Source: Gemmatimonadota bacterium (GTDB lineage Bacteria > Gemmatimonadota > Gemmatimonadetes > Gemmatimonadales > GWC2-71-9). From it: DNA of 64,000 nucleotides. Shown here piece by piece: positions 1 to 64,000 of this stretch. Position 1 is the first letter of the stretch. Each line of letters starts with the position of its first letter. The position numbers and the translations under genes are program-made. The stretch is taken from contig JBDHDE010000001.1 in NCBI GenBank assembly GCA_039591655.1, positions 1-64,000 on the forward strand, given 5' to 3'. Below the pieces are notes generated by a model. That model was not told the DNA's origin, ran no database searches, and saw only the letters and a list, made by a program, of their open reading frames with translations.

Positions 1-410
1 CCGGGGGCTACGATGCCCCGCATGGCGCCGGCTGACCGGATGTGGCGTGCCAGGCGCCGGGTGTCCACACCCTCCACGATGGGGATGCCCCGCCCCGCCA
101 GCCAGTCGTCCAGGGCCCCGCTGGCCCGCCAGTTGGAGTGCTCCCGGGCCAGCTCCCGCACGACGACACCGGTCACCTGCGGCTTGTCGGACTCCAGGTC
201 CTCCTCGTTGATGCCGCAGTTGCCGATCATGGGCGCGGTCATCACCACGATCTGCCCGAGATACGACGGATCGGTGAACACCTCCTGGTACCCGGTGAGG
301 TTCGTGGTGAAGACCACCTCACCCGGAGTGGGAGAAGGCAAACGGCGCGCGGTTCCGGGAAACCACGCGCCGTCCTCTAGCAGAACGTAGGCTGGCTGCG
401 GGACGCTCAC
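1..410 (-). CDS. carA: Carbamoyl-phosphate synthase small subunit (5' part; runs off window start)
   Basis: Not in the ORF track. Manual minus-strand translation from GTG at 410 gives AYVLLEDG..GEVVFTTNLTGYQEVFTDPSYLGQIVVMTAPMIGNCG..GVDTRRLARHIRSAGAMRG, the CarA N-terminal domain. Confidence 0.95.
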   Translation of the reverse strand, partial: MSVPQPAYVLLEDGAWFPGTARRLPSPTPGEVVFTTNLTGYQEVFTDPSYLGQIVVMTAPMIGNCGINEEDLESDKPQVTGVVVRELAREHSNWRASGALDDWLAGRGIPIVEGVDTRRLARHIRSAGAMRGIVAP

Positions 411-413
411 GCT

Positions 414-764
414 CTAGTTCGGCTCCACGGGCGTTTGGGCTGGTTGCTCTTCCACGTCTAGCGGAAGCTGCGGCGGCGGCGCCACGGGAGTCGGGGCCAC
501 CGGCTCGGCGTCGAGCACCGAGCGCGGCAAGGCGGACTGGGTGCTCAATCCAGCCAGGATGAGAGCCAGCGCCAGGAAGATGCCGCCCAGCCACCAGGTG
601 GTCTTGGTCAGGATGGTGGCCGCCTGGCGTCCTCCCAGGAACGTGTCGGTGGAGGCCCCGCCGCCCATGGCGGCCAGCCCTCCGCCCGTGCCCGCCTGCA
701 ACAGGACGGCCACGACCAGCAACACGCAAACAACGAGCTCGATAATCAGCAGGAACGTAAACAT
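414..764 (-). CDS. secG: Preprotein translocase subunit SecG
   Basis: MFTFLL..VLLQAGTGGGLAAMGGG..FLGGRQAATILTKTTWWLG, two TM helices. Follows tpiA. Start at ATG 764. Confidence 0.93.
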   Translation of the reverse strand: MFTFLLIIELVVCVLLVVAVLLQAGTGGGLAAMGGGASTDTFLGGRQAATILTKTTWWLGGIFLALALILAGLSTQSALPRSVLDAEPVAPTPVAPPPQLPLDVEEQPAQTPVEPN

Positions 765-810
765 CGTCTTCCTCGGCGGCGGGCAAGATACCCGGTGCCG
801 GCAGGCCAAG

Positions 811-1559
<749 letters not shown>

Positions 1560-1563
<4 letters not shown>

Positions 1564-2749
1564 ACGTCATCCAGCGCCGCCACGCCGGGGAGCTCCTTGC
1601 CCTCCAGGAGCTCCAGGGAGGCGCCGCCTCCAGTGGAGACGTGAGACACCTGCTCGCTGAGGCCGGCCCGGGCCAAAGCGGCAGCCGAGTCGCCGCCTCC
1701 AACGATGGTAGTGGTGCCCCGCTGCGTCGCTGCCGCGAGCCCGCGGGCCACTGCAACGGTGCCGGAGTCGAAGGGCGGCGTCTCGAATACCCCCATGGGT
1801 CCGTTCCACACGACGGTCCTGGCAGCGGTGATGTGCTTGATGAACTGGTTCGAGGCGTTCTCGTCGATGTCGTAGACCGCCCACTCCGGATCGATCTCGT
1901 CCGGCCGCACGTCTTTCAAAGCGGCATCGGGGGAAAGTCGCTCTGCGATCGTCACCCCCTCGGGAAGCACCAGCTTGTCACCGGCACGCGCCAGCAGCTT
2001 GCGGGCCATGTCGATCCGGTCCGGCTCGACCAGCGATTTGCCGATCTCGAATCCCCGGGCAGCGAAGAAGGTGCAGGCCATCGCCCCGCCGATGAGGATA
2101 GCGTCCACCTTGGGGAGGAGCGCCTCGATCACGTCGATCTTGCCGGAGATCTTGGCCCCGCCGAGCACCGCCACGAATGGCCGCGGGGGATCGGCCAGGG
2201 CCGCCTCGAGGTACTCCAGCTCCTTGGCCATCAGGAAGCCGGCGACTGCCGGCTTGAGGCGACGGGCCACCCCCTCGGTGGAGGCGTGCGCCCGGTGGGC
2301 CGAGCCGAAGGCGTCGTTCACGTAGAGATCGCCCAGGAGTGCGAAGGCGTCCGCGAGCTCCGGGGCGTTGGCTTCCTCTCCCGGATGGAACCGGGTGTTC
2401 TCGAGGAGCGTCACCTCCCCCCGCTTGAGCTGGCGTGTCTGCTGCACCGCTGCCTCGGCCAGGGGATCCTCGATAAACTGAACGGGCGCTCCCAGCTCTC
2501 GCTCGAGCTCGGGCACTACGGGCCGCAGTGAGTACTCGGGTTTCGGCTGGCCCTTCGGTCGGCCCAGGTGCGACGCCAAGATCACCCTGCAGCCGTGCTG
2601 CTTGAGCCACCGAATGGTGGGCAGGGACGCCACGATACGGGTGGCGTCGCTCACGCGTCCGTCCTTCAACGGGACGTTGAAGTCCACCCGCACCCATGCC
2701 CGTTCCCCTTCGAGGGGCTGTCCCTCGAGGGATCCCAAGACGCGCTTCA

Positions 2750-2750
<1 letters not shown>
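1560..2750 (-). CDS. pgk: Phosphoglycerate kinase
   Basis: RVDFNVP, SHLGRP, NDAFGSAHRAHAS, GGAKISGKI, WNGPMG, GGGDS, STGGGASLE. ATG at 2750 overlaps the gap stop. Confidence 0.98.
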
Positions 2751-3799
<1,049 letters not shown>

Positions 3800-3820
3800 T
3801 CACCGGCGCTGTCCGGCGAC

Positions 3821-4567
3821 TCACGATGCCTGCGTCGCGCGGAGCGCATACGGAAGAGCTCGGGCGAATGTCACGGCCCCCACATCGCGCCACCCGGCCG
3901 CTGCGAGCGCATCCGCCGCGGCTGCCAGCGTGGCGCCGGTGGTGAGCACGTCGTCCACCAATATAACCGCCGGATCACCGCCACTCCGGCCGCGCCCTGG
4001 GCGGGGTGGCGGAAGCGCGGCAAACGCCCCTGCCACGTTAGCGACACGTTCCTCGGGGGGTAGTGCCGTCTGGGACTTCGTGTCGCGCGTGCGGTTGAGG
4101 AGGCGCTGGGCCACCGGCAGGCGCCAGCGAGCGGCCAGGCCGTGCGCGATGGCCGCTGCCTGGTTGTAGCCCCGGGTCTTCATGCGGGTGGCGCTCAGGG
4201 GAATCGGAACGAGGAGGGCACCGGTGAGTCGGGGGGCGGTGCGCACGATGAGGGCCGCTATCGTGGCGCCCAGGGCGGTGTAGCCCTCGTACTTGAGATG
4301 GTGGATGATCTCCCGCGACTCTGGACCAAGCCACACGGCGCTGCACACCCGGGTGAGGACGAGGGGCCACGTGGCGCAGAGCCGGCACGGTCCCACGGGG
4401 GGGAGCGGCTGGTGACAGCGGGTACAGCCGCCGGAGACAAAGCGGAAGCGCGCGCGGCACGGCCCGCAGATCAACTCGTCGGGGCGCCGCGGCTCCACAA
4501 GCCGCTCGCAGGCCACACAGGCGTTCGGGAGTAGCAGCCGCTCCAGCGCTCGGAGCGGGGCTGCCAT
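3821..4567 (-). CDS. comF: ComF family protein (double zinc ribbon + phosphoribosyltransferase domain)
   Basis: Four CxxC pairs, RGYNQA, ILVDDVLTTGATL. ATG at 4567 overlaps the aroE stop (TAATG). Confidence 0.9.
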   Translation of the reverse strand: MAAPLRALERLLLPNACVACERLVEPRRPDELICGPCRARFRFVSGGCTRCHQPLPPVGPCRLCATWPLVLTRVCSAVWLGPESREIIHHLKYEGYTALGATIAALIVRTAPRLTGALLVPIPLSATRMKTRGYNQAAAIAHGLAARWRLPVAQRLLNRTRDTKSQTALPPEERVANVAGAFAALPPPRPGRGRSGGDPAVILVDDVLTTGATLAAAADALAAAGWRDVGAVTFARALPYALRATQAS

Positions 4568-5382
4568 TACGGTGTGAGGGCGCGCTCGACCGCCGCGGCC
4601 ATGATCTCCCGCGGGGCCGGGACGCCCGGGAAGAACCGCTCGAACGCGTGGGCGCCTTGCGCCAGAAGCATGACACGGCCGTCCGCCGCCCTGAGGCCGC
4701 GGGCGCGGCACGCGCGGATCCAGGGTGTGCCTCCCGGGGCGTACGCCAGGTCGAGGGCGACGCCGCCCGGATCGAGGCGGTCCTCCGGGAACGGGTGCGG
4801 GTCGGTCGGGGCGAGGCCCAGGGGGCTGGCATTGATGGCGACGCCGACGGAGCCACCGTCGTCGGCTGCGGCGCGGGGTACTCCCAGATCAAGGGCCCAC
4901 TGGGCGAATGCCCGCGCCTGCTCCGGGGAGCGAGACTGCACCAGCAGGGTGATGCCGCGCTCCCCTGCAGCGGCGGCAACTGCCCGGGCCGCTCCTCCCG
5001 TACCGGCCACGAGCCAGGGGCCCTCCGCCTCGCATGCATCCAGGGCCTCGAGCACACCTGCCACATCGGTGTTGTCGCCGCGGAGAGTGCCGCCGTCGGG
5101 CCAGAAGGTGTTGACCGCTCCCAACGCCTCAGCTGCAGGGCTGAGGCTCTCGAGCTCCCGTGCCACATCCATCTTGTGCGGCACGGTCACGTTGCCCGCG
5201 AGGCCCATGGCCGCGCAGGCACCGAGCACGCCCGGGAGGGCTGCCCCCTCGACCCGCGTCGCCATGTAGACGGCATCGAGCCCCAGTGCCGCGATCGCGG
5301 CATTGTGCATGACCGGGGAGAGAGAGTGATCGACGGGATTGCCGATCACCACGAGCAGCCGGCTACGCGCCGTGATCCGCAT
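4567..5382 (-). CDS. aroE: Shikimate dehydrogenase
   Basis: IGNPVDHSLSPVMHN, NVTVPHK, GAVNT, GDNTD, GTGGAA, DGRVMLLAQG. Confidence 0.95.
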   Translation of the reverse strand: MRITARSRLLVVIGNPVDHSLSPVMHNAAIAALGLDAVYMATRVEGAALPGVLGACAAMGLAGNVTVPHKMDVARELESLSPAAEALGAVNTFWPDGGTLRGDNTDVAGVLEALDACEAEGPWLVAGTGGAARAVAAAAGERGITLLVQSRSPEQARAFAQWALDLGVPRAAADDGGSVGVAINASPLGLAPTDPHPFPEDRLDPGGVALDLAYAPGGTPWIRACRARGLRAADGRVMLLAQGAHAFERFFPGVPAPREIMAAAVERALTP

Positions 5383-5842
5383 CCCGATAGGCCTCCTCGA
5401 TGCGGTCCGCCGCCTCCCGGATCAGCTCGTCGAGCTGCTCGTACGTTTCGCGGTACACCTCGAGGTCGCTGCCGAAGGGGTCGCCGACCTCCGCCTCCGG
5501 GCCGGTGCGGCCCACGTACTCACCCAGCACGTGAACCCGGCCCGTTCCTCCCAGGTCGTCGACCCGCGCCCTGTGGTGCCGGGCCATGGTGAGAATGAGG
5601 TCCGACTCCTTGACGACGTCGCGGGTGAGGAGCTGTGCACGGTGGCTGGATAGATCCAGCCCGTGCTCCAGGGCAACGAGATACGCGCCTTCGGATGCCG
5701 GCGCTCCCTCCCAGGCCCCGGTCCCGGCGGATGACACCTCGATCCCGTCGGTGCCCCGCTGGTCGAGCTCGCGCTTGAGCAACGCCTCCGCCAGGGGGCT
5801 GCGGCAGATGTTGCCGGTGCAGACGAGCAGCACGCTCGTCAC
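5363..5842 (-). CDS. Low-molecular-weight protein phosphatase (LMW-PTP/YwlE family)
   Basis: VCTGNICRSP P-loop, SAGT, DPFG. Confidence 0.92.
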   Translation of the reverse strand: MTSVLLVCTGNICRSPLAEALLKRELDQRGTDGIEVSSAGTGAWEGAPASEGAYLVALEHGLDLSSHRAQLLTRDVVKESDLILTMARHHRARVDDLGGTGRVHVLGEYVGRTGPEAEVGDPFGSDLEVYRETYEQLDELIREAADRIEEAYRDADHGA

Positions 5843-6492
5843 AGTGCGAGACTCCCGACGGCGGCCCGCAGCTCACTCAGCGACAGGGCACCTTCGCGGA
5901 CGAGCGTGGGCTCGGGTCCGGTGCAATCGATCACAGTGGACGGGGGCACGCCGCCCAACACCCCGCCATCCAGCACCAGCAATGTGCCGGCCTCCACTGC
6001 GCTCCCGAACACCTCGACGATGGTGCTCGCTGCGGGAGCCGTGGGTCCGCCGGGACGGTTCGCGGACGTGGACGTGAGGGCCGTGTCGATCTGTGCCAGA
6101 AGGTGTTGCACCCCTCGATGGGACGTCCAGCGCACCGCGATGCCACCCTCGGGGCCTCGCAGCGCGTCGGGGAGCTCCCCTTCCCCTCCCGCCAGCACCA
6201 GGGTCAGCGGCCCCGGCCAGAACCGGTCGGCCAGCGCCCTCGCCGGCGCGGTGAACACGAGGCCGTAGCGCTCGGCCATGTCGCGGTGCGCCACCAGCAG
6301 AAGAAACGGCTTCCCTTCCTCGCGGCCCTTGAGTCGCGCCAGCGATGCGACGTCCGCCTCCACCGGACGCGAGCCCAGGCCGTAGACCGTCTCTGTCGGG
6401 TACGCCAGCAGCCCTCCCCCCTCGAGATGCTGCGCCACCCGGGGCGTGGCCGCGCGGACCTCCGTGTCGCTGGCAAAGGCGAGCACGGTCAT
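5839..6492 (-). CDS. tsaC: L-threonylcarbamoyladenylate synthase (Sua5/YrdC)
   Basis: AYPTETVYGLG, KGR, FWPGPLTLVL, TSTSAN, PSTVID. ATG at 6492 overlaps the ispD stop. Confidence 0.93.
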   Translation of the reverse strand: MTVLAFASDTEVRAATPRVAQHLEGGGLLAYPTETVYGLGSRPVEADVASLARLKGREEGKPFLLLVAHRDMAERYGLVFTAPARALADRFWPGPLTLVLAGGEGELPDALRGPEGGIAVRWTSHRGVQHLLAQIDTALTSTSANRPGGPTAPAASTIVEVFGSAVEAGTLLVLDGGVLGGVPPSTVIDCTGPEPTLVREGALSLSELRAAVGSLAL

Positions 6493-7196
6493 TGGCAGAG
6501 CATGGCCTCGGCCAGCGCGAAGTCCTCGGGGCTCGTCACCTTGATGTTTGATGGGCGGTCGGGCACCAACTCCACCGGGAACCCCGCGGCCTCCACCAGG
6601 GCCGCCTCGTCGGTGAACGGACCAGCCAGCTCTCCCCGGGCCACCACCTGGTCCAGCATCTCTCGGGGGAACCCCTGCGGCGTCTGGGCACGCCACAGAT
6701 CCTGCCGGTCCACAGTCTCGACGACCTGGGACGTCCCCTCCGTCACTCGCTTGAGAGTGTCGCAGACGGCGATGCCCGGTACGACGGCCACGCCGCGGGC
6801 GGCGACACCAATCACGGCTGCGATGGTCTCGGGACTCACGAAGGGCCGCGCCGCGTCGTGCACCAGCACCAGACTGCAGCGGGGGTCCAGGGCCTCCAGT
6901 GCGGCTCGCACCGAGGCAGCGCGGGTCTCGCCGCCTTCCACGAGCTTGAGGCTTCCTCCCGTGATCTCCCCGAGCCAGCTCGGCGGCTCGGTGGCGAAAG
7001 GAGCCGGCAGCGCCACTACGATCTCTCGCACGGCGGGATGCTGCGCAAAGGGCCTGATCGCCCGGAGCAGCATGGGGACGCCGCCCAGCGGACGAAACTG
7101 CTTGGGCTCCCCGGCACCTGCCCGCACGCCGCGGCCCCCGGCCGCCAACAGCACCCCGACGTCAGGCGGCGAGGCGACGGGCGAGTTCGGCGACAT
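6489..7196 (-). CDS. ispD: 2-C-methyl-D-erythritol 4-phosphate cytidylyltransferase
   Basis: LAAGGRGVR..PKQF, GGETRAASV, VLVHDAARP, QTPQGF, TDEA, NIKVT. Confidence 0.95.
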   Translation of the reverse strand: MSPNSPVASPPDVGVLLAAGGRGVRAGAGEPKQFRPLGGVPMLLRAIRPFAQHPAVREIVVALPAPFATEPPSWLGEITGGSLKLVEGGETRAASVRAALEALDPRCSLVLVHDAARPFVSPETIAAVIGVAARGVAVVPGIAVCDTLKRVTEGTSQVVETVDRQDLWRAQTPQGFPREMLDQVVARGELAGPFTDEAALVEAAGFPVELVPDRPSNIKVTSPEDFALAEAMLCQ

Positions 7197-8520
7197 GGGT
7201 GATGGTCACCAGGGAGACAGGTGTGCGCACCCGGCCCGGGGCGGACAGGTACGCGGTGTGGAACCCGAGCCGCTCGGCTTCGGCGAGCCGCCGCTCCACA
7301 CCCCCAATGGGACGCACTTCCCCCCCGAGGCCGATCTCGCCGAGGAACAGCGCATCCTGGGGAACGGGGTGGTCCCGCACGCTGGAGCACAGCGCGGCGG
7401 CGACCGCGAGGTCGCACGCCGGCTCGCCCACGCGCACCCCACCCGTGACATTGACGAACACGTCGAGGTCGTGGAACGACAGGCCCGCCCGCCGCTCCAA
7501 CACCGCCAGGAGGACGGCCAGCCGGCGCTGATCGATGCCGGTGGCCACGCGCTGCGGTGTGCCATACCCACTCTTCGCCGCCAGCGCCTGGATCTCGACC
7601 AATACCGGGCGCGTGCCCTCCATGAGCGCGGTGACCGCGGAACCCGCCGTCTCCGCGCTGCGGCCCGCCAGGAACGCGGCCGACGGGTTTGCCACGGGGC
7701 TGAGGCCGTGGGCCGTCATCTCGAAGATGCCCACCTCGTCCACCGACCCGAAGCGGTTCTTGACCGCCCGCAGGATGCGGAAGTCACCGCTGGCCTCCCC
7801 CTCGAAGTAGAGCACGGTGTCGACCACGTGCTCCAAGGTCTTGGGACCGGCAATGATCCCTCCCCGGGTCACATGCCCCACGAGCACGACCGCCGCCCCG
7901 GTCTCCTTGGCGAAACGCATCAGGCGGGCGGCGCACTCCCGCAGCTGGCCCACATTGCCGGGTGCGCCCTCGAGCTCCTCGGTGTACGTGGTCTGGATGG
8001 AGTCCACCACGATCACCTTGGCGTCGACGAGCCGGGCTTGGGTCGTCACGGCTTCGAGCCGCACCTCGGGGAGCACCCGGACCGGCCCGGCGTCTTCCTC
8101 GAGGCGGTCGGCCCGCAGCCGCACCTGCTCCACGGACTCCTCGCCGGACACGTACAGCGTCGTGAGACCCGCCGCTTCGAGGCGCGCGGCGCACTGGAGC
8201 AGCAGGGTCGACTTCCCGATCCCTGGTTCCCCACCCACCAGCAGGACCGAGCCGGGCACCACGCCGCCGCCCACCACGAAGTCGAACTCGTCGAGACCGG
8301 TGTGCCACCGGGCAGGGCCGTGCGCTGCGACATCGGCCAGCAGCACGGGGGCGATGGCACCAGAGACCTCCGATCCGCGCCCGGCCCGGGCGGTGGCCCG
8401 GGTGACGACTTCCTCGACGAGTGTGTTCCAGCTGCCGCACGAGTCGCAGCGGCCGGCCCACTTCGGGTGTTCGGCCCCGCACTCCGCGCATCGGTGGACG
8501 GAGCGCGCCTTACGGGCCAT
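7162..8520 (-). CDS. radA: DNA repair protein RadA/Sms
   Basis: N-terminal C4 zinc finger, GEPGIGKSTL, KNRFG motif, Lon-like C-terminus. Confidence 0.97.
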   Translation of the reverse strand: MARKARSVHRCAECGAEHPKWAGRCDSCGSWNTLVEEVVTRATARAGRGSEVSGAIAPVLLADVAAHGPARWHTGLDEFDFVVGGGVVPGSVLLVGGEPGIGKSTLLLQCAARLEAAGLTTLYVSGEESVEQVRLRADRLEEDAGPVRVLPEVRLEAVTTQARLVDAKVIVVDSIQTTYTEELEGAPGNVGQLRECAARLMRFAKETGAAVVLVGHVTRGGIIAGPKTLEHVVDTVLYFEGEASGDFRILRAVKNRFGSVDEVGIFEMTAHGLSPVANPSAAFLAGRSAETAGSAVTALMEGTRPVLVEIQALAAKSGYGTPQRVATGIDQRRLAVLLAVLERRAGLSFHDLDVFVNVTGGVRVGEPACDLAVAAALCSSVRDHPVPQDALFLGEIGLGGEVRPIGGVERRLAEAERLGFHTAYLSAPGRVRTPVSLVTITHVAELARRLAA

Positions 8521-9916
8521 CCGCCCCCTCGGGCTCGCGGTCCGAATAGCTCTCGAAGCGTGTGTACTGCTTGTGGAAGGAAAGCTTGATGGTGCCCGTG
8601 GGACCGTTGCGGTGTTTCGCCAGGATGAGCTCCGCGAACCCCTCCCGTGCCCCGGGGTCGCGCTCCATCAGGGAGGGATACATCTCCTGCCGGTAGATGA
8701 ACATCACGAGGTCGGCGTCCTGCTCGATGGCCCCTGAGTCCCGCAGGTCCGACAGCATCGGGCGGCGGTCGCCTCCCCGTTGCTCGGGGGCGCGGGAGAG
8801 CTGCGACAATGCGATCACGGGCGTCTCCAGTTCCCGGGAGAGCGCCTTGAGTGAGCGGGAGATGAAGCTGATCTCCTCCTGACGGCTCTCGGAGCGGGAC
8901 GGCCCCCTGAGGAGCTGGAGGTAGTCCACCACCATCAGCCCGACGTCGTGCTCCGCTTTGAGGCGCCTGGCCTTGGAGCGCAGCTCGAGGAGCGTGAGGG
9001 CCGGCGAGTCGTCGATCCAGATGGGTGCCGTGCCCAATAGACCGGCCGCCCGCGACATCTTGGGGTAGTCGTCATCCCGTAGGCTGCCGCTCCTCAGCCG
9101 CGACAGGTCGACGAAGCTCTCCGAGGCCAGGAGCCGCTCCACCAGTTGGTCGCGCGACATCTCCAGGGAGAACACCGCGGTCGGCACTTTGTGCTCGAGG
9201 GCCGCGTTCGCCGCCACGTTGAGGCAGAACGCCGTCTTCCCCATGGAGGGCCGGGCGGCAACAATGATGAGATCGCTCTTCTGGAACCCGTTCGTCTTGG
9301 TGTCCAAATCTGAGAACCCGCTGGGCACCCCGCGCACCGATTCATCGCCACGGTGGCGCGCTTCGATGCGCTCCATGGCGCGCCACATGAGCTCCTTGAT
9401 CCGGACTACTTCCTGCGTGCCACGCTGGAAGGAGACCTCGAACACCCGCTGCTCGGCGCCGTCGAGCAGCCCGTCGATGTCCTGGGGACCCTCGTAGGCC
9501 GCCTGGACGATCTCCGTGCCCGCCTGAATCAGGCGGCGCCTGAGCGCCTTGTCACGAACGATGCGGCAGTGGTACTCGACGTTCGCCGCGGTGGGGACCA
9601 CGTCCAGGAGCTCGGCGACGTAATCGGTGCCCCCGGAAGCCTCGAGGTCCCCGGTGCGCATGAGCTCCTCGCGGAGGACCACGGGGTCCACGACGTCGCC
9701 CCGCTCCACCACTCGGGCCATGGCGCGGAAGATCCGGCGGTGGCCGTCGCGGTAGAACGTGGCGTCGTCCAGCAGCTCGACGGCCTTGAGGGCAGCGTCG
9801 GCGTCCAATAGCATGGCGCCCAGGACTGCCTGCTCGGCCTCCTCGCTCCAGGGAGTCTGGCGCGGCGCCTGAGGCTCAGCGCTGCTCGACGAGCTGGCGT
9901 GCGATACGGACGTCAT
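8510..9916 (-). CDS. dnaB: Replicative DNA helicase
   Basis: EAEQAVLGAML, AARPSMGKT, FSLEMS, VDYLQL, LSQLSR, LRDSGAIEQDAD, KHRNGPTG. Start taken as ATG 9916. Confidence 0.97.
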   Translation of the reverse strand: MTSVSHASSSSSAEPQAPRQTPWSEEAEQAVLGAMLLDADAALKAVELLDDATFYRDGHRRIFRAMARVVERGDVVDPVVLREELMRTGDLEASGGTDYVAELLDVVPTAANVEYHCRIVRDKALRRRLIQAGTEIVQAAYEGPQDIDGLLDGAEQRVFEVSFQRGTQEVVRIKELMWRAMERIEARHRGDESVRGVPSGFSDLDTKTNGFQKSDLIIVAARPSMGKTAFCLNVAANAALEHKVPTAVFSLEMSRDQLVERLLASESFVDLSRLRSGSLRDDDYPKMSRAAGLLGTAPIWIDDSPALTLLELRSKARRLKAEHDVGLMVVDYLQLLRGPSRSESRQEEISFISRSLKALSRELETPVIALSQLSRAPEQRGGDRRPMLSDLRDSGAIEQDADLVMFIYRQEMYPSLMERDPGAREGFAELILAKHRNGPTGTIKLSFHKQYTRFESYSDREPEGADGP

Positions 9917-10760
9917 CCCACGTGGGCTTCTTCCAATGCGGGTTGCGCAGCAGCGCCGCGGGGTGGTAGGTGACCACCAGCGGTGTGCCTCGGAACTCGT
10001 GGACCTGGTTGCGTAGCGTGCCGAGGGACTGTCGCGTGTTGAGCAGCGTCTCGGCGGCCGTCCCCCCCATAGCAAGTATGACGGCAGGCTTGATGACCGC
10101 AAGCTGGCGATGCAGGTAGGGCACGCACGCGTCGATCTCATCCTGCTGGGGCTTGCGGTTCTTGGGGGGCCGGCACTTGACGACGTTGCAGATGAACACC
10201 TGCTCCCGCGGCAGCTCGATGGCGGCGAGGATCTCGGTCAGCAGATCCCCTGCCCGGCCTACGAAGGGCCTGCCGGTCTCGTCCTCGACGGCGCCGGGGC
10301 CCTCACCCACCACCACGAGCCGGGTGTCGCCGGGGCCCTCTCCGGGGACTGCGTTCGTGCGGTTCTCGCATAGGCGGCACTGGGTGCAATCGCGCACCGC
10401 CGCCGCCACATCGTCCAGGCTCGCCTCAGCCAGGGGATCTGCGCTGAACAGATCGCTCGACGGTGAGGGGATCACCATGCCTCGGGGGGGGATGGACGGC
10501 AGGTCCCGGCTCCAGCGCGGCCCAGCGCCCGGGGCAGCGCGTTTTGGCCGTCGGCCCTTGCCTCCCGGGGTGTCCATGCGGCGGGCCACCGGGGCCGGCG
10601 GCGGCGCCTTGGCCCGAGACGGAGCGGGCAGCTCAGCGTCCACCGCCGGAGGCTCGTCGCGACCTGCCGCTGGTGGGGTGCGGGCCACGAAGAGCAGGTC
10701 ATCCCCCAGGGCGCCGCGCTGCTCCAGGTAGCGCGCCAGCAGGTCGCGCGGGTCGGTCAT
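9876..10760 (-). CDS. Uracil-DNA glycosylase family 4 (4Fe-4S) with Pro/Ala-rich N-terminal extension
   Basis: CTQCRLC, VGEGPG..ED..GRPFVGRAG, NVVKCRPPKNR, TYHPAALLR. Confidence 0.94.
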   Translation of the reverse strand: MTDPRDLLARYLEQRGALGDDLLFVARTPPAAGRDEPPAVDAELPAPSRAKAPPPAPVARRMDTPGGKGRRPKRAAPGAGPRWSRDLPSIPPRGMVIPSPSSDLFSADPLAEASLDDVAAAVRDCTQCRLCENRTNAVPGEGPGDTRLVVVGEGPGAVEDETGRPFVGRAGDLLTEILAAIELPREQVFICNVVKCRPPKNRKPQQDEIDACVPYLHRQLAVIKPAVILAMGGTAAETLLNTRQSLGTLRNQVHEFRGTPLVVTYHPAALLRNPHWKKPTWDDVRIARQLVEQR

Positions 10761-11950
10761 AGGAGAGGCTCGATCGCATCCAGGATTCGCTCGGCCACTT
10801 CACTCTTGGACATCATCTCGAGCTCCTGCACATCCCCGGCGGTGATCAGCGCAACACGGTTGGTCTCTTGCTCGAAGCCGCTGCCGGGCTCGTCCGCGCG
10901 GTTCAGCACGATGAGATCGAGCTGCTTGCGCTCGAGCTTCTGCCGCGCGCGGGGGACGCCCTCACCGGCCTCGAGGGCGAAGCCCACCGCTACGCTTCCG
11001 GCGCGCCGCGCAGGGATGGTCTGTTGCAGGACGTCAGGCGTCGGCTCGAGGGTGACTGTGAGCTTTCCGGCAGTCCGGGGCCGCTTCTCAGCGTCGATTG
11101 TGGCAGGCTGAAAGTCGGCGGGCGCCGCGGCCATCACCAGTACATCGCCCTGCGGCAAGCATCGTTCCACTGCGGCCAGGAGGTCGGCGGTGGTCGTGAC
11201 CCGCTCTACCTCGACGCCGCTGGGCGGCTCCAGCGTAGTGGGGCCCGTGATGAGAACGACGTCGGCGCCGCGGGCGAAGGCGGCTTCCGCCACCCGGAAG
11301 CCCATGCGCCCCGAGGCGGGATTCGTGATCACCCGCACCGGGTCCAGCGGCTCACGGGTGGGGCCCGCCGTCACCACCACCCGTTTTCCGGCGAGGCGAC
11401 TGTCCGGCGCCCGCAGCAGCCGCTCCACATATGCCAGGATCTCCTCCGGCTCGACCATCCGCCCGGGGCGATCGCTGGGACCCTCGGCCAGGGGGCCCAC
11501 CGCCGGTCCCACCACCGTCCACCCGCGGCCCCGCAGCGTGGCGAGGTTCTCCTGGGTAGCCCGGTGCGCGTACATGTCGTCGTTCATGCCCGGGGCTACC
11601 AGCACAGGGGCCCGGGCTGCCAACAGTGCGGCCGTCAGGAGGTCGTCGGCCACCCCGTGGGCGCACCGGGCCAGCAGGTTGGCCGTGGCGGGGGCAACGA
11701 CGATGAGATCGGGGTCGCGGGCCAGGTCAATGTGCGCGAGCGCCCGGCCGCGCTCCCAGAGGGAGGTGAGGACCGGGCGTTTGGTGAGGGCTTCGAATGT
11801 GACTGGGCGAACGAATTCCGTTGCGGAGGCCGTGAGAACCACATCCACCGCCGCGCCTGCTTCCGTCAACCGCCGGGCGAGAGTGCACGCCTTGTAGGCT
11901 GCGATCCCGCCCGACACGCCGAGGACGACGCGTCGGCCCGAAAGTGTCAC
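10757..11950 (-). CDS. coaBC: Bifunctional phosphopantothenoylcysteine decarboxylase/synthase
   Basis: GVSGGIAAYK, APATAN, APGMN, TAGPTREPLDPVR, VGFALE. Confidence 0.96.
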   Translation of the reverse strand: MTLSGRRVVLGVSGGIAAYKACTLARRLTEAGAAVDVVLTASATEFVRPVTFEALTKRPVLTSLWERGRALAHIDLARDPDLIVVAPATANLLARCAHGVADDLLTAALLAARAPVLVAPGMNDDMYAHRATQENLATLRGRGWTVVGPAVGPLAEGPSDRPGRMVEPEEILAYVERLLRAPDSRLAGKRVVVTAGPTREPLDPVRVITNPASGRMGFRVAEAAFARGADVVLITGPTTLEPPSGVEVERVTTTADLLAAVERCLPQGDVLVMAAAPADFQPATIDAEKRPRTAGKLTVTLEPTPDVLQQTIPARRAGSVAVGFALEAGEGVPRARQKLERKQLDLIVLNRADEPGSGFEQETNRVALITAGDVQELEMMSKSEVAERILDAIEPLL

Positions 11951-12156
11951 GTCTCCTGGCGCCGCCGCCGCACGAGACGATAGGAGAGGTCGCCGCCGGT
12001 GAGGTTCTCGAGCGACCGGGTGGTGAGCTTCTTCTCCTCCAACGAGCGATCTCTGGGGAACTCGTTGATGAAGCGTGCGAACTTCGCCGCCACCAGCACG
12101 CCCAGATACTTGTTGCCGGCGCGGCTCGCCACCTCGGTCGGGGTGAAGATCTGCAT
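11947..12156 (-). CDS. rpoZ: RNA polymerase omega subunit
   Basis: 69 aa, GNKYLGVLVAAKFAR, canonical position between gmk and coaBC. Confidence 0.88.
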   Translation of the reverse strand: MQIFTPTEVASRAGNKYLGVLVAAKFARFINEFPRDRSLEEKKLTTRSLENLTGGDLSYRLVRRRRQET

Positions 12157-12175
12157 CAGCTGCTCCTCGTACGGC

Positions 12176-12817
12176 TCAGGGTGTGAGTTCGCTTGCCTTT
12201 ATTGCCAGGTCCGCGCGCAGCTTGTCGATCATGGCGGCCAGGTCCGGCCTCCTGGCTGTGCGCTGCTCCTCGGCGTCGATAATCGCCGCCACGGTGGCGA
12301 CGGCCGTGTCCAGGTCGTCGTTCACCACCACGTGGTCGTACGTTGCGGCTTGCTGGAGTTCTGTGTCGGCCTGAATCAGACGCCGGGAGAGCGCCTCCCG
12401 GTCGTCCGCGGCCCGTCCCTGGAGCCGACCCACCAGTGCGTCCGCAGACGGTGGCAGGACAAAGATACTCACAACATCGCTCCTGCGCTGCCGGATTTGA
12501 GCGGCGCCCTGGACCTCGATGTCCAGCATCACGTGCCGGCCCTGGGCCAACATGCGGTCGACCTCATCCTCCAGCGTCCCGTAGAGGTGCCCGCTGTACT
12601 CCGCCGACTCCAGGAAACCTCCCTCGGTGACGCGCCGCATGAACTCGTCTTGCGAGAGGAAGTGATAGTCCACCCCGTCCTGCTCAGTGGACCGCGGCGG
12701 GCGGGTGGTGGCGGACACGCTGAACCCCAGGTCGTCCCGGCGCTCGAGCAAGGCGCGGGCGATGGTGGTCTTGCCGGCTCCCGAGGGAGACGAGAGGACG
12801 ACGAGAAACGGGCTCAC
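12176..12817 (-). CDS. gmk: Guanylate kinase
   Basis: SSPSGAGKTT, SVSATTRPPR, DGVDYHF, YGT, LDIEVQGA. Confidence 0.97.
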   Translation of the reverse strand: MSPFLVVLSSPSGAGKTTIARALLERRDDLGFSVSATTRPPRSTEQDGVDYHFLSQDEFMRRVTEGGFLESAEYSGHLYGTLEDEVDRMLAQGRHVMLDIEVQGAAQIRQRRSDVVSIFVLPPSADALVGRLQGRAADDREALSRRLIQADTELQQAATYDHVVVNDDLDTAVATVAAIIDAEEQRTARRPDLAAMIDKLRADLAIKASELTP

Positions 12818-13689
12818 TCGAGGTTCTCCACCTGCTCGCGCACCTTTTCCAGCTCGCCCTTCATGCCGATCACCGTCTGGGAGATCTCCACGTCATTGGC
12901 CTTGGAGCCGATCGTGTTGACCTCCCGCAGCATCTCCTGCCCCAGGAAGGCGAGGCGCCGCCCCACGGCTCCGTCGCCCCCCAGCGCATCGCGGCACGCC
13001 GCGAAGTGCGCCTTCAAGCGGACGGCCTCCTCGGTGACGTCCAGCTTGTCTGCCAGCAGCGCGATCTCCTGACCGAGGCGGTCCTCGTCCAGGGGCCGCC
13101 CATCCAACAGCTCCCGCACTGCGTCCCGCAGCCGGTCCCGCTCCCGCTCGAGTCGCCGTGGCGCTTGGGCCTCGATGGTTCCGAGCGCGGTCTCCAGATT
13201 GGCGAGCCGGGTCTCCAGCTCCCGATGCAGCGCAGTCCCCTCCTGCTCACGCATGGCGATCACGGCGTCCAACGCACCGTCGAGCAGCGCCAGCAGCCCG
13301 GCCTGGTCCAACACCGGCTCTTCGGTCTCACCGGGACTCAGCACTTCGGGCTGGCGCGCCACGAAGCCGAGATCGATCTCCCCCCGCAGGCCGAGGGCCG
13401 TCTTGAGCTCCGTCAGGGCCGCCACCACGGCTCGGGCTCGCTCCAGGTTCAGAGTGATGGCAGCTGCCCGGGGCGGCTCGAGGCTCCACCGCGCGGTGAG
13501 GGTGACGTGGCCCCGTTCCAGACGCTCGCGCAGCCGGCCCCGAAGCTCCGCTTCGAACCGCTGCAACCCGAAGGGCAGCTTGAACTGCACGCTGAAGTGG
13601 CGGTGGTTGACGGTGCGGATCTCGACGGCGAGGCGGCCCCCGCCCAGCGGCCCGTCGCTCGCACCGAACCCCGTCATGGACTTGAGCAC
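12814..13689 (-). CDS. yicC: YicC/YloC family endoribonuclease
   Basis: SMTGFG, EIRTVNHR, DKLDVTEE..RL..H, GRRLAFLGQEMLREVNTIGSKA, KVREQVENLE. Confidence 0.95.
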   Translation of the reverse strand: MLKSMTGFGASDGPLGGGRLAVEIRTVNHRHFSVQFKLPFGLQRFEAELRGRLRERLERGHVTLTARWSLEPPRAAAITLNLERARAVVAALTELKTALGLRGEIDLGFVARQPEVLSPGETEEPVLDQAGLLALLDGALDAVIAMREQEGTALHRELETRLANLETALGTIEAQAPRRLERERDRLRDAVRELLDGRPLDEDRLGQEIALLADKLDVTEEAVRLKAHFAACRDALGGDGAVGRRLAFLGQEMLREVNTIGSKANDVEISQTVIGMKGELEKVREQVENLE

Positions 13690-13757
13690 GAGGCGTTACC
13701 CTGTCACCGGGTTTCTGGGGCAACAACGTAGCCGAAGTTCCGCCATGCGCAATCCGC

Positions 13758-15548
13758 CTAGCTGGAGAACACCCAAGTGACCCCGAACAGCTGGGCGTTC
13801 CCGGGCTGTGGCAACCGCGGCACGAATCCCTCCTCGCTCAGACGGGCGTTGCGCAGGTTCCAGAACACCGTGAAGCTCATGATCTGCAGCGAGGCGTGAA
13901 TGTCCCAGAACGTTGCTCCGGGGAGGCCCACCAGATCGCCGTCGACGTCGAGGCCCGCGGTGCCCCGGCCCCAGCTCTCCGTCGCCAGCTGGACCCTGAG
14001 GTCGAATGCCCCGCTGCGGAACGTGCGCCAGAACTTGGAGCGGAAGGTCAGCTCGGCCCGGACGTGTCGGGGGGGCTGGAAATCGGCGGGCGTTCCCTCG
14101 ATGGGATCGGAGTACCACCCGGAAAGCGTGATCGCCGAGCTGGGACGCACGTGGAGATCCGCCACCAGGTAGGTCGCCGGCGGCGAGGGCCGGAGCTCGG
14201 TGATGAGCGTGAGGTCGGGATACGCCCGCGGGTCGTAGGCGTCACGCCGCACGAGGCCGACCCATCCCGTCACCGGCCGGAGGTCCACCCCGGCCCGCAC
14301 GCCGTAGTCCGCCGTGGCGATGGTCGTATCGTCCAACAGGGCCGGCGCCTGGAGCGCGTCCTGCCATGTAGCCTCGCCGACCAATGAGAAGGGACCACGG
14401 TACAGCCCTGCCGACGCGTGCAGGCTCCACGAGGTCCGGTCCCCCGTGTGACGGCGCCAGCGGCCGTCACTGGTGAGCACGATGCCGGGTAGGGGTACCC
14501 AATTGAGATTGCCCTCCACTGCCCAGTGCGTGCGGGCGTCCGCCACCCGGCCGCGCAGCCCCGCCGTCCAGTTCGCCGCTGCATAGCGTAGCCCCAGCCA
14601 CGCCTGCCGCAGCTGCTGGTCGGGAACGCCGCTCCCCGAATCGGCGCTCCACGACGTGGAGCCGAACCCACCCTCCGTCGCGAACCCCAATCCGTCGCCG
14701 CGGGTCCGAGCGTACAGATTGAGCAGGTAATCGGTGCGCGTCCCCTTGCGCTCGGGGACTGCCGGGACTCCGGCGGCGAGGACCGCCTCCCGGTCGTGCT
14801 CTTGGCGGATGATCTGGTACGTTGCCCCGACCCGGTCCGAGGGATTCCAGGCGAGCTTCGCCCACAGATCGAACTGGTCGCTCTTGGCGGTGTTCTGAGG
14901 CCCGTCGCTGCCCAGGAAATGGGCAGCCAGGTCCACGCCGAACCCCGACTGCCAGCGCTTCTGGAACAGGGCCGTGTAGGCGGCGCTCTTGAAGCTCCCC
15001 GACATGACCCGGATCTTGGACCTCGCAGAGCGCGTCTCGTGCCGCTCCGAGACCAGGAACACCCGGAGCTTGCTGGGCAGCACCTCGACGTCCACCCGCT
15101 GCAAGTAGGTGAGGGGTAGGCGCCCGGGGTCTACGAACAGGGTGTCCCCGCCCACCGGCTCATACAGCATGCCGTCCCAGTACACCTCCAGCGCGCTGCC
15201 CCCGCGGCCTCCGTACTGCACGTATTCCGGCTCGCCCAGCAGGCCGGCTCGCGTGACGTACACCCCCGGGATCTCAGCCAGCAGCTCTCCCAGGCTCTGA
15301 GCCCGGGACCACAGAATGGAGTCGCGGGTGAAGGTGTAGCGGGCGGCGGGAGGCAGGGGCCCCCTGGGTACAACCGCGGGCTCCACTGCGAGGGTGGCGG
15401 GAGGTGCCGGTTGCTCCTCTTCCTGCAGGGCCGTGGCTGAGTCGGGGGGCGCCAGTGTGGTGTCCTGAGCGGCCAGGGCCCCGGTGGAGAGACTAAGCGT
15501 GGTGAGGAGGGCTGCAGTGAAGCCGGGAACCCGCCCGCGCCGCGTCAC
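13758..15548 (-). CDS. Outer-membrane beta-barrel protein with TonB-plug-like N-terminal domain (putative porin/receptor)
   Basis: GTG at 15548 overlaps the pepA stop. Signal peptide (..GALAAQ), plug-like LGELLAEIPGVYV..VYWDG..LQRVDV, amphipathic beta-strands, terminal GVTWVFSS. Confidence 0.7.
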   Translation of the reverse strand: MTRRGRVPGFTAALLTTLSLSTGALAAQDTTLAPPDSATALQEEEQPAPPATLAVEPAVVPRGPLPPAARYTFTRDSILWSRAQSLGELLAEIPGVYVTRAGLLGEPEYVQYGGRGGSALEVYWDGMLYEPVGGDTLFVDPGRLPLTYLQRVDVEVLPSKLRVFLVSERHETRSARSKIRVMSGSFKSAAYTALFQKRWQSGFGVDLAAHFLGSDGPQNTAKSDQFDLWAKLAWNPSDRVGATYQIIRQEHDREAVLAAGVPAVPERKGTRTDYLLNLYARTRGDGLGFATEGGFGSTSWSADSGSGVPDQQLRQAWLGLRYAAANWTAGLRGRVADARTHWAVEGNLNWVPLPGIVLTSDGRWRRHTGDRTSWSLHASAGLYRGPFSLVGEATWQDALQAPALLDDTTIATADYGVRAGVDLRPVTGWVGLVRRDAYDPRAYPDLTLITELRPSPPATYLVADLHVRPSSAITLSGWYSDPIEGTPADFQPPRHVRAELTFRSKFWRTFRSGAFDLRVQLATESWGRGTAGLDVDGDLVGLPGATFWDIHASLQIMSFTVFWNLRNARLSEEGFVPRLPQPGNAQLFGVTWVFSS

Positions 15549-17035
15549 CCCCCGGCGCGCCCCAGGACGAACTCGGTGAACAGGCGGACCCCGACGCCCG
15601 TGGGGCCCTTCGCCATGTCGGCCCGGTCGCCCTCGGTCCACGCGGTCCCGGCGATGTCCAGGTGCGCCCACGGGAAGCTCTCTACGAACTCGCGCAGGAA
15701 CCAACCTGCCGTGATGCTGCCCCCTGGGCGCCCGCCGATGTTCTTGACGTCGGCGATGTCCGACTTGAGCTGCTCGCGATACTCGTCCCATAGGGGCAGC
15801 GGCCAGCACCGCTCGCCTCCCCGGTCGCCGGCGTGCCGCACCTCGTCGAGCAGTTGGTCGTCGTTGCCCATGAGCCCGGAGGCGTGGTGTCCCAGTGCGA
15901 TCACGACGGAGCCCGTGAGTGTCGCGGCGTCCACCACGCAGGCCGGCTTGAAGCGGCGGGCGTGAGCGAGCGCGTCGCACAGGATGAGACGGCCCTCGGC
16001 GTCGGTGTTGACGATCTCGATTGTCTTGCCGTACAGGCTGCGCACGATGTCGCCCGGCTTGATCGCGGTGCCGGAGGGGAGGTTCTCGGTGGCGGGGATG
16101 ATGCCCACGACGTTCGCCTTTGGCTTCAGGTGGGCGAGCGCCTCGAACAGGCCGAGGACGGCCGCCGCCCCCGACATGTCGTACTTCATCTCCTCCATCT
16201 TCTCAGCGGGTTTGATGGAGATGCCGCCGGAGTCGAAGGTGACCCCCTTCCCCACGAAGCAGAGCGGCGCGCTCCGCCCCGCGCCCCGGTACTCCAGGGT
16301 GATGAAGCGGGGCTCCTGGCGCGTGCCCTGCGCCACCGCCAACAGGGCGCCCATCCCGGCCTTGGCCATCTGCACCCGGTTGAGCACGGTGATCTTGTAG
16401 CCGTAGGCCTTCCCCAGCTTGCGGGCGATGTCCGCCAGGTAGCTAGGCGTGCAGACGTTGCCGGGCAGCGCCTGGAGGTTGCGGGCAAGAAAATGGCCGC
16501 TGGCGGTTGCCGCGCCGATCTTCCGTCCCCGCTCGATGTCGCTCCGCTCCTCTCGTGTGGCGATGATCTCCAGGACCCGCAGGCCCTTCTTCCTATCCGT
16601 GGCCTTGAGGGCGCTGAACTGCCATCCACCCTGTGCCACGCCCTCCACCAACACCTGTCCGATGACCTTCGTGGGCACCCCGCCGTGGGTCGGGTGGGCC
16701 AGGTGGAAAGCGAGGGCCTCGGCCTCCAGCTCGAGCGCCTTGCGGGCCGCGATGGCCGCGCCGCGCCGGATCGCACCGCGCGTGATCTCTGCCTGGGTAC
16801 CCAGCCCCACCAGGAGGAGGCGCTTGGCCCCCTGCTTGGGATAGATGAGGCTGACCTGGTCGCGCTTCCCTGTGAAGTCGCCGCTGGCAATGAGTCGGGC
16901 CAGCTCTCCACCCGTGGCACTGTCCAGGCCGAGCAACGAGCTCGGGACCTTGCCGTTGGTCAGCTCGCCCACGGCCACCGCCAGCATGGGTGCCGAGGTG
17001 CGCTCGAGGGGGACGACCTTGACGGATGATTTCAC
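15545..17035 (-). CDS. pepA: Leucyl aminopeptidase (M17)
   Basis: VGKGVTFDSGGISIKP, MKYDMSGAA, NTDAEGRLILCD, AHLDIAG. Confidence 0.97.
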   Translation of the reverse strand: MKSSVKVVPLERTSAPMLAVAVGELTNGKVPSSLLGLDSATGGELARLIASGDFTGKRDQVSLIYPKQGAKRLLLVGLGTQAEITRGAIRRGAAIAARKALELEAEALAFHLAHPTHGGVPTKVIGQVLVEGVAQGGWQFSALKATDRKKGLRVLEIIATREERSDIERGRKIGAATASGHFLARNLQALPGNVCTPSYLADIARKLGKAYGYKITVLNRVQMAKAGMGALLAVAQGTRQEPRFITLEYRGAGRSAPLCFVGKGVTFDSGGISIKPAEKMEEMKYDMSGAAAVLGLFEALAHLKPKANVVGIIPATENLPSGTAIKPGDIVRSLYGKTIEIVNTDAEGRLILCDALAHARRFKPACVVDAATLTGSVVIALGHHASGLMGNDDQLLDEVRHAGDRGGERCWPLPLWDEYREQLKSDIADVKNIGGRPGGSITAGWFLREFVESFPWAHLDIAGTAWTEGDRADMAKGPTGVGVRLFTEFVLGRAGG

Positions 17036-17087
17036 GCGGTTTCCCCTCTCAGCTCCTGGAGGGTTGCTCTGGGCGCGGCTGTGGAAG

Positions 17088-17119
17088 ACCGCGACGGCAG
17101 GCGGTCCTGCCGTCGCGGT
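17088..17119. repeat. Perfect 13-bp inverted repeat in the pepA/SPFH divergent intergenic region
   Basis: ACCGCGACGGCAG-gcggtc-CTGCCGTCGCGGT. Confidence 0.6.
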
Positions 17120-17228
17120 GGCCTAAGGTTAGCGGAAGGCGAAACCCACGGCAAGTTGGCTCGCGCGCGGCTCGTCCACGCATATTGGCTGATATCACAC
17201 TCATGGATTCATCGCATTGGAGGGCCCT

Positions 17229-18098
17229 ATGCTGTATCTCGGCGGGCTGTTCGTTCTGGTCATCGCTCTCGGAATCGCGGTCTTCAGCGCGCGGACCCGC
17301 ACCATCCAGCGGCTATCGCTCGCGGGGGTCGTGGTGGTGGTGCTGGTCTGGAGCCTGGCCAACAGCGTCACGGTGGTTCCGGCGGGTCACGTTGGCGTCC
17401 AGGACTTCTTCGGGCGGGTGAGCGACCGCTACCTGCAGCCCGGTGTGCGCATCGTGAACCCCATGGTGACGGTGCACAAGATGTCGGTCAGGACCCAGGA
17501 GATCATGGAGACGGCCACCGTGCCCTCGTCGGAGGGGCTGATCGTGCGCCTGGACGTGTCGCTCCTGTTCAATCTGGATCCCGAGCAGGCGCCGGAAGTC
17601 TACCGCACCCTGGGGACCGGCTACCGCGAAGTCTTTGTGATCCCGCAGCTCCGGTCCCACGTCCGCGGCGCCACCGCCTCCTTCGAGGCCAAGGCGTTGT
17701 ACACGGCGGGCAGGGAGGTCATCGCTCAGAGCATCCTGGAGGATCTGGGTCCGGCCTATGGGGAGCGAGGGATGATCAACGCCAACATCCTGCTGCGCAA
17801 CATTGAGCTCCCCCGGGTGGTCTCCGAGGCGATCGAGCAGAAGCTCAAGGCGGAGCAGGAGTCCGAGCAGATGCGGTTCGTGCTGGAGCGCGAGCGGCAG
17901 GAGGCTGAGCGCAAGCGGATCGAGGCCCAGGGCATCGCCGACTTCCAGCGCATCGTGTCCGAGGGAATCGACGAGCGCCTGCTGCGCTGGAAGGGGATCG
18001 AGGCCACCGAGAACCTGGCGACCTCGGAGAACTCCAAGGTCGTGATCGTCGGCGGTCGCGATGGGCTGCCCCTGATCCTGAATACTGGGGAACGCTAG
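17229..18098 (+). CDS. SPFH/prohibitin (band 7) family membrane protein
   Basis: Two N-terminal TMs, VVPAGHVGV..FG, LQPGVRIVNP, C-terminal coiled coil EAERKRIEAQG. GGAGG precedes ATG 17229. Confidence 0.92.
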   Translation: MLYLGGLFVLVIALGIAVFSARTRTIQRLSLAGVVVVVLVWSLANSVTVVPAGHVGVQDFFGRVSDRYLQPGVRIVNPMVTVHKMSVRTQEIMETATVPSSEGLIVRLDVSLLFNLDPEQAPEVYRTLGTGYREVFVIPQLRSHVRGATASFEAKALYTAGREVIAQSILEDLGPAYGERGMINANILLRNIELPRVVSEAIEQKLKAEQESEQMRFVLERERQEAERKRIEAQGIADFQRIVSEGIDERLLRWKGIEATENLATSENSKVVIVGGRDGLPLILNTGER

Positions 18099-18103
18099 GC
18101 CAG

Positions 18104-18580
18104 CTAGACGTGGACCCTGCCTCTGGTGAGCCCCCAGCGCTCCCAGAACGTCAGGTAGTAGAAGCGGGAGCGGTGCTGCGGGACCTTCCACCAGGGGTGC
18201 CGTGGGTTCCTGGCCGGCGGGTCCACGAGGGTGCGGGAAACCGCGATGCGCTTTCCGCAGTAGGGGCAGCGGAACCGCACCACGCCCGGCGCCACCCACC
18301 ACACGTAGGGGGCCTTGGCGCACTCGGGCCAGCCGGGGCAGTTGTGGACCGTTGGGCGATAGTGCTCCGGCTCCTGTCCGACGTACTGGGTGAAGCCACA
18401 GAAGCGGCATTGGTGGTAGTGCCGATCGGGCTCTGCGATGCGGGGCCCGTAGAACCCCGTCCGCCCGCACTCCGGACAGGGCGTGGGGTCGCGCCCTTCG
18501 GCGAAGGTGGCGTAACAGGCCGCGTCCCAATCGGACTCGCTGAATGGGAGGCCCGCCGGTCTTCCCGTCCCGTCAGTCAT
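18104..18580 (-). CDS. Hypothetical multi-zinc-ribbon protein
   Basis: CPECG, CRFCG, HNC..EC, CPYCG. Trp/Tyr-rich, with coding-like composition. Confidence 0.65.
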   Translation of the reverse strand: MTDGTGRPAGLPFSESDWDAACYATFAEGRDPTPCPECGRTGFYGPRIAEPDRHYHQCRFCGFTQYVGQEPEHYRPTVHNCPGWPECAKAPYVWWVAPGVVRFRCPYCGKRIAVSRTLVDPPARNPRHPWWKVPQHRSRFYYLTFWERWGLTRGRVHV

Positions 18581-18736
18581 GGTTTTGGAGTCTGCTGGGG
18601 CCGCGGAGGCGTGGAGGGGGGGCCATGCGATTACTGCAATGGCGCGGCTCTGGTGCCAATCTAGGACCGCACTGCGGCACTCCCTGTGGCGTGCGTCACC
18701 AGGAGGCGCAGGCCGTGTGATGTCGGCGGGCCGGCC

Positions 18737-19429
18737 CTAGTGCGGTGGCAGCGAGACGTGGAGGTGGTCGGCCGTCCCGACGTGACGCAGCGTGCGGAAG
18801 CCCATGAGGCGGAAGTATGCCTTGGTCAAGAGGTTACGCACGCCGCTCCGGTCCAGGCTGCGCAGGTCCATGGCGTGGACGTAGCCATCGTCCTGCACGT
18901 AATGCAGCGAAGCCTCGTAGATCGGCAGGCCCATGGCGACGTAGTCCTGGGGGGTGCGGCCCAGATCGGTGATCACGACGCCCTCGTCCACCAGGATGAG
19001 GGTGCTCACGGCAACCCGGAGCAGCGGGTGCACCTGGGTGTAGTAGTGCCGCACCTCGTCGGACTTGGCGTTGACCGTCGCGAGGAAGAGGAGCGCGTAG
19101 CCGCAGTAGAACAGCACCAACGGGAGCGCCATCCACTTGGCCACGAACCGGACCCTCCCCTTCCCCGTGAGCTTCTTGGAGACCCACACGCCATAGACTG
19201 TGAGCACCAGCAGGGCCAGGAGCGCTCCGCCGCCCAGGGCGAGCCAGGTCGGCATCCCCTGGTGCTGGTACAGGTAGGTGGCAGCACGTAGCAGCACCAC
19301 GAAGGGGAGGCAGAGCAGGACGACCACCTTGGCCGCGAAGCCCAGGATGCCCCAGACCACGCCACGGAACGTGAGTCGCGGTCGCGGTGGCGCCTCCGGG
19401 ATGGTGGTCGGTATTGTCGCTATGTCCAT
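18737..19429 (-). CDS. Membrane-anchored M15-like (Hedgehog/DD-peptidase fold) metallopeptidase, putative
   Basis: Three TM segments, then ITDLGRT..SLHYVQDDGYVHAMDLR..DHLHVS (H..D..HxH zinc-ligand pattern). Confidence 0.6.
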   Translation of the reverse strand: MDIATIPTTIPEAPPRPRLTFRGVVWGILGFAAKVVVLLCLPFVVLLRAATYLYQHQGMPTWLALGGGALLALLVLTVYGVWVSKKLTGKGRVRFVAKWMALPLVLFYCGYALLFLATVNAKSDEVRHYYTQVHPLLRVAVSTLILVDEGVVITDLGRTPQDYVAMGLPIYEASLHYVQDDGYVHAMDLRSLDRSGVRNLLTKAYFRLMGFRTLRHVGTADHLHVSLPPH

Positions 19430-19642
19430 GGTTCCCCCGCTTTCCTCTACGGCCCGTGCGGTCGGCCGGTTTCCGATGCGGGGCGACAGGGGTCGGCCTG
19501 CTGCGGCGCACGCAGTTGCGGTTCGCAGCTGCGGCGTGGTGATTACATTGGTCGGCCACCGGGCTGCGTCGGGGCGGCCGGCACGGGCCGATCACCTCGC
19601 AAGCGTTGGAGGGCACGAAATGATCCGTTCAGGAAGGGGCGT

Positions 19643-19915
19643 ATGAAGCGCGGGCGCCTCCTGCTGTTGTTGGCTGCGCTAGCGGTGTTCGCGGGCTACA
19701 TCATCGTTGGGAGCATGCGCGCGGTGCAGGCCGAGTGCGAGCTGTGCGTGACGTTCCATGGGCAGACCACCTGCCGTCGGGGCTCCGGTGCGGACGAGGC
19801 GGAGGCCCGGCAGGCGGCCCAGAGAGCCGCCTGCGCCGTGATGGCGTCGGGGATGAACCAGAGCATCGCCTGCGGTAACGTGCCGCCCACCAACGTGCAA
19901 TGCCCTCCCCGATGA
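19643..19915 (+). CDS. Small exported Cys-rich hypothetical protein
   Basis: Basic N-terminus plus hydrophobic signal/anchor, 6 Cys, SD AGGAAGG. Confidence 0.7.
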   Translation: MKRGRLLLLLAALAVFAGYIIVGSMRAVQAECELCVTFHGQTTCRRGSGADEAEARQAAQRAACAVMASGMNQSIACGNVPPTNVQCPPR

Positions 19916-19930
19916 CGGTCTAGAGGGCCC

Positions 19931-20230
19931 GTGTCGCACGAACCTCGTCGCGTCGGACCGTGGCTCCGGAGCTACGGCCAGGAGCCCCGCCAGCGGTGGC
20001 GCGAGCGCCTCGTCACGGTCTCGATCGGGCTCACCGTGGCGCTGGTGTTCGGCGCCCTCTCCATCGGCATCCTCTGGGCGTTCGTGCGACAGCCCCTACT
20101 GACCCTGGGCGGGCTCATCCTCGTGTGGGTCGTCGGTATGGCCATCATGATGGTGAAGCGGCAGCGGGCGAGGCTCAGAGACGAGCTCGAACGCCAATCC
20201 CGGAGGGGAGGCGGCCTGGGGCCGCTCTAG
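19931..20230 (+). CDS. Small hypothetical membrane protein (2 TM)
   Basis: Two hydrophobic helices flanked by Arg-rich ends, directly downstream of 19643..19915. Confidence 0.7.
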   Translation: MSHEPRRVGPWLRSYGQEPRQRWRERLVTVSIGLTVALVFGALSIGILWAFVRQPLLTLGGLILVWVVGMAIMMVKRQRARLRDELERQSRRGGGLGPL

Positions 20231-20243
20231 GCTGCGGAGAAGC

Positions 20244-20272
20244 AAAGCGCCCGGCACTGGGCCGGGCGCTTT
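20244..20272. terminator. Probable bidirectional intrinsic terminator (hairpin copy 1)
   Basis: AAAGCGCCCGGC-actgg-GCCGGGCGCTTT between convergent genes. Confidence 0.75.
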
Positions 20273-20285
20273 ACTGACAGAATGG

Positions 20286-20840
20286 CTAGCCCTTGGTCCG
20301 CGCCTTCTTCTTGTCGGGCAGGCCCGGTGTCCCTCCTTGGCCCACGGCTTCACGGATCACCTTGCGGACGTCCACCGCCGTGAACGGCTTCCGGAGGACG
20401 CGATATGCGCCCAGTGCGTGGGCGATGCGTGCAACCTCCACCTTCACCCCGGCCGCGGTCCCGGTCAGCGCCACGAACTCCAACCCTGAGTACTCGTTAC
20501 GGGCTGCTGCCAGGAGCTCGAGGCCCTTGAGGTCGGGGAGGAACAAGTCCACCAGGGCGAGATCGGCGCGGAACTCCTTGAGGACCTCCAGGGCCTCGAA
20601 GCCGTCTGAGGCCTCGTAGACCCGGTGTCCGTCGTGCTCCAGCATGCCCCTGAGCTGCGAACGGGTCATCGGATCGTCGTCCACGATCAACACGCGGGCC
20701 ATCTCCTCGCGGCGATCGCTTCCGCTGCGGCGGTCCCGGCTGACCGGCCGCTCCTCGTGCCGCCGGTCATCCTTGCGCCGGTCCTCGCCCGAGCGCCGAT
20801 CCTTCCGCTTGCGTCGCTCTCCCTTGCGGCGTTCGTCCAT
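20286..20840 (-). CDS. CheY-like response regulator with N-terminal (D/E)RR-repeat extension
   Basis: ATG 20840 with GGGAGGAG SD. REC motifs VLIVDDD, LVDLFLP, ALTG, RKPF. Seven (D/E)RR triplets in the first ~45 aa. Confidence 0.88.
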   Translation of the reverse strand: MDERRKGERRKRKDRRSGEDRRKDDRRHEERPVSRDRRSGSDRREEMARVLIVDDDPMTRSQLRGMLEHDGHRVYEASDGFEALEVLKEFRADLALVDLFLPDLKGLELLAAARNEYSGLEFVALTGTAAGVKVEVARIAHALGAYRVLRKPFTAVDVRKVIREAVGQGGTPGLPDKKKARTKG

Positions 20841-20907
20841 GGCTCCTCCCGTGACGCTCCCGTGCCCGGCGGGCGTGTCGGCCCGCCGTGATCCACCCGG
20901 GAAGCTC

Positions 20908-20936
20908 AAAGTCGCCTGCTTCGGGCCGGTTGTAAA
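20908..20936 (-). promoter_or_regulatory. Putative sigma70-type promoter for the receiver gene
   Basis: TTTACA-N17-GACTTT on the minus strand. Confidence 0.4.
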
Positions 20937-20938
20937 TG

Positions 20939-20967
20939 GCGGCGCCCGGCACTGGGCCGGGCGCCGC
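20939..20967. repeat. Hairpin copy 2; 23-bp core identical to 20247-20269
   Basis: GCGCCCGGCACTGGGCCGGGCGC at 20942-20964. Confidence 0.85.
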
Positions 20968-21010
20968 GCCGACGAGGCCGTAGTGCTGGCGACGCCTGGT
21001 GCGTCGTCAG

Positions 21011-21424
21011 CTACTGCACCCGCTGGGCCTGGGTTCTCAGATTCGCCGGTTCGTTGTACGCTTCCCTGAACTCCCCGGTGTAGACGATCTGGATGGTCTG
21101 TCCCTCGACCAATCCCTGCTTGCGGTGGGACACCACGGTCACCTTCCGCCGACACTCCCCGCCCCGGACTTCCTCGATGTCGCGTTCCACCACTGCCTGC
21201 AGGTGGTCGTCATAGGCGCCGGCCCACACGTAGATGTCGCTATTCGACCAGCAGTCGCCGGTTGTTACTCTGGCCTGGCTCTCGCCTACGAGGTCGAACA
21301 GGGCCCAGATCGCGATGAGCACCGTCACGATGGCCGGCCACCCCCCTCCGGGCCACCCCGGAACGGGCTTGGCGATGGTCGGCTTCTGTTCCTGCTCGGG
21401 GCCCGAATCGCTGGGCATGAGCAC
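21011..21424 (-). CDS. Hypothetical membrane-anchored protein
   Basis: One TM (WPAIVTVLIAIWALF) followed by a small domain with 2 Cys. SD-like GGGGAGG upstream. Confidence 0.6.
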   Translation of the reverse strand: MLMPSDSGPEQEQKPTIAKPVPGWPGGGWPAIVTVLIAIWALFDLVGESQARVTTGDCWSNSDIYVWAGAYDDHLQAVVERDIEEVRGGECRRKVTVVSHRKQGLVEGQTIQIVYTGEFREAYNEPANLRTQAQRVQ

Positions 21425-21603
21425 CTCCCCTGCCTCGGGGGGACCCTACTGAGGCGGTCATACCCATCCTACTGTAGGAGCCGGTCCCGGCGCTGTGACC
21501 GGCCGCACTGAGGGGAGCGCGATGGAACACGGCGCAGGAGAAGGCTTCAGAAGAGGGCGCGGGCCGCCGCACGCGACGGTCCGCGCCCAGTTTGCCGCGT
21601 CGA

Positions 21604-21686
21604 TGCCCGAGGAGGGAGTCGAACCCTCATGCCGTTGCCGGCACGGGATTTTGAGTCCCGCGTGTCTGCCATTCCACCACTCGGGC
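21604..21686 (-). tRNA. tRNA-Leu(CAA), CCA not encoded
   Basis: GCCCGAG TGGTGGAATGGCAGACAC GCGGGA CTCAAAA TCCCG long variable arm GAGGGTTCGACTCCCTC CTCGGGC A. Confidence 0.97.
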
Positions 21687-21805
21687 TTGAGTCAATGTAA
21701 CCCGCTGCCGAGCTTCGAGGAGCAGCCCAGGAAGGTGGAGCGACTGGCGCAATCCCACACCGCGTGTAATGTATGGCGCTCCTGTCGCCTTAGGGCACTC
21801 TTCGG

Positions 21806-22141
21806 ATGCTCGAGATCGCCGGGTTCTTTGCGGCCCTTATCGTGGGCGGGACCGTCGTCGGTAACGTTCTCGGCGTGGTCCTCGGCGCCACGCTCGGGCG
21901 CATCCTCCAGCGCAAGCAGGTGCTGAACACGTTTGGCCAGGCCGTCAGCGTCGGCGTGGCGGGAGCCCTGTACCGGGAGTACGTGGGGCTGGGCGGGTTG
22001 GCACCGAGCTGGCTGTTCCCGCTGGGCGTGGCGTTCGTGACGTTCATGCTGCACCGCTTCGAAGGCCGCTGGTGGTGGACAGCCCCACTCCTGGCTCTGA
22101 TGGCCGCCTACACCACGCTGGAGGTGCTGGCGCTGCGCTAG
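21806..22141 (+). CDS. Small hypothetical integral membrane protein
   Basis: 111 aa, about 4 hydrophobic segments. Confidence 0.65.
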   Translation: MLEIAGFFAALIVGGTVVGNVLGVVLGATLGRILQRKQVLNTFGQAVSVGVAGALYREYVGLGGLAPSWLFPLGVAFVTFMLHRFEGRWWWTAPLLALMAAYTTLEVLALR

Positions 22142-22246
22142 CCGACGTGGCTTGAGCACCGAGAGCGTCACGCCGTTCTCACCACGTGCGAATCTCCAGA
22201 ACCCGAGCAAACCGCTCGGAACGCTCCCCACACATCGCAACGCCCA

Positions 22247-22273
22247 CGAAACCCGCCTCCACTAGCGAACGTA
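22247..22273 (+). promoter_or_regulatory. Putative ECF-sigma promoter for the M28 peptidase
   Basis: CGAAAC-N17-CGTA, 38 nt upstream of ATG 22312. Confidence 0.45.
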
Positions 22274-22311
22274 CGGGGGTACTGAGGTCCCCCCGATTAC
22301 GAGGCTCACCA

Positions 22312-23883
22312 ATGAAACGGCTCATTCCTTTGCTTGTGCTCCCCTGCGTCGTCGCCGCCACGACGTCGCCGCTGCTCGCCCAAGCCGTAACCGACCCCTC
22401 GCCGCAGGTGGTGTCTGCCGACTTGCGCAGCGCCATCGAGACCATCACCGAGGCCGACTTCCGGGCCAAGCTCGGCGCGTTGGCTCACGACTCGACCCGC
22501 GGTCGCGAGACCCCGAGCCCGGAGCTGGAGCGCGCCACGGAGTGGGTCGCCGCCCAGTTCCACAGCGCGGGCCTGCGCCCCGGCGGCTACGCGGGCAGCT
22601 ACTTCCAGCAGTTCCAGCTGGCCCTAGCGCAGGCCGACTCACTCAGCGTGATGTCGGTCTTGGGTCCCGGCGTGCAGTCGACGTGGGCGTTCGGCCGGGA
22701 TCTCGTGTACACGACCAACTTGCCGCCGGTCGAGCTCCCGGAAGCACCCGTCCTGCTGCTCCCTGGCATCCCCCAGGATCTGTCCCATCCGTTCGGCGAC
22801 GCGTCGGTCCGCGGGGCCGTGGTCTTGCACGTAGCGGCATTCGAGGAGATCCGTGGCTCGGTGCTGAACCCGCTGGTCAGGGCGGCGCAGGAAGGTGGGG
22901 CGGTCGCCTGGGTCATCGTCACGGCGATCCCGCCCGAGATGTTCACTCGGTTCTTGCGGCCCACGTTCATGCCACGCTGGGAGCTGGTGGGTGCCGCGCC
23001 CGACCAACGTGATGTCATGGTGTTCGGAGTGCAGGCGGGCGCCGCGGAACCGCTAATGCGCGGGATCGGAGAAGACTACGCCGCCCTGGTGGCAGCGGCC
23101 GGAGAGGGGGTCCGGGCCCTGGACGGCGTCACGATCTCGTTCGCGCCGAACTTCACCACCCAACAGCAGGTGACCGTAGCCAACGTCGTGGGCGTGCTGG
23201 AAGGCAGCGACCCAACCCTGCGTGACGAGGCGGTGGTCTTCACCAGCCACATGGATCATGTGGGGGTCGTCGGTGGGCGGTGCCGGCGGTCCGAGACCCT
23301 GCCGGCGGACTCGATCTGCAACGGCGCCGACGACAATGCCTCCGGCACCGTAGGCGTGATAGAGCTGGCCGAGGCGTTCGCGGCACTCGAGCCGCGCCCG
23401 GCCCGCACCCTGATCTTCGCGGCCGTGAGCGCCGAGGAGCGGGGGCTCTTCGGCTCGCGCTTCTATGTCGACCACCCCGTCATCCCGCTCGACAAGACGG
23501 TGGCGGAGATCAACCTGGACATGATCGCGCGCAATCCGCGGGACACCGTCGGCTTCGTCGGTAAGGATTACAGCTCGATGGGGGCGCTGGTGGACCGGAT
23601 GGTCCGGGAGCACCCGGAGCTTCGGCTTGTGCCCACCGAGCACGAGGGGCTGTACCCCAACTCGGACCACTACCCCTTCGCCCAGCGGGGCGTGCCGGCG
23701 CTGTTCTTCTTCAGCGGCGAGCACGACGATCTGCATACGGCGGCGGACAACCCGGAGCGGGCGGACGCGGAGCAGGCGGCCCGGATCGTCCGGCTCGCAT
23801 TCCTGGTCGGGCTCGACGTGGCGAATGGCGCCAGCGTACCGACCTGGGACCCGGAGGCGCGCGCCCGCATCGTGGAGCCCTAG
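22312..23883 (+). CDS. Secreted M28 family aminopeptidase with PA-like insert
   Basis: Signal peptide, RGRETPS, SHMDHVG, NGADDNASG, AEERGLFGS, NLDMI, SDHYPF, LHTAAD. Confidence 0.93.
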   Translation: MKRLIPLLVLPCVVAATTSPLLAQAVTDPSPQVVSADLRSAIETITEADFRAKLGALAHDSTRGRETPSPELERATEWVAAQFHSAGLRPGGYAGSYFQQFQLALAQADSLSVMSVLGPGVQSTWAFGRDLVYTTNLPPVELPEAPVLLLPGIPQDLSHPFGDASVRGAVVLHVAAFEEIRGSVLNPLVRAAQEGGAVAWVIVTAIPPEMFTRFLRPTFMPRWELVGAAPDQRDVMVFGVQAGAAEPLMRGIGEDYAALVAAAGEGVRALDGVTISFAPNFTTQQQVTVANVVGVLEGSDPTLRDEAVVFTSHMDHVGVVGGRCRRSETLPADSICNGADDNASGTVGVIELAEAFAALEPRPARTLIFAAVSAEERGLFGSRFYVDHPVIPLDKTVAEINLDMIARNPRDTVGFVGKDYSSMGALVDRMVREHPELRLVPTEHEGLYPNSDHYPFAQRGVPALFFFSGEHDDLHTAADNPERADAEQAARIVRLAFLVGLDVANGASVPTWDPEARARIVEP

Positions 23884-23937
23884 CGCCGCCCCGCAGCGGC
23901 ACGGTGAGCGCCCCGGCCCGCCACGCCCGTAGCGCAA

Positions 23938-23968
23938 GAGCCCCGGTCCAGTGACCGGGGCTCGTTTT
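23938..23968 (+). terminator. Intrinsic terminator after the M28 gene
   Basis: GAGCCCCGGTC-cagt-GACCGGGGCTC-GTTTT. Confidence 0.8.
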
Positions 23969-24016
23969 CATGGTCGGAGTGCTTCCCGTGGGGTGGTTGG
24001 GGGGGTCGCCGCCCGC

Positions 24017-24502
24017 TCACGGCATTCCCGGCGGCCCCCGCTGCTGCCTGCCCGCCCTCACACGCTCGATCTGCATCTGGAGCCGGCGCCACGAGAGCAG
24101 CAGCTGCGCCTGCTGCACCGGAGTCAGGAACGATCCCCACTCCTGCAGCTCGGCCCGGGCCTGCTCGAGGCGCTCCTCCTGCACCGCGATGAGATCGTTC
24201 ATGAGCGTCGTCAGGCTATCCTCGTCGGCGGCGACGCCTGGCCGCATCTGGTCATGCAGCGCCATCCACAGCTCGCGCTCGCGCCGCAGCAGTTGGGAGC
24301 GGGCTTCGAACGAGCTCCGCGCGGTCTCCTGAAAGCGTTGGAACTGCTCGTCGCTCAGGCCGGCCTGGTCGCGGTAGTTCTGCATGAAGCGCTGCACGAT
24401 CTGCTGCTGGAGTTGCTGTCGCTGCATGGGCGGCTCCTGCCCGGAGAGCGGCTGTGCGGCGACGGCAGCCAACACGGGGAGTATCCAGAGACTGCGCATC
24501 AT
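24017..24502 (-). CDS. Periplasmic helical Spy/CpxP-like sensor or chaperone
   Basis: Signal peptide, LSDEQ and LTPVQ (LTxxQ-type) motifs, Gln-rich helices. Confidence 0.75.
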   Translation of the reverse strand: MMRSLWILPVLAAVAAQPLSGQEPPMQRQQLQQQIVQRFMQNYRDQAGLSDEQFQRFQETARSSFEARSQLLRRERELWMALHDQMRPGVAADEDSLTTLMNDLIAVQEERLEQARAELQEWGSFLTPVQQAQLLLSWRRLQMQIERVRAGRQQRGPPGMP

Positions 24503-24915
24503 CCCTCCAACGATTCGAGCAGCGTACTCAGCTCGGCTTCGCTCAGTTCATCCAGCCCTGCAGGCACCAGCTCGTAGACCGGCGCCTCTGATTCCAGGGA
24601 GTCCAGCACCGCGGAGAGCTCCGCCTCGGCGAGCTGCTCCAGGCTGACTTGCACCGGTACCTCGCCCGCGGCCTGTGCCTGGGGACCTCCGAGCTGGCGG
24701 ACGCCCAATGCCACGGCGGCGACGATGGCTGCGGCGGCCAGTGCCTGGAGAACCGGCATGCGGCGGCGCCAGACCGGGCGCTGCCAGGAGGCCTCCTCAG
24801 CGGGCTCTGCACGGAGGCGGGCGAGCACGCCCTGGGCGGTCGCCTCGGGGTCGATCTCCCCTGCCCGCTTCCGGCCGAGCTCAGCCGCCAGTCGCTCGAT
24901 CTGCTTCTCGTCCAT
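24499..24915 (-). CDS. Putative anti-sigma factor (single TM)
   Basis: Directly downstream of the ECF sigma. Short cytoplasmic part, one TM, repeated LxxLxEAELSxLLxSLE helices. Confidence 0.7.
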   Translation of the reverse strand: MDEKQIERLAAELGRKRAGEIDPEATAQGVLARLRAEPAEEASWQRPVWRRRMPVLQALAAAAIVAAVALGVRQLGGPQAQAAGEVPVQVSLEQLAEAELSAVLDSLESEAPVYELVPAGLDELSEAELSTLLESLEG

Positions 24916-24938
24916 CTCGTCCCCGCTCGTTCGAGGCC

Positions 24939-24964
24939 GTCGCTGCCCCCGTTCTCACGTTTCC
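24939..24964 (-). promoter_or_regulatory. Putative internal ECF promoter upstream of the anti-sigma
   Basis: GGAAAC-N16-CGAC on the minus strand in the 59-nt sigma/anti-sigma gap. Confidence 0.45.
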
Positions 24965-24974
24965 CGCCTCCCGA

Positions 24975-25523
24975 CTATTGCAGCATCCGCTTGAGCCGCT
25001 TGACCGCCTGGTGGTAGTGCACCCGCGCGGCCCCGACGGAAGTCTCCAGGGCCTCTGCAATCTCCCGGTACTCAGCTCCCTGCTGGGCGCGCATCAGAAA
25101 GACGTCGCGCTGCATCGGCGGGAGCTGCCCAACCGCCTCCTCTAGCCGTCCCACCAGATCCCGCTCCACCACCTCGTCATGAGGATTGCTGCTCTCATCC
25201 CTGAGCTCGTGACCCTCCAGTGCGACTACTTTTCGCCCCCGACCGCGGCGCCGCAAGTCCTTCAGGGCGTTGGAGCCGATCGCCATGAGCCAGGTGCTGA
25301 AGCTGGCCTTCCCGCGATAGCCCTCGATCCGGCGAAACGCCCGGAAGAAGGTCTCCTGCACCAGATCGTCCAAGTCCTCCCGGGCCCCTGCCGCGGCCAG
25401 GAACCGCGCCACAGCTGGTGCGTGCCGCCGCACCAGCTCCGTCGCCGCCGCCTCGTCGCCTCCGCGCCACCTCGCGATGAGCTGGGCGTCACCGGGAGGC
25501 TCGACGGCCTCAGGCACCCTCAC
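24975..25523 (-). CDS. ECF RNA polymerase sigma factor
   Basis: DDLVQETFFRAF, FSTWLMAIGSN, LPPMQRDVF, YREIAEAL..VGAARVHYHQA. Confidence 0.95.
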   Translation of the reverse strand: MRVPEAVEPPGDAQLIARWRGGDEAAATELVRRHAPAVARFLAAAGAREDLDDLVQETFFRAFRRIEGYRGKASFSTWLMAIGSNALKDLRRRGRGRKVVALEGHELRDESSNPHDEVVERDLVGRLEEAVGQLPPMQRDVFLMRAQQGAEYREIAEALETSVGAARVHYHQAVKRLKRMLQ

Positions 25524-25532
25524 ACCTCGTTG

Positions 25533-25558
25533 GACGTCTCACGGTGCCCAAAGTTAAC
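25533..25558 (-). promoter_or_regulatory. Putative autoregulatory ECF promoter
   Basis: GTTAAC-N16-CGTC(CAA) ending 9 nt before the sigma GTG. Confidence 0.45.
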
Positions 25559-25653
25559 GCCAACTCCAAGAGGGATTGTGGGTTGCGCCGGCGGTCGGTG
25601 GTCGCCGCCGAACCGGGGGGCGCGGCTCGCGGATCCCGGCCAAGCCCCCCCCG

Positions 25654-25682
25654 TTGACCAAACGGGAGCGATCTGATAGGTT
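25654..25682 (+). promoter_or_regulatory. Sigma70-type promoter of the paa-like operon
   Basis: TTGACC-N17-TAGGTT. Confidence 0.75.
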
Positions 25683-25690
25683 TTGCGCTC

Positions 25691-25704
25691 CGAACGAACG
25701 TTCG
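25691..25704. promoter_or_regulatory. PaaR-type TetR operator
   Basis: CGAACGAACGTTCG fits the Thermus thermophilus PaaR consensus CNAACGNNCGTTNG as I recall it. It lies between the -10 and the TetR ATG. Confidence 0.75.
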
Positions 25705-25705
25705 A

Positions 25706-26311
25706 ATGGCATCCAAAGCATACGACGAGCGCCTCGAGCGCCTGCTCTCGACCGCCGCCCGGGTCTTCGCCGCCAAGGGCTACCATCCCACTACGATGCG
25801 GGACCTCTCCCGCGCCACCGGGATGAGCCTGGCGGGGATGTACTACTACGTCGAGGGCAAGGATGAGCTCCTGGGGCTCATCCAGGAGCGGTGCTTTGCC
25901 CAGGTCGTGGACGGGGCGGAGGGCGCCCTGAGCCGGTTTACCGATCCGGCCGAGCGGCTGCAGCGCTTCATCCGGCACCACGTGACGTTCTTCGCCGAGC
26001 ACATGGCGGAGATGAAGGTCCTGTCCCACGAGGCCGAGAGCCTCTCCCGGGAGCGCCAAGCGGCCATCGGCGAGCTCAAGCGGCGCTACGTGGCGCTCCT
26101 GGTGCGCCTCCTGCACGAGGCCGGGATCGCGCGCAACGAGCGCCCCGACCCCAAGGTCGCCGCCTACGCGCTATTCGGCATGATGAACTGGATCTACACC
26201 TGGTACGACCCCAAGGGCCGCGTGCCGCCCCAGGCCCTCGCCGAGCAGTTCACCGAGCTGTTCCTGCACGGCGTGAACCGGTCCGGCCCGTCTCCGCCGC
26301 ACCTGGCGTGA
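25706..26311 (+). CDS. TetR family regulator (PaaR/KstR2-like)
   Basis: AARVFAAKGYHPTTMRDLS..GMYYYVEGKDELL HTH, LFGMMNWIYTWY C-terminal motif. Confidence 0.92.
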   Translation: MASKAYDERLERLLSTAARVFAAKGYHPTTMRDLSRATGMSLAGMYYYVEGKDELLGLIQERCFAQVVDGAEGALSRFTDPAERLQRFIRHHVTFFAEHMAEMKVLSHEAESLSRERQAAIGELKRRYVALLVRLLHEAGIARNERPDPKVAAYALFGMMNWIYTWYDPKGRVPPQALAEQFTELFLHGVNRSGPSPPHLA

Positions 26312-26353
26312 GGGACCTGGTGCCATGACCCACTCGCGAGCGAGGACCCAGCG

Positions 26354-27310
26354 GTGACCGCACAGAAGAAGCGTGACGCAGCAGAGCAGGCGCTGATCGA
26401 CAAGATCAACGGTGGGTTCATGGTGGAGTCCGAGGAGGACATGACCCCGGGCTACAAGAAGGCCCTGCTCACGCAGCTCACCGTGCAGGGCGACACCGAG
26501 CTGATGAGCGCCCCGGCCTACTACCTGGCGGCCCGGGACGCCCCCACCATCGACAGTCGCATCGCCGTGACGGCCATCGTCCACGACGAGCTGGGGCACG
26601 CCAACATCGCGTACCGCATCATGGAGGACCTCGGCGTGGACAAGCGGTGGCTCGTCTACGGCCGCGAGCCCCACGAGTTCAAGCACCCGTACGGCTTCGA
26701 CCAGCCCCTGGAGAACTGGGCGGAGATGGTCGTGGCGAACGGATTCTTCGACCGCGCCGGAATCACGCTCCTGGGTGATGTGCACCAGCACACCAGCTAC
26801 GGTCCCCTCAAGCGGGCGCTGGTGAAGGTCGACCGGGAGGAGGTCCTGCACCTGCGCCACGGGGAGTCCTGGATGCGGCGCCTGGCCAAGGCCGGCGGCG
26901 AGGCCAAGGAGGCGCTGCAGCGGGCGGTGGACTGGATGTTCGTGATGACGCTCGAGTGGTTCGGTCTACCCGACGACCTCAAGCGCCACTCGGGACAGCT
27001 GGTATACCGGCTCAAGGGCAAGACCAACGACCAGCTGCGCCAGACCTGGATGGAGGCCACGGTGCCGCTGTGCGAGGGAATCGGGATCGACGTCCCGGCG
27101 CACCATGACGAGGTCAAGCAGGAATACGTCATCGAGTGCCCGTTCCCGTGCCAGTACGACCCGAAAGCGAAGCGCTGGCTCTATGAGGAGCCGCTCGACT
27201 GGGATCGGGTGTTCCAGCGGTGGAAGGGGCGTGGACCCATGAACCAGCGCTACGTGGAGATGGTTCAGGGCAACGGCGGCATCTTCGGTGGCCGGCTGTG
27301 GCAAGCGTAG
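26354..27310 (+). CDS. paaA: Aryl-CoA epoxidase catalytic diiron subunit (PaaA-like)
   Basis: Ferritin-like ligands DTE, DELGH, FFD, EEVLH. SYGPLKRAL, GKTNDQLRQTW, WKGRGP. Confidence 0.85.
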   Translation: MTAQKKRDAAEQALIDKINGGFMVESEEDMTPGYKKALLTQLTVQGDTELMSAPAYYLAARDAPTIDSRIAVTAIVHDELGHANIAYRIMEDLGVDKRWLVYGREPHEFKHPYGFDQPLENWAEMVVANGFFDRAGITLLGDVHQHTSYGPLKRALVKVDREEVLHLRHGESWMRRLAKAGGEAKEALQRAVDWMFVMTLEWFGLPDDLKRHSGQLVYRLKGKTNDQLRQTWMEATVPLCEGIGIDVPAHHDEVKQEYVIECPFPCQYDPKAKRWLYEEPLDWDRVFQRWKGRGPMNQRYVEMVQGNGGIFGGRLWQA

Positions 27311-27612
27311 GCGAGGTGTGGGATGCGCTGGGCCGGGTGAGCGATCCCGAGTACCCGCTCAGCATCGTCGATCTGGGAATTGTGTACGGCGTGCGAGTGG
27401 ACGAGACCGGTGTCGCGCACATCGACGTCACGTTCACCTCCATCGGGTGCCCCGCCATCGACATGATCTGCTCGGATGTGCGCGACGCGGTACGAAGGGT
27501 GCCGGGCGTCGCCGAGGTGCGGGTGGAGATCGTGTGGAGCCCGCCCTGGACCAAGCAGCGGATCACCGACCGGGGTCGCCGGGTCCTGCGGATCTACGGC
27601 GTGGTCAACTAG
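27298..27612 (+). CDS. PaaD N-terminal-like DUF59/Fe-S assembly domain protein
   Basis: VWDALGRVSDPEYPLSIVDLGIV, TSIGCPAIDMI, WSPPWT..ITDRGR. GTG start at 27298. Confidence 0.88.
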   Translation: MASVGEVWDALGRVSDPEYPLSIVDLGIVYGVRVDETGVAHIDVTFTSIGCPAIDMICSDVRDAVRRVPGVAEVRVEIVWSPPWTKQRITDRGRRVLRIYGVVN

Positions 27613-27628
27613 CCGAAAGGAAGCGTTG

Positions 27629-27844
27629 ATGAGCGACGCTCGGGTCTACGAGGTGTTTGCCCGGAAGGACCACAACGAGGCGCTGAAGCACGTCGGCAGT
27701 GTGAACGCCGCCGACGATGATCTTGCGAAGGCGTATGCCTGGACCATGTACGACGAGGAGAGCTGGGTGGAGATGTGCGCGGTCCCCCGCAGCGCCTTCA
27801 TTCCCATCACCCACGACGGCGCGGTGCCGCTGTGGGGCAACTAG
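27629..27844 (+). CDS. paaB: Epoxidase subunit PaaB-like
   Basis: YEVFARK..HVGSVNAADDDLA..VPRSA. Confidence 0.82.
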   Translation: MSDARVYEVFARKDHNEALKHVGSVNAADDDLAKAYAWTMYDEESWVEMCAVPRSAFIPITHDGAVPLWGN

Positions 27845-27873
27845 TCACACCCGCCACCCGACCGTCGAACGCG

Positions 27874-28698
27874 ATGACGACACCGACGACCAGCGAATTC
27901 GAGTCGCCCGCGGCGATGAGCCAGGTTTGCGCTACCAGCCTGCGCAATCTCCTCGTGGCCCTCGCCGACACGAAGCTCCTCCTCGGCTACCACTACGGCG
28001 AGTGGACGTTCGGTCCGCCGGAGCTGGAGGCCGCGATCGCGGGCTGCTCCTTGTGCCAGACCGAACTGGGACACGTGCGGCTGCTGCATGGATTGCTGAA
28101 GCGCTACTACGGGGATGAGCCGGTGAGCCTCATCGAGGATCGCCCGGCGACGGCGTTCGCCAATGTCTCATATCTCGACCAGGAGCTCGAGGATTGGGCG
28201 GGCCTGGTCGCCGCCAACTACGCCGTGGACCTGGCGGCCACGCGGTTGCTCCATGCCTTGCGGGGCTCCGCGTTCACGCCGTTGCGCATGAGCCTCGAGA
28301 AGATGCTCGATGAGGAGCGCTACCACATCCACCACGGGCAGGGGTGGTTCCGGACCCTGGCACAGAAGGGCGACGAAACGCGGCAAGCCGTGGAGGCGAG
28401 CGTTCGGCGGGCTTTGGAGACCGTCGTCGAGTGGTTCGGACCGGCGGACGAGAGCGAGGACCTGGAGCTGGTGCAGGGCGGTGTGAAGTCCCGGACCAAC
28501 CGGGAGGTGCTGCAGGATCTCCTGGACGACGTGTCCCAGACGGCCACGCCCCTCGGCATGCGGATCGACGTCGAGCTGCCCGAGCAGATGCCCGGCTGGA
28601 GCCCCACCACGCGCCGCAGTGGGGGCGCGGGACCGGAGGAAGAGATCCTCTACCATCTCCGGGGCAGCAAGAACGCCGTCTTCAAGCTGCGCTCTTGA
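27874..28698 (+). CDS. paaC: Epoxidase structural subunit PaaC-like
   Basis: LADTKLLLG..GEWTFGPPELEAAIA, TELGH, DEERYHIHHG..W. Confidence 0.85.
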   Translation: MTTPTTSEFESPAAMSQVCATSLRNLLVALADTKLLLGYHYGEWTFGPPELEAAIAGCSLCQTELGHVRLLHGLLKRYYGDEPVSLIEDRPATAFANVSYLDQELEDWAGLVAANYAVDLAATRLLHALRGSAFTPLRMSLEKMLDEERYHIHHGQGWFRTLAQKGDETRQAVEASVRRALETVVEWFGPADESEDLELVQGGVKSRTNREVLQDLLDDVSQTATPLGMRIDVELPEQMPGWSPTTRRSGGAGPEEEILYHLRGSKNAVFKLRS

Positions 28699-28889
28699 GC
28701 ACACAGGCGAAGACGTGCCCGTTCTGTCGCTCGACCGAGACGGAGAAGCAGAGCGACTTCGGCACATCGCTCATGGTGGCGTTGTACTACTGCCGGCGCT
28801 GCCGCTCGTCGTTCGAAGCGATCAAGTGGGGTGATAGATCGGCGGAGCTGGATCTCCCCGATTTTCTCAAGGAACACGAATCCCGGTAA
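28695..28889 (+). CDS. Stand-alone PaaD C-terminal zinc-ribbon protein
   Basis: TTG overlaps the paaC TGA. CPFCRS..SDFGTS..LYYCRRCRSSFEAIK. Confidence 0.8.
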   Translation: MSTQAKTCPFCRSTETEKQSDFGTSLMVALYYCRRCRSSFEAIKWGDRSAELDLPDFLKEHESR

Positions 28890-28915
28890 CGGTAACTGAA
28901 GGAGGATGCACACAG

Positions 28916-29725
28916 ATGGCGACGACTGCTGCTGAGAAGACGAAGACCCTGGTGGAGCATCGGGTCGAGGACGGGCTGGCGATCCTGGAGCTCAACGATC
29001 CGCCGGCCAACACCTACACCTATGAGATGATGCGTCAGCTGGACGAAGCAATCCTCGACGCGCGGATGAACGACGATGTGCAGGTCATCGTGCTCCGCGG
29101 CAAGGGCGAGAAATTCTTCTCGGCAGGCGCCAACATCAAGATGCTCTCCGAGGTCACACCGCGGTTCAAGTACTTCTTCTGTCTCCACGCCAACGAGGCG
29201 CTGAACCGCCTGGAGCACACCCCGAAGCTCGTGATTGCCGCCCTCAACGGGCACACGGTGGGTGGCGGGCTGGAGATCGCCATGGCGGCCGACCTGCGCG
29301 TGGCCTGCAAGGACAACGGCAAGATCGGGCTGCCGGAGGTAACCCTGGGGGTGCTCCCGGGCACCGGCGGCACGCAGCGTCTCTCCCGCATCGTGGGCAA
29401 GTCGCGGGCAATCGAGATGATGGCCACGGGCAGGACCTTCTCGTTCGACGAAGCCAAGGACATCGGCTTGGTGAACGAGGTGTTCCCCAAGGGGAGCTTC
29501 TGGGACGAGGTCGTGGCTTACGCGAAGCAGTTCTGCACTCCCAACAAGGCCTCGAAGGCCGTGGGCAGCATCAAACGCGCTGTCTGTTCTGGCCTCGAGG
29601 TGCCGTTCGAGAGCGGACTCGCCATCGAGCGGGAGCTGCAGCAGCAGCTGTTCCAGAGCCAGGACGCGAGCGAGGGGCTCAACGCGTACGTCGAGAAGCG
29701 CCAGGCCAGCTTCAAGGGCGTGTAG
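28916..29725 (+). CDS. Enoyl-CoA hydratase/isomerase (crotonase) family protein
   Basis: FFSAGANI, GGGLEIA, LPEVTLGVLPGTGGTQRL. SD AAGGAGG. Confidence 0.92.
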   Translation: MATTAAEKTKTLVEHRVEDGLAILELNDPPANTYTYEMMRQLDEAILDARMNDDVQVIVLRGKGEKFFSAGANIKMLSEVTPRFKYFFCLHANEALNRLEHTPKLVIAALNGHTVGGGLEIAMAADLRVACKDNGKIGLPEVTLGVLPGTGGTQRLSRIVGKSRAIEMMATGRTFSFDEAKDIGLVNEVFPKGSFWDEVVAYAKQFCTPNKASKAVGSIKRAVCSGLEVPFESGLAIERELQQQLFQSQDASEGLNAYVEKRQASFKGV

Positions 29726-31154
29726 TGCGCACCCAACTCTTCATCGACAACGAATGGCGGGGGGCCGCCTCGGGCGAGACGCTCGAGGTGGTCAACCCCG
29801 CCACCGAAGAGGTTCTGGCAGAGGCGGCGTGGGCCGGGGAGGCCGACGTGGACGCAGCGGTCGCTGCGGCCCGCCACCGCTTCGAGAGCGTCGAGTGGCA
29901 GCAGCTCTCCCCGCGCCAGCGCGGTGCCCTGCTCTACCGCGCGGGCGAGTTGCTGCAGGCGCGGCGCCAGGAGATGGCGGAGCTCGAGACCAGGCAGAAC
30001 GGCAAGCCGCTCTTCGAGTCTAAGATCGACGTGGCCAGCACGGTGGAGGCGCTCAAGTACTACGGCGGCTGGGCCGACAAGATGGGCGGCACCGTGCTCC
30101 CGGTCGATGCCCCCGATTTCGTTTACACGGTGCGGGAGCCGTTGGGCGTGGTGGGCGCTATCGTGCCCTGGAACTTCCCGCTCAACCTCGCCAGCTGGAA
30201 GTTTGCGCCGGCGCTGGCCGCCGGTTGCACTGTGGTGCTGAAGCCCGCACCCGAGACGCCCCTCACCGCCCTGGCGATGGCGGACATCATGCAGGAGGCG
30301 GGCTTCCCGCCGGGAGCGTTCAACGTGGTGCCGGGCGACGGCCCCACCACGGGCGCCGCTCTGGTGCGGCATCTCGACGTGGACAAGATCGCCTTCACCG
30401 GCTCCACCGCCGTGGGCCAGCAGGTTATGCGAGAGGCGGCCGAGACGATCAAGCGCGTCACGCTGGAACTGGGTGGGAAGAGCCCCAACATCATCTTCGC
30501 CGATGCCGATCTGAAGGCCGCCGTGAAGGGTGCACAGAACGGCATCTTCTACGGCAAGGGAGAGGTATGCGCCGCCGGCTCGAGGCTCCTGGTGGAGCGC
30601 TCCGTGCACGACGAGGTGGTGGAGGCACTCGCTGCCCGGGCGAAGAAGCTCGTGCTGGGGGATCCCTTCGAGAAGGGCACCCGGCTCGGGGCCATCGCTT
30701 CGAAGCGGCAGCACAAAAAGGTGCTGTCGTACATCGAGAGCGGAAAGCAGGACGCCAAGCTCGTGGCGGGGGGCAATGCCGCTCAGGTGAAGGGCAAGGG
30801 CTACTTCGTGGAAGCCACCGTGTTCGACGAGGCCCGCCCCGGCATGAAGATCGTGGACGAGGAGATCTTTGGACCGGTGCTCTCAGTGGTGACGTTCGAT
30901 GACGTGGAGGAGGGGATCCGGTTGGCGAATCAGACGATCTATGGTCTCGCCGCCGGCATCTGGACGAAGGACATCCAGAAGGCGTTCCGCGTGGTGCGGG
31001 CCGTGCGAGCCGGCACCGTATGGGTGAACACCTACAACCTGTACGACTCGGCAGCTCCCTTCGGCGGATTCAAGGCAAGCGGATTCGGGCGCGATCTCGG
31101 ACGCGAGGCGCTGGACGGCTACACCGCAACCAAGACGGTGTGGATGGGGCTCAG

Positions 31155-31158
<4 letters not shown>
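29725..31158 (+). CDS. NAD(P)-dependent aldehyde dehydrogenase
   Basis: [46 protein letters not shown]. Confidence 0.96.
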
Positions 31159-32347
<1,189 letters not shown>

Positions 32348-32351
<4 letters not shown>

Positions 32352-33142
32352 GCGGCTTCGAGAACGTGATGGTGCGGCGAGACGGAGGGGTCGCGACGAT
32401 CACCCTGAACCGACCGGACAAGCTGAACGCGTTCGCCGGGCAGATGCGACAGGAGGTCGCCGAGGCGGTGCGGCAGGTGGCCGACGACGACGACGTCCGC
32501 GTGCTGGTGGTGACGGGGGCGGGTCGCGCCTTCTGCGCCGGAGCGGACATCGGCTACATGCGCGACCTGCTGGAGCAGGAGGACTGGGAGAACGCCGCGG
32601 GGCTGGTCGAGGCGGGCCGCGCCGTCGTCACGACGATCCGCAGCGTGCCCAAGCCGGTTATCGCCAGCGTCAACGGCCCGGCGGCGGGCGGGGGCGCGAA
32701 CCTGGCGCTGGCCTGTGACGTGCGCATCGCCTCGGACCGGGCGTCCATCGGTCAGACATTCAACCGCATCGGGCTCCACCCTGACTGGGGCGGCGCCTAC
32801 TTCCTGCCGCGACTGGTAGGAGCCTCCAAGGCCCTGGAGCTCATCTTCGCGGCCGAGATGATCGAGGCCCAGGAGGCTCATCGGCTCGGCCTGTTCAACC
32901 GCGTGGTGCCCCATGAGCGCCTCGCCGCCGAGACCGAGGCCTACGCCAAGACGCTGGCCGCCAAGGCTCCCATCGCGCTGGCCCTGGCCAAGCGTGCAGT
33001 TTATGAGAGCGGCGACCGGAGCCTGGCGGAGATGCTGGAGATGGAGCTCGAGCACCAGCTGCGCTGCTTCAAGAGCCGGGATGCCAAGGAGGGACTACAG
33101 GCCTTCCTGGAGAAGCGCGCGCCTTCGTTCCGCGGGCAATGA
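32348..33142 (+). CDS. paaG: Crotonase family, PaaG-like isomerase
   Basis: [13 protein letters not shown] and GLHPDWGG (single Asp; lacks the two catalytic Glu of hydratases). Confidence 0.75.
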
Positions 33143-33816
33143 CCCCTTGTCTGGTCATTGCACACCGGGGCGCGTCGGCCTACGAGGTGGAGAACTCCCT
33201 GGCGGCCTTCCGGCTGGCCCGGGACCAGGGTGCCGACGGCGTGGAGCTGGACGTGCACGTGAGCGCCGACGGCGTACCCGTGGTGCATCACGACCCCCAT
33301 GTGGACTCCCTCGCCATCGCTGCCAGTCCCCACAGGGAGCTCCGGGAGCTGCGCCTCCCCAACGATGAGGCGCTGCCCACGCTGTCCGAGGCGCTCGACG
33401 TGCTGGGGAAGGATCTCAACGCCTATGTGGAGGTGAAGGACCTCCCGCCCGAGCACGACGCGGCGATCCTCGAGGCGTTGGAGCGCGGTCCGGCTCCGAC
33501 CCGCTATCAGGTACACTCCTTCGATCATCGCATAGTGTGGCGGCTAAGGGCGCAGCGGCCTGCCCTGCCCACTGGCGTCTTGGTCGTGGCTCACGCGGTT
33601 CGCCCCCTGGTCCTCCTGGAGGACGCCGGGGCGAGTGTGCTGTGGCAGCAGGAAGGTCTGATCGACGAGCCGCTGGTCGCCGCCGCACACGAGCGCGGGT
33701 ATCGCGTCATCGCCTGGACGGTAGACGATCCGGCGCGCATGCGGCTACTTATTGAGGCGGGCGTAGACGGTATCTGTACGAATCGACCGGACGTGGCGAG
33801 GAGGGTCGTCGGATGA
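33139..33816 (+). CDS. Glycerophosphodiester phosphodiesterase family protein
   Basis: AHRGAS..ENSLAAF, VELDV..DG..VVHHD, AWTVD, GVDGICTNRP. Confidence 0.93.
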   Translation: MTPCLVIAHRGASAYEVENSLAAFRLARDQGADGVELDVHVSADGVPVVHHDPHVDSLAIAASPHRELRELRLPNDEALPTLSEALDVLGKDLNAYVEVKDLPPEHDAAILEALERGPAPTRYQVHSFDHRIVWRLRAQRPALPTGVLVVAHAVRPLVLLEDAGASVLWQQEGLIDEPLVAAAHERGYRVIAWTVDDPARMRLLIEAGVDGICTNRPDVARRVVG

Positions 33817-34676
33817 AGCGGCTCGCCGTGGTGGGCGCGGGCACCATGGGGCACGGGATCGCCCAGATCGGGGCCGTGGCCGGATACGAGGTCGTGGTGA
33901 CCGATGCAGACGCCGATGCGCTGGGGACGGCCCGGGACCGGATCGAGACGAACCTCGAGGGCGGCGTGAAGCGGGGCAAGCTCTCGCGGGAGGACGCGGA
34001 CGCGGCGCTGGACCGGATCGCCCTGGAGCGGGACCTCGAGGCCACGGCACGCGATGCCGACATGATCATCGAAGCCGTCGTCGAGGACCTGGACGTCAAG
34101 CGCGACCTCTTTGGACGACTCGACGGGCTCGTGGCGCCCGACGCGGTGCTGGCAACCAACACCTCGTCGCTGTCCATTGCCCGCATCGCCGCTGCTACGG
34201 ACCGGCCGCAGCGCGTGTTGGGCATGCACTTCTTCAACCCAGTGCACATCATGAAGCTGGTGGAGCTGGTCGTGCACGCGGGCACCGCCGAGGCCGCCGT
34301 CGCCCGGGCACGGGAGGTCGTGACGCGCATGGGCAAGGACCCTATCGTCGTGCGCGACAGCCCCGGGTTTGCGTCATCCCGCCTCGGGATCGCGCTGGGT
34401 CTCGAGGCGATGCGCATGCTGGAAGAAGAGGTGGCAAGCCCGGAAGACATCGACAAGGCGATGCAACTCGGTTACGGGCATCCCATGGGGCCGCTCGAGG
34501 TGAGTGACCTCGTCGGTCTCGACGTCCGCCTCGCCATTGCCGATTACCTGCACCGCGAGCTCGGCGGAGCTCGCTTCGATGCGCCCGAGATCCTGCGCCG
34601 CAAGGTGCAGGCGGGCGAGTTGGGGAAGAAAACCGGGAGGGGGTTCTACGAATGGCCAAAGAAAGCGTCGTCCTAG
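33813..34676 (+). CDS. paaH: 3-hydroxyacyl-CoA dehydrogenase (PaaH-like)
   Basis: GAGTMGHGIAQ, EAVVE, ATNTSS, GMHFFNP, HPMGP, LGKKTGRGFY. Confidence 0.9.
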   Translation: MKRLAVVGAGTMGHGIAQIGAVAGYEVVVTDADADALGTARDRIETNLEGGVKRGKLSREDADAALDRIALERDLEATARDADMIIEAVVEDLDVKRDLFGRLDGLVAPDAVLATNTSSLSIARIAAATDRPQRVLGMHFFNPVHIMKLVELVVHAGTAEAAVARAREVVTRMGKDPIVVRDSPGFASSRLGIALGLEAMRMLEEEVASPEDIDKAMQLGYGHPMGPLEVSDLVGLDVRLAIADYLHRELGGARFDAPEILRRKVQAGELGKKTGRGFYEWPKKASS

Positions 34677-35434
34677 TCGATATCGCGGACCGGATCGCGA
34701 TCGTCACCATCAATCGTCCCGACAAGCTCAACGCCCTCAACGCCGACGTGCGCCGCGAGTTCGTCCGGGTGATGGATGAGCTCAAGCATAACGAGGACGT
34801 GAGGGTCGTCATCGTCACGGGGGCGGGCGACAAGGCATTCGTGGCCGGCGCCGACATCGCCGAGTTCGCGGACCGCACAGGCGTCGACCAGTTCCACGTC
34901 ACCAAGAGCTTCGGGATATTCGAGGCGCCGGAGAAGTTCCCGCGGCCCGTTATCGCCGCCGTGAACGGCTTCGCTCTGGGCGGCGGCTGCGAGCTGGCCA
35001 TGGCGTGCGACATCCGAATCGCCTCGGACAAGGCCAAGCTCGGCCAGCCGGAGATCACCCTCGGCATCCTGCCCGGAGGCGGCGGCACCCAGCGCCTGCC
35101 CCGTCTGGTGGGACTGGGGAACGCCTACAAGCTCCTCTATACCGGTCAGATGATCAAAGCCGATGAGGCCCTCCGCTTGGGACTGGTGGACGAGGTCGTA
35201 CCCCACGATCAGGTGATGCAGCGGGCCCGGGAGCTGGCCGCAGAGATCGCCAAGAAGAGCCCGGTGGCTCTGGAGTTCATCAAGGACACCGTGAAGGCCA
35301 GCGTCAGGATGCCGCTGGACGAGGGCGTGCGGTTCGAGACCACGTATTTCGGCCTCGCGTTCTCGTCGGAGGACAAGGAAGAGGGCGTGAAGGCGTTCCT
35401 CGAGAAGCGGGAACCCGAGTTCAAGGGCAAGTGA
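34652..35434 (+). CDS. paaF: Enoyl-CoA hydratase (PaaF/Crt-like)
   Basis: AGADI, GGGCELA, QPEITLGILPGGGGTQRL (both catalytic Glu present). Confidence 0.8.
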   Translation: MAKESVVLVDIADRIAIVTINRPDKLNALNADVRREFVRVMDELKHNEDVRVVIVTGAGDKAFVAGADIAEFADRTGVDQFHVTKSFGIFEAPEKFPRPVIAAVNGFALGGGCELAMACDIRIASDKAKLGQPEITLGILPGGGGTQRLPRLVGLGNAYKLLYTGQMIKADEALRLGLVDEVVPHDQVMQRARELAAEIAKKSPVALEFIKDTVKASVRMPLDEGVRFETTYFGLAFSSEDKEEGVKAFLEKREPEFKGK

Positions 35435-36321
35435 GCGCGAGCGCGGCGGCCGGGTCAGGGGCGGAGCGGGCCGGCATCAGCGATCTCCACGTCCACATCC
35501 AGCCCTGGCGTGACCTCAAGCCCGACGTCGCCGCCAAGATGCGACGGGGCAAGGAGGATCACTGGGAGCGGCTCCTGGCCATGATGGACGATCCCCAGGT
35601 CCTCCTGCAGGTGCTCGACCAGGCCGGCATCTGGCGGGTGGGGCTGGTCAACTACCCCAGTCCCGATCTCATGGGGTTCAGCGACGACACAAACGGCTTC
35701 GCAGCGCGGTACGCGCAGGCAGCGCCGGAGCGTTTGCTGCCCTATGGAGGCGTCCATCCCCGGTTCACCACCGATCCCGAGGGGCAGGTCGAGGAGCTGC
35801 TGCAGCTCGGCATTCGCTGCCTCAAGATCCACCCACCGCACCAGGTCTTCCCGGCCAACGCGCACACCATGGGCCTCGAGGCGTTGGGGCGTATCTACCG
35901 CCGCTGCGAGGAGCGGGGGCTGCCCGTGATGGTCCACACCGGCACCAGCATCTTCCCCGGCGCCCGCTGCAAGTACGGCCGTCCGATGGAGCTCGACGAC
36001 GTGGCCATCGACTTTCCCGATCTCACCATCCTCATGGCGCACGGCGGACGTCCTCTCTGGATGGACGAGGCGTTCTTCATCCTGCGGCGGCACCGCAACG
36101 TGCACCTTGAGCTGTCGGGCATACCGCCGAAGAAGCTGCTCGAGTACTTCCCGCGGCTCGAGGAGGTCGGGGACCGCATCGTGTGGGGGACCGACTGGCC
36201 GAGTCCGGGCGTCGACGACCTGCGGCGCAACCTGGACCAGTTCCTGGCCCTCCCGCTGCCGCAAGCGCTCAAGGACCGGGTCACCCGCACGACGGCACTC
36301 GAGCTGTTCCCCGTGCGATGA
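35431..36321 (+). CDS. Amidohydrolase_2 family metallo-hydrolase
   Basis: DLHVH, KIHP, VHTG, AHGG, WGTDWP. Confidence 0.9.
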   Translation: MSASAAAGSGAERAGISDLHVHIQPWRDLKPDVAAKMRRGKEDHWERLLAMMDDPQVLLQVLDQAGIWRVGLVNYPSPDLMGFSDDTNGFAARYAQAAPERLLPYGGVHPRFTTDPEGQVEELLQLGIRCLKIHPPHQVFPANAHTMGLEALGRIYRRCEERGLPVMVHTGTSIFPGARCKYGRPMELDDVAIDFPDLTILMAHGGRPLWMDEAFFILRRHRNVHLELSGIPPKKLLEYFPRLEEVGDRIVWGTDWPSPGVDDLRRNLDQFLALPLPQALKDRVTRTTALELFPVR

Positions 36322-37775
36322 TTCGCCGCGCAGTGGTGGGCCTTGGGCCTGTCGCCTTCCTGCTCACCGTGTTGCTCCCGGCACCCGGCGCGCTCTCCGA
36401 GCAGGCCTGGCACGTGGCGGGGCTCGCGGCCTGGATGGCGGCGTGGTGGCTCACCGCCGCGGTGCCCCTCGAAGCCACTGCGCTCTTGCCGATAGTGTTC
36501 CTTCCGCTGGTCGGTGTGGCGCCGCTGGCGCGGGTCACCCGGTCCTATGCAGACCCGATCATCTTCCTGTTCCTGGGGGGCTTCCTCCTCGCCGCGACCC
36601 TGGAACGCTGGAACCTGCACAAGCGCTTTGCCCTCAGCACCGTGCGCGCCGTGGGGACCGACGCCCGCCGTGTGCTGTTGGCCTTCATGCTCGCGTCCGC
36701 GGTGGCGAGCATGTGGATCTCGAATACCGCCACGGCGATCATGATGCTGCCGATCGCTGCAGCCGTGCTCGGGGGACGACCCGGGAGAGGAGGGGGGATC
36801 GGGGCGGCGCCGGGCGGGCTCGGTGAGCTCCCCGCCGCCCTGATGTTGGGGGTGGCGTACGCGGCTTCCATCGGCGGCGTCGCTACGCTCATCGGCACGC
36901 CGCCCAACGCGATCTTTGCCGGCGCGGCGCGGGAGCTCCTGGGCGAAGACGTTAGCTTCGCGCAGTGGATGGCCCTCGGCGTCCCCATCTCAATCGTGAT
37001 GCTCGCCGGGTGCTGGCTCGTGCTGGTGGCGCTGTTCCGGGTGCGCGGCAAGGTCCCGGGGTTGGCCGACACGCTGGAGCGGGAGCACAGGGACCTGGGC
37101 CCGCTCACAGGCGGTGAGCGGTTCGTGCTCACCGTGTTCGGGCTCACGGCCCTCGCCTGGGTGCTGCGCGCGCCGAAGGAGATCGGCAGTCTCAGGATCC
37201 CGGGGCTGTCCGACCTGCTGCCCGGGATCTCCGATCCTGCCATCGCGATCGCGGCTGCTCTCGTGCTCTTCGTTACGCCGCTCAAGGGTCAACGGCACCG
37301 GGTCGCTCTGGACTGGGAGTCGGCCAGCAAGGTGCCCTGGGGCATCCTACTGCTGTTCGGCGGCGGGCTCGCGCTGGCCGGGGCGTTCGAGGCGAGCGGC
37401 CTGTCCCAGTGGCTGGGCGGTCGGTTGGCCTCCCTGCGGGGTGTTCCCCTGCCGTTCGTCATGCTGGTCACCGCGGCGGTGTTCGTCTTCCTCACCGAGC
37501 TCACCAGCAACACCGCCACGTCGGCGCTGGGGATGCCCCTCATTGCAGGGGTGGCTATAGGGCTGGGGTTGCCCGCCCTGCCCCTCATGGCCACGGTGGC
37601 CGTGGCTTCGTCGATGGCGTTCATGCTCCCCGTCGCGACGCCTCCCAACGCCATCGTGTTCGGCAGCGGGTGGATTCGACCGGCGCAGATGGCCCGGGCG
37701 GGAATCCTGCTGAACCTGATGTCGATACTGATTACGACCGTTGCGCTGTCGATTCGGGCGGCGCTGACGGGCTGA
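36318..37775 (+). CDS. SLC13/DASS sodium-coupled anion (dicarboxylate/sulfate) symporter
   Basis: SMWISNTATA, GTPPNAI, TELTSNTAT, FMLPVATPPNAIVF. Confidence 0.94.
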   Translation: MIRRAVVGLGPVAFLLTVLLPAPGALSEQAWHVAGLAAWMAAWWLTAAVPLEATALLPIVFLPLVGVAPLARVTRSYADPIIFLFLGGFLLAATLERWNLHKRFALSTVRAVGTDARRVLLAFMLASAVASMWISNTATAIMMLPIAAAVLGGRPGRGGGIGAAPGGLGELPAALMLGVAYAASIGGVATLIGTPPNAIFAGAARELLGEDVSFAQWMALGVPISIVMLAGCWLVLVALFRVRGKVPGLADTLEREHRDLGPLTGGERFVLTVFGLTALAWVLRAPKEIGSLRIPGLSDLLPGISDPAIAIAAALVLFVTPLKGQRHRVALDWESASKVPWGILLLFGGGLALAGAFEASGLSQWLGGRLASLRGVPLPFVMLVTAAVFVFLTELTSNTATSALGMPLIAGVAIGLGLPALPLMATVAVASSMAFMLPVATPPNAIVFGSGWIRPAQMARAGILLNLMSILITTVALSIRAALTG

Positions 37776-37791
37776 CGCGAGTGGCATAGCG

Positions 37792-38025
37792 ATGAATCAC
37801 GACGACGAGAAGCTGACGGCGATCGCGAACTTCCGCACACGCCTCGAGGCGGAGACGGCGTCCGGGTTGCTTGTTGCAGAAGGCATCCCGTTCCTGATTC
37901 AGTCCCGAGAGGCGGCGGGGCTCGGCCCGGGGCCGGCCGGCGCCAGCATCCTGGTGCGAGAGGAGCACGCGGGGCAGGCCACGGAGATCCTGCGCGATGC
38001 GGGAGCCATCGAGGACGACGCGTAG
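37792..38025 (+). CDS. DUF2007-like putative signal-transducing protein
   Basis: EAETASGLLVAEGIP..ILVREEHAGQATEIL pattern, 77 aa. Confidence 0.75.
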   Translation: MNHDDEKLTAIANFRTRLEAETASGLLVAEGIPFLIQSREAAGLGPGPAGASILVREEHAGQATEILRDAGAIEDDA

Positions 38026-38083
38026 TGACGCACGAGCGTCGCAGCGCCACACACCCGACTCCCGAGCGACCCCCAGCCAGCCC

Positions 38084-38719
38084 ATGACACGCCGCCCACG
38101 CCTCACCCCGGCAGAGCGGCGCGTCGTCACCCGCTGCCGCTCACCCCAAGCCACGCAGCGCTGGATCAGGTCGCTGCGATACAACTGGGAGCGCGACGGC
38201 GACACGTTGCGCTCATTCCGCGCCGTGGTCCGACATCGTTCAGCCCATTGCCTCGAGGCGGCCATCGCGGCCGCGGCGGTGATGGAGCAGCACGGCTATC
38301 CGCCACTCCTGTTGGACCTGGAGTCACGGGATCACCTGGATCACGTGGTGTTCGCCTTTCGGGCCAACCGCCGGTGGGGCGCGGTGGGGGGCTCCCGGGA
38401 CGTAGGTTTGTGGGGACGCAGGCCGGTCTTCCCGAGCGCCGAGGCGCTGGCGCGAAGCTACTACGATCCCTACATCGATCTGACAGGGCGCATCGTGGCC
38501 TACGCCGTGGTGGATCTCCGGGAACTTGGCGGCTACGATTGGCGCTTCTCGGGGCGAAACGTCTGGAAGGTCGAGCGGTTCCTGATCGATGCGCGGCACC
38601 GAGCCATGCCCACCTCCTACCGGCGTTATATTCGGTTGCGCGAGCGGTATCGGGAGTTCATAGCGACACACGACCCGCGGGACACGCCGTTCAAGAGCGG
38701 GCGGCGGCACTGGATGTGA
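38084..38719 (+). CDS. Vasohibin-like (transglutaminase-fold) cysteine protease, putative
   Basis: QRWIRSLRYN..HCLEAA..DHVV..WGAVGGSR..PVFPS..LARSYYDPY parallels the VASH1 motif order. Confidence 0.7.
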   Translation: MTRRPRLTPAERRVVTRCRSPQATQRWIRSLRYNWERDGDTLRSFRAVVRHRSAHCLEAAIAAAAVMEQHGYPPLLLDLESRDHLDHVVFAFRANRRWGAVGGSRDVGLWGRRPVFPSAEALARSYYDPYIDLTGRIVAYAVVDLRELGGYDWRFSGRNVWKVERFLIDARHRAMPTSYRRYIRLRERYREFIATHDPRDTPFKSGRRHWM

Positions 38720-38726
38720 GGAGTCG

Positions 38727-39566
38727 ATGAACCGGATCGTGTACCTCAACGGCGAGTACCTGCCCTTCGAGCAGGCCCGGATCTCCCCCGAGGACCGGGG
38801 ATTTCTATTCGCCGACGGCATCTACGAGGTGGTGCGCAGCTACGGCGGGACGTTCTTCGAGCTGGACGCCCACCTCGACCGCATGGCCAGCGGCCTCGCG
38901 GCGCTCCACATCCAGGGGGTGGACGCCCGTGGCCTCGGCGCCGTGGCGCAGGCCCTGCTGGAGCGCAACGGCCTCGCGGGCCAGGACACGCTCGTCTACC
39001 TGCAGGTGACTCGGGGCGCTGCCACCCGGGGGCACGCGTTCCCCGATCCCCCCGTGCCACCCACGGTGTATGCCGCGGCGACGCCGTTCGCTCCCAAGGC
39101 AGATCCCGCCCGGGGCGTGGCCGTGATCACGGCTACGGATCACCGCTGGTCCCGCTGCGACATCAAGACGGTCGGTCTGCTGGCGAACTGCCTCGCGCTA
39201 CAGCAGGCCCGCGACGCGGGTGCCCTCGAGGCGATCCTGGTGCGGGATGGCGTGGCACTCGAGGGCACGCACACCAGCTTCTTCGGCGTGTTCGACGGGG
39301 TGGTTCGCACCGCTCCCCGGAACAACTACATCCTCCCCAGCATCACCCGACGTGTGACGCTGGAACTGTGTGCCGAGCACGGTGTGACGGCCGAGGAGAC
39401 GCCGATCTTCCACCGCGACCTTCCCGCGGCCGACGAGCTCTTTCTGGCCGGCACCACCATGGAGATCATGCCCATCGTGAAGCTGGACGGCCGGCCGGTG
39501 GGAGGCGGCAAGCCGGGCCCTGTGGCACGGCGCCTCCTCGAGCGTTTCCATCTTCGCACGCCGTGA
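38727..39566 (+). CDS. dat: D-amino-acid aminotransferase (class IV PLP enzyme)
   Basis: EDRGFLFADGIYEV, YLQVTRG..RGHAFP, RWSRCDIKT..LLAN, ILPSITR. Confidence 0.85.
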   Translation: MNRIVYLNGEYLPFEQARISPEDRGFLFADGIYEVVRSYGGTFFELDAHLDRMASGLAALHIQGVDARGLGAVAQALLERNGLAGQDTLVYLQVTRGAATRGHAFPDPPVPPTVYAAATPFAPKADPARGVAVITATDHRWSRCDIKTVGLLANCLALQQARDAGALEAILVRDGVALEGTHTSFFGVFDGVVRTAPRNNYILPSITRRVTLELCAEHGVTAEETPIFHRDLPAADELFLAGTTMEIMPIVKLDGRPVGGGKPGPVARRLLERFHLRTP

Positions 39567-39569
39567 GCA

Positions 39570-39600
39570 CGTAACCCGGAAGCGGCCCGCTCCGTAGTCT
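39570..39600 (+). promoter_or_regulatory. Putative promoter (ECF-like CGTAAC-N17-CGTA overlapping a TAGTCT -10), near-leaderless
   Basis: GTAAC 39571-75, CGTA 39593-96, TAGTCT 39595-600, ATG at 39608, no SD. Confidence 0.4.
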
Positions 39601-39607
39601 CTTACGT

Positions 39608-40084
39608 ATGGCACAGCTCGAACGCTGCGATCGCTGCGGACACGCCCTGGAGATCCTCTCCAAACCGGTGCGGCGCCTGCGCTGGACCCGCTACTGGTGG
39701 CAGGGCGTGACCAGCCTGTTCACCGGGCCGATGCAGATGTGCCCCCAGTGCGGTGCGATCTACTCGGCCGAGGGCGTGTTGCTGGCCGCCGGCGCCATTG
39801 AGACGGACACCGAGCACCGCCTGAACGTGTACCGCAGGGACATGGCGTATCTGCGCGACGCCTTCGGGGGAATCATCCTCGCCTCGGGGGTGGCCCTGAC
39901 GTGGCTCCTCACGGGGGCCGACAGCTTCGAGCTCGCCAAGGTGATCGCCGCCAGCACGGTGGGGGGCGTGTCGTTCGCGCCGTTCATCTACTTCGGCCAC
40001 AAGGCCCGTCTCGCCAAGCGCGACCTCAAGCGCCTGCGGGAGGCCCGGCAGGAGGGGCGTATCCTCCGCAGCCAAGGGAGCTAG
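39608..40084 (+). CDS. Hypothetical zinc-ribbon membrane protein
   Basis: CDRCG..CPQCG, then two TM helices and a basic tail. Confidence 0.75.
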   Translation: MAQLERCDRCGHALEILSKPVRRLRWTRYWWQGVTSLFTGPMQMCPQCGAIYSAEGVLLAAGAIETDTEHRLNVYRRDMAYLRDAFGGIILASGVALTWLLTGADSFELAKVIAASTVGGVSFAPFIYFGHKARLAKRDLKRLREARQEGRILRSQGS

Positions 40085-40167
40085 CGCCCCGTTGCGCTCT
40101 TGACGGTCCTGTGGGCCCGCGGCAGCTTGCACGAGCGCCCACTCTCTGCCAAGGCCGCTTTACCTCC

Positions 40168-41796
40168 ATGCTGTGCGTCCACTGCTCCACACCGGTACCG
40201 GACAGTGCGGCCTACTGTCCCACGTGTGGGTCCCAGGTCTCCGCCACGGGGCTGGACTCGGACGCGCCCGACGGCCTGGACACCGGTTCCCTCAAGCACA
40301 TCGAGCAACTGCTTCACGAAGACACCGCCGACGAGTTCCGCATCGAGGGCATGCTAGGCCGGGGCGGCATGGCCGTGGTGTACCTGGCCACCGAGGTGCG
40401 GCTGGCCCGCAAGGTCGCCATCAAGGTGCTGCCACCGGAGCTCACGTACGGGCACGGGATCCAGCGCTTCGAGCGGGAGGCGCGGTTGGTGGCGAACCTC
40501 GAGCACCCCAACATCGTACCCATCTACCGGATCAGCTCCGGCGAGCAGCTCTTCTGGTACGCCATGCAGTTTCTGGAGGGGCGCTCTCTGGACGACGTGC
40601 TGCATGAAAAGGGACGCTTCTCCCTGGAGGAGACGATCCCGATCCTGGAGCAGGTGGCAGAGGCACTGGATTACGCTCATGAGCGACAGGTGATCCACCG
40701 CGACATCAAGCCATCCAATGTGATGCTGGACGCCAAGGGTCGCGTGGTGGTCACCGACTTCGGGATCGCGAAGGCCCGCAGCGAGGGTACGCTCACGGCC
40801 TCGGGCTCGGTCGTGGGGACACCCTACTACATGTCCCCCGAGCAGGGGATGGGCAAACCGGTCACCGGGGCGTCGGATCAGTACTCGGTAGCGGTCATGG
40901 CGTACCGCATGCTCTCGGGACAGGTACCGTTCGAGGGCGACTCGGCCGTCGAGATCGTGCACAAGCACTGCACGATGCCGCCTACGCCCCTCGACATCCT
41001 GGCGGCGGGAGTGCCGCCACACGCGGTGCGGGCGGTGCACAAGGCGTTGGAGAAGAAACCGCACGACCGACTTCCCAGTGTGGGCGCCTTCGTCGATGCA
41101 CTGCGACGCTCCACGCGGGAGACGGCCGCGAGTGCAGCGCCCACGGTGCGGACGCCGCCGTCGCGGCAGCCGGTGGGAAAGACCGAGATCAGCCGGGCGA
41201 AGACACAGGTCGTCGGGACGTCCCCCAGGCGCACCGGGCGGCGCACGTGGGCCGCCATCGGCTTCGTCGCCGTCGTCGCCATTCTGGGCACGTGGTTGAT
41301 GACCAGGGGTGGGACGCCCGCCGTCACGGACGGGAGCACGGAGAGCACACCGGGTGAGGCTGCTGCGAGTCAGCCTGCAGTCGAGCCCAGCCCCGCAGTG
41401 GTTCAGCCGCTCGGCGCCCCTCCCGCCGAGGCCGCCGCCGCGGCGGCGGATCTGGACGCTGAGCCGGGCCCGCCGGAGCCGGATCCGATCGCCGCTCGAG
41501 GCCAGGCCGGTGAGACTGATCTACCGGACCGGGCTGCGCCGGCTGCCGCCGAAACCGCAGCGGCCACGCCCGGTGGCACGGGCATAGTGAGCGTCACGGG
41601 ACTTCCTGCGGGCGGCATGGTCTCGGTGGACGGGCGGCGGCAGCTGGGGACGACCTTCCAACTCGCGGCCGGAGTGCACGTGATACGGATGGCGGCGCGG
41701 GGCTACGTGCGGATGGACACCACTGTGACGGTCGCTGCGGGCCAGACAATCACCATTCAGTTCAACGCGCGCCCGTTGCCGTTCGGGGGCGCTTGA
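40168..41796 (+). CDS. Hanks-type Ser/Thr protein kinase (zinc ribbon-kinase-TM-PEGA-like)
   Basis: CVHC..CPTC, LGRGGMAVV, VAIK, HRDIKPSN, DFGIA, GTPYYMSPEQ, TM, low-complexity linker, PEGA-like tail. Confidence 0.95.
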   Translation: MLCVHCSTPVPDSAAYCPTCGSQVSATGLDSDAPDGLDTGSLKHIEQLLHEDTADEFRIEGMLGRGGMAVVYLATEVRLARKVAIKVLPPELTYGHGIQRFEREARLVANLEHPNIVPIYRISSGEQLFWYAMQFLEGRSLDDVLHEKGRFSLEETIPILEQVAEALDYAHERQVIHRDIKPSNVMLDAKGRVVVTDFGIAKARSEGTLTASGSVVGTPYYMSPEQGMGKPVTGASDQYSVAVMAYRMLSGQVPFEGDSAVEIVHKHCTMPPTPLDILAAGVPPHAVRAVHKALEKKPHDRLPSVGAFVDALRRSTRETAASAAPTVRTPPSRQPVGKTEISRAKTQVVGTSPRRTGRRTWAAIGFVAVVAILGTWLMTRGGTPAVTDGSTESTPGEAAASQPAVEPSPAVVQPLGAPPAEAAAAAADLDAEPGPPEPDPIAARGQAGETDLPDRAAPAAAETAAATPGGTGIVSVTGLPAGGMVSVDGRRQLGTTFQLAAGVHVIRMAARGYVRMDTTVTVAAGQTITIQFNARPLPFGGA

Positions 41797-41812
41797 CGCC
41801 GCTGCTGCCCGT

Positions 41813-44662
41813 CTACCGCTCCCTCTCCCACCGCAGCATTGTCTCCGCCCCGGGTCGACCCGGCACGGCCCTCGGCTCTTCCCTACCTGCACGATCCACC
41901 ACGTAGACCGAGTCCCCCTCCACCCGCGCGGCCACCCACGCACCATCGGGTGACCACACGGGGCCACCGCTAATGGGTGCGGGAAGCCGTACCCTGACCG
42001 GTACGCTGCCCGGCGCTGCATCACCCAAAGCGAGCGCGCTGCCCTCCGTCACGCATGCCAGGCGGCCGCCGTCACCGGACCACGACACGGCGAAGGGGCC
42101 TGTGCACCAGTCGATCCGCCCAAGCACCCCTCGCTCGACGCTGAGCAGCACCACTTCGGGGCCTGTCACTCCCTGGCGCACGGCCAGTAGGCGGTCCCCC
42201 CCCGGCGAGATCGAGGTGGCGTTCGCGTCGTAGGCGCCGGCGACACGCAGCGGGTCGGTGGAAGAGCCGGCCAACGATCCGGGGAAGACCGGCTCGAAGA
42301 CAGTCACGGAGTCCACACCCAGCGCCCAGGCATTGCCCGTCTCGGCGGCAAACGGTATGGCTGCCGCCGGCTCCGCGCTCGTTTCCCCACCCAGGCCGGC
42401 CAGCACGGCCCGGATGATGGCGAACGCCGCCACGGCCGCCGCCGCACTGGCAGCGGGAATCCCGTAACGCCTCCAGCCCGACCGTTGCCCTGCGCGAGCG
42501 TGCAGCCAGCTGCGGGGTGAGCGCTTCCCCTTCAACATCGGTGCGAGCCGCGCCTGCAGTTCGGAATGGGCTGCCTCCGGCATGGCGTTGAGCACCGCCT
42601 GCAGCGTCTCCCGCGCAGACTCATGTCCCGACGTCTGTGCGGCGGCCGCGGCGGCGCGGGCTGCGTTCACAGCCGCCCGGTCGATGTCTCCACCGGCAGC
42701 CGCGTGATGGGCTGCCACTGACCACTCGGCGGAGCGCCCCAACCGGGCGCTCTGCTCGGCCAACTCCATGGCCCGCTGGTGGAACCGCCGTGCCTCGGTG
42801 TGCGGTACCCGCTGCAGGGCCGCTGCGGCGAGCTCGTCGTGCAGCGCGGCCGGCATCCCGCGCTGTCGCGCGATGAGGCGACGCCGCTCCAGGGCGTTGA
42901 GCGCCGCGCGGACAGCTTCCATTTCCAATCCGGTGAGGTAGGCGAGATCCTGTACCGAGGTCTCACGCTCGCGCACCGCCAGCGCGGCGAAGACCTGGAG
43001 GGGTCTATCGCCCAAGACCTCCAAGCGCTTCTGCAGGATGGCACCGGTGGATTCGGGTACCGGCAGGGGCTGGGCCGGGTCCTGCAGGCGCTCACTGAAC
43101 CGCCAGACGCCATCCTCGACCTGGAGCTCGCCCTCGTCGTACAGGGCCTTGAGCAGCTCCAGCACGTAGAACGGCACACCCGCCGTCTGCTTGGCCACCC
43201 GCTCGGCCAGCCGGTTGCCGGACTCCCCTTCCGGCAGCGTGGCGATGGACCCGATGAAGTGCCGCACGTCGGTGCCGTCCAGCGGCGCGAGCCCGACTTC
43301 GGCCACCACACCGCCACCGGTGAGATCCCGTAGCGCGCGGCCGGTCTCGGGCACACGGGCCACGTCCCGGGCCGTCACCAGGACCAGCAGATGGGTCGAC
43401 TGCGCGCGGCGGGCGAGGCGGTGCACGAATTCGAGGGTCGCGGTGGTCGCCCGGTCCAGGTCCTCGATGATGAGGGCGAGGGGCAGCTCCCCTGCGATGG
43501 CCGCATAGGCGTCCAGCAGTGACGCCGACAGCGCCTCCCTAGGAATGGGTGCCGGCCGGGGGGTGACCGTACCGGTGAACCGGCTGGCGATCTCCGGTAT
43601 GAACGCCCCCAGCACTTCCAGGGACGACGGTGACGCGGCCCCGAGACCCGGCGCGGCCTGGGCCTCCCTCAGCATCTCGAGGAACGGCGCCAGGGGATCG
43701 GACTGCTCCACCGTGTGGCAGGCGGACTTGAGTACGAGGCAGGGGTCGTGCTGGAAGCGACGCTCCAGATCCCGGGCCAGCCGCGTCTTGCCGATGCCCG
43801 CCTCGCCGGAGATCAACACGGCTCCTCCCTCCCCGCCGACGGCGTTGCGCCAGCGGTCCACCACCGCTCGGAACTCCGCGGCCCGCCCCACCAGCTCCGG
43901 ATGCCGCGGGAAGCCCCGGGACTGCCGGCGGTCGGGCACGGCAGTGGGGGAGATGGCCCGGGCAAGAGCGGTCGCCACGACCGCGGGGATCCGTTCTCCA
44001 TGGATCTCCACTGCCACGCGGCGCACTTCCTCGGCCGCCGCTTGGGCGCGCACCTCGTCGCCCGCCAGGGCCAGCAGCTCCACCATCTTGATCCGCGGCT
44101 CGAGGTCGTAGGGATCCCGCTCGATGAGCCGAGCCGAGTACTGGGCGGCATCCGTCCAATTCCCGCCGTCCACCGCCATCGCCACCAGGCTCCTCAGGAG
44201 CTGGCGCCACTCGGCCGCCAACTGCTGGCGCATGCCCTCAGCCCATTGCTCGAACTCCCGTGCCCCCGAGAGCGCGACGTTGGAGAGGAAGTCCGTCTCG
44301 TACACCAGATACGCCTCGCTCAAGCGTCCGCCGGCGAGGTGCGTCCGAAACGTCTCCACGTCGAACGCGAGCAGGTCCTTGCGGAGTGCCAACACCTCGT
44401 CGCCGCTCAGCAGGTCGCGATCGGTGCCGTGGCGAATCTGATAGACCACCTGCCGCAGAGCCTGGCGCGCGTCGTGCGGCGAGGAACCCTCCCACAGGAG
44501 CCCGATCAGCTCCTCTCTGGTGGCACGAGCCTGAGGTCGGGAGGCCAGGTAGATGAGGACTGCGAGCTGCTTGGAGAAGCGCAGCCGCTCCTCGGCATCG
44601 GTGCCCTCTCCGAGGGTGAGGCCGGGGGTGCGGGCGAGAGTGCGGAGGTGGAATCGGGCCAT
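41813..44662 (-). CDS. SARP-like regulator: winged helix-BTAD-AAA ATPase-TM-TolB-like propeller
   Basis: ATREELIGLLW..ARQALRQ, EFEQW, LVGRAAEF, GEAGIGKTRL, IIEDLD, GVPFYVLELL, TM, SPGGD/WSGDG/WSPDG repeats. Confidence 0.85.
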   Translation of the reverse strand: MARFHLRTLARTPGLTLGEGTDAEERLRFSKQLAVLIYLASRPQARATREELIGLLWEGSSPHDARQALRQVVYQIRHGTDRDLLSGDEVLALRKDLLAFDVETFRTHLAGGRLSEAYLVYETDFLSNVALSGAREFEQWAEGMRQQLAAEWRQLLRSLVAMAVDGGNWTDAAQYSARLIERDPYDLEPRIKMVELLALAGDEVRAQAAAEEVRRVAVEIHGERIPAVVATALARAISPTAVPDRRQSRGFPRHPELVGRAAEFRAVVDRWRNAVGGEGGAVLISGEAGIGKTRLARDLERRFQHDPCLVLKSACHTVEQSDPLAPFLEMLREAQAAPGLGAASPSSLEVLGAFIPEIASRFTGTVTPRPAPIPREALSASLLDAYAAIAGELPLALIIEDLDRATTATLEFVHRLARRAQSTHLLVLVTARDVARVPETGRALRDLTGGGVVAEVGLAPLDGTDVRHFIGSIATLPEGESGNRLAERVAKQTAGVPFYVLELLKALYDEGELQVEDGVWRFSERLQDPAQPLPVPESTGAILQKRLEVLGDRPLQVFAALAVRERETSVQDLAYLTGLEMEAVRAALNALERRRLIARQRGMPAALHDELAAAALQRVPHTEARRFHQRAMELAEQSARLGRSAEWSVAAHHAAAGGDIDRAAVNAARAAAAAAQTSGHESARETLQAVLNAMPEAAHSELQARLAPMLKGKRSPRSWLHARAGQRSGWRRYGIPAASAAAAVAAFAIIRAVLAGLGGETSAEPAAAIPFAAETGNAWALGVDSVTVFEPVFPGSLAGSSTDPLRVAGAYDANATSISPGGDRLLAVRQGVTGPEVVLLSVERGVLGRIDWCTGPFAVSWSGDGGRLACVTEGSALALGDAAPGSVPVRVRLPAPISGGPVWSPDGAWVAARVEGDSVYVVDRAGREEPRAVPGRPGAETMLRWERER

Positions 44663-44836
44663 GGTGTTATCGGAAAGGTGTGACGTCCGGCAGCGGGGTC
44701 AAGTGACGGCCGACACCACGTCAGCAAGGCGTTATTGCGCAACGAGATCACGCCCCTCTCACGAGCTTTTCGTAGCAAGAGACAGGCCCAAAGAGTGGCG
44801 AGTCTTGTGGAGAAGCCGAGGGCGAGAGGCACACCC

Positions 44837-45070
44837 GTGAGGCGTCCGCGTTGGCGGATGGTCGCCGGCGGGGTGTGCCTGACCCTGGTGGGCGCGGCTG
44901 CCGGGTGTGCCACCGGTGGCCAGTCCGGCCCGTGGGAGCGCCGCGCCCAGCTCGACTGCCCTAACGGCACGGTTGCGGTCACCGACACCGTGATCGTGAC
45001 GGGTGTCGACGGGAACCGGGCGCTCCTGGAGCGCCGCCAGTTCGAGTGTGCCCGGCCAGCACGCCCCTGA
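44837..45070 (+). CDS. Small hypothetical lipoprotein
   Basis: GTG with GAGAGG upstream, basic-hydrophobic signal, lipobox AAGC, two further Cys. Confidence 0.6.
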   Translation: MRRPRWRMVAGGVCLTLVGAAAGCATGGQSGPWERRAQLDCPNGTVAVTDTVIVTGVDGNRALLERRQFECARPARP

Positions 45071-45140
45071 TGGGCGAGGATCGGCTGGAGCACCCGGAGG
45101 CAGCAGCTCCCCGCGATAAGCAACCCCCTCCGGCTGTGAG

Positions 45141-45178
45141 AAAACGGCGGCGGGCCCCGCTTGGGGGCCCGCCGCCGT
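45141..45178 (-). terminator. Intrinsic terminator after rpmA (possibly bidirectional)
   Basis: 15-bp stem ACGGCGGCGGGCCCC/GGGGCCCGCCGCCGT with a U-tract on the minus strand. Confidence 0.8.
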
Positions 45179-45202
45179 CTCTTGCTCGCTTCCGGGCGCC
45201 TA

Positions 45203-45469
45203 CTACGCCACGGCCTCCAGCGGATAGACGCTCACCTGCTGGCGCTTCTTGCTCTTGTGCTCGAACCTGACGACGCCGTCGACCAGGGCGAAGAGCGTGT
45301 CGTCGCTCGCCCGCCGCACGTTCGTGCCCGGGTGGAACTTGGTACCGCGCTGCCGCACCAGGATGTTGCCCGCCCGCACCACCTGGCCCCCGTAGCGCTT
45401 CACACCCAGGAACTTGGGTTGTGAGTCGCGGCCGTTGCGGCTGGAGCCGACACCCTTCTTGTGAGCCAT
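45203..45469 (-). CDS. rpmA: 50S ribosomal protein L27
   Basis: [31 protein letters not shown]. Confidence 0.99.
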
Positions 45470-45473
45470 ATCG

Positions 45474-45791
45474 CTACCCGAGCTTCAGATCGGTGATCTT
45501 GATTTCCGTGAACTGCTGTCGGTGACCGGTCTTGCGGCGGTAGTTCTTGCGCCGCTTGAACCGGAAGACGAAGATCTTGTCTCCCCGACCGTGACGGACG
45601 ATCTGGCCCACCACCTTGGCACCCTTCAGTGTGGGCTGGCCGGCCGTCACCTTCTTGCCGTCACTCGAGAGCAAGACCTCGCCGAATGTCACCTTGGCAC
45701 CGGGCTCTCCCTCCAACTTGGGAACCCGCATCGTGGCACCCTTCTCGGCGCGAAACTGCTGCCCGGCGGCCTTGAAGATCGCGTATGACAT
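45474..45791 (-). CDS. rplU: 50S ribosomal protein L21
   Basis: [30 protein letters not shown]. Confidence 0.98.
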
Positions 45792-45799
45792 AGGCGGTA

Positions 45800-45828
45800 A
45801 GCCTACCTAGGACAGGGGGTTGGGTCAA
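45800..45828 (-). promoter_or_regulatory. Sigma70-type promoter of rplU-rpmA, leaderless geometry
   Basis: TTGACC-N17-TAGGCT, 8 nt before the ATG. Confidence 0.7.
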
Positions 45829-45890
45829 GTAGCACCGCCGGATGGCTTGGCTTTCTGCAGTTCGCGGCGGTGAGGCCCACCCCCGAGCGA

Positions 45891-47420
45891 CTAGGCCACC
45901 GCGTACCGCTCTGTCACGTCCCGCCCTGCCGGCTGCGCAACCAGCCGGAACTCATCGATCCGGGTGATGGGATCATCGCGCAGCTCCAGGGCGATACCCG
46001 TCTCCCGTGACAGCACGTCGAAGAACTCCGGTTCCTGCTCTACGAGATAGAGCGCCACCTCAGGGTGCAACCGCACCGTGATCCGCTGCTGGCCGCCATC
46101 GGCTGCGGCTCGTGCCAGGGAGCGCTCCAGTCGCCGGGCCACCACTTCGGGCCGGAAGACCTTCCCTATGCCGCCGCAGGAGGGACAGTTGGAGGCCATC
46201 GTATCCCAGAGGGACGGGCGCACCCGCTGCCGCGTCATCTCGATGAGCCCCAGCTGGGAGACCTGGAAGGCCCTTGTCCGGGCCCGGTCCCGCCCCAAGT
46301 GGGTGCGCAGCTCATGCAGCACCTTGTCGCGATTTGCCTGTGACTCCATGTCGATGAAATCGATAACGATGATGCCTCCGAGGTCCCGCAGCCGCACCTG
46401 GCGCGCGATCTCACGCGCCGCCTCGAGGTTGGTGCGTAGGATCGTCTTCTCGGGGTCCTGCTTCCCGGTGTAGCGACCCGTGTTCACGTCGATGGAGACC
46501 AGCGCCTCGGTCGGCTCGATGATGAGGTAGCCCCCGGTGGGCAACTCCACCCGGTTGTGGAACAGATCGCGGATCTCGGTCTCGAGGTCGTACTTGTCGA
46601 ACAGCGTAGCGGACTGCTTGTGCAGCGTGACCCGTTTAATGAGCTCCGGCTCGACGTTTCTCAGATACCGCCGAATCTCCTCGTGGACCTCCTTTGAGTC
46701 CACGATTACCCGATCCACTTTGTCGCTCAGCAGGTCGCGGACGATGCCGCTGGTGAGCGACGTTTCCCGGTGAACGAGCGCGGGGACCCGCAGGCGCATG
46801 AAGTGCGCCTTGCGCTTGATCTTCTTCCAAAGGCTGCCGAGGGACTTGAGTTCGCGCTTGACCTGCCCCTCGGTGAGGTCCTCCGCCACCGTGCGGACGA
46901 TGATGCCGCCGATGTCCTTGGGCGTCAGCCGTCCCAGCATCTCTCGCAGCCGAGCCCGCTCCTCGCGGCTCTCGATCTTGCGGCTCACACCTATCCTCGA
47001 TGCGAACGGCATGTAGACCAGGAACCGTCCGGCAAGGGAGATCTGCCGGCTCACGCGGGGGCCCTTGGTGCCGATGGGCTCCTTGGTCACCTGCACCAGG
47101 ATCGACTGTCCCCTGGTGACGTGGTCCTGAATGTTCGGAAGACCGCGGTTGTTGCGTGCGGAGCGCGCGTCATCCTCCTCCGCGTCCTCATCCGGTTCGA
47201 CGAGGTCGGAGGCATGAAGGAAAGCGCTTTTTTCGAGGCCGATGTCGACGAAGGCCGCTTGCATTCCCGGCAAGACCGCGTCGACCTTGCCGAGGTAGAT
47301 GTTACCTACGGAGCGGCGAATCTCCGGGCGATCATGAAGGAGCTCGACGAGACGGTCGTCCTCCAGAATGGCCACACGCGTCTCGCGCGGGCCAGCGTTG
47401 ATGAGAATCTCGCGTTTCAA
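45891..47420 (-). CDS. rng: Ribonuclease G/E family (Rne/Rng, catalytic domain only)
   Basis: GNIYLGKV..VLPGMQAAFVDIG, QVTKEPIGTKGPR, IDVNTG, LRDLGGIIVIDFIDM, CPSCGG. TTG start at 47420. Confidence 0.95.
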   Translation of the reverse strand: MKREILINAGPRETRVAILEDDRLVELLHDRPEIRRSVGNIYLGKVDAVLPGMQAAFVDIGLEKSAFLHASDLVEPDEDAEEDDARSARNNRGLPNIQDHVTRGQSILVQVTKEPIGTKGPRVSRQISLAGRFLVYMPFASRIGVSRKIESREERARLREMLGRLTPKDIGGIIVRTVAEDLTEGQVKRELKSLGSLWKKIKRKAHFMRLRVPALVHRETSLTSGIVRDLLSDKVDRVIVDSKEVHEEIRRYLRNVEPELIKRVTLHKQSATLFDKYDLETEIRDLFHNRVELPTGGYLIIEPTEALVSIDVNTGRYTGKQDPEKTILRTNLEAAREIARQVRLRDLGGIIVIDFIDMESQANRDKVLHELRTHLGRDRARTRAFQVSQLGLIEMTRQRVRPSLWDTMASNCPSCGGIGKVFRPEVVARRLERSLARAAADGGQQRITVRLHPEVALYLVEQEPEFFDVLSRETGIALELRDDPITRIDEFRLVAQPAGRDVTERYAVA

Positions 47421-47658
47421 CTTCCCCTGCCCTGGCTCTCGCAACCGGTCGCGGGCCGGAAGAGCTTTCCCCCGCGGCCGTCGCGCCGAGCCTGTGTTCG
47501 TGAAGCAGCGGCGGCACGCCCCCAACGCGGGCGCGCACCGTCGCACTGCCGGTAGTTACCATTGGCGGGCCCCCGAGTGCCGGCGCAGACGTCCCACGCC
47601 TCCCGGCAGCCGGATGCCCATATGGCACGGTCATGCTCGCTTCAAGCATGGTGCCGTA

Positions 47659-47687
47659 AGGATAGACACTATAGGGAGTTAGGTCAA
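47659..47687 (-). promoter_or_regulatory. Sigma70-type promoter of rng
   Basis: TTGACC-N17-TATCCT. Confidence 0.7.
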
Positions 47688-47751
47688 TGGGGCCGCGCCC
47701 CCCCTGGCCTACGCATCGTGCGCTGTGTTTCGTTGGTCTTCGGAGGAGAGC

Positions 47752-48291
47752 GTGGAGTCCTTACCCAACGACGGCAGGCTCGCCGATGGCGGCGCCCCGG
47801 CTACCCCGGAGGATCTGCTTCGCCGGCTCCGGGAGCTGGGCATCGAGCCTCAGACCATTGAGCATCCCCCCGTCTTCACGGTGGAGGAGGCCAAGGCCGT
47901 TCGGGGACACATCCCCGGGGCCCACACCAAGAACCTCTTCCTGCGGGACAAGAAGGGCCGGCGCATGTGGTTGGTGACCTGCCTTGCCGACCGCGAGGTG
48001 GATCTGCGGGCGCTTGCGGGGCGCCTGGGCTGCTCCACCCGCCTCTCCTTCGGGAGCGCGCAGCGCTTGATGAAGTACCTGGGCGTCGTTCCGGGCGCGG
48101 TCAGCCCGTTCGCCGTGGTGAACGACAAGGAGCGTGTGGTGCGGGTCGTCGTGGACCGGCGCATGCTGGAGCACGACCCCATCAACTTCCACCCACTGGA
48201 CAACGCCAAGACGACGTCGATCCGGGCGGGAGATTTCCTCAAGTTCCTCGAGGCCGAGGGCCATCCGCCCCAACTGGTCGATTTGGGCTGA
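47752..48291 (+). CDS. ProX/PrdX-type aminoacyl-tRNA editing protein (YbaK superfamily)
   Basis: HPPVFTVEE, HTKNLFLRDKKG, LSFGS, LGVVPGAVSPF, NFHPLDN. GGAGGA SD before GTG 47752. Confidence 0.92.
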   Translation: MESLPNDGRLADGGAPATPEDLLRRLRELGIEPQTIEHPPVFTVEEAKAVRGHIPGAHTKNLFLRDKKGRRMWLVTCLADREVDLRALAGRLGCSTRLSFGSAQRLMKYLGVVPGAVSPFAVVNDKERVVRVVVDRRMLEHDPINFHPLDNAKTTSIRAGDFLKFLEAEGHPPQLVDLG

Positions 48292-48372
48292 TTCCGGGGG
48301 TCACGCGACGCGGCCCCGGAAGTCTCGCGCTCCCGAGGCCGCTCACCGTGCGGACGGCGGGACCTGGCCCGC

Positions 48373-49605
48373 TCAACCCGTCACATCGATCAAATCCCCC
48401 AGCAGCTCCCGGGCAATCACGATACGCAGGATCTCGCTGGTCCCCTCCCCGATCTCCCCCACTTTGGCGTCCCGGATCATCCGCTCCACGGGGTAATCCG
48501 TCGTGTACCCATAGCCGCCGTGAAGTTGCACGGCTTTGGTGGTTGCCCGCGTGGCGAGCTCCGATGCGAAGAGCTTCGCCATGGCTGCTTCCTTCTTGTA
48601 AGGTCTTCCGTTCTGCCTCAGCCACGCCGCGTGGTACACCAAGTGCCGGGCCGCCGCGATCTCCGTGGCCATGTCGGCCAGCTGGAAATGCACACCTTGG
48701 AACGATGCAACGGCGCGACCGAACTGCTTGCGCTCCGTCGTGTACTTGAGAGACTCGTCCAATGCCCCCTGCGCGAGGCCGAGGGAGAGCGCCCCGACGC
48801 CGATCCGCCCGTCGTCCAGTGTCTTCAGGAAGTTGACGAAGCCCTTGCCCCGCTTGCCCAGCATGTTCTCCTTCGGCACAACGGCGTTTTCCAGCATCAG
48901 CTCCCGGGTATCCGAGGCCCGCCAGCCTAGCTTGTCCTCCTTCTTGCCCGCCGTCACGCCGGGTGTCTTGGGCAGGTCCGGCTCGTGCCCGACCCCCACC
49001 TCCTGGCACCGCTCCAGGTCCACCGTGTCCTTCGTGACGATGAACGAGGTGATCCCGGCGTTGCGCTTCGCGGGATTGGGATCGGTCCGGGCGGTGAGGG
49101 AGAAGATCTCCCCGACGCCGGCGTGCGTGATGAGGATCTTAGAGCCGTTGATCACCCAGTGATCGCTCTTCTCTACGGCGCTGGTCTTCGTGCCGCCGGC
49201 ATCCGAACCGGCCTCCGGCTCCGTGAGCCCGAAGCCCCCCAACACCTGGCCGGTAGCCAGGAGCGGCACGTAGCGCTTCTTCTGCTCGTCGTTCCCGAAG
49301 TAGACGATGGGCGAGGTGCCCAGGGTGGTATGCGCCGAGACTGTGATGGCGTGGCTGGTGTCCACGCGCGCGAGCTCCTCGACTACGATGATGTAGGAGA
49401 GGTAATCCATCCCCGCGCCACCCAGCTCCTCCGACCACGGCGCCCCCATGAAGCCCAGCTCCCCCATCTGCTTCACTGTCTCCCAGGGGAACTTCGCCTC
49501 CAGGTCGTGCTCCCGTGCTATCGGGCCGATCTCCCGCTCGGCAAACTCCTTGGCGATTTCGCGGACACGATGATGATCGGCGGTGAGAAAGGGGCTCTCG
49601 CTCAT
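48373..49605 (-). CDS. Acyl-CoA dehydrogenase
   Basis: [49 protein letters not shown]. Confidence 0.96.
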
Positions 49606-50187
49606 CTAATCCCAGCCTTTGGGCGGTGACAGGATCGTCTTCCAGATCACCGCCTGCCGTGCGGTCTTGGGGGTGAGGCGCCGTAAGCTCGCCCGCGGCG
49701 TCTCCCGCTCCGTGGGTTCTTGGGGCGCGTCCACGTAGCGCTTATGGAACAGGTCGTGGTCCCTGCCGCCGTCCGCCTCCAGCGACTCCAGGGATTGCGC
49801 CTCGATGTCGACCTGCCGGGGCGACTGGGCCTCTGCGGCCCACGGCGGCGCGGCCTCCAGCTGGGTCTCTACGGCGGGCTCCGGAAGTTGCGCGCCCAGG
49901 AGCTCGAGGATGTCCCGGGTCAATCCCTCTCGGGTGGGGAGTGGCTGTGGCTCTGCAGGCCGCCGCTCGGGTGGCGCTCCCCGGGACGGCGCTCCGATGG
50001 CGCCTGGCTCGGTCCGCGGCGGATCCCATTCCCGGCGCTCGCGAGTCGGTCTGGTCTCAGGTCGGGGGCGGGGCCGCGGCGGCCTGCCTGCCTGCGCCCC
50101 CGTGCCCGCCCTCTTCTTCCTCCCGCCCGCAAGGAGGGTGAAGAACACGACCGCAAGGAAGATCAGCAGCTCGATGAAGTCTCCCAC
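49606..50187 (-). CDS. YqfB-like membrane protein of the nfeD-floA operon
   Basis: N-terminal TM, disordered middle, C-terminal RQAVIWKTILSPP. Directly follows floA. Confidence 0.65.
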   Translation of the reverse strand: MGDFIELLIFLAVVFFTLLAGGRKKRAGTGAQAGRPPRPRPRPETRPTRERREWDPPRTEPGAIGAPSRGAPPERRPAEPQPLPTREGLTRDILELLGAQLPEPAVETQLEAAPPWAAEAQSPRQVDIEAQSLESLEADGGRDHDLFHKRYVDAPQEPTERETPRASLRRLTPKTARQAVIWKTILSPPKGWD

Positions 50188-50196
50188 AATGCTTCC

Positions 50197-51189
50197 TCAG
50201 CTCGCCTGCGGCCCTTCGCCCTTCGCGATGCTGCTCCGCATCTCCGTGTCGCTCTCGATGTTGCGGTAGCGCACGAAGTCCATGACGCCGAGATTGCCGC
50301 TGCGGAACGCCTCGGCGATGGCCAGGGGCACCTGGGCCTCGGCCTCCACGACCCGGGCTCGCATCTCCTGGGTCCTAGCGATCATCTCCTGCTCCGAAGC
50401 CACGGCCATCGCGCGCCGCTCCTCGGCCTTGGCCTGCGCAATCCGCTTGTCCGCCTCGGCCTGGTCGGTCTGGAGCTCGGCTCCGATGTTCTTGCCGACG
50501 TCCACGTCGGCGATGTCGATGGAGAGGATCTCGAAGGCGGTGCCGCTGTCGAGTCCCTTGGCCAGCACCGTCTTCGAGATGTCGTCCGGATTCTCCAGCA
50601 CCGCCTTGTGCGAGGTCGCGGAGCCGATGGTCGACACGATGCCCTCACCCACGCGGGCCAGGATCGTCTCCTCGCCGGCTCCCCCCACCAACCGGTTGAT
50701 GTTCGCGCGCACCGTCACCCGCGAAATGGCGATTAGCTGAATGCCGTCCTTGGCCATGGCCGCGACCTTGGGCGTCGCGATCACCTTGGGGTTCACGGAG
50801 ACCTGCACCGCCTCGTGCACGTCCCGGCCCGCCAGGTCGATGGCTGCCGCCTTTTGGAACGAGAGCTCGATCCCGGCCTTGTCTGCGGAGATCAGGGCGC
50901 GGACCACCCGATCGACGCTGCCGCCGGCCAAGTAGTGCGCCTCGAGCTCGTTGATGTGGAGCGTGAGCCCGGCCTTGGTGGCGGCGATCAGGGGACGCAC
51001 CACGGCAGGCGGGCTCACCTTGCGCAGCCGCATCCCGACGAGGGTGCCGAGCGCGATCCGCACGCCCGAGAACCAGGCCTCGATCCACAGCCGGACCGGA
51101 ACGAAGTTGAACAGCAGTCCCACGAAGATCGCGCCGACGACCAGCAGGACGACGATGAACCACGTTCCCATCTGCGCCAGATCGTTCAT
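50197..51189 (-). CDS. floA: Flotillin-like protein FloA (YqfA)
   Basis: [73 protein letters not shown]. Confidence 0.95.
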
Positions 51190-51211
51190 CGAGTACTCCT
51201 TAGCTTCGTAG

Positions 51212-52546
51212 TTATGCGCTCGGCCCCTCGTCGACGGGCTCGACGACGTGCCGGTAGCTCTCCGAGCTGATGATGCGGACGCGCTTCCCCTGGGCGATGA
51301 AACCCACGTCGGACACGACGTCAAGACGCTCGTCTCCGACCTTGATCGTTCCCGACGGCCTGAGGTCCGTGATGGCGACCCCTTCCAGGCCCACCAGATC
51401 GTCCCGCGTGGCGCCCGCGATGTACCCGTGCGCCCGATCGGTGGACGCCCGCAGGAAGATCCCCCGGGCGCGGCGGGCGGCGGGCAGCTTGCGTACGAGG
51501 ACGTAGACCGCCGCCACGATGATGAGGGCCGCGGCGAAGAGGATCCCGCTGGCGCGGGCCACGTCGGCCCACGTCGGGAGATTGCCGATCAACGCGAGGA
51601 AAACGGCCGAGCCGATACACAGCAGCGCGACGACGCCCGCGATCCCGAATCCAGGTACCACGAAGACCTCGATCCCCAAAGCCACCAGCCCCACGCCCAG
51701 GAGGATGACCTCCTCCAGGCCGGCGAGGCCGATGAGCAGATGGCTGCCGAAGAAGGCGGCGAGCGACAGCAGCCCCACCGCACCGGCCATGCCGAACGAC
51801 GGCGTCTTGATCTCGATGATCAGGCCGAGCGTTCCGATGGAGAGCAGCAGGGGCGCCACGAAGGGATGAGACAGGAACCGCACGAGGGCCTCAGCCCAGT
51901 TGATTCCCACGGTGACTACCTCTGCTCCCCCCAGATCGTGGAGCGCCAGCAGCGCGTCGAGATCCTCGACCTCACCGGCGGCCACGTCAAGCGCCACCGC
52001 CTCCTGGACCGTCAGGGTGAGGAGCTTCCCCTCCTCGATTACGCCCTCGATGGCGATCTCCTCGTCCACCATCGACTCCGCGATCCGGGGATCCAGCCCG
52101 CGTCGCTCGGCGAGAGCCCGCATCTCGCTCCGCATCGCGCTCACGATCTTCTCGGGAGCCTTCTGCCCCGACCCGGTGACGGGCGTGGCGGCGCCGATGG
52201 AGGAGGCGGGAACCATATAGATGGAGTCGGTGGCGAGTGCGATGATGGCGCCGGCACTCCACGCGTGCGTGTTGACCAGCGCGTGGATCGGGACCTCGCT
52301 CGCGGCAACCGCCTTGACGATCTGCTGCGCCGCGTCGATGCGGCCCCCCGGCGTATCGATGTCGAGGATCACGGCGGCAGCGCCGGCCTGTTGCGCCTCG
52401 GCTATGCCCCTTGCGATGTACGGTGCCAAACCGAGCTCGATGGTGCCCGTAACGGGTATGCGATAGACGAGCTGCTCCTGAGCCAGCCCGGCCGTTGGCT
52501 GCGCCACGAGCCAGGCGGCAACCAGCGTCATGCGCCAACGGGACAC
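51212..52546 (-). CDS. nfeD: NfeD family membrane-bound serine protease (YqeZ/NfeD1b)
   Basis: DIDTPGG, AWSAG, SIGAA, EKIVS, multi-TM region, OB-fold TDLRPSG. Confidence 0.93.
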
Positions 52547-52966
52547 GGCATCCCCCGCGTAGAGGTGATACTGGAAGTTAGGGGCCTGGTTGACGGCGGG
52601 GAAGTTGCGGCGCGCCGTGGCCGACCTCTCGTGAGCCCTGCGCCACGCTGCGTGCGCTATGCGACATTCAGGTCATCGATGGAGGCCGAATCGCAGGGAT
52701 GTCTTGCGGGGGGAAAAGAACGCTGCGGTCTGCTGAGCCCGGGCTTGCGTGGTCCCGCTCGTCCCCTCCCGACGAGATACCTTGCCTGGCGGCAGGTTGC
52801 TCAGCAAACCGCAGTGTCGTCTTCTGCGGTATTCAATCGGAATATCTGTGCCACGGCTGCGCCCGCGCGTAAGCAGTTGAGTTGCTGTAGCTTAGCGGTC
52901 CGTGGCACCGCTTCGCACCACCCGGGTTGACCGGTATTCGGCACGGCGGCTCGCAAAATAGGACAC

Positions 52967-55306
52967 TCAACCAGGCGGTTGAAGTTGTCCCGGGCTGGTC
53001 GCCGCCCCCAGCCGGACCCACCGCAGCGAGGTGACGAAGGCCAGGGCGTACATGCCAAGAGCCAACAGGTAGAGCGAGCGGAAGCCGAAGTACATCGAGT
53101 TGTACTCCAGAAACCCTCCCAACATCGCGCCGAACAGGTTGGACGATAGCGCCACCGCCACCGAGGAGGACCGCTTGAGCTCGGATGAGAACGCGAAGCC
53201 GGAGAAGAACAGCGGTAGGGTGAGCAAACCGGTGAGCAGGACACGCCCGAGCCACGGCGCCAGGGCGCTCAGATCCGCCGTCCCCAGCAACATGCCGGCG
53301 ATCAGCGAGGCACCCAGGAGGCCGTAGGTCACGATGGGCCGGGGCGCCCCGACGCGGATCACGGCCAGGTTGGCCAGGAAGGCCATGATGAGGATCGCGG
53401 CAATCACCGCGCCGACCACGATCCAGGTGCTGCCATAGACCAGGGCCAGCTCGGTGATGCCCTTGGTCTCGACCAGCATGAACCCCGCGCCAAGGAAGAA
53501 GCACGGCGCGGACCATGCGCCTCGGCCTCCGGGTGTGAGCTGGCGGAGCAGTACCACAGACAGGAGGAGCAACACCACGATCATGGCGAGATACGTGCTC
53601 GGATAAGTGCGGACCGGCATGTAGAAGAACGGCCAGTCGTCGGTCGAGACGTCTGCCCGCAGCGTATCCTGGGCGAACAGGGAGCTCTGCCGGATGTCAC
53701 GCGTCGCGATGGGCGTTGCCGGACCGGTGAGTGACTCGCCGATCACGAAGGTGTACCCCTGGTCGTAGACCGTGCGGTACACGAGGGGTTCCTGGCCGTC
53801 GAACGCTTCCCGGAGCATCAGGTACAGCTTCCTGCCCAGGCCCGGGCTGACCACGCTGAAGGTCAGGCAAATGAGGCCGCCGTCCCGCAGCCGGGCCCGG
53901 GCCTCGCGGAATGCCTCGACCGTGTAGACGTAGGAGTCCAGCCGCACCCCCCCGCGACCTGACAGCAGCGTGTGCGAGTCCAGCAGACCGTACACGATGA
54001 GGTCGTATTCCCGGTTTGTGCCGCGGATGTGGGCACGCGCGTCGTTCACGATCGCGGTGACGTTCTCCGCCCGGTAGGGCAGCGTCGGGTGCAGCAGCTT
54101 GCCGAACCTGAGAATCGCGGGATCGATCTCCACCGCGTCGATCTCCCCGGCGCCGAACTTGACGGCAGCCGCCACATCGTTGCCGGTGCCACTCCCGACG
54201 ATCAGCACCCGCTCGGGTGCGGGCTTGAAGCTATACGGAACCGCATAGTGACTCGCCCAACCGCTCACCTCGCCTTGCGGTGTGGAGTCGGCGCTAAGGT
54301 CCAGCAGCCGCTGGTAGTACACGTTGTTGACACGCACCTCTGGAGGTGCGTTGCCCGTCACGATCAACGTCAGGATCTGATATGGGGAGAAGACGTCCAG
54401 CTGGTTCGGCCGCAGTGACACTCCAAGGAGAGCAACGGCGCAGGCGCCGGCGACGGCGGTGGGAAGCAAGCTGCGCATGCGGGCGCGGAGGAACACCAGC
54501 AGCGCCAGCACGGCGGCCAGGTACCAGATCGCGGGCGGCGCCCACATGAACGACAGCACGTTGAACAGCACGATGCCGAGCAAGCTGCCGGCCAGGTTCC
54601 AGCTGTACGCGACCAGCTTGCCGCGCCGCAGCATGAGGCGGGACGCCAAATGCCCGAGGGGGATGAAGCAGACGGCGTTGAATGCGTACACCGCCACCAT
54701 GAAACCGTAGACCGCCATCGCCCGGCTGTAAGAGCCGGCGGAGTGGATCCCGAGCCCCAGTTGTTCGGTCACGGGAGTCTGCAGCGAGACCGCCACCGGG
54801 TGGTGCCGCAGCAGGTACATGAGCACGCCCTGCAACGCCAGGAGGGGCATCACGAGGGGCGTGGTGAGCGGCCGGCGGGGTCCGAGAACGTACCCGATGC
54901 CCAGTCCCAGGAAGCACGACAGGAGGCTCACGTTCTTGAAGTACGCGAAGAGCTGGAAGTAGGAGGCGTGCAGCCGGATCATCATCAGCTCGGCGTAGAG
55001 CCCCAGTCCGGCGGCGAGGGCGATGTATAGCCCCAGGCGTCGCGCGGGCAGCTCGTCGATGCCGTCGGTGTGCTCCTCCAGCAGCTTCACGATCCACGGC
55101 CACCAGCGGTGCCGGTTGAACCAGAGCGTGGCCACGAGGACTGCCAGGAGAATGGGGGAGTCGAACAAGAGGATGTCCGCCCACGACTCGAGAGGCTCGC
55201 TCCAGAACACGCCCATGGCGAACAACGTCCAGCCGACGCACACCACGGCGATGATGAGCCAGAACCACTGCTGCGCTCTTGTTGCGTGCACCGGCTCTCC
55301 GGTCAC
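52967..55306 (-). CDS. Polytopic membrane protein with central spermidine-synthase-like SAM-binding domain
   Basis: Many TMs at both ends. VLIVGSGTGND, AVEIDP, VNDAR, YDLIVYGLLDSH, YTVEAF, STDDWPF. Confidence 0.85.
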   Translation of the reverse strand: MTGEPVHATRAQQWFWLIIAVVCVGWTLFAMGVFWSEPLESWADILLFDSPILLAVLVATLWFNRHRWWPWIVKLLEEHTDGIDELPARRLGLYIALAAGLGLYAELMMIRLHASYFQLFAYFKNVSLLSCFLGLGIGYVLGPRRPLTTPLVMPLLALQGVLMYLLRHHPVAVSLQTPVTEQLGLGIHSAGSYSRAMAVYGFMVAVYAFNAVCFIPLGHLASRLMLRRGKLVAYSWNLAGSLLGIVLFNVLSFMWAPPAIWYLAAVLALLVFLRARMRSLLPTAVAGACAVALLGVSLRPNQLDVFSPYQILTLIVTGNAPPEVRVNNVYYQRLLDLSADSTPQGEVSGWASHYAVPYSFKPAPERVLIVGSGTGNDVAAAVKFGAGEIDAVEIDPAILRFGKLLHPTLPYRAENVTAIVNDARAHIRGTNREYDLIVYGLLDSHTLLSGRGGVRLDSYVYTVEAFREARARLRDGGLICLTFSVVSPGLGRKLYLMLREAFDGQEPLVYRTVYDQGYTFVIGESLTGPATPIATRDIRQSSLFAQDTLRADVSTDDWPFFYMPVRTYPSTYLAMIVVLLLLSVVLLRQLTPGGRGAWSAPCFFLGAGFMLVETKGITELALVYGSTWIVVGAVIAAILIMAFLANLAVIRVGAPRPIVTYGLLGASLIAGMLLGTADLSALAPWLGRVLLTGLLTLPLFFSGFAFSSELKRSSSVAVALSSNLFGAMLGGFLEYNSMYFGFRSLYLLALGMYALAFVTSLRWVRLGAATSPGQLQPPG

Positions 55307-55415
55307 GACTTGCCTCCTTTGGCCTCGGACTCTGCAACGCGGCCGTACCCCAGCCCGGCGGGCGGCGCTCGTGCGATGAGATGCGGCCTTTGCACGGGAG
55401 AAACTATGTCAGACA

Positions 55416-56645
55416 TCACACTCCCCGCAGCGCGGTCGGCCCACATCGGTCGCAGCCGCTGCACCGCGGCAGCTGCTCCCCGAGGTAGGCCAGGAGCACC
55501 CGCCGCCGGCAGCCCCTGGTGCTCACGTAGCGGCCCATGGTGCGCAGGCCCCGTCGCCGGGCCTCGCGCAGGGCCGCGGAGTCGTGTGACGCCGCCGTAC
55601 CCTCACCGGCGAGGCGCCGGGCCAAGGCCAGGTCCCCGGGGATCCACAACATCTCGCACCGGGCCGGGGATCCGTCACGGCCCGCCCGGCCCGCCTCTTG
55701 GAAGTAGGCCTCCGGTCGCGGTGGGACCCCGAGGTGGGCCACCAGCCGGACGTTGGGCTGGTCGATCCCCATCCCGAAGGCGTTGGTGGCCACGATTACG
55801 CGGACCCGGCCGTCCAGGAACCGGACCAGCAGGCCCTGCCGCGCGGAGCCCGGGAGCCCCGCATGGTAGGGCAGCGCGGCGTAGCCCCACTGCCTCAGGA
55901 TAGTGGCCACGCCGTCGGCCTGATTGCGCGTCGGTACGTAGACGATCGCGCTACCCTCGAGCGGCCCCAGCAGCCGGCCCAACTCCCTGAGCCGCTCGCG
56001 ATTGGCGGGATACCGCCGCGCTGCGAAGAAGAGATTCGGCCGGTCGAACGACTGCAGGATCCGCACGGGCCGCCGCAGCCGTAGCACACGGACGATGTCT
56101 CGCCGCGTCTCAGGAGTCGCCGTCGCAGTTACCGCTGTCGTGGGCGGTCTCCCCAGTGCCGCCCGGTGCGTGCCCAGCGCCCGGTAGTGCGGCCGGAAGT
56201 CGTGGCCCCACTCGCTGATGCAGTGGGCCTCGTCCACCGCGAGGAGGCTCGGGGGCCGCCGCAGCACCGCCACCAGCTGCCCCACCCGCTCCGGGGCCAC
56301 GTACAACAGCTTGATTCGGCCAGCCCGCAGGCCGGCCCACACGGCGCTCCGGGTCGCCGGCTTCTGGGTGCTGGAGAGGTAAGCGGCCGCCACGCCACGG
56401 GCGCGCAGGGCGGCGACCTGGTCCTGCATCAGCGAGATTAGAGGGGAGACCACGATGGCGAGCCCGGGCAGGGCCAGGGCCGGCACCTGGTAGCACAGGG
56501 ACTTCCCTCCCCCGGTGGGTAACACCGCCAGGCAGTCACGGCCTCGCAGCGCCGCCAGGACGGCGCGGCGCTGATGATGGCGGAACCCGTTAAAGCCCCA
56601 GAAACGTCCCAGGATGGCCTGGGCGTCGCTCAACGTAAGCTGCAC
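55416..56645 (-). CDS. recQ: RecQ family DNA helicase, short form
   Basis: PTGGGKSLCYQ, VDEAHCISEWGHDFRP, TATAT, YHAG, ATNAFGMGID, QEAGRAGRDG, terminal Cys cluster. Confidence 0.93.
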   Translation of the reverse strand: MQLTLSDAQAILGRFWGFNGFRHHQRRAVLAALRGRDCLAVLPTGGGKSLCYQVPALALPGLAIVVSPLISLMQDQVAALRARGVAAAYLSSTQKPATRSAVWAGLRAGRIKLLYVAPERVGQLVAVLRRPPSLLAVDEAHCISEWGHDFRPHYRALGTHRAALGRPPTTAVTATATPETRRDIVRVLRLRRPVRILQSFDRPNLFFAARRYPANRERLRELGRLLGPLEGSAIVYVPTRNQADGVATILRQWGYAALPYHAGLPGSARQGLLVRFLDGRVRVIVATNAFGMGIDQPNVRLVAHLGVPPRPEAYFQEAGRAGRDGSPARCEMLWIPGDLALARRLAGEGTAASHDSAALREARRRGLRTMGRYVSTRGCRRRVLLAYLGEQLPRCSGCDRCGPTALRGV

Positions 56646-56759
56646 CCGCCGACCCTCGGAGGCAGTGAAGGTCGACGAAACGTGGGGTACCGTGAGGTAG
56701 TGGTGGGATTACACCGCCGCTCGGTGTATCACATCTCCGCGGTTGCTGCCTCCGTCGCT

Positions 56760-57710
56760 TCAGTACACCTCCAGGTCCTTCCCGTAGGCGACGCGGCCGT
56801 CCCACCCGCTCTCGACCTCGGCCACCAACTCCTCGGGCGTCGCGCCCCAAAGCAGCTGGTGGTACAGCACCAGCAGCTGCGGCCGGGCTCGGTGGGCGAG
56901 CGCCGCCAGCTGCAGGCTGGAGGTATGGGACTGAGCGTGATACGCCTGCCACACGGGCGCGCGACCCTCATAGCCGCTCTGCGAGTACACCTCGTGCACC
57001 AGCACGTCGCAGCCGTTGCAGTGCTCGACGACGCTCTCGCTCGGTGTGGCATCCCCGGAGACGACGATAGTTCGCCCCGCGCCCTCGAAGCGGAACCCGA
57101 AGGCATGATCCCACGATCCGTGGTGCACCGGAAACGCCGTTACCCGGACCTTGTCGTCCTGGTATACGAGGCCGGCGGAGATCTCGTGCACCTCTACGCG
57201 GTGGCCCCCGGGGTTTGCCGGCTCGAGCCCTTCCAAACGAATGGCGACGTCCTCGGCGTAGGCCTCGCTGAGGTGTCTCACCATGGCAGCGACGCCCGGC
57301 GGCCCGTACACCGCCAGGGGGCGGTCGCGTTCCAAGACCCAGGGCGTGAACATGAGGTCCGGGAGCCCCAGCGTGTGGTCGCTGTGGAGGTGTGTGAGGA
57401 AGACGATGTCGAGGTTCGGCGCGTCCAGAGCCGCCACCCCCCGGTCCCTGGCGGCATGGGCCCGCCGCACGATCCCGGGCCCGGCGTCCACCAGGTAGGG
57501 CCGCTCGTCCACTATCACGGCGAGGGCGGGGCCGGATCGCTCGGGCTCCGCGTTGGGCGTGCCCGTGCCCAGGAGCACCACACGGGCGCGGGACATGTCC
57601 GCGGGCCGCGCTCCCCCAGGTGCCGACTCCCCGCTCCCACACCCGGCGACCAGCGCCATGACCCCGAGCAGCAGCGACCGCGTCAGGTCACCGTGTCGCA
57701 GCATAGACAA
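56760..57710 (-). CDS. MBL-fold metallo-hydrolase (RNase Z/AtsA-like), probable lipoprotein
   Basis: LLGTGTP, LVDAG, THLHSDH, SGD, LVHE, SHT. Lipobox LVAGC. Confidence 0.88.
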   Translation of the reverse strand: MSMLRHGDLTRSLLLGVMALVAGCGSGESAPGGARPADMSRARVVLLGTGTPNAEPERSGPALAVIVDERPYLVDAGPGIVRRAHAARDRGVAALDAPNLDIVFLTHLHSDHTLGLPDLMFTPWVLERDRPLAVYGPPGVAAMVRHLSEAYAEDVAIRLEGLEPANPGGHRVEVHEISAGLVYQDDKVRVTAFPVHHGSWDHAFGFRFEGAGRTIVVSGDATPSESVVEHCNGCDVLVHEVYSQSGYEGRAPVWQAYHAQSHTSSLQLAALAHRARPQLLVLYHQLLWGATPEELVAEVESGWDGRVAYGKDLEVY

Positions 57711-58209
57711 AGACGTCCTGAGGCTCGGTGCCGAGGTTGGGAAACAGCATGTACCGGTGCAGCACGCCCTCGCGCACCATACCGGCCTTCTCCATGACCC
57801 TGGCCGAGGCGCCGTTGTCGACGTGACACATCGCCTGCACGCGGTAGATCTCCGGGAGCTCCAGCCCGAAGTCGATCACGGCGCGCACGGCCTCGGTTCC
57901 GTATCCCCGGCCCCAGTGAGATCGGGCGATGTTGAATCCGAACTCGGACCAGGGCGCATGAACGCGGAGGTGCATGGCGCCGATGACACCGCCGGCCGTC
58001 AGCGTCATGACCCAGGGGTAGCCGTCTTCTCCATGCTCCAGGAAGTGATCCAGGAACGCCACCGTCTCCTCCATGGAGCGGTGCGGCTTCCAGATGACGA
58101 ACCGGGCGACCTCCGGATCGGTGGCATACCCCTGGTAGATCGCCTCCGCATCCTCGCGGCGGGGTGGACGGAGGATCAGCCGCTCCGTCGCGATGGTGGC
58201 CAGGGGCAT
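57688..58209 (-). CDS. GNAT (RimJ/RimL-type) N-acetyltransferase
   Basis: TERLILRP, HWGRGYGTEA, NGASARVMEKAGM..EG. ATG at 58209. Confidence 0.92.
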   Translation of the reverse strand: MPLATIATERLILRPPRREDAEAIYQGYATDPEVARFVIWKPHRSMEETVAFLDHFLEHGEDGYPWVMTLTAGGVIGAMHLRVHAPWSEFGFNIARSHWGRGYGTEAVRAVIDFGLELPEIYRVQAMCHVDNGASARVMEKAGMVREGVLHRYMLFPNLGTEPQDVFVYAATR

Positions 58210-58244
58210 GCGGCTCGTCTCGGCGGCACTCGCGCAGGTGCGCG

Positions 58245-58778
58245 CTACTGGATGATCGATGCCACGTCGCCCGGCACCGCGGTGAACGTTCCCGCGAGCA
58301 TTACCGAGTCGTCCCCCACGAAAAAGCTCGTGGCGGAGAAACCGAACGAGCCCTGCAGCGTGTCTCCACTGGCGCTCGCGATAGTGAACGCGCCTGTGTC
58401 CGATACGAAGAACCCGAAGTCGGCCAGTGTCACCTGGTGGAGGTACGCGGCCGTGAAGTCGTCCGCCGTGCAGCTGGTGCAATCCCCGGGGAAGATCACG
58501 TAGTCGCCGGGACCGGGCGCCGTGGGGTTGTCCCGCCCGATCGTGATGAGATCGGAGTTGTTGGTCCCAGGCGTGCCGCGCACCATGGCCAGAACGAACA
58601 CGTCTTGACCCTGGACTTGGGCCGTCCCGTGGATCGCCTCCCCGCTCAGGTTGAGGCTCAGGTGGCCGCTCACGGTCGCCTGGAACGACCCTTGGGTCGC
58701 GGGCGCCGTGCTGTCGCCGCCGCACGCGGCCGCTGCCAGAAGCACGGCTCCCCAGAGCCACATCCGTTGCTTGACCAC
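58245..58778 (-). CDS. Hypothetical beta-rich lipoprotein
   Basis: Signal with lipobox AAAC-GG, CTSC, beta-strand pattern LQGSFGFSA. Confidence 0.75.
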   Translation of the reverse strand: MVKQRMWLWGAVLLAAAACGGDSTAPATQGSFQATVSGHLSLNLSGEAIHGTAQVQGQDVFVLAMVRGTPGTNNSDLITIGRDNPTAPGPGDYVIFPGDCTSCTADDFTAAYLHQVTLADFGFFVSDTGAFTIASASGDTLQGSFGFSATSFFVGDDSVMLAGTFTAVPGDVASIIQ

Positions 58779-58801
58779 GCTTCCCCCTTTGCTCTCCTCG
58801 T

Positions 58802-59563
58802 CTACTTCTCCAGGAACCGCCCCACCGCTTCCTTGAAGTCCGGCGTGCTCCGTGCCACCGCGTTCACCTTCGCGCCCAGAGCGATGGCTTCCTCGAAGCT
58901 GCGCCCGTCGATTTCGTAGAGCTGCTGCTTGATGAATGCCAGGGCGGAGCCGCTGGCCCCCGCCACCTCGCCCAGCAGCGCCGTCGTGTCATCCTCGAAG
59001 CTCGCCGCCGGCAGGACCCGGGAGACCAGCCCGACCTGCCGCGCCTCCTCCGCCGAGAGCATCCGGCCCGTGCCCACCAGGTCGAACGCCACCTTCTCGC
59101 CCACGGCGCGCCTGAGCATCGCCATCACCATGGCCGGCACGAATCCACGGCGCACCTCCGGATAGCCGAAGGTTGCCTCGGCATGGGCGAAGACGAGATC
59201 ACAGGCGCTGGCTAGCCCGCAGCCGCCGGCAAGCGCCCTGCCGCGCACCACTGCCACCACGGGCTTGGGCAGCGACCGCATGCGTATGAAGACCCGGCCG
59301 AGGCGCATCGCCCCGGCCTCGTTCTCCCCCGGCGACTGGTCGGCCGACGCCAGCAACTCGGCTAGGTCGGCTCCGGCACAGAAGTCCTTGCCGGCCCCCC
59401 GGAGGGCCACCACTCGTACCGCGGCATCCAGGTCGGCGCGCTGCAACTGCTCGTGGAGCTGCTCCACCATCGGTGTGTCGAGGGCGTTGCGCTTCTCCGG
59501 ACGGTTCAGCGTGAGCTCCAGCACCCCGTCGCTCACCTGCGCCAGCACCCGTTCAGTCGACAT
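58802..59563 (-). CDS. Crotonase family hydratase (methylglutaconyl-CoA/AtuE-LiuC-like)
   Basis: LNRPEKRNAL, FCAGADL, GGCGLA (first Glu absent), YPEVRRGFVPA. Confidence 0.85.
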   Translation of the reverse strand: MSTERVLAQVSDGVLELTLNRPEKRNALDTPMVEQLHEQLQRADLDAAVRVVALRGAGKDFCAGADLAELLASADQSPGENEAGAMRLGRVFIRMRSLPKPVVAVVRGRALAGGCGLASACDLVFAHAEATFGYPEVRRGFVPAMVMAMLRRAVGEKVAFDLVGTGRMLSAEEARQVGLVSRVLPAASFEDDTTALLGEVAGASGSALAFIKQQLYEIDGRSFEEAIALGAKVNAVARSTPDFKEAVGRFLEK

Positions 59564-59924
59564 CGAAGCCTCGCGGTATCGGGATCTCCATCCGCAGTAG
59601 CGCGGTGGAGAGCACCTTGCCCTGTGCATCGGTCTTGAGGGAGAGGGTGCCGCCCCCACCGAGCGCTCCATGCAGCAGGAAGTTGAGCGCGTTGAGGTTG
59701 GGCAACTCGTAGCGCTCCACGTCACCGGTGATCAAGTCCCGGAAGTGTCGCGCCACGCGCTTGGCCGTCACGGCCTTCGCCAGGAGCGGGTAGTACTCGG
59801 GCTTGAGGGCGATGAGGCCGATGTTCGCCGTGTCACCCTTGTCGCCGGAGCGGGCGTGGGCCAGCCGGAGCAGCGGCACCGTTCTGCGAGGCTCGGAGGC
59901 TGCCGATCCGAGATCAGGCTGCAA
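59553..59924 (-). CDS. AtuA C-terminal-like small protein
   Basis: [40 protein letters not shown]. Start uncertain (TTG 59924 or GTG 59879). Confidence 0.85.
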
Positions 59925-61281
59925 AGATCTCGACCTCCGGCACAACCTCCGACTTGGGAATCAGCGCCGGCCAGAAGGCCACGATCTCCTCGACCTTGGG
60001 CCGCCCGCCCGCGAATCCCGTGACGCTGGGAGGACCGTTCAGGATGAGGGGGGCGATCTCACGGGTGAAGCGCTGTACCGGGGCCGCCTCCCGTGCCCGG
60101 ACTCCCACGCGGAGCTGCACCTCGGCGATGTCGGGATCCGGCTCGCCAGCGAGGCGACCGTGGGTGGCATTCACCCCCACGTACTCGGTCAACACCTGCT
60201 CGAACCCCAGTCCCAGCCGCTCCAGCCGTTCCCGCAGGATCGCGTCGGCCCTGCGCGCCTTCTTGTAGGCGTCGGGCCAGGCGTACACCAGTGTGCCGAC
60301 CGCCTTGTAGCCGTACAGGTAGGAGATCGAGACCTTGTACGAGTCCGTCGCGGGCCGCCCCCGTATCCCGGAGACCCGTACCCGGTCCTTCCCTTCCTGC
60401 TCCAGGTGGATCGTGGTGAAGTCGGCGATCCCGTCGGGTGTGATGTACGTGCCGGGATCACCCATCTCGTACAGGAGCTGCTCGGTTACGCTTGCCACGG
60501 TCACCAACCCGCCCGTCCCGGAATGCTTGGTGACGGTGAACGTGCCGTCCTCGTCCATCTCGACGATCGGGTAGCCCGGATCGGCCATGTCCGGTATGCG
60601 CTCCCAATCCACGAGGCAGTTGCCCCCGGTGCACTGCGCCCCGCACTCGTTGATGTGGCCCGCAACGGTGCCGGCCGCGAGCCGGTCCCAGTCGTCCTCG
60701 GCCCACCCGAACTCGTGCAGCATGGGAGCCAGCGTGAGCCCGGTGTCGGTCACTCGACCCGTGATGACGATTGTGGCGCCCTGGCGCAGCGCTTCCACTA
60801 CCGGCCACGCACCCAGGTACACGTTGGCACTCTGCACTCGATCCCGCACCGTCTCGAGCGGCTCCCCGGTGTCGAGATTGACCAGCTTGCGGCCCCGGGC
60901 CATGAGCTCGTCGAGGCGGTCGAGGATGTCGTCGCCGGTCACCACTCCGACACGGACTCGTCCGCCCAGGCCGAGATTCTGTGCCGCCTCGTTCACGGCC
61001 TCACCGCACGCGCAGGGATTGACGCCGCCGGCGTTCGACGTGACATGGATACCGTGCTCGACGAGCTTGGGAAGCAGCCGCTCCATCAGCGGGACGAAGT
61101 CCTTGGCATAGCCAACCGCCGGATCCCGAGCGCGCTGCTTCTGCATGATGGACATCGTGACCTCGGCCAGGTAGTCCATCATCAGGTAGTCGATGGGCCC
61201 GCCCGTCACCTGGCGAACCGGCGCCTCGAGCCAATCGCCCCAGAAGCCCTGCCCCGATGCAATGCGAATGGTGCGCGTCAC
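59914..61281 (-). CDS. atuA: Acyclic terpene utilization AtuA family (DUF1446) protein
   Basis: [56 protein letters not shown]. Confidence 0.92.
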
Positions 61282-61314
61282 CGTGACTCCGCCTGGCGTC
61301 CGACCCCGGCTACT

Positions 61315-64000
61315 CTAGCGCTCCACCGCACCACGTCGGGTGGCGGCCGGACCCACTGTGGGCTCCGCGGTGACCTCGACGAACGGTACGAACCCCTCGG
61401 GCACCTCCACCTCGGGGGGCACCGGCGCGAACTGGAGCCCCAGGGCGCGTCCCGGGGTCACCTCGACGGTGGCCGCGGCGCCGTATCCCAGGGGCGGCAG
61501 GGGGACGCGCTCCGTCCCCAGGTAGGTGATCTGGACATCGGCGCGCCAGGTCTCGGCCGGGCGCACATGGGCGAAAGCGGGATACAGCTCCACGATGAGC
61601 GACGTTCCCTGCCTCGTGGAATCCAGCTCCAGCGTCAGCCGTCCGAACGGGTAGTCGAGGGGTCCGTCACGCAGCAGCAGCCCAGTGCTGTCGAACACGG
61701 TGACGCCGAAGTCCGTGAGCTGATGCCACAGGTTACCTGGCAGCTCCACATCCACGATCATCTCGGTGGCCCATGGTGGGGCCCGGGTCTTGACGAAGCG
61801 GGGGGCGGCGCCGCTGCCCTCGAGGGTCTCGCGGTGCGCCACCCCAATGAGGTCCGCACTCACCCGGGCCACGACAGGTTCGGTCCCGGTGCAGCGGAAG
61901 GAAGCGGAGGGCCCCGTGCCCAGGGATGCCACGCTCACCTCTGGTAGGGCCGCGCTGAACTCGTACTTGACGGCGTCGAGTGGAGGCGCCACGACCACTG
62001 CCTCGTACACACCCGGCACCAGGTCGTTGCCCGACACCATGAGGTTCACGGACTGCGGCTGGAGGCCTCCAGCCGCACGGCTACTGCCACCCCGGAACGG
62101 CTGCCCGTTGCGCTCGAACAGGTACACCGTGGCCTCGTCGCCCCGCCTTGGGAGGCTGAGCTCTAGGGCGAGGCCGCCGCTCCCCTCCGGCACGTCGAGG
62201 AAGTAGCGGGCAACGGCCCCGGGCGTGAGCATGCCGCGCACCTTGAGGGGCGTGTCCAGGGTGTACGGTACCACAACCGTGTTGGTGAGACCGAACGATG
62301 GTCCGGCCAGCGTATCGCTGGCGGGGCGCGCCCAAACGGTGCCGACATAGAGCCCCGGATCACGCAACTGCTCGGCGTCGTAGGAGAGACTCACCGTCAC
62401 CGGCCCGCCTCCCGGCTCCATGACGCGGGGAGTCTCGATCCACGGGGTGTCGGACTCGAGGAGCAGCCGGGCGGCCGGCTGGCCCCCTACCGAGGTGACC
62501 ACGAACCGCTGAATGGTATCCCCCGACGACGCCAGCCCCGAGCGTCGGTAAGCCGCTGATCCCCTGGATGTGTTCCCCCCATCGGGGAGCGCCTGGACGT
62601 GGTACACTCCTGCCTGATGGGCCGCCCTGAGCCAGCGGTAGGCTGCCGTCGCGTTGGGAATGCCGCTTCCCTGATCGAGCACCGTTCCACCGCCCAGCGG
62701 CCTGGCCGTGGCCTGGATGGCCTGCTTGAGGTCGATGGCCCGCACCGAGCCGCCGTTTTGCTGGATGCCCGACAGCAGGAGCGCCGCTAGCCCGGCCACA
62801 TGGGGGGCCGCCATGCTGGTGCCGCCGGAGATCTCCTCCCCCGCCTGCCAGGGAGGGACATTGGAGAACGCCACGCCCGGCGCGCAGACGTCGGGCTTGG
62901 CGACCTCCCCACCCCTGGCGCTCCACCACCCCAGCACGTCGGTCTCGGGAGCGACGCCGGGCTGGGGCGCCTTGGCAAACACGCCGGGGAACAGCGCGCA
63001 CACCGATAGTGAGTAGGCCGCCGAGCCCGGGAATCCGAGACTCGAGATTCCCGGCCCGTCGTTGCCGACGCTGATCACGAACAGCACATCGGGGTGCTTG
63101 AGGCTGAATTCATTGATGAGGGAGTCGATGGCCGCGATCCCTTCGAGCTCGTTCCCGACCCCGAAGCTGAGGTTGAGCACCAGCGGCAGCGCGCGCCGGC
63201 GGGCGAAGTTCGCGGCGTAGTTCATCGCCCGCACCATGCTGCCGGTCACGGAGATGCCGCCCCGCGTATTGTTCGAGATCTTGAGGCCCAGGAGCTGGGC
63301 GCCGGGTGCCACCCCATCGAACCCTTCGACACCGAACATGTTGTGCCCTGCCGCGATGCCGGCGACGTGGGTTCCGTGACCCGAGTTGTCGAGGAAGAAA
63401 TCCAGGACGGGACGGCCATCCTCCTCGGAGAAGTTGACCGCAATGGTCATCGACCCCGACCCCTCACCACCCATGGGACTCAGGTAGGAGAAGGTCTCGG
63501 CGGCTACCAGGTAGTCGTGCACCGGGCGCTCGTCGTCGAGCATGCCGTCACCGTCGGTGTCCGTCACCACCACCCAGCCGCCGCTGGCCCGGCCCACGAC
63601 CACGGGGAACTCGTCGGTCATGCGGCCGTTGTCGTTCACGTCGGCTGCCGGCGTGGCGCCGAGCGTGATCTCCCGGAACAGCCCGCCATAGTAGGGACCC
63701 GCCGCGAAGCCGGCCACCCGTGCGAATCCGGCCAGGCGATGGCCCATGACCTCCATGGTACCTTCGACGCCGCGGGCTATCGGGGACAGGGGGATGCGCC
63801 CCTCGCCTGAGAAATCCCTCAGATCCAGGATCTTGCGCACACCGTGGCCGGTCACCTGTAACCCCGGCACCACGGCATCGAGCCCGCTGTCCAGGATGCC
63901 GATCACCACGCCGCGTCCGTCGTAGGTCGGGTAGGCTAGACGGAACGAATCCACCCCGATGCTTCGCACCGGCATCAGCCCCGCCAGCATGGCGTACTGC
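61315..64000 (-). CDS. S8 subtilisin-family protease, tripeptidyl-peptidase II-like (5' end outside window)
   Basis: YDGRGVVIGILDSG, HGTHVAGIAAG, GNDGP, GTSMAAPHVAG. Frame is still open at 64000. Confidence 0.92.
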   Translation of the reverse strand, partial: QYAMLAGLMPVRSIGVDSFRLAYPTYDGRGVVIGILDSGLDAVVPGLQVTGHGVRKILDLRDFSGEGRIPLSPIARGVEGTMEVMGHRLAGFARVAGFAAGPYYGGLFREITLGATPAADVNDNGRMTDEFPVVVGRASGGWVVVTDTDGDGMLDDERPVHDYLVAAETFSYLSPMGGEGSGSMTIAVNFSEEDGRPVLDFFLDNSGHGTHVAGIAAGHNMFGVEGFDGVAPGAQLLGLKISNNTRGGISVTGSMVRAMNYAANFARRRALPLVLNLSFGVGNELEGIAAIDSLINEFSLKHPDVLFVISVGNDGPGISSLGFPGSAAYSLSVCALFPGVFAKAPQPGVAPETDVLGWWSARGGEVAKPDVCAPGVAFSNVPPWQAGEEISGGTSMAAPHVAGLAALLLSGIQQNGGSVRAIDLKQAIQATARPLGGGTVLDQGSGIPNATAAYRWLRAAHQAGVYHVQALPDGGNTSRGSAAYRRSGLASSGDTIQRFVVTSVGGQPAARLLLESDTPWIETPRVMEPGGGPVTVSLSYDAEQLRDPGLYVGTVWARPASDTLAGPSFGLTNTVVVPYTLDTPLKVRGMLTPGAVARYFLDVPEGSGGLALELSLPRRGDEATVYLFERNGQPFRGGSSRAAGGLQPQSVNLMVSGNDLVPGVYEAVVVAPPLDAVKYEFSAALPEVSVASLGTGPSASFRCTGTEPVVARVSADLIGVAHRETLEGSGAAPRFVKTRAPPWATEMIVDVELPGNLWHQLTDFGVTVFDSTGLLLRDGPLDYPFGRLTLELDSTRQGTSLIVELYPAFAHVRPAETWRADVQITYLGTERVPLPPLGYGAAATVEVTPGRALGLQFAPVPPEVEVPEGFVPFVEVTAEPTVGPAATRRGAVER

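Follow-up and report, generated by a model that had tools for sequence, protein, structure and literature searches.

Which aryl-CoA ester is attacked by a PaaA-like oxygenase whose operon lacks PaaE, PaaK, and PaaZ? The question is raised by a gene cluster of a Gemmatimonadales bacterium (assembly 95% complete, 149 contigs), found within the 64,000-nucleotide stretch of DNA analyzed here (the window). The database label for its clade is PaaA, that is, phenylacetate; because in relatives the oxygenase is swapped for an enzyme of a benzoate pathway, the operon is more likely to serve benzoate. From sequence comparison, we consider it reasonably probable that the operon encodes an aerobic, CoA-dependent Box-type benzoate pathway in which a multisubunit PaaABC(D)-like diiron enzyme replaces BoxB. 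A substrate other than phenylacetyl-CoA, as an earlier note on this DNA suggested, is now favored, specifically benzoyl-CoA.

Operon layout and regulation

The near-continuous, mostly overlapping 15-gene unit of the earlier note stands in the order given there: all 15 open reading frames are on the + strand without internal stops, genes overlap at 10 of 14 junctions, and the widest gap is 42 bp. Domain calls were TetR, PaaA_PaaC (twice), DUF59, PaaB, Zn_ribbon_PaaD, ECH_1 (three times), Aldedh, thiolase, GDPD, 3HCDH, Amidohydro_2, and DASS. The features are as follows.

25654..25682, +, putative promoter (TTGACC, 17 bp, TAGGTT), read in the sequence; present in many, not all, relatives
25691..25704, +, palindromic putative operator (CGAAC-N4-GTTCG), directly upstream of the tetR start
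25706..26311, +, TetR-family regulator (PF00440 and PF17932)
26354..27310, +, PaaA-like catalytic diiron subunit of a third lineage (six iron ligands aligned)
27298..27612, +, DUF59 protein, N-terminal half of split PaaD (PF01883; TIGR02159 positions 1 to 88)
27629..27844, +, short PaaB-like subunit (PF06243 above cutoff)
27874..28698, +, PaaC-like structural subunit (PF05138; groups with PaaC)
28695..28889, +, Zn-ribbon protein, C-terminal half of split PaaD (PF23451; TIGR02159 positions 105 to 144)
28916..29725, +, crotonase 1, single-domain, BoxC-like, likely ring opener (genome's best BoxC match)
29725..31158, +, stand-alone aldehyde dehydrogenase (ALDH), likely BoxD role (PF00171; no MaoC domain)
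31155..32351, +, 3-oxoadipyl-CoA thiolase-like protein (57% to Escherichia coli PaaJ; TIGR02430 549 bits, cutoff 597)
32348..33142, +, crotonase 2, PaaG-like isomerase (groups with PaaG, 99/94; both Glu missing)
33139..33816, +, GDPD-family phosphodiesterase (PF03009)
33813..34676, +, 3-hydroxyacyl-CoA dehydrogenase, single-domain, PaaH-like (42% to E. coli PaaH)
34652..35434, +, crotonase 3, PaaF-like hydratase (placed with PaaF, 94/90; retains two Glu)
35431..36321, +, Amidohydrolase_2 protein (PF04909)
36318..37775, +, DASS-family anion symporter (TIGR00785 above cutoff)

The operon may extend beyond position 37775; the next gene begins 16 bp downstream, and the gene order is conserved within the genus. 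The thiolase gene is missing from four of five same-genus clade operons examined and the DASS gene from many related operons, while the GDPD gene is retained in the operon across the order and is missing from the corresponding loci examined in other orders. The amidohydrolase, whose sole PDB match is an uncharacterized protein, shows 40% identity to one adjoining a clade cassette in Halalkalicoccus and 27% to one from a canonical haloarchaeal paa cluster.

Compared with E. coli paa, the order here is A-D'-B-C-D'', and a BoxC-like crotonase is present. The absence of PaaE, PaaK, and PaaI holds for the whole assembly, as does that of PaaX (no match at E<1e-3); a PaaZ query matched the assembly through its ALDH part only, and a PF00175 search of the genome gave no match. 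While the earlier note was right on these absences, the argument it drew from them carries little weight on its own, because canonical paa clusters of haloarchaea likewise have neither PaaZ nor a PaaE-type reductase. The paa cluster on Halogeometricum borinquense pHBOR04 shares the split PaaD, the free ALDH, the amidohydrolase, and the lack of a flavin reductase or PaaZ (within the 15 kb seen there), but its PaaA belongs to the canonical group, PaaK and PaaI are encoded there, and the crotonase of the cluster resembles PaaG.

The operator palindrome lies within 200 bp upstream of tetR in 37 of 37 loci (38 matches in total in 1.11 Mb). It is also found in seven operons carrying a short BoxB (see below), and it precedes the TetR gene in a canonical boxCB operon, in one Hcr-like operon, and at two stand-alone cassettes. 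It matches the consensus for PaaR of Thermus, a regulator that has phenylacetyl-CoA as its effector. The TetR protein is 37 to 41% identical to TetRs from a boxCB operon and two reductase-like clusters, and its PDB matches are 5K7F, 3DCF, and 3VPR; it probably senses an aryl-CoA and would repress through the palindrome until this ligand binds. A promoter scan found none, the candidate at 25654..25682 falling under its thresholds, and promoter and terminator scans of the sequence gave results at chance level. The earlier note would have been contradicted by a canonical PaaA with paaE or paaK under the same operator; neither was found, and no second operator copy lies upstream of a related gene in this genome.

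Lineage and pocket of the oxygenase

The system has in common with PaaABC(D)E of E. coli (PDB 3PW1 and 4IIT) the ferritin-like A and C subunits, the PaaB and PaaD domains, the pocket Phe (F108 there, F115 here), a PaaF/G/H/J-like lower pathway, and a TetR regulator of the PaaR type. E49, E79, H82, D133, E163, and H166 of the PaaA-like subunit align with all six PaaA iron ligands, and in the PaaC-like subunit Lys replaces the first iron-ligand Glu. The A, B, and C subunits are encoded together, and this genome has no match to the single-chain BoxB family (TIGR03225). Judged by their profile matches, the DUF59 and Zn-ribbon proteins, which the earlier note entered separately, are the halves of a split PaaD.

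The divergence of the clade, also proposed earlier, was borne out. The PaaA-like subunit scores 126 bits against a TIGR02156 cutoff of 280, has 28 to 29% identity to E. coli PaaA, and forms in trees a third lineage outside both canonical PaaA and BoxB. Nesting with proteobacterial-type PaaA, a group named after the first tree was seen, was rejected (AU p 0.0006). Its N-terminal helix (LTVQGDTELMSAPAYY) aligns with, and differs from, HAHSEIVGM of E. coli PaaA. The lysine bridge (PaaA K68 and E49) is lost, with I75 and Y56 in the window protein and, clade-wide, Ile or Val in 240/240 and Tyr in 238/240 sequences. Overall the sequence is, by profile comparison, nearer to PaaA than to BoxB: the clade profile matches PaaA at E 1e-35, and BoxB was not found at E 0.01. 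An ESM Atlas search returned PaaA_PaaC clusters only; a 50%-representative search gave mostly fragments, which were left out of the trees.

With BoxB of Azoarcus evansii (PDB 3PER and 3PM5), the subunit shares the QGDTE--S helix and the DR-G motif. When the BoxB pocket set (Q116, T119, S123, F193, F203, F206, and T210) was carried over by alignments, four of the seven residues were kept in the window protein (Q45, T48, S52, and F115), compared with one of seven in E. coli PaaA, and three positions differed (F203/M125, F206/A128, and T210/F132). In the Thermus-type branch (120/120 proteins) and in haloarchaea, the position of Q45 is occupied by Ser; these are the ligase-linked members, which are just 53 to 60% identical to the window protein. 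This split and the three differing pocket positions would fit a ring-substituted benzoyl-CoA substrate (hydroxy-, amino-, or methyl-), or one that varies by sub-branch, such that the Gln45 and Ser branches may disagree. We regard this as quite unlikely. It gains from the amidohydrolase and GDPD, whose roles it leaves room for, and from the breadth of TIGR02262, a ligase subfamily spanning several aryl acids, two members of which occur in some clade clusters, but against it stands the repeated swapping with short BoxB while the regulator and the downstream gene set stay the same, and a dehydroxylating Hcr-like partner (see below) indicates an unsubstituted ring.

Proposed ring opening and exchange with short BoxB

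The proposal that a crotonase and a free ALDH open the ring is supported, as the first crotonase of the operon groups with BoxC. Crotonase 1 joins both BoxC domains in the tree (99/99, with long branches) and has the BoxC motifs AGANI-ML and FC---NE with both Glu retained; it differs from BoxC in having one domain, with 34 to 36% identity over about 185 amino acids and TIGR03222 outside its top 25 families. In the Box-type route, the A subunit with C and B would convert benzoyl-CoA and O2 to the 2,3-epoxide, crotonase 1 would open the ring to formate and 3,4-dehydroadipyl-CoA semialdehyde, the ALDH would oxidize this semialdehyde, and crotonases 2 and 3, the dehydrogenase, and the thiolase would yield succinyl-CoA and acetyl-CoA. 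The BoxC-like ring opener and free ALDH are common to BoxABCD, whereas BoxA is missing here and the single-chain BoxB has its counterpart in a PaaA-like protein with B, C, and D subunits.

Crotonase 1, the marker of the system, occurs in 119 of 251 Gemmatimonadota genomes, among which, with the caveat that kin are not independent, 70 have the Paa-like cassette, 48 a short BoxB, one neither, and none both; one or the other oxygenase occurs in 120/251. All nine short-BoxB loci examined have the same operon with one protein of 370 to 376 amino acids and no Paa cassette. This protein groups with BoxB at 100 in the tree, and its best family is TIGR03225 and its best PDB match BoxB 3PER (E 3.5e-60), at scores of 216 to 247 against a cutoff of 499; it is itself uncharacterized. 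Six oxygenase switches were counted on a 39-row backbone tree, and short-BoxB monophyly was rejected (p 4e-13).

The clade also occurs in Thermus and haloarchaea, and in other orders and phyla the cassette and the crotonase operon are unlinked. Such unlinking, and thioesterase genes near some haloarchaeal copies, could be explained by an aryl-CoA hydroxylase whose epoxide rearranges to hydroxybenzoyl-CoA while the crotonase operon does another job. This is very improbable given that crotonase 1 is present in 70/71 clade genomes and in 5/5 genomes beyond that sample, and that cassette and crotonase 1 here form one operon without a thioesterase. PhgA, also considered, is named p-hydroxybenzoyl-CoA 1-hydroxylase in the literature. 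Crotonase 1 is found in 0/45 canonical-PaaA genomes of the phylum, which is expected if both systems did one job and counts against the Box-type reading; one genome (G287) carries both canonical PaaAC and the clade.

Ligases, electron donor, and the Hcr-like partner

A Thermus plasmid carries a gene of the benzoate-CoA ligase family (591 bits, cutoff 375) next to the clade genes. Such genes also adjoin the clade in L113, L115, and L116 and at 14 of the 37 metagenome loci that span at least 8 kb (12 scanned, all above cutoff); this ligase family is the best match of the neighboring genes in all four haloarchaeal loci scanned, one above cutoff and three at 370 to 375. Below-cutoff PaaK-fold ligases adjoin the clade in two loci. 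Searches of this genome and of two same-genus genomes sampled gave no benzoate-CoA ligase. A family I CoA-transferase was not found in this genome either, which has one of family III. Phylum-wide benzoate-ligase counts (42/71 clade genomes) were dropped as support, because the four lower-scoring matches examined sit in what we take to be an anthranilate cluster.

Neither PaaE nor BoxA was found in 160 clade loci, and BoxA had no match in this genome. The free ferredoxin proposed earlier is supported in haloarchaeal clusters only; none of six Fer2 matches in this genome is a small free ferredoxin, and a 4Fe-4S and a Rieske ferredoxin are present unlinked. Neither the electron donor nor the CoA-ester source was found in the genome, which counts against the Box-type reading.

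A 4-hydroxybenzoyl-CoA-reductase-like (Hcr-like) enzyme is encoded on another contig (C74) and comprises the three subunits of HcrCAB (PDB 1RM6); its β subunit matches 1RM6_B (E 1.6e-54), with the four-Cys insert retained. It differs from HcrCAB in falling under all three TIGR cutoffs and in traveling with an O2-dependent system. Hcr-like enzymes occur in 63/71 clade, 44/49 short-BoxB, and 0/45 canonical-PaaA genomes (107 of 108 carriers have the system) and adjoin the cassette in 4/37 metagenome loci, and they are absent from 7/7 cassette-bearing plasmids. In the Box-type route this enzyme would feed in benzoyl-CoA. The anaerobic bzdNOQ, oah, and had genes of this genome, as annotated, show that it handles benzoyl-CoA; they were not used as general support, because bzdO is present in just 2/61 relatives. 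An HmgA Pfam search gave 0/61 relatives and was uninformative, because it missed even one with a presumably HmgA-like gene; direct searches of this genome with genes of that relative found nothing.

These data bear on a second, reductase-less phenylacetyl-CoA pathway, in which the clade and short BoxB would both epoxidize phenylacetyl-CoA. A 2-oxoacid dehydrogenase would make this ester from phenylalanine, so that no ligase is needed, and a fused E1 in this genome is 36% identical to one adjoining canonical paa. The PaaA scaffold with B, C, and split D, the PaaG-, PaaF-, PaaH-, and PaaJ-like genes, the PaaR-type operator, the exclusion of canonical paa by the clade system in the phylum, and the similarly stripped haloarchaeal paa all fit. 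We nevertheless judge it unlikely: the clade lies outside canonical PaaA and has lost the lysine bridge, it coexists with canonical paa in G287, the neighboring ligases are of the benzoate type, PaaK is above cutoff in 0/71 clade genomes versus 7/45 canonical genomes, and the route has no place for the Hcr-like partner. Moreover, phenylacetyl-CoA is not a substrate of characterized BoxB (PMC4498308).

The Box-type reading draws on the BoxC-like crotonase 1, the exchange with short BoxB, the pocket residues, the ligases, the Hcr-like co-occurrence, the operator at boxCB, and G287. It is weakened by the PaaA-nearer sequence, the three pocket differences, Ser for Q45 in ligase-linked members, the PaaR-type operator, the long BoxC branches, the lack of a ligase here, the below-cutoff Hcr-like enzyme, and the uncharacterized short BoxB. 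A bolder claim, possible but doubtful, is that of a third aryl-CoA epoxidase class, with a multisubunit benzoyl-CoA epoxidase, a one-domain BoxC, and a fixed Hcr-like partner, as a main aromatic route of Gemmatimonadota that would also be present in Calditrichota, KSB1, Thermus, and haloarchaea. That partner would dehydroxylate 4-hydroxybenzoyl-CoA for an O2-dependent ring opener or, alternatively, give the electrons supplied elsewhere by PaaE and BoxA.

The clade prompts one to ask what reduces these epoxidases when PaaE and BoxA are lacking. PaaA and PaaC serve as phenylacetate-degradation markers, according to an excerpt of PMC13186573; if benzoyl-CoA is the substrate, many genomes have been misinterpreted, 71 of the 251 sampled Gemmatimonadota among them. 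In Thermus and haloarchaea, groups with cultured strains, the clade is also a candidate for an aerobic route of benzoate breakdown. If the reading is true, multisubunit Paa and single-chain BoxB would be able to substitute for each other, with consequences for how the evolution and substrate choice of these epoxidases are understood.

A divergent oxygenase in a compact operon

All 15 genes of the proposed operon were found intact and tightly packed, and its catalytic subunit, as the earlier note had supposed, belongs to a divergent clade. Quick trees, with clade support of 92 to 94 and long deep branches, separate four groups: canonical PaaA, PaaC, BoxB, and the lineage of the window PaaA (here "the clade"), whose PaaA-, PaaB-, and PaaC-like genes and split PaaD (DUF59 and Zn ribbon) form a cassette. 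The window PaaA is 28 to 29% identical to E. coli PaaA and retains all six iron ligands listed in PMC4498308; the lysine bridge is gone across 240 of its homologs. Its odd helix, also confirmed, reads QGDTELMS, and the BoxB counterpart is QGDTEPAS. Four of the seven BoxB substrate-orienting residues named in PMC5489048 (Q116, T119, S123, F193, F203, F206, and T210) are identical in the window PaaA versus one of seven in E. coli PaaA, while whole-sequence similarity is still closer to PaaA. Members of the Thermus-type branch and of the haloarchaeal branch carry Ser where the window PaaA has Q45. By membership tests, the window system falls outside both PaaABCE and BoxB.

Features of the window at and around the operon
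24017-25523, minus strand: ECF sigma factor and two small genes, divergent from tetR, kept beside both operon types (cassette or short BoxB)
25654-37775, plus strand: the 15-gene operon
25691-25704: palindrome before tetR
37792-39566, plus strand: DUF2007 gene, gene for a 211-aa unknown protein, and D-amino-acid transaminase-like gene after the DASS gene, in conserved order and possibly on the operon's transcript
41813-44662, minus strand: 949-aa protein whose sequence, read by eye, looks like that of an activator of transcription joined to an ATPase domain

Judged by its named homologs, the host belongs to the Gemmatimonadales, and the window PaaA was matched at 84 to 91% in 12 of 60 sampled relatives, a sample that takes in the unpublished genome G023. 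The reported lack of partner genes held across the 95%-complete host assembly: E. coli PaaE and PaaK queries found no match there, nor did PaaI, PaaX, BoxA, or BoxB queries, and PaaZ matched only via its ALDH part. Neither PaaK nor benzoate-CoA ligase is among the host's five AMP-binding enzymes. The substrate cannot be read from what is missing, since a canonical paa cluster of haloarchaea lacks parts in the same way as the window operon.

Exchange with a short BoxB and occurrence in other lineages

In 9/9 loci examined from relatives with a 22 to 26% match, one of them in the host's genus, the operon is shared with the window, the cassette is missing, and a single gene for a short BoxB-like protein (370 to 376 aa) sits between crotonase 2 (PaaG-like) and GDPD; the sigma-factor gene precedes these operons too, wherever the contig extends that far. 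One sample of 251 genomes was searched with a BoxB model, the window PaaA, and crotonase 1 (BoxC-like). Genomes were classed as clade at E under 1e-70 (71 genomes, including unpublished G133), as short BoxB at E under 1e-40 yet below cut-off (49, including unpublished G188 and G213), and as canonical on weak matches only (45; five loci inspected). The unpublished genomes served for counting alone and contributed no sequence. Crotonase 1 was present in 119 genomes, related ones among which are not independent: 70 with the clade, 48 with short BoxB, 1 with neither, and none with both or with canonical PaaA. Within the Gemmatimonadota sample the clade system excludes canonical paa, and a tree built from the shared genes (39 rows) shows at least six changes of oxygenase type.

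The clade is also plasmid-borne in Thermus thermophilus (59%) and in haloarchaea (46 to 56%), with genes of the benzoate-CoA-ligase family, homologs of crotonase 1, and ALDHs as neighbours. The haloarchaeal copies have in addition a 2Fe-2S ferredoxin and often UbiD pairs and CoA-transferases, and a formate dehydrogenase additionally lies near the H. turkmenica copy. Other ligase types accompany more distant copies (35 to 48%). A further cassette branch ordered A-D'-B-C (L122 and L124; 35 to 39% identity), also with other ligase types, was seen on Agrobacterium and haloarchaeal plasmids, and the Thermus-type branch (L113-L116 and L161) has two tandem PaaB-like genes. One genome, G287, carries both canonical and clade enzymes. 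Among the matches listed from metagenomes, 37 of 80 loci were 8 kb or more; these held a benzoate-type ligase in 14/37, an Hcr-like gene (resembling 4-hydroxybenzoyl-CoA reductase) in 4/37, and a PaaK-fold ligase below cut-off in 2/37.

A probable ring opener and regulation

Crotonase 1 is the best BoxC match within the host genome and has BoxC motifs and both glutamates. It groups in the tree with both BoxC domains, away from PaaF and PaaG, with support weakened by long branches; crotonase 2 groups with PaaG and crotonase 3 with PaaF. The lower genes fit either the Box or the Paa pathway. BoxC releases formate, and the route from epoxide to 3-oxoadipyl-CoA includes an isomerase step. The route proposed here is based in part on PMC4498308 section 15. 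In three genomes of other lineages (L277, L279, and L280), crotonase 1 follows an apparent suf operon with a DUF59 gene, and in L277 Hcr-like genes continue the same run.

The palindrome stands before tetR in 37/37 loci. The same type occurs in short-BoxB operons, before two stand-alone cassettes, in front of 1/13 Hcr-like operons, and before the TetR gene of a canonical boxCB operon. It also matches the Thermus PaaR consensus and therefore does not settle the TetR effector. A separate, REP-like intergenic palindrome, CGCGAACTGCAGTTCGC, is repeated at eight contig positions of the host assembly (G000), for example C7:50525 and C13:35036.

The Hcr-like partner and the overall reading

An HcrA model matched 117/251 genomes. 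Nine were set aside as fused and of a different type (seven checked; canonical-PaaA genomes account for six of them all). Either the clade or short BoxB is present in 107 of the remaining 108 genomes, 13 of which were checked by sequence, and the one exception carries crotonase 1. Outside this sample, strong HcrA-like matches were found in 4/5 genomes and HcrB-like matches in 7/8; on plasmids outside the sample, Hcr-like genes were found in 0/7. By homology to 1RM6, with matches below curated cut-offs, the product of the Hcr-like enzyme would be benzoyl-CoA.

Other aromatic and redox loci in the host assembly
G000:C74:4930-9739: HcrCAB-like operon with an inserted gene for a 200-aa unknown protein and a YggX-like gene
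G000:C54:10815-13650: second Hcr-like gene, fused
G000:C35:1-8000 and C87:1-8062: genes of an anaerobic route for benzoyl-CoA, with bzdNOQ, oah, and had scoring above cut-off, accompanied by a second BcrBC-like reductase set; bzdO occurs in just 2/61 relatives
G000:C35:25985-27508: second aromatic amino-acid ammonia-lyase homolog, adjoining trans-4-hydroxyproline dehydratase
G000:C5:20860-26302: molybdopterin enzyme with Fe-S and NrfD-like subunits, adjoining a family III CoA-transferase; the set matched no named family above cut-off

No description of the clade or of a Paa-type benzoyl-CoA epoxidase was found in the literature covered, which took in few subscription papers; the tables of PMC13186573 may list such clusters. 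The most probable reading of the window operon is a Box-like pathway that would use a Paa-type multi-subunit oxygenase.
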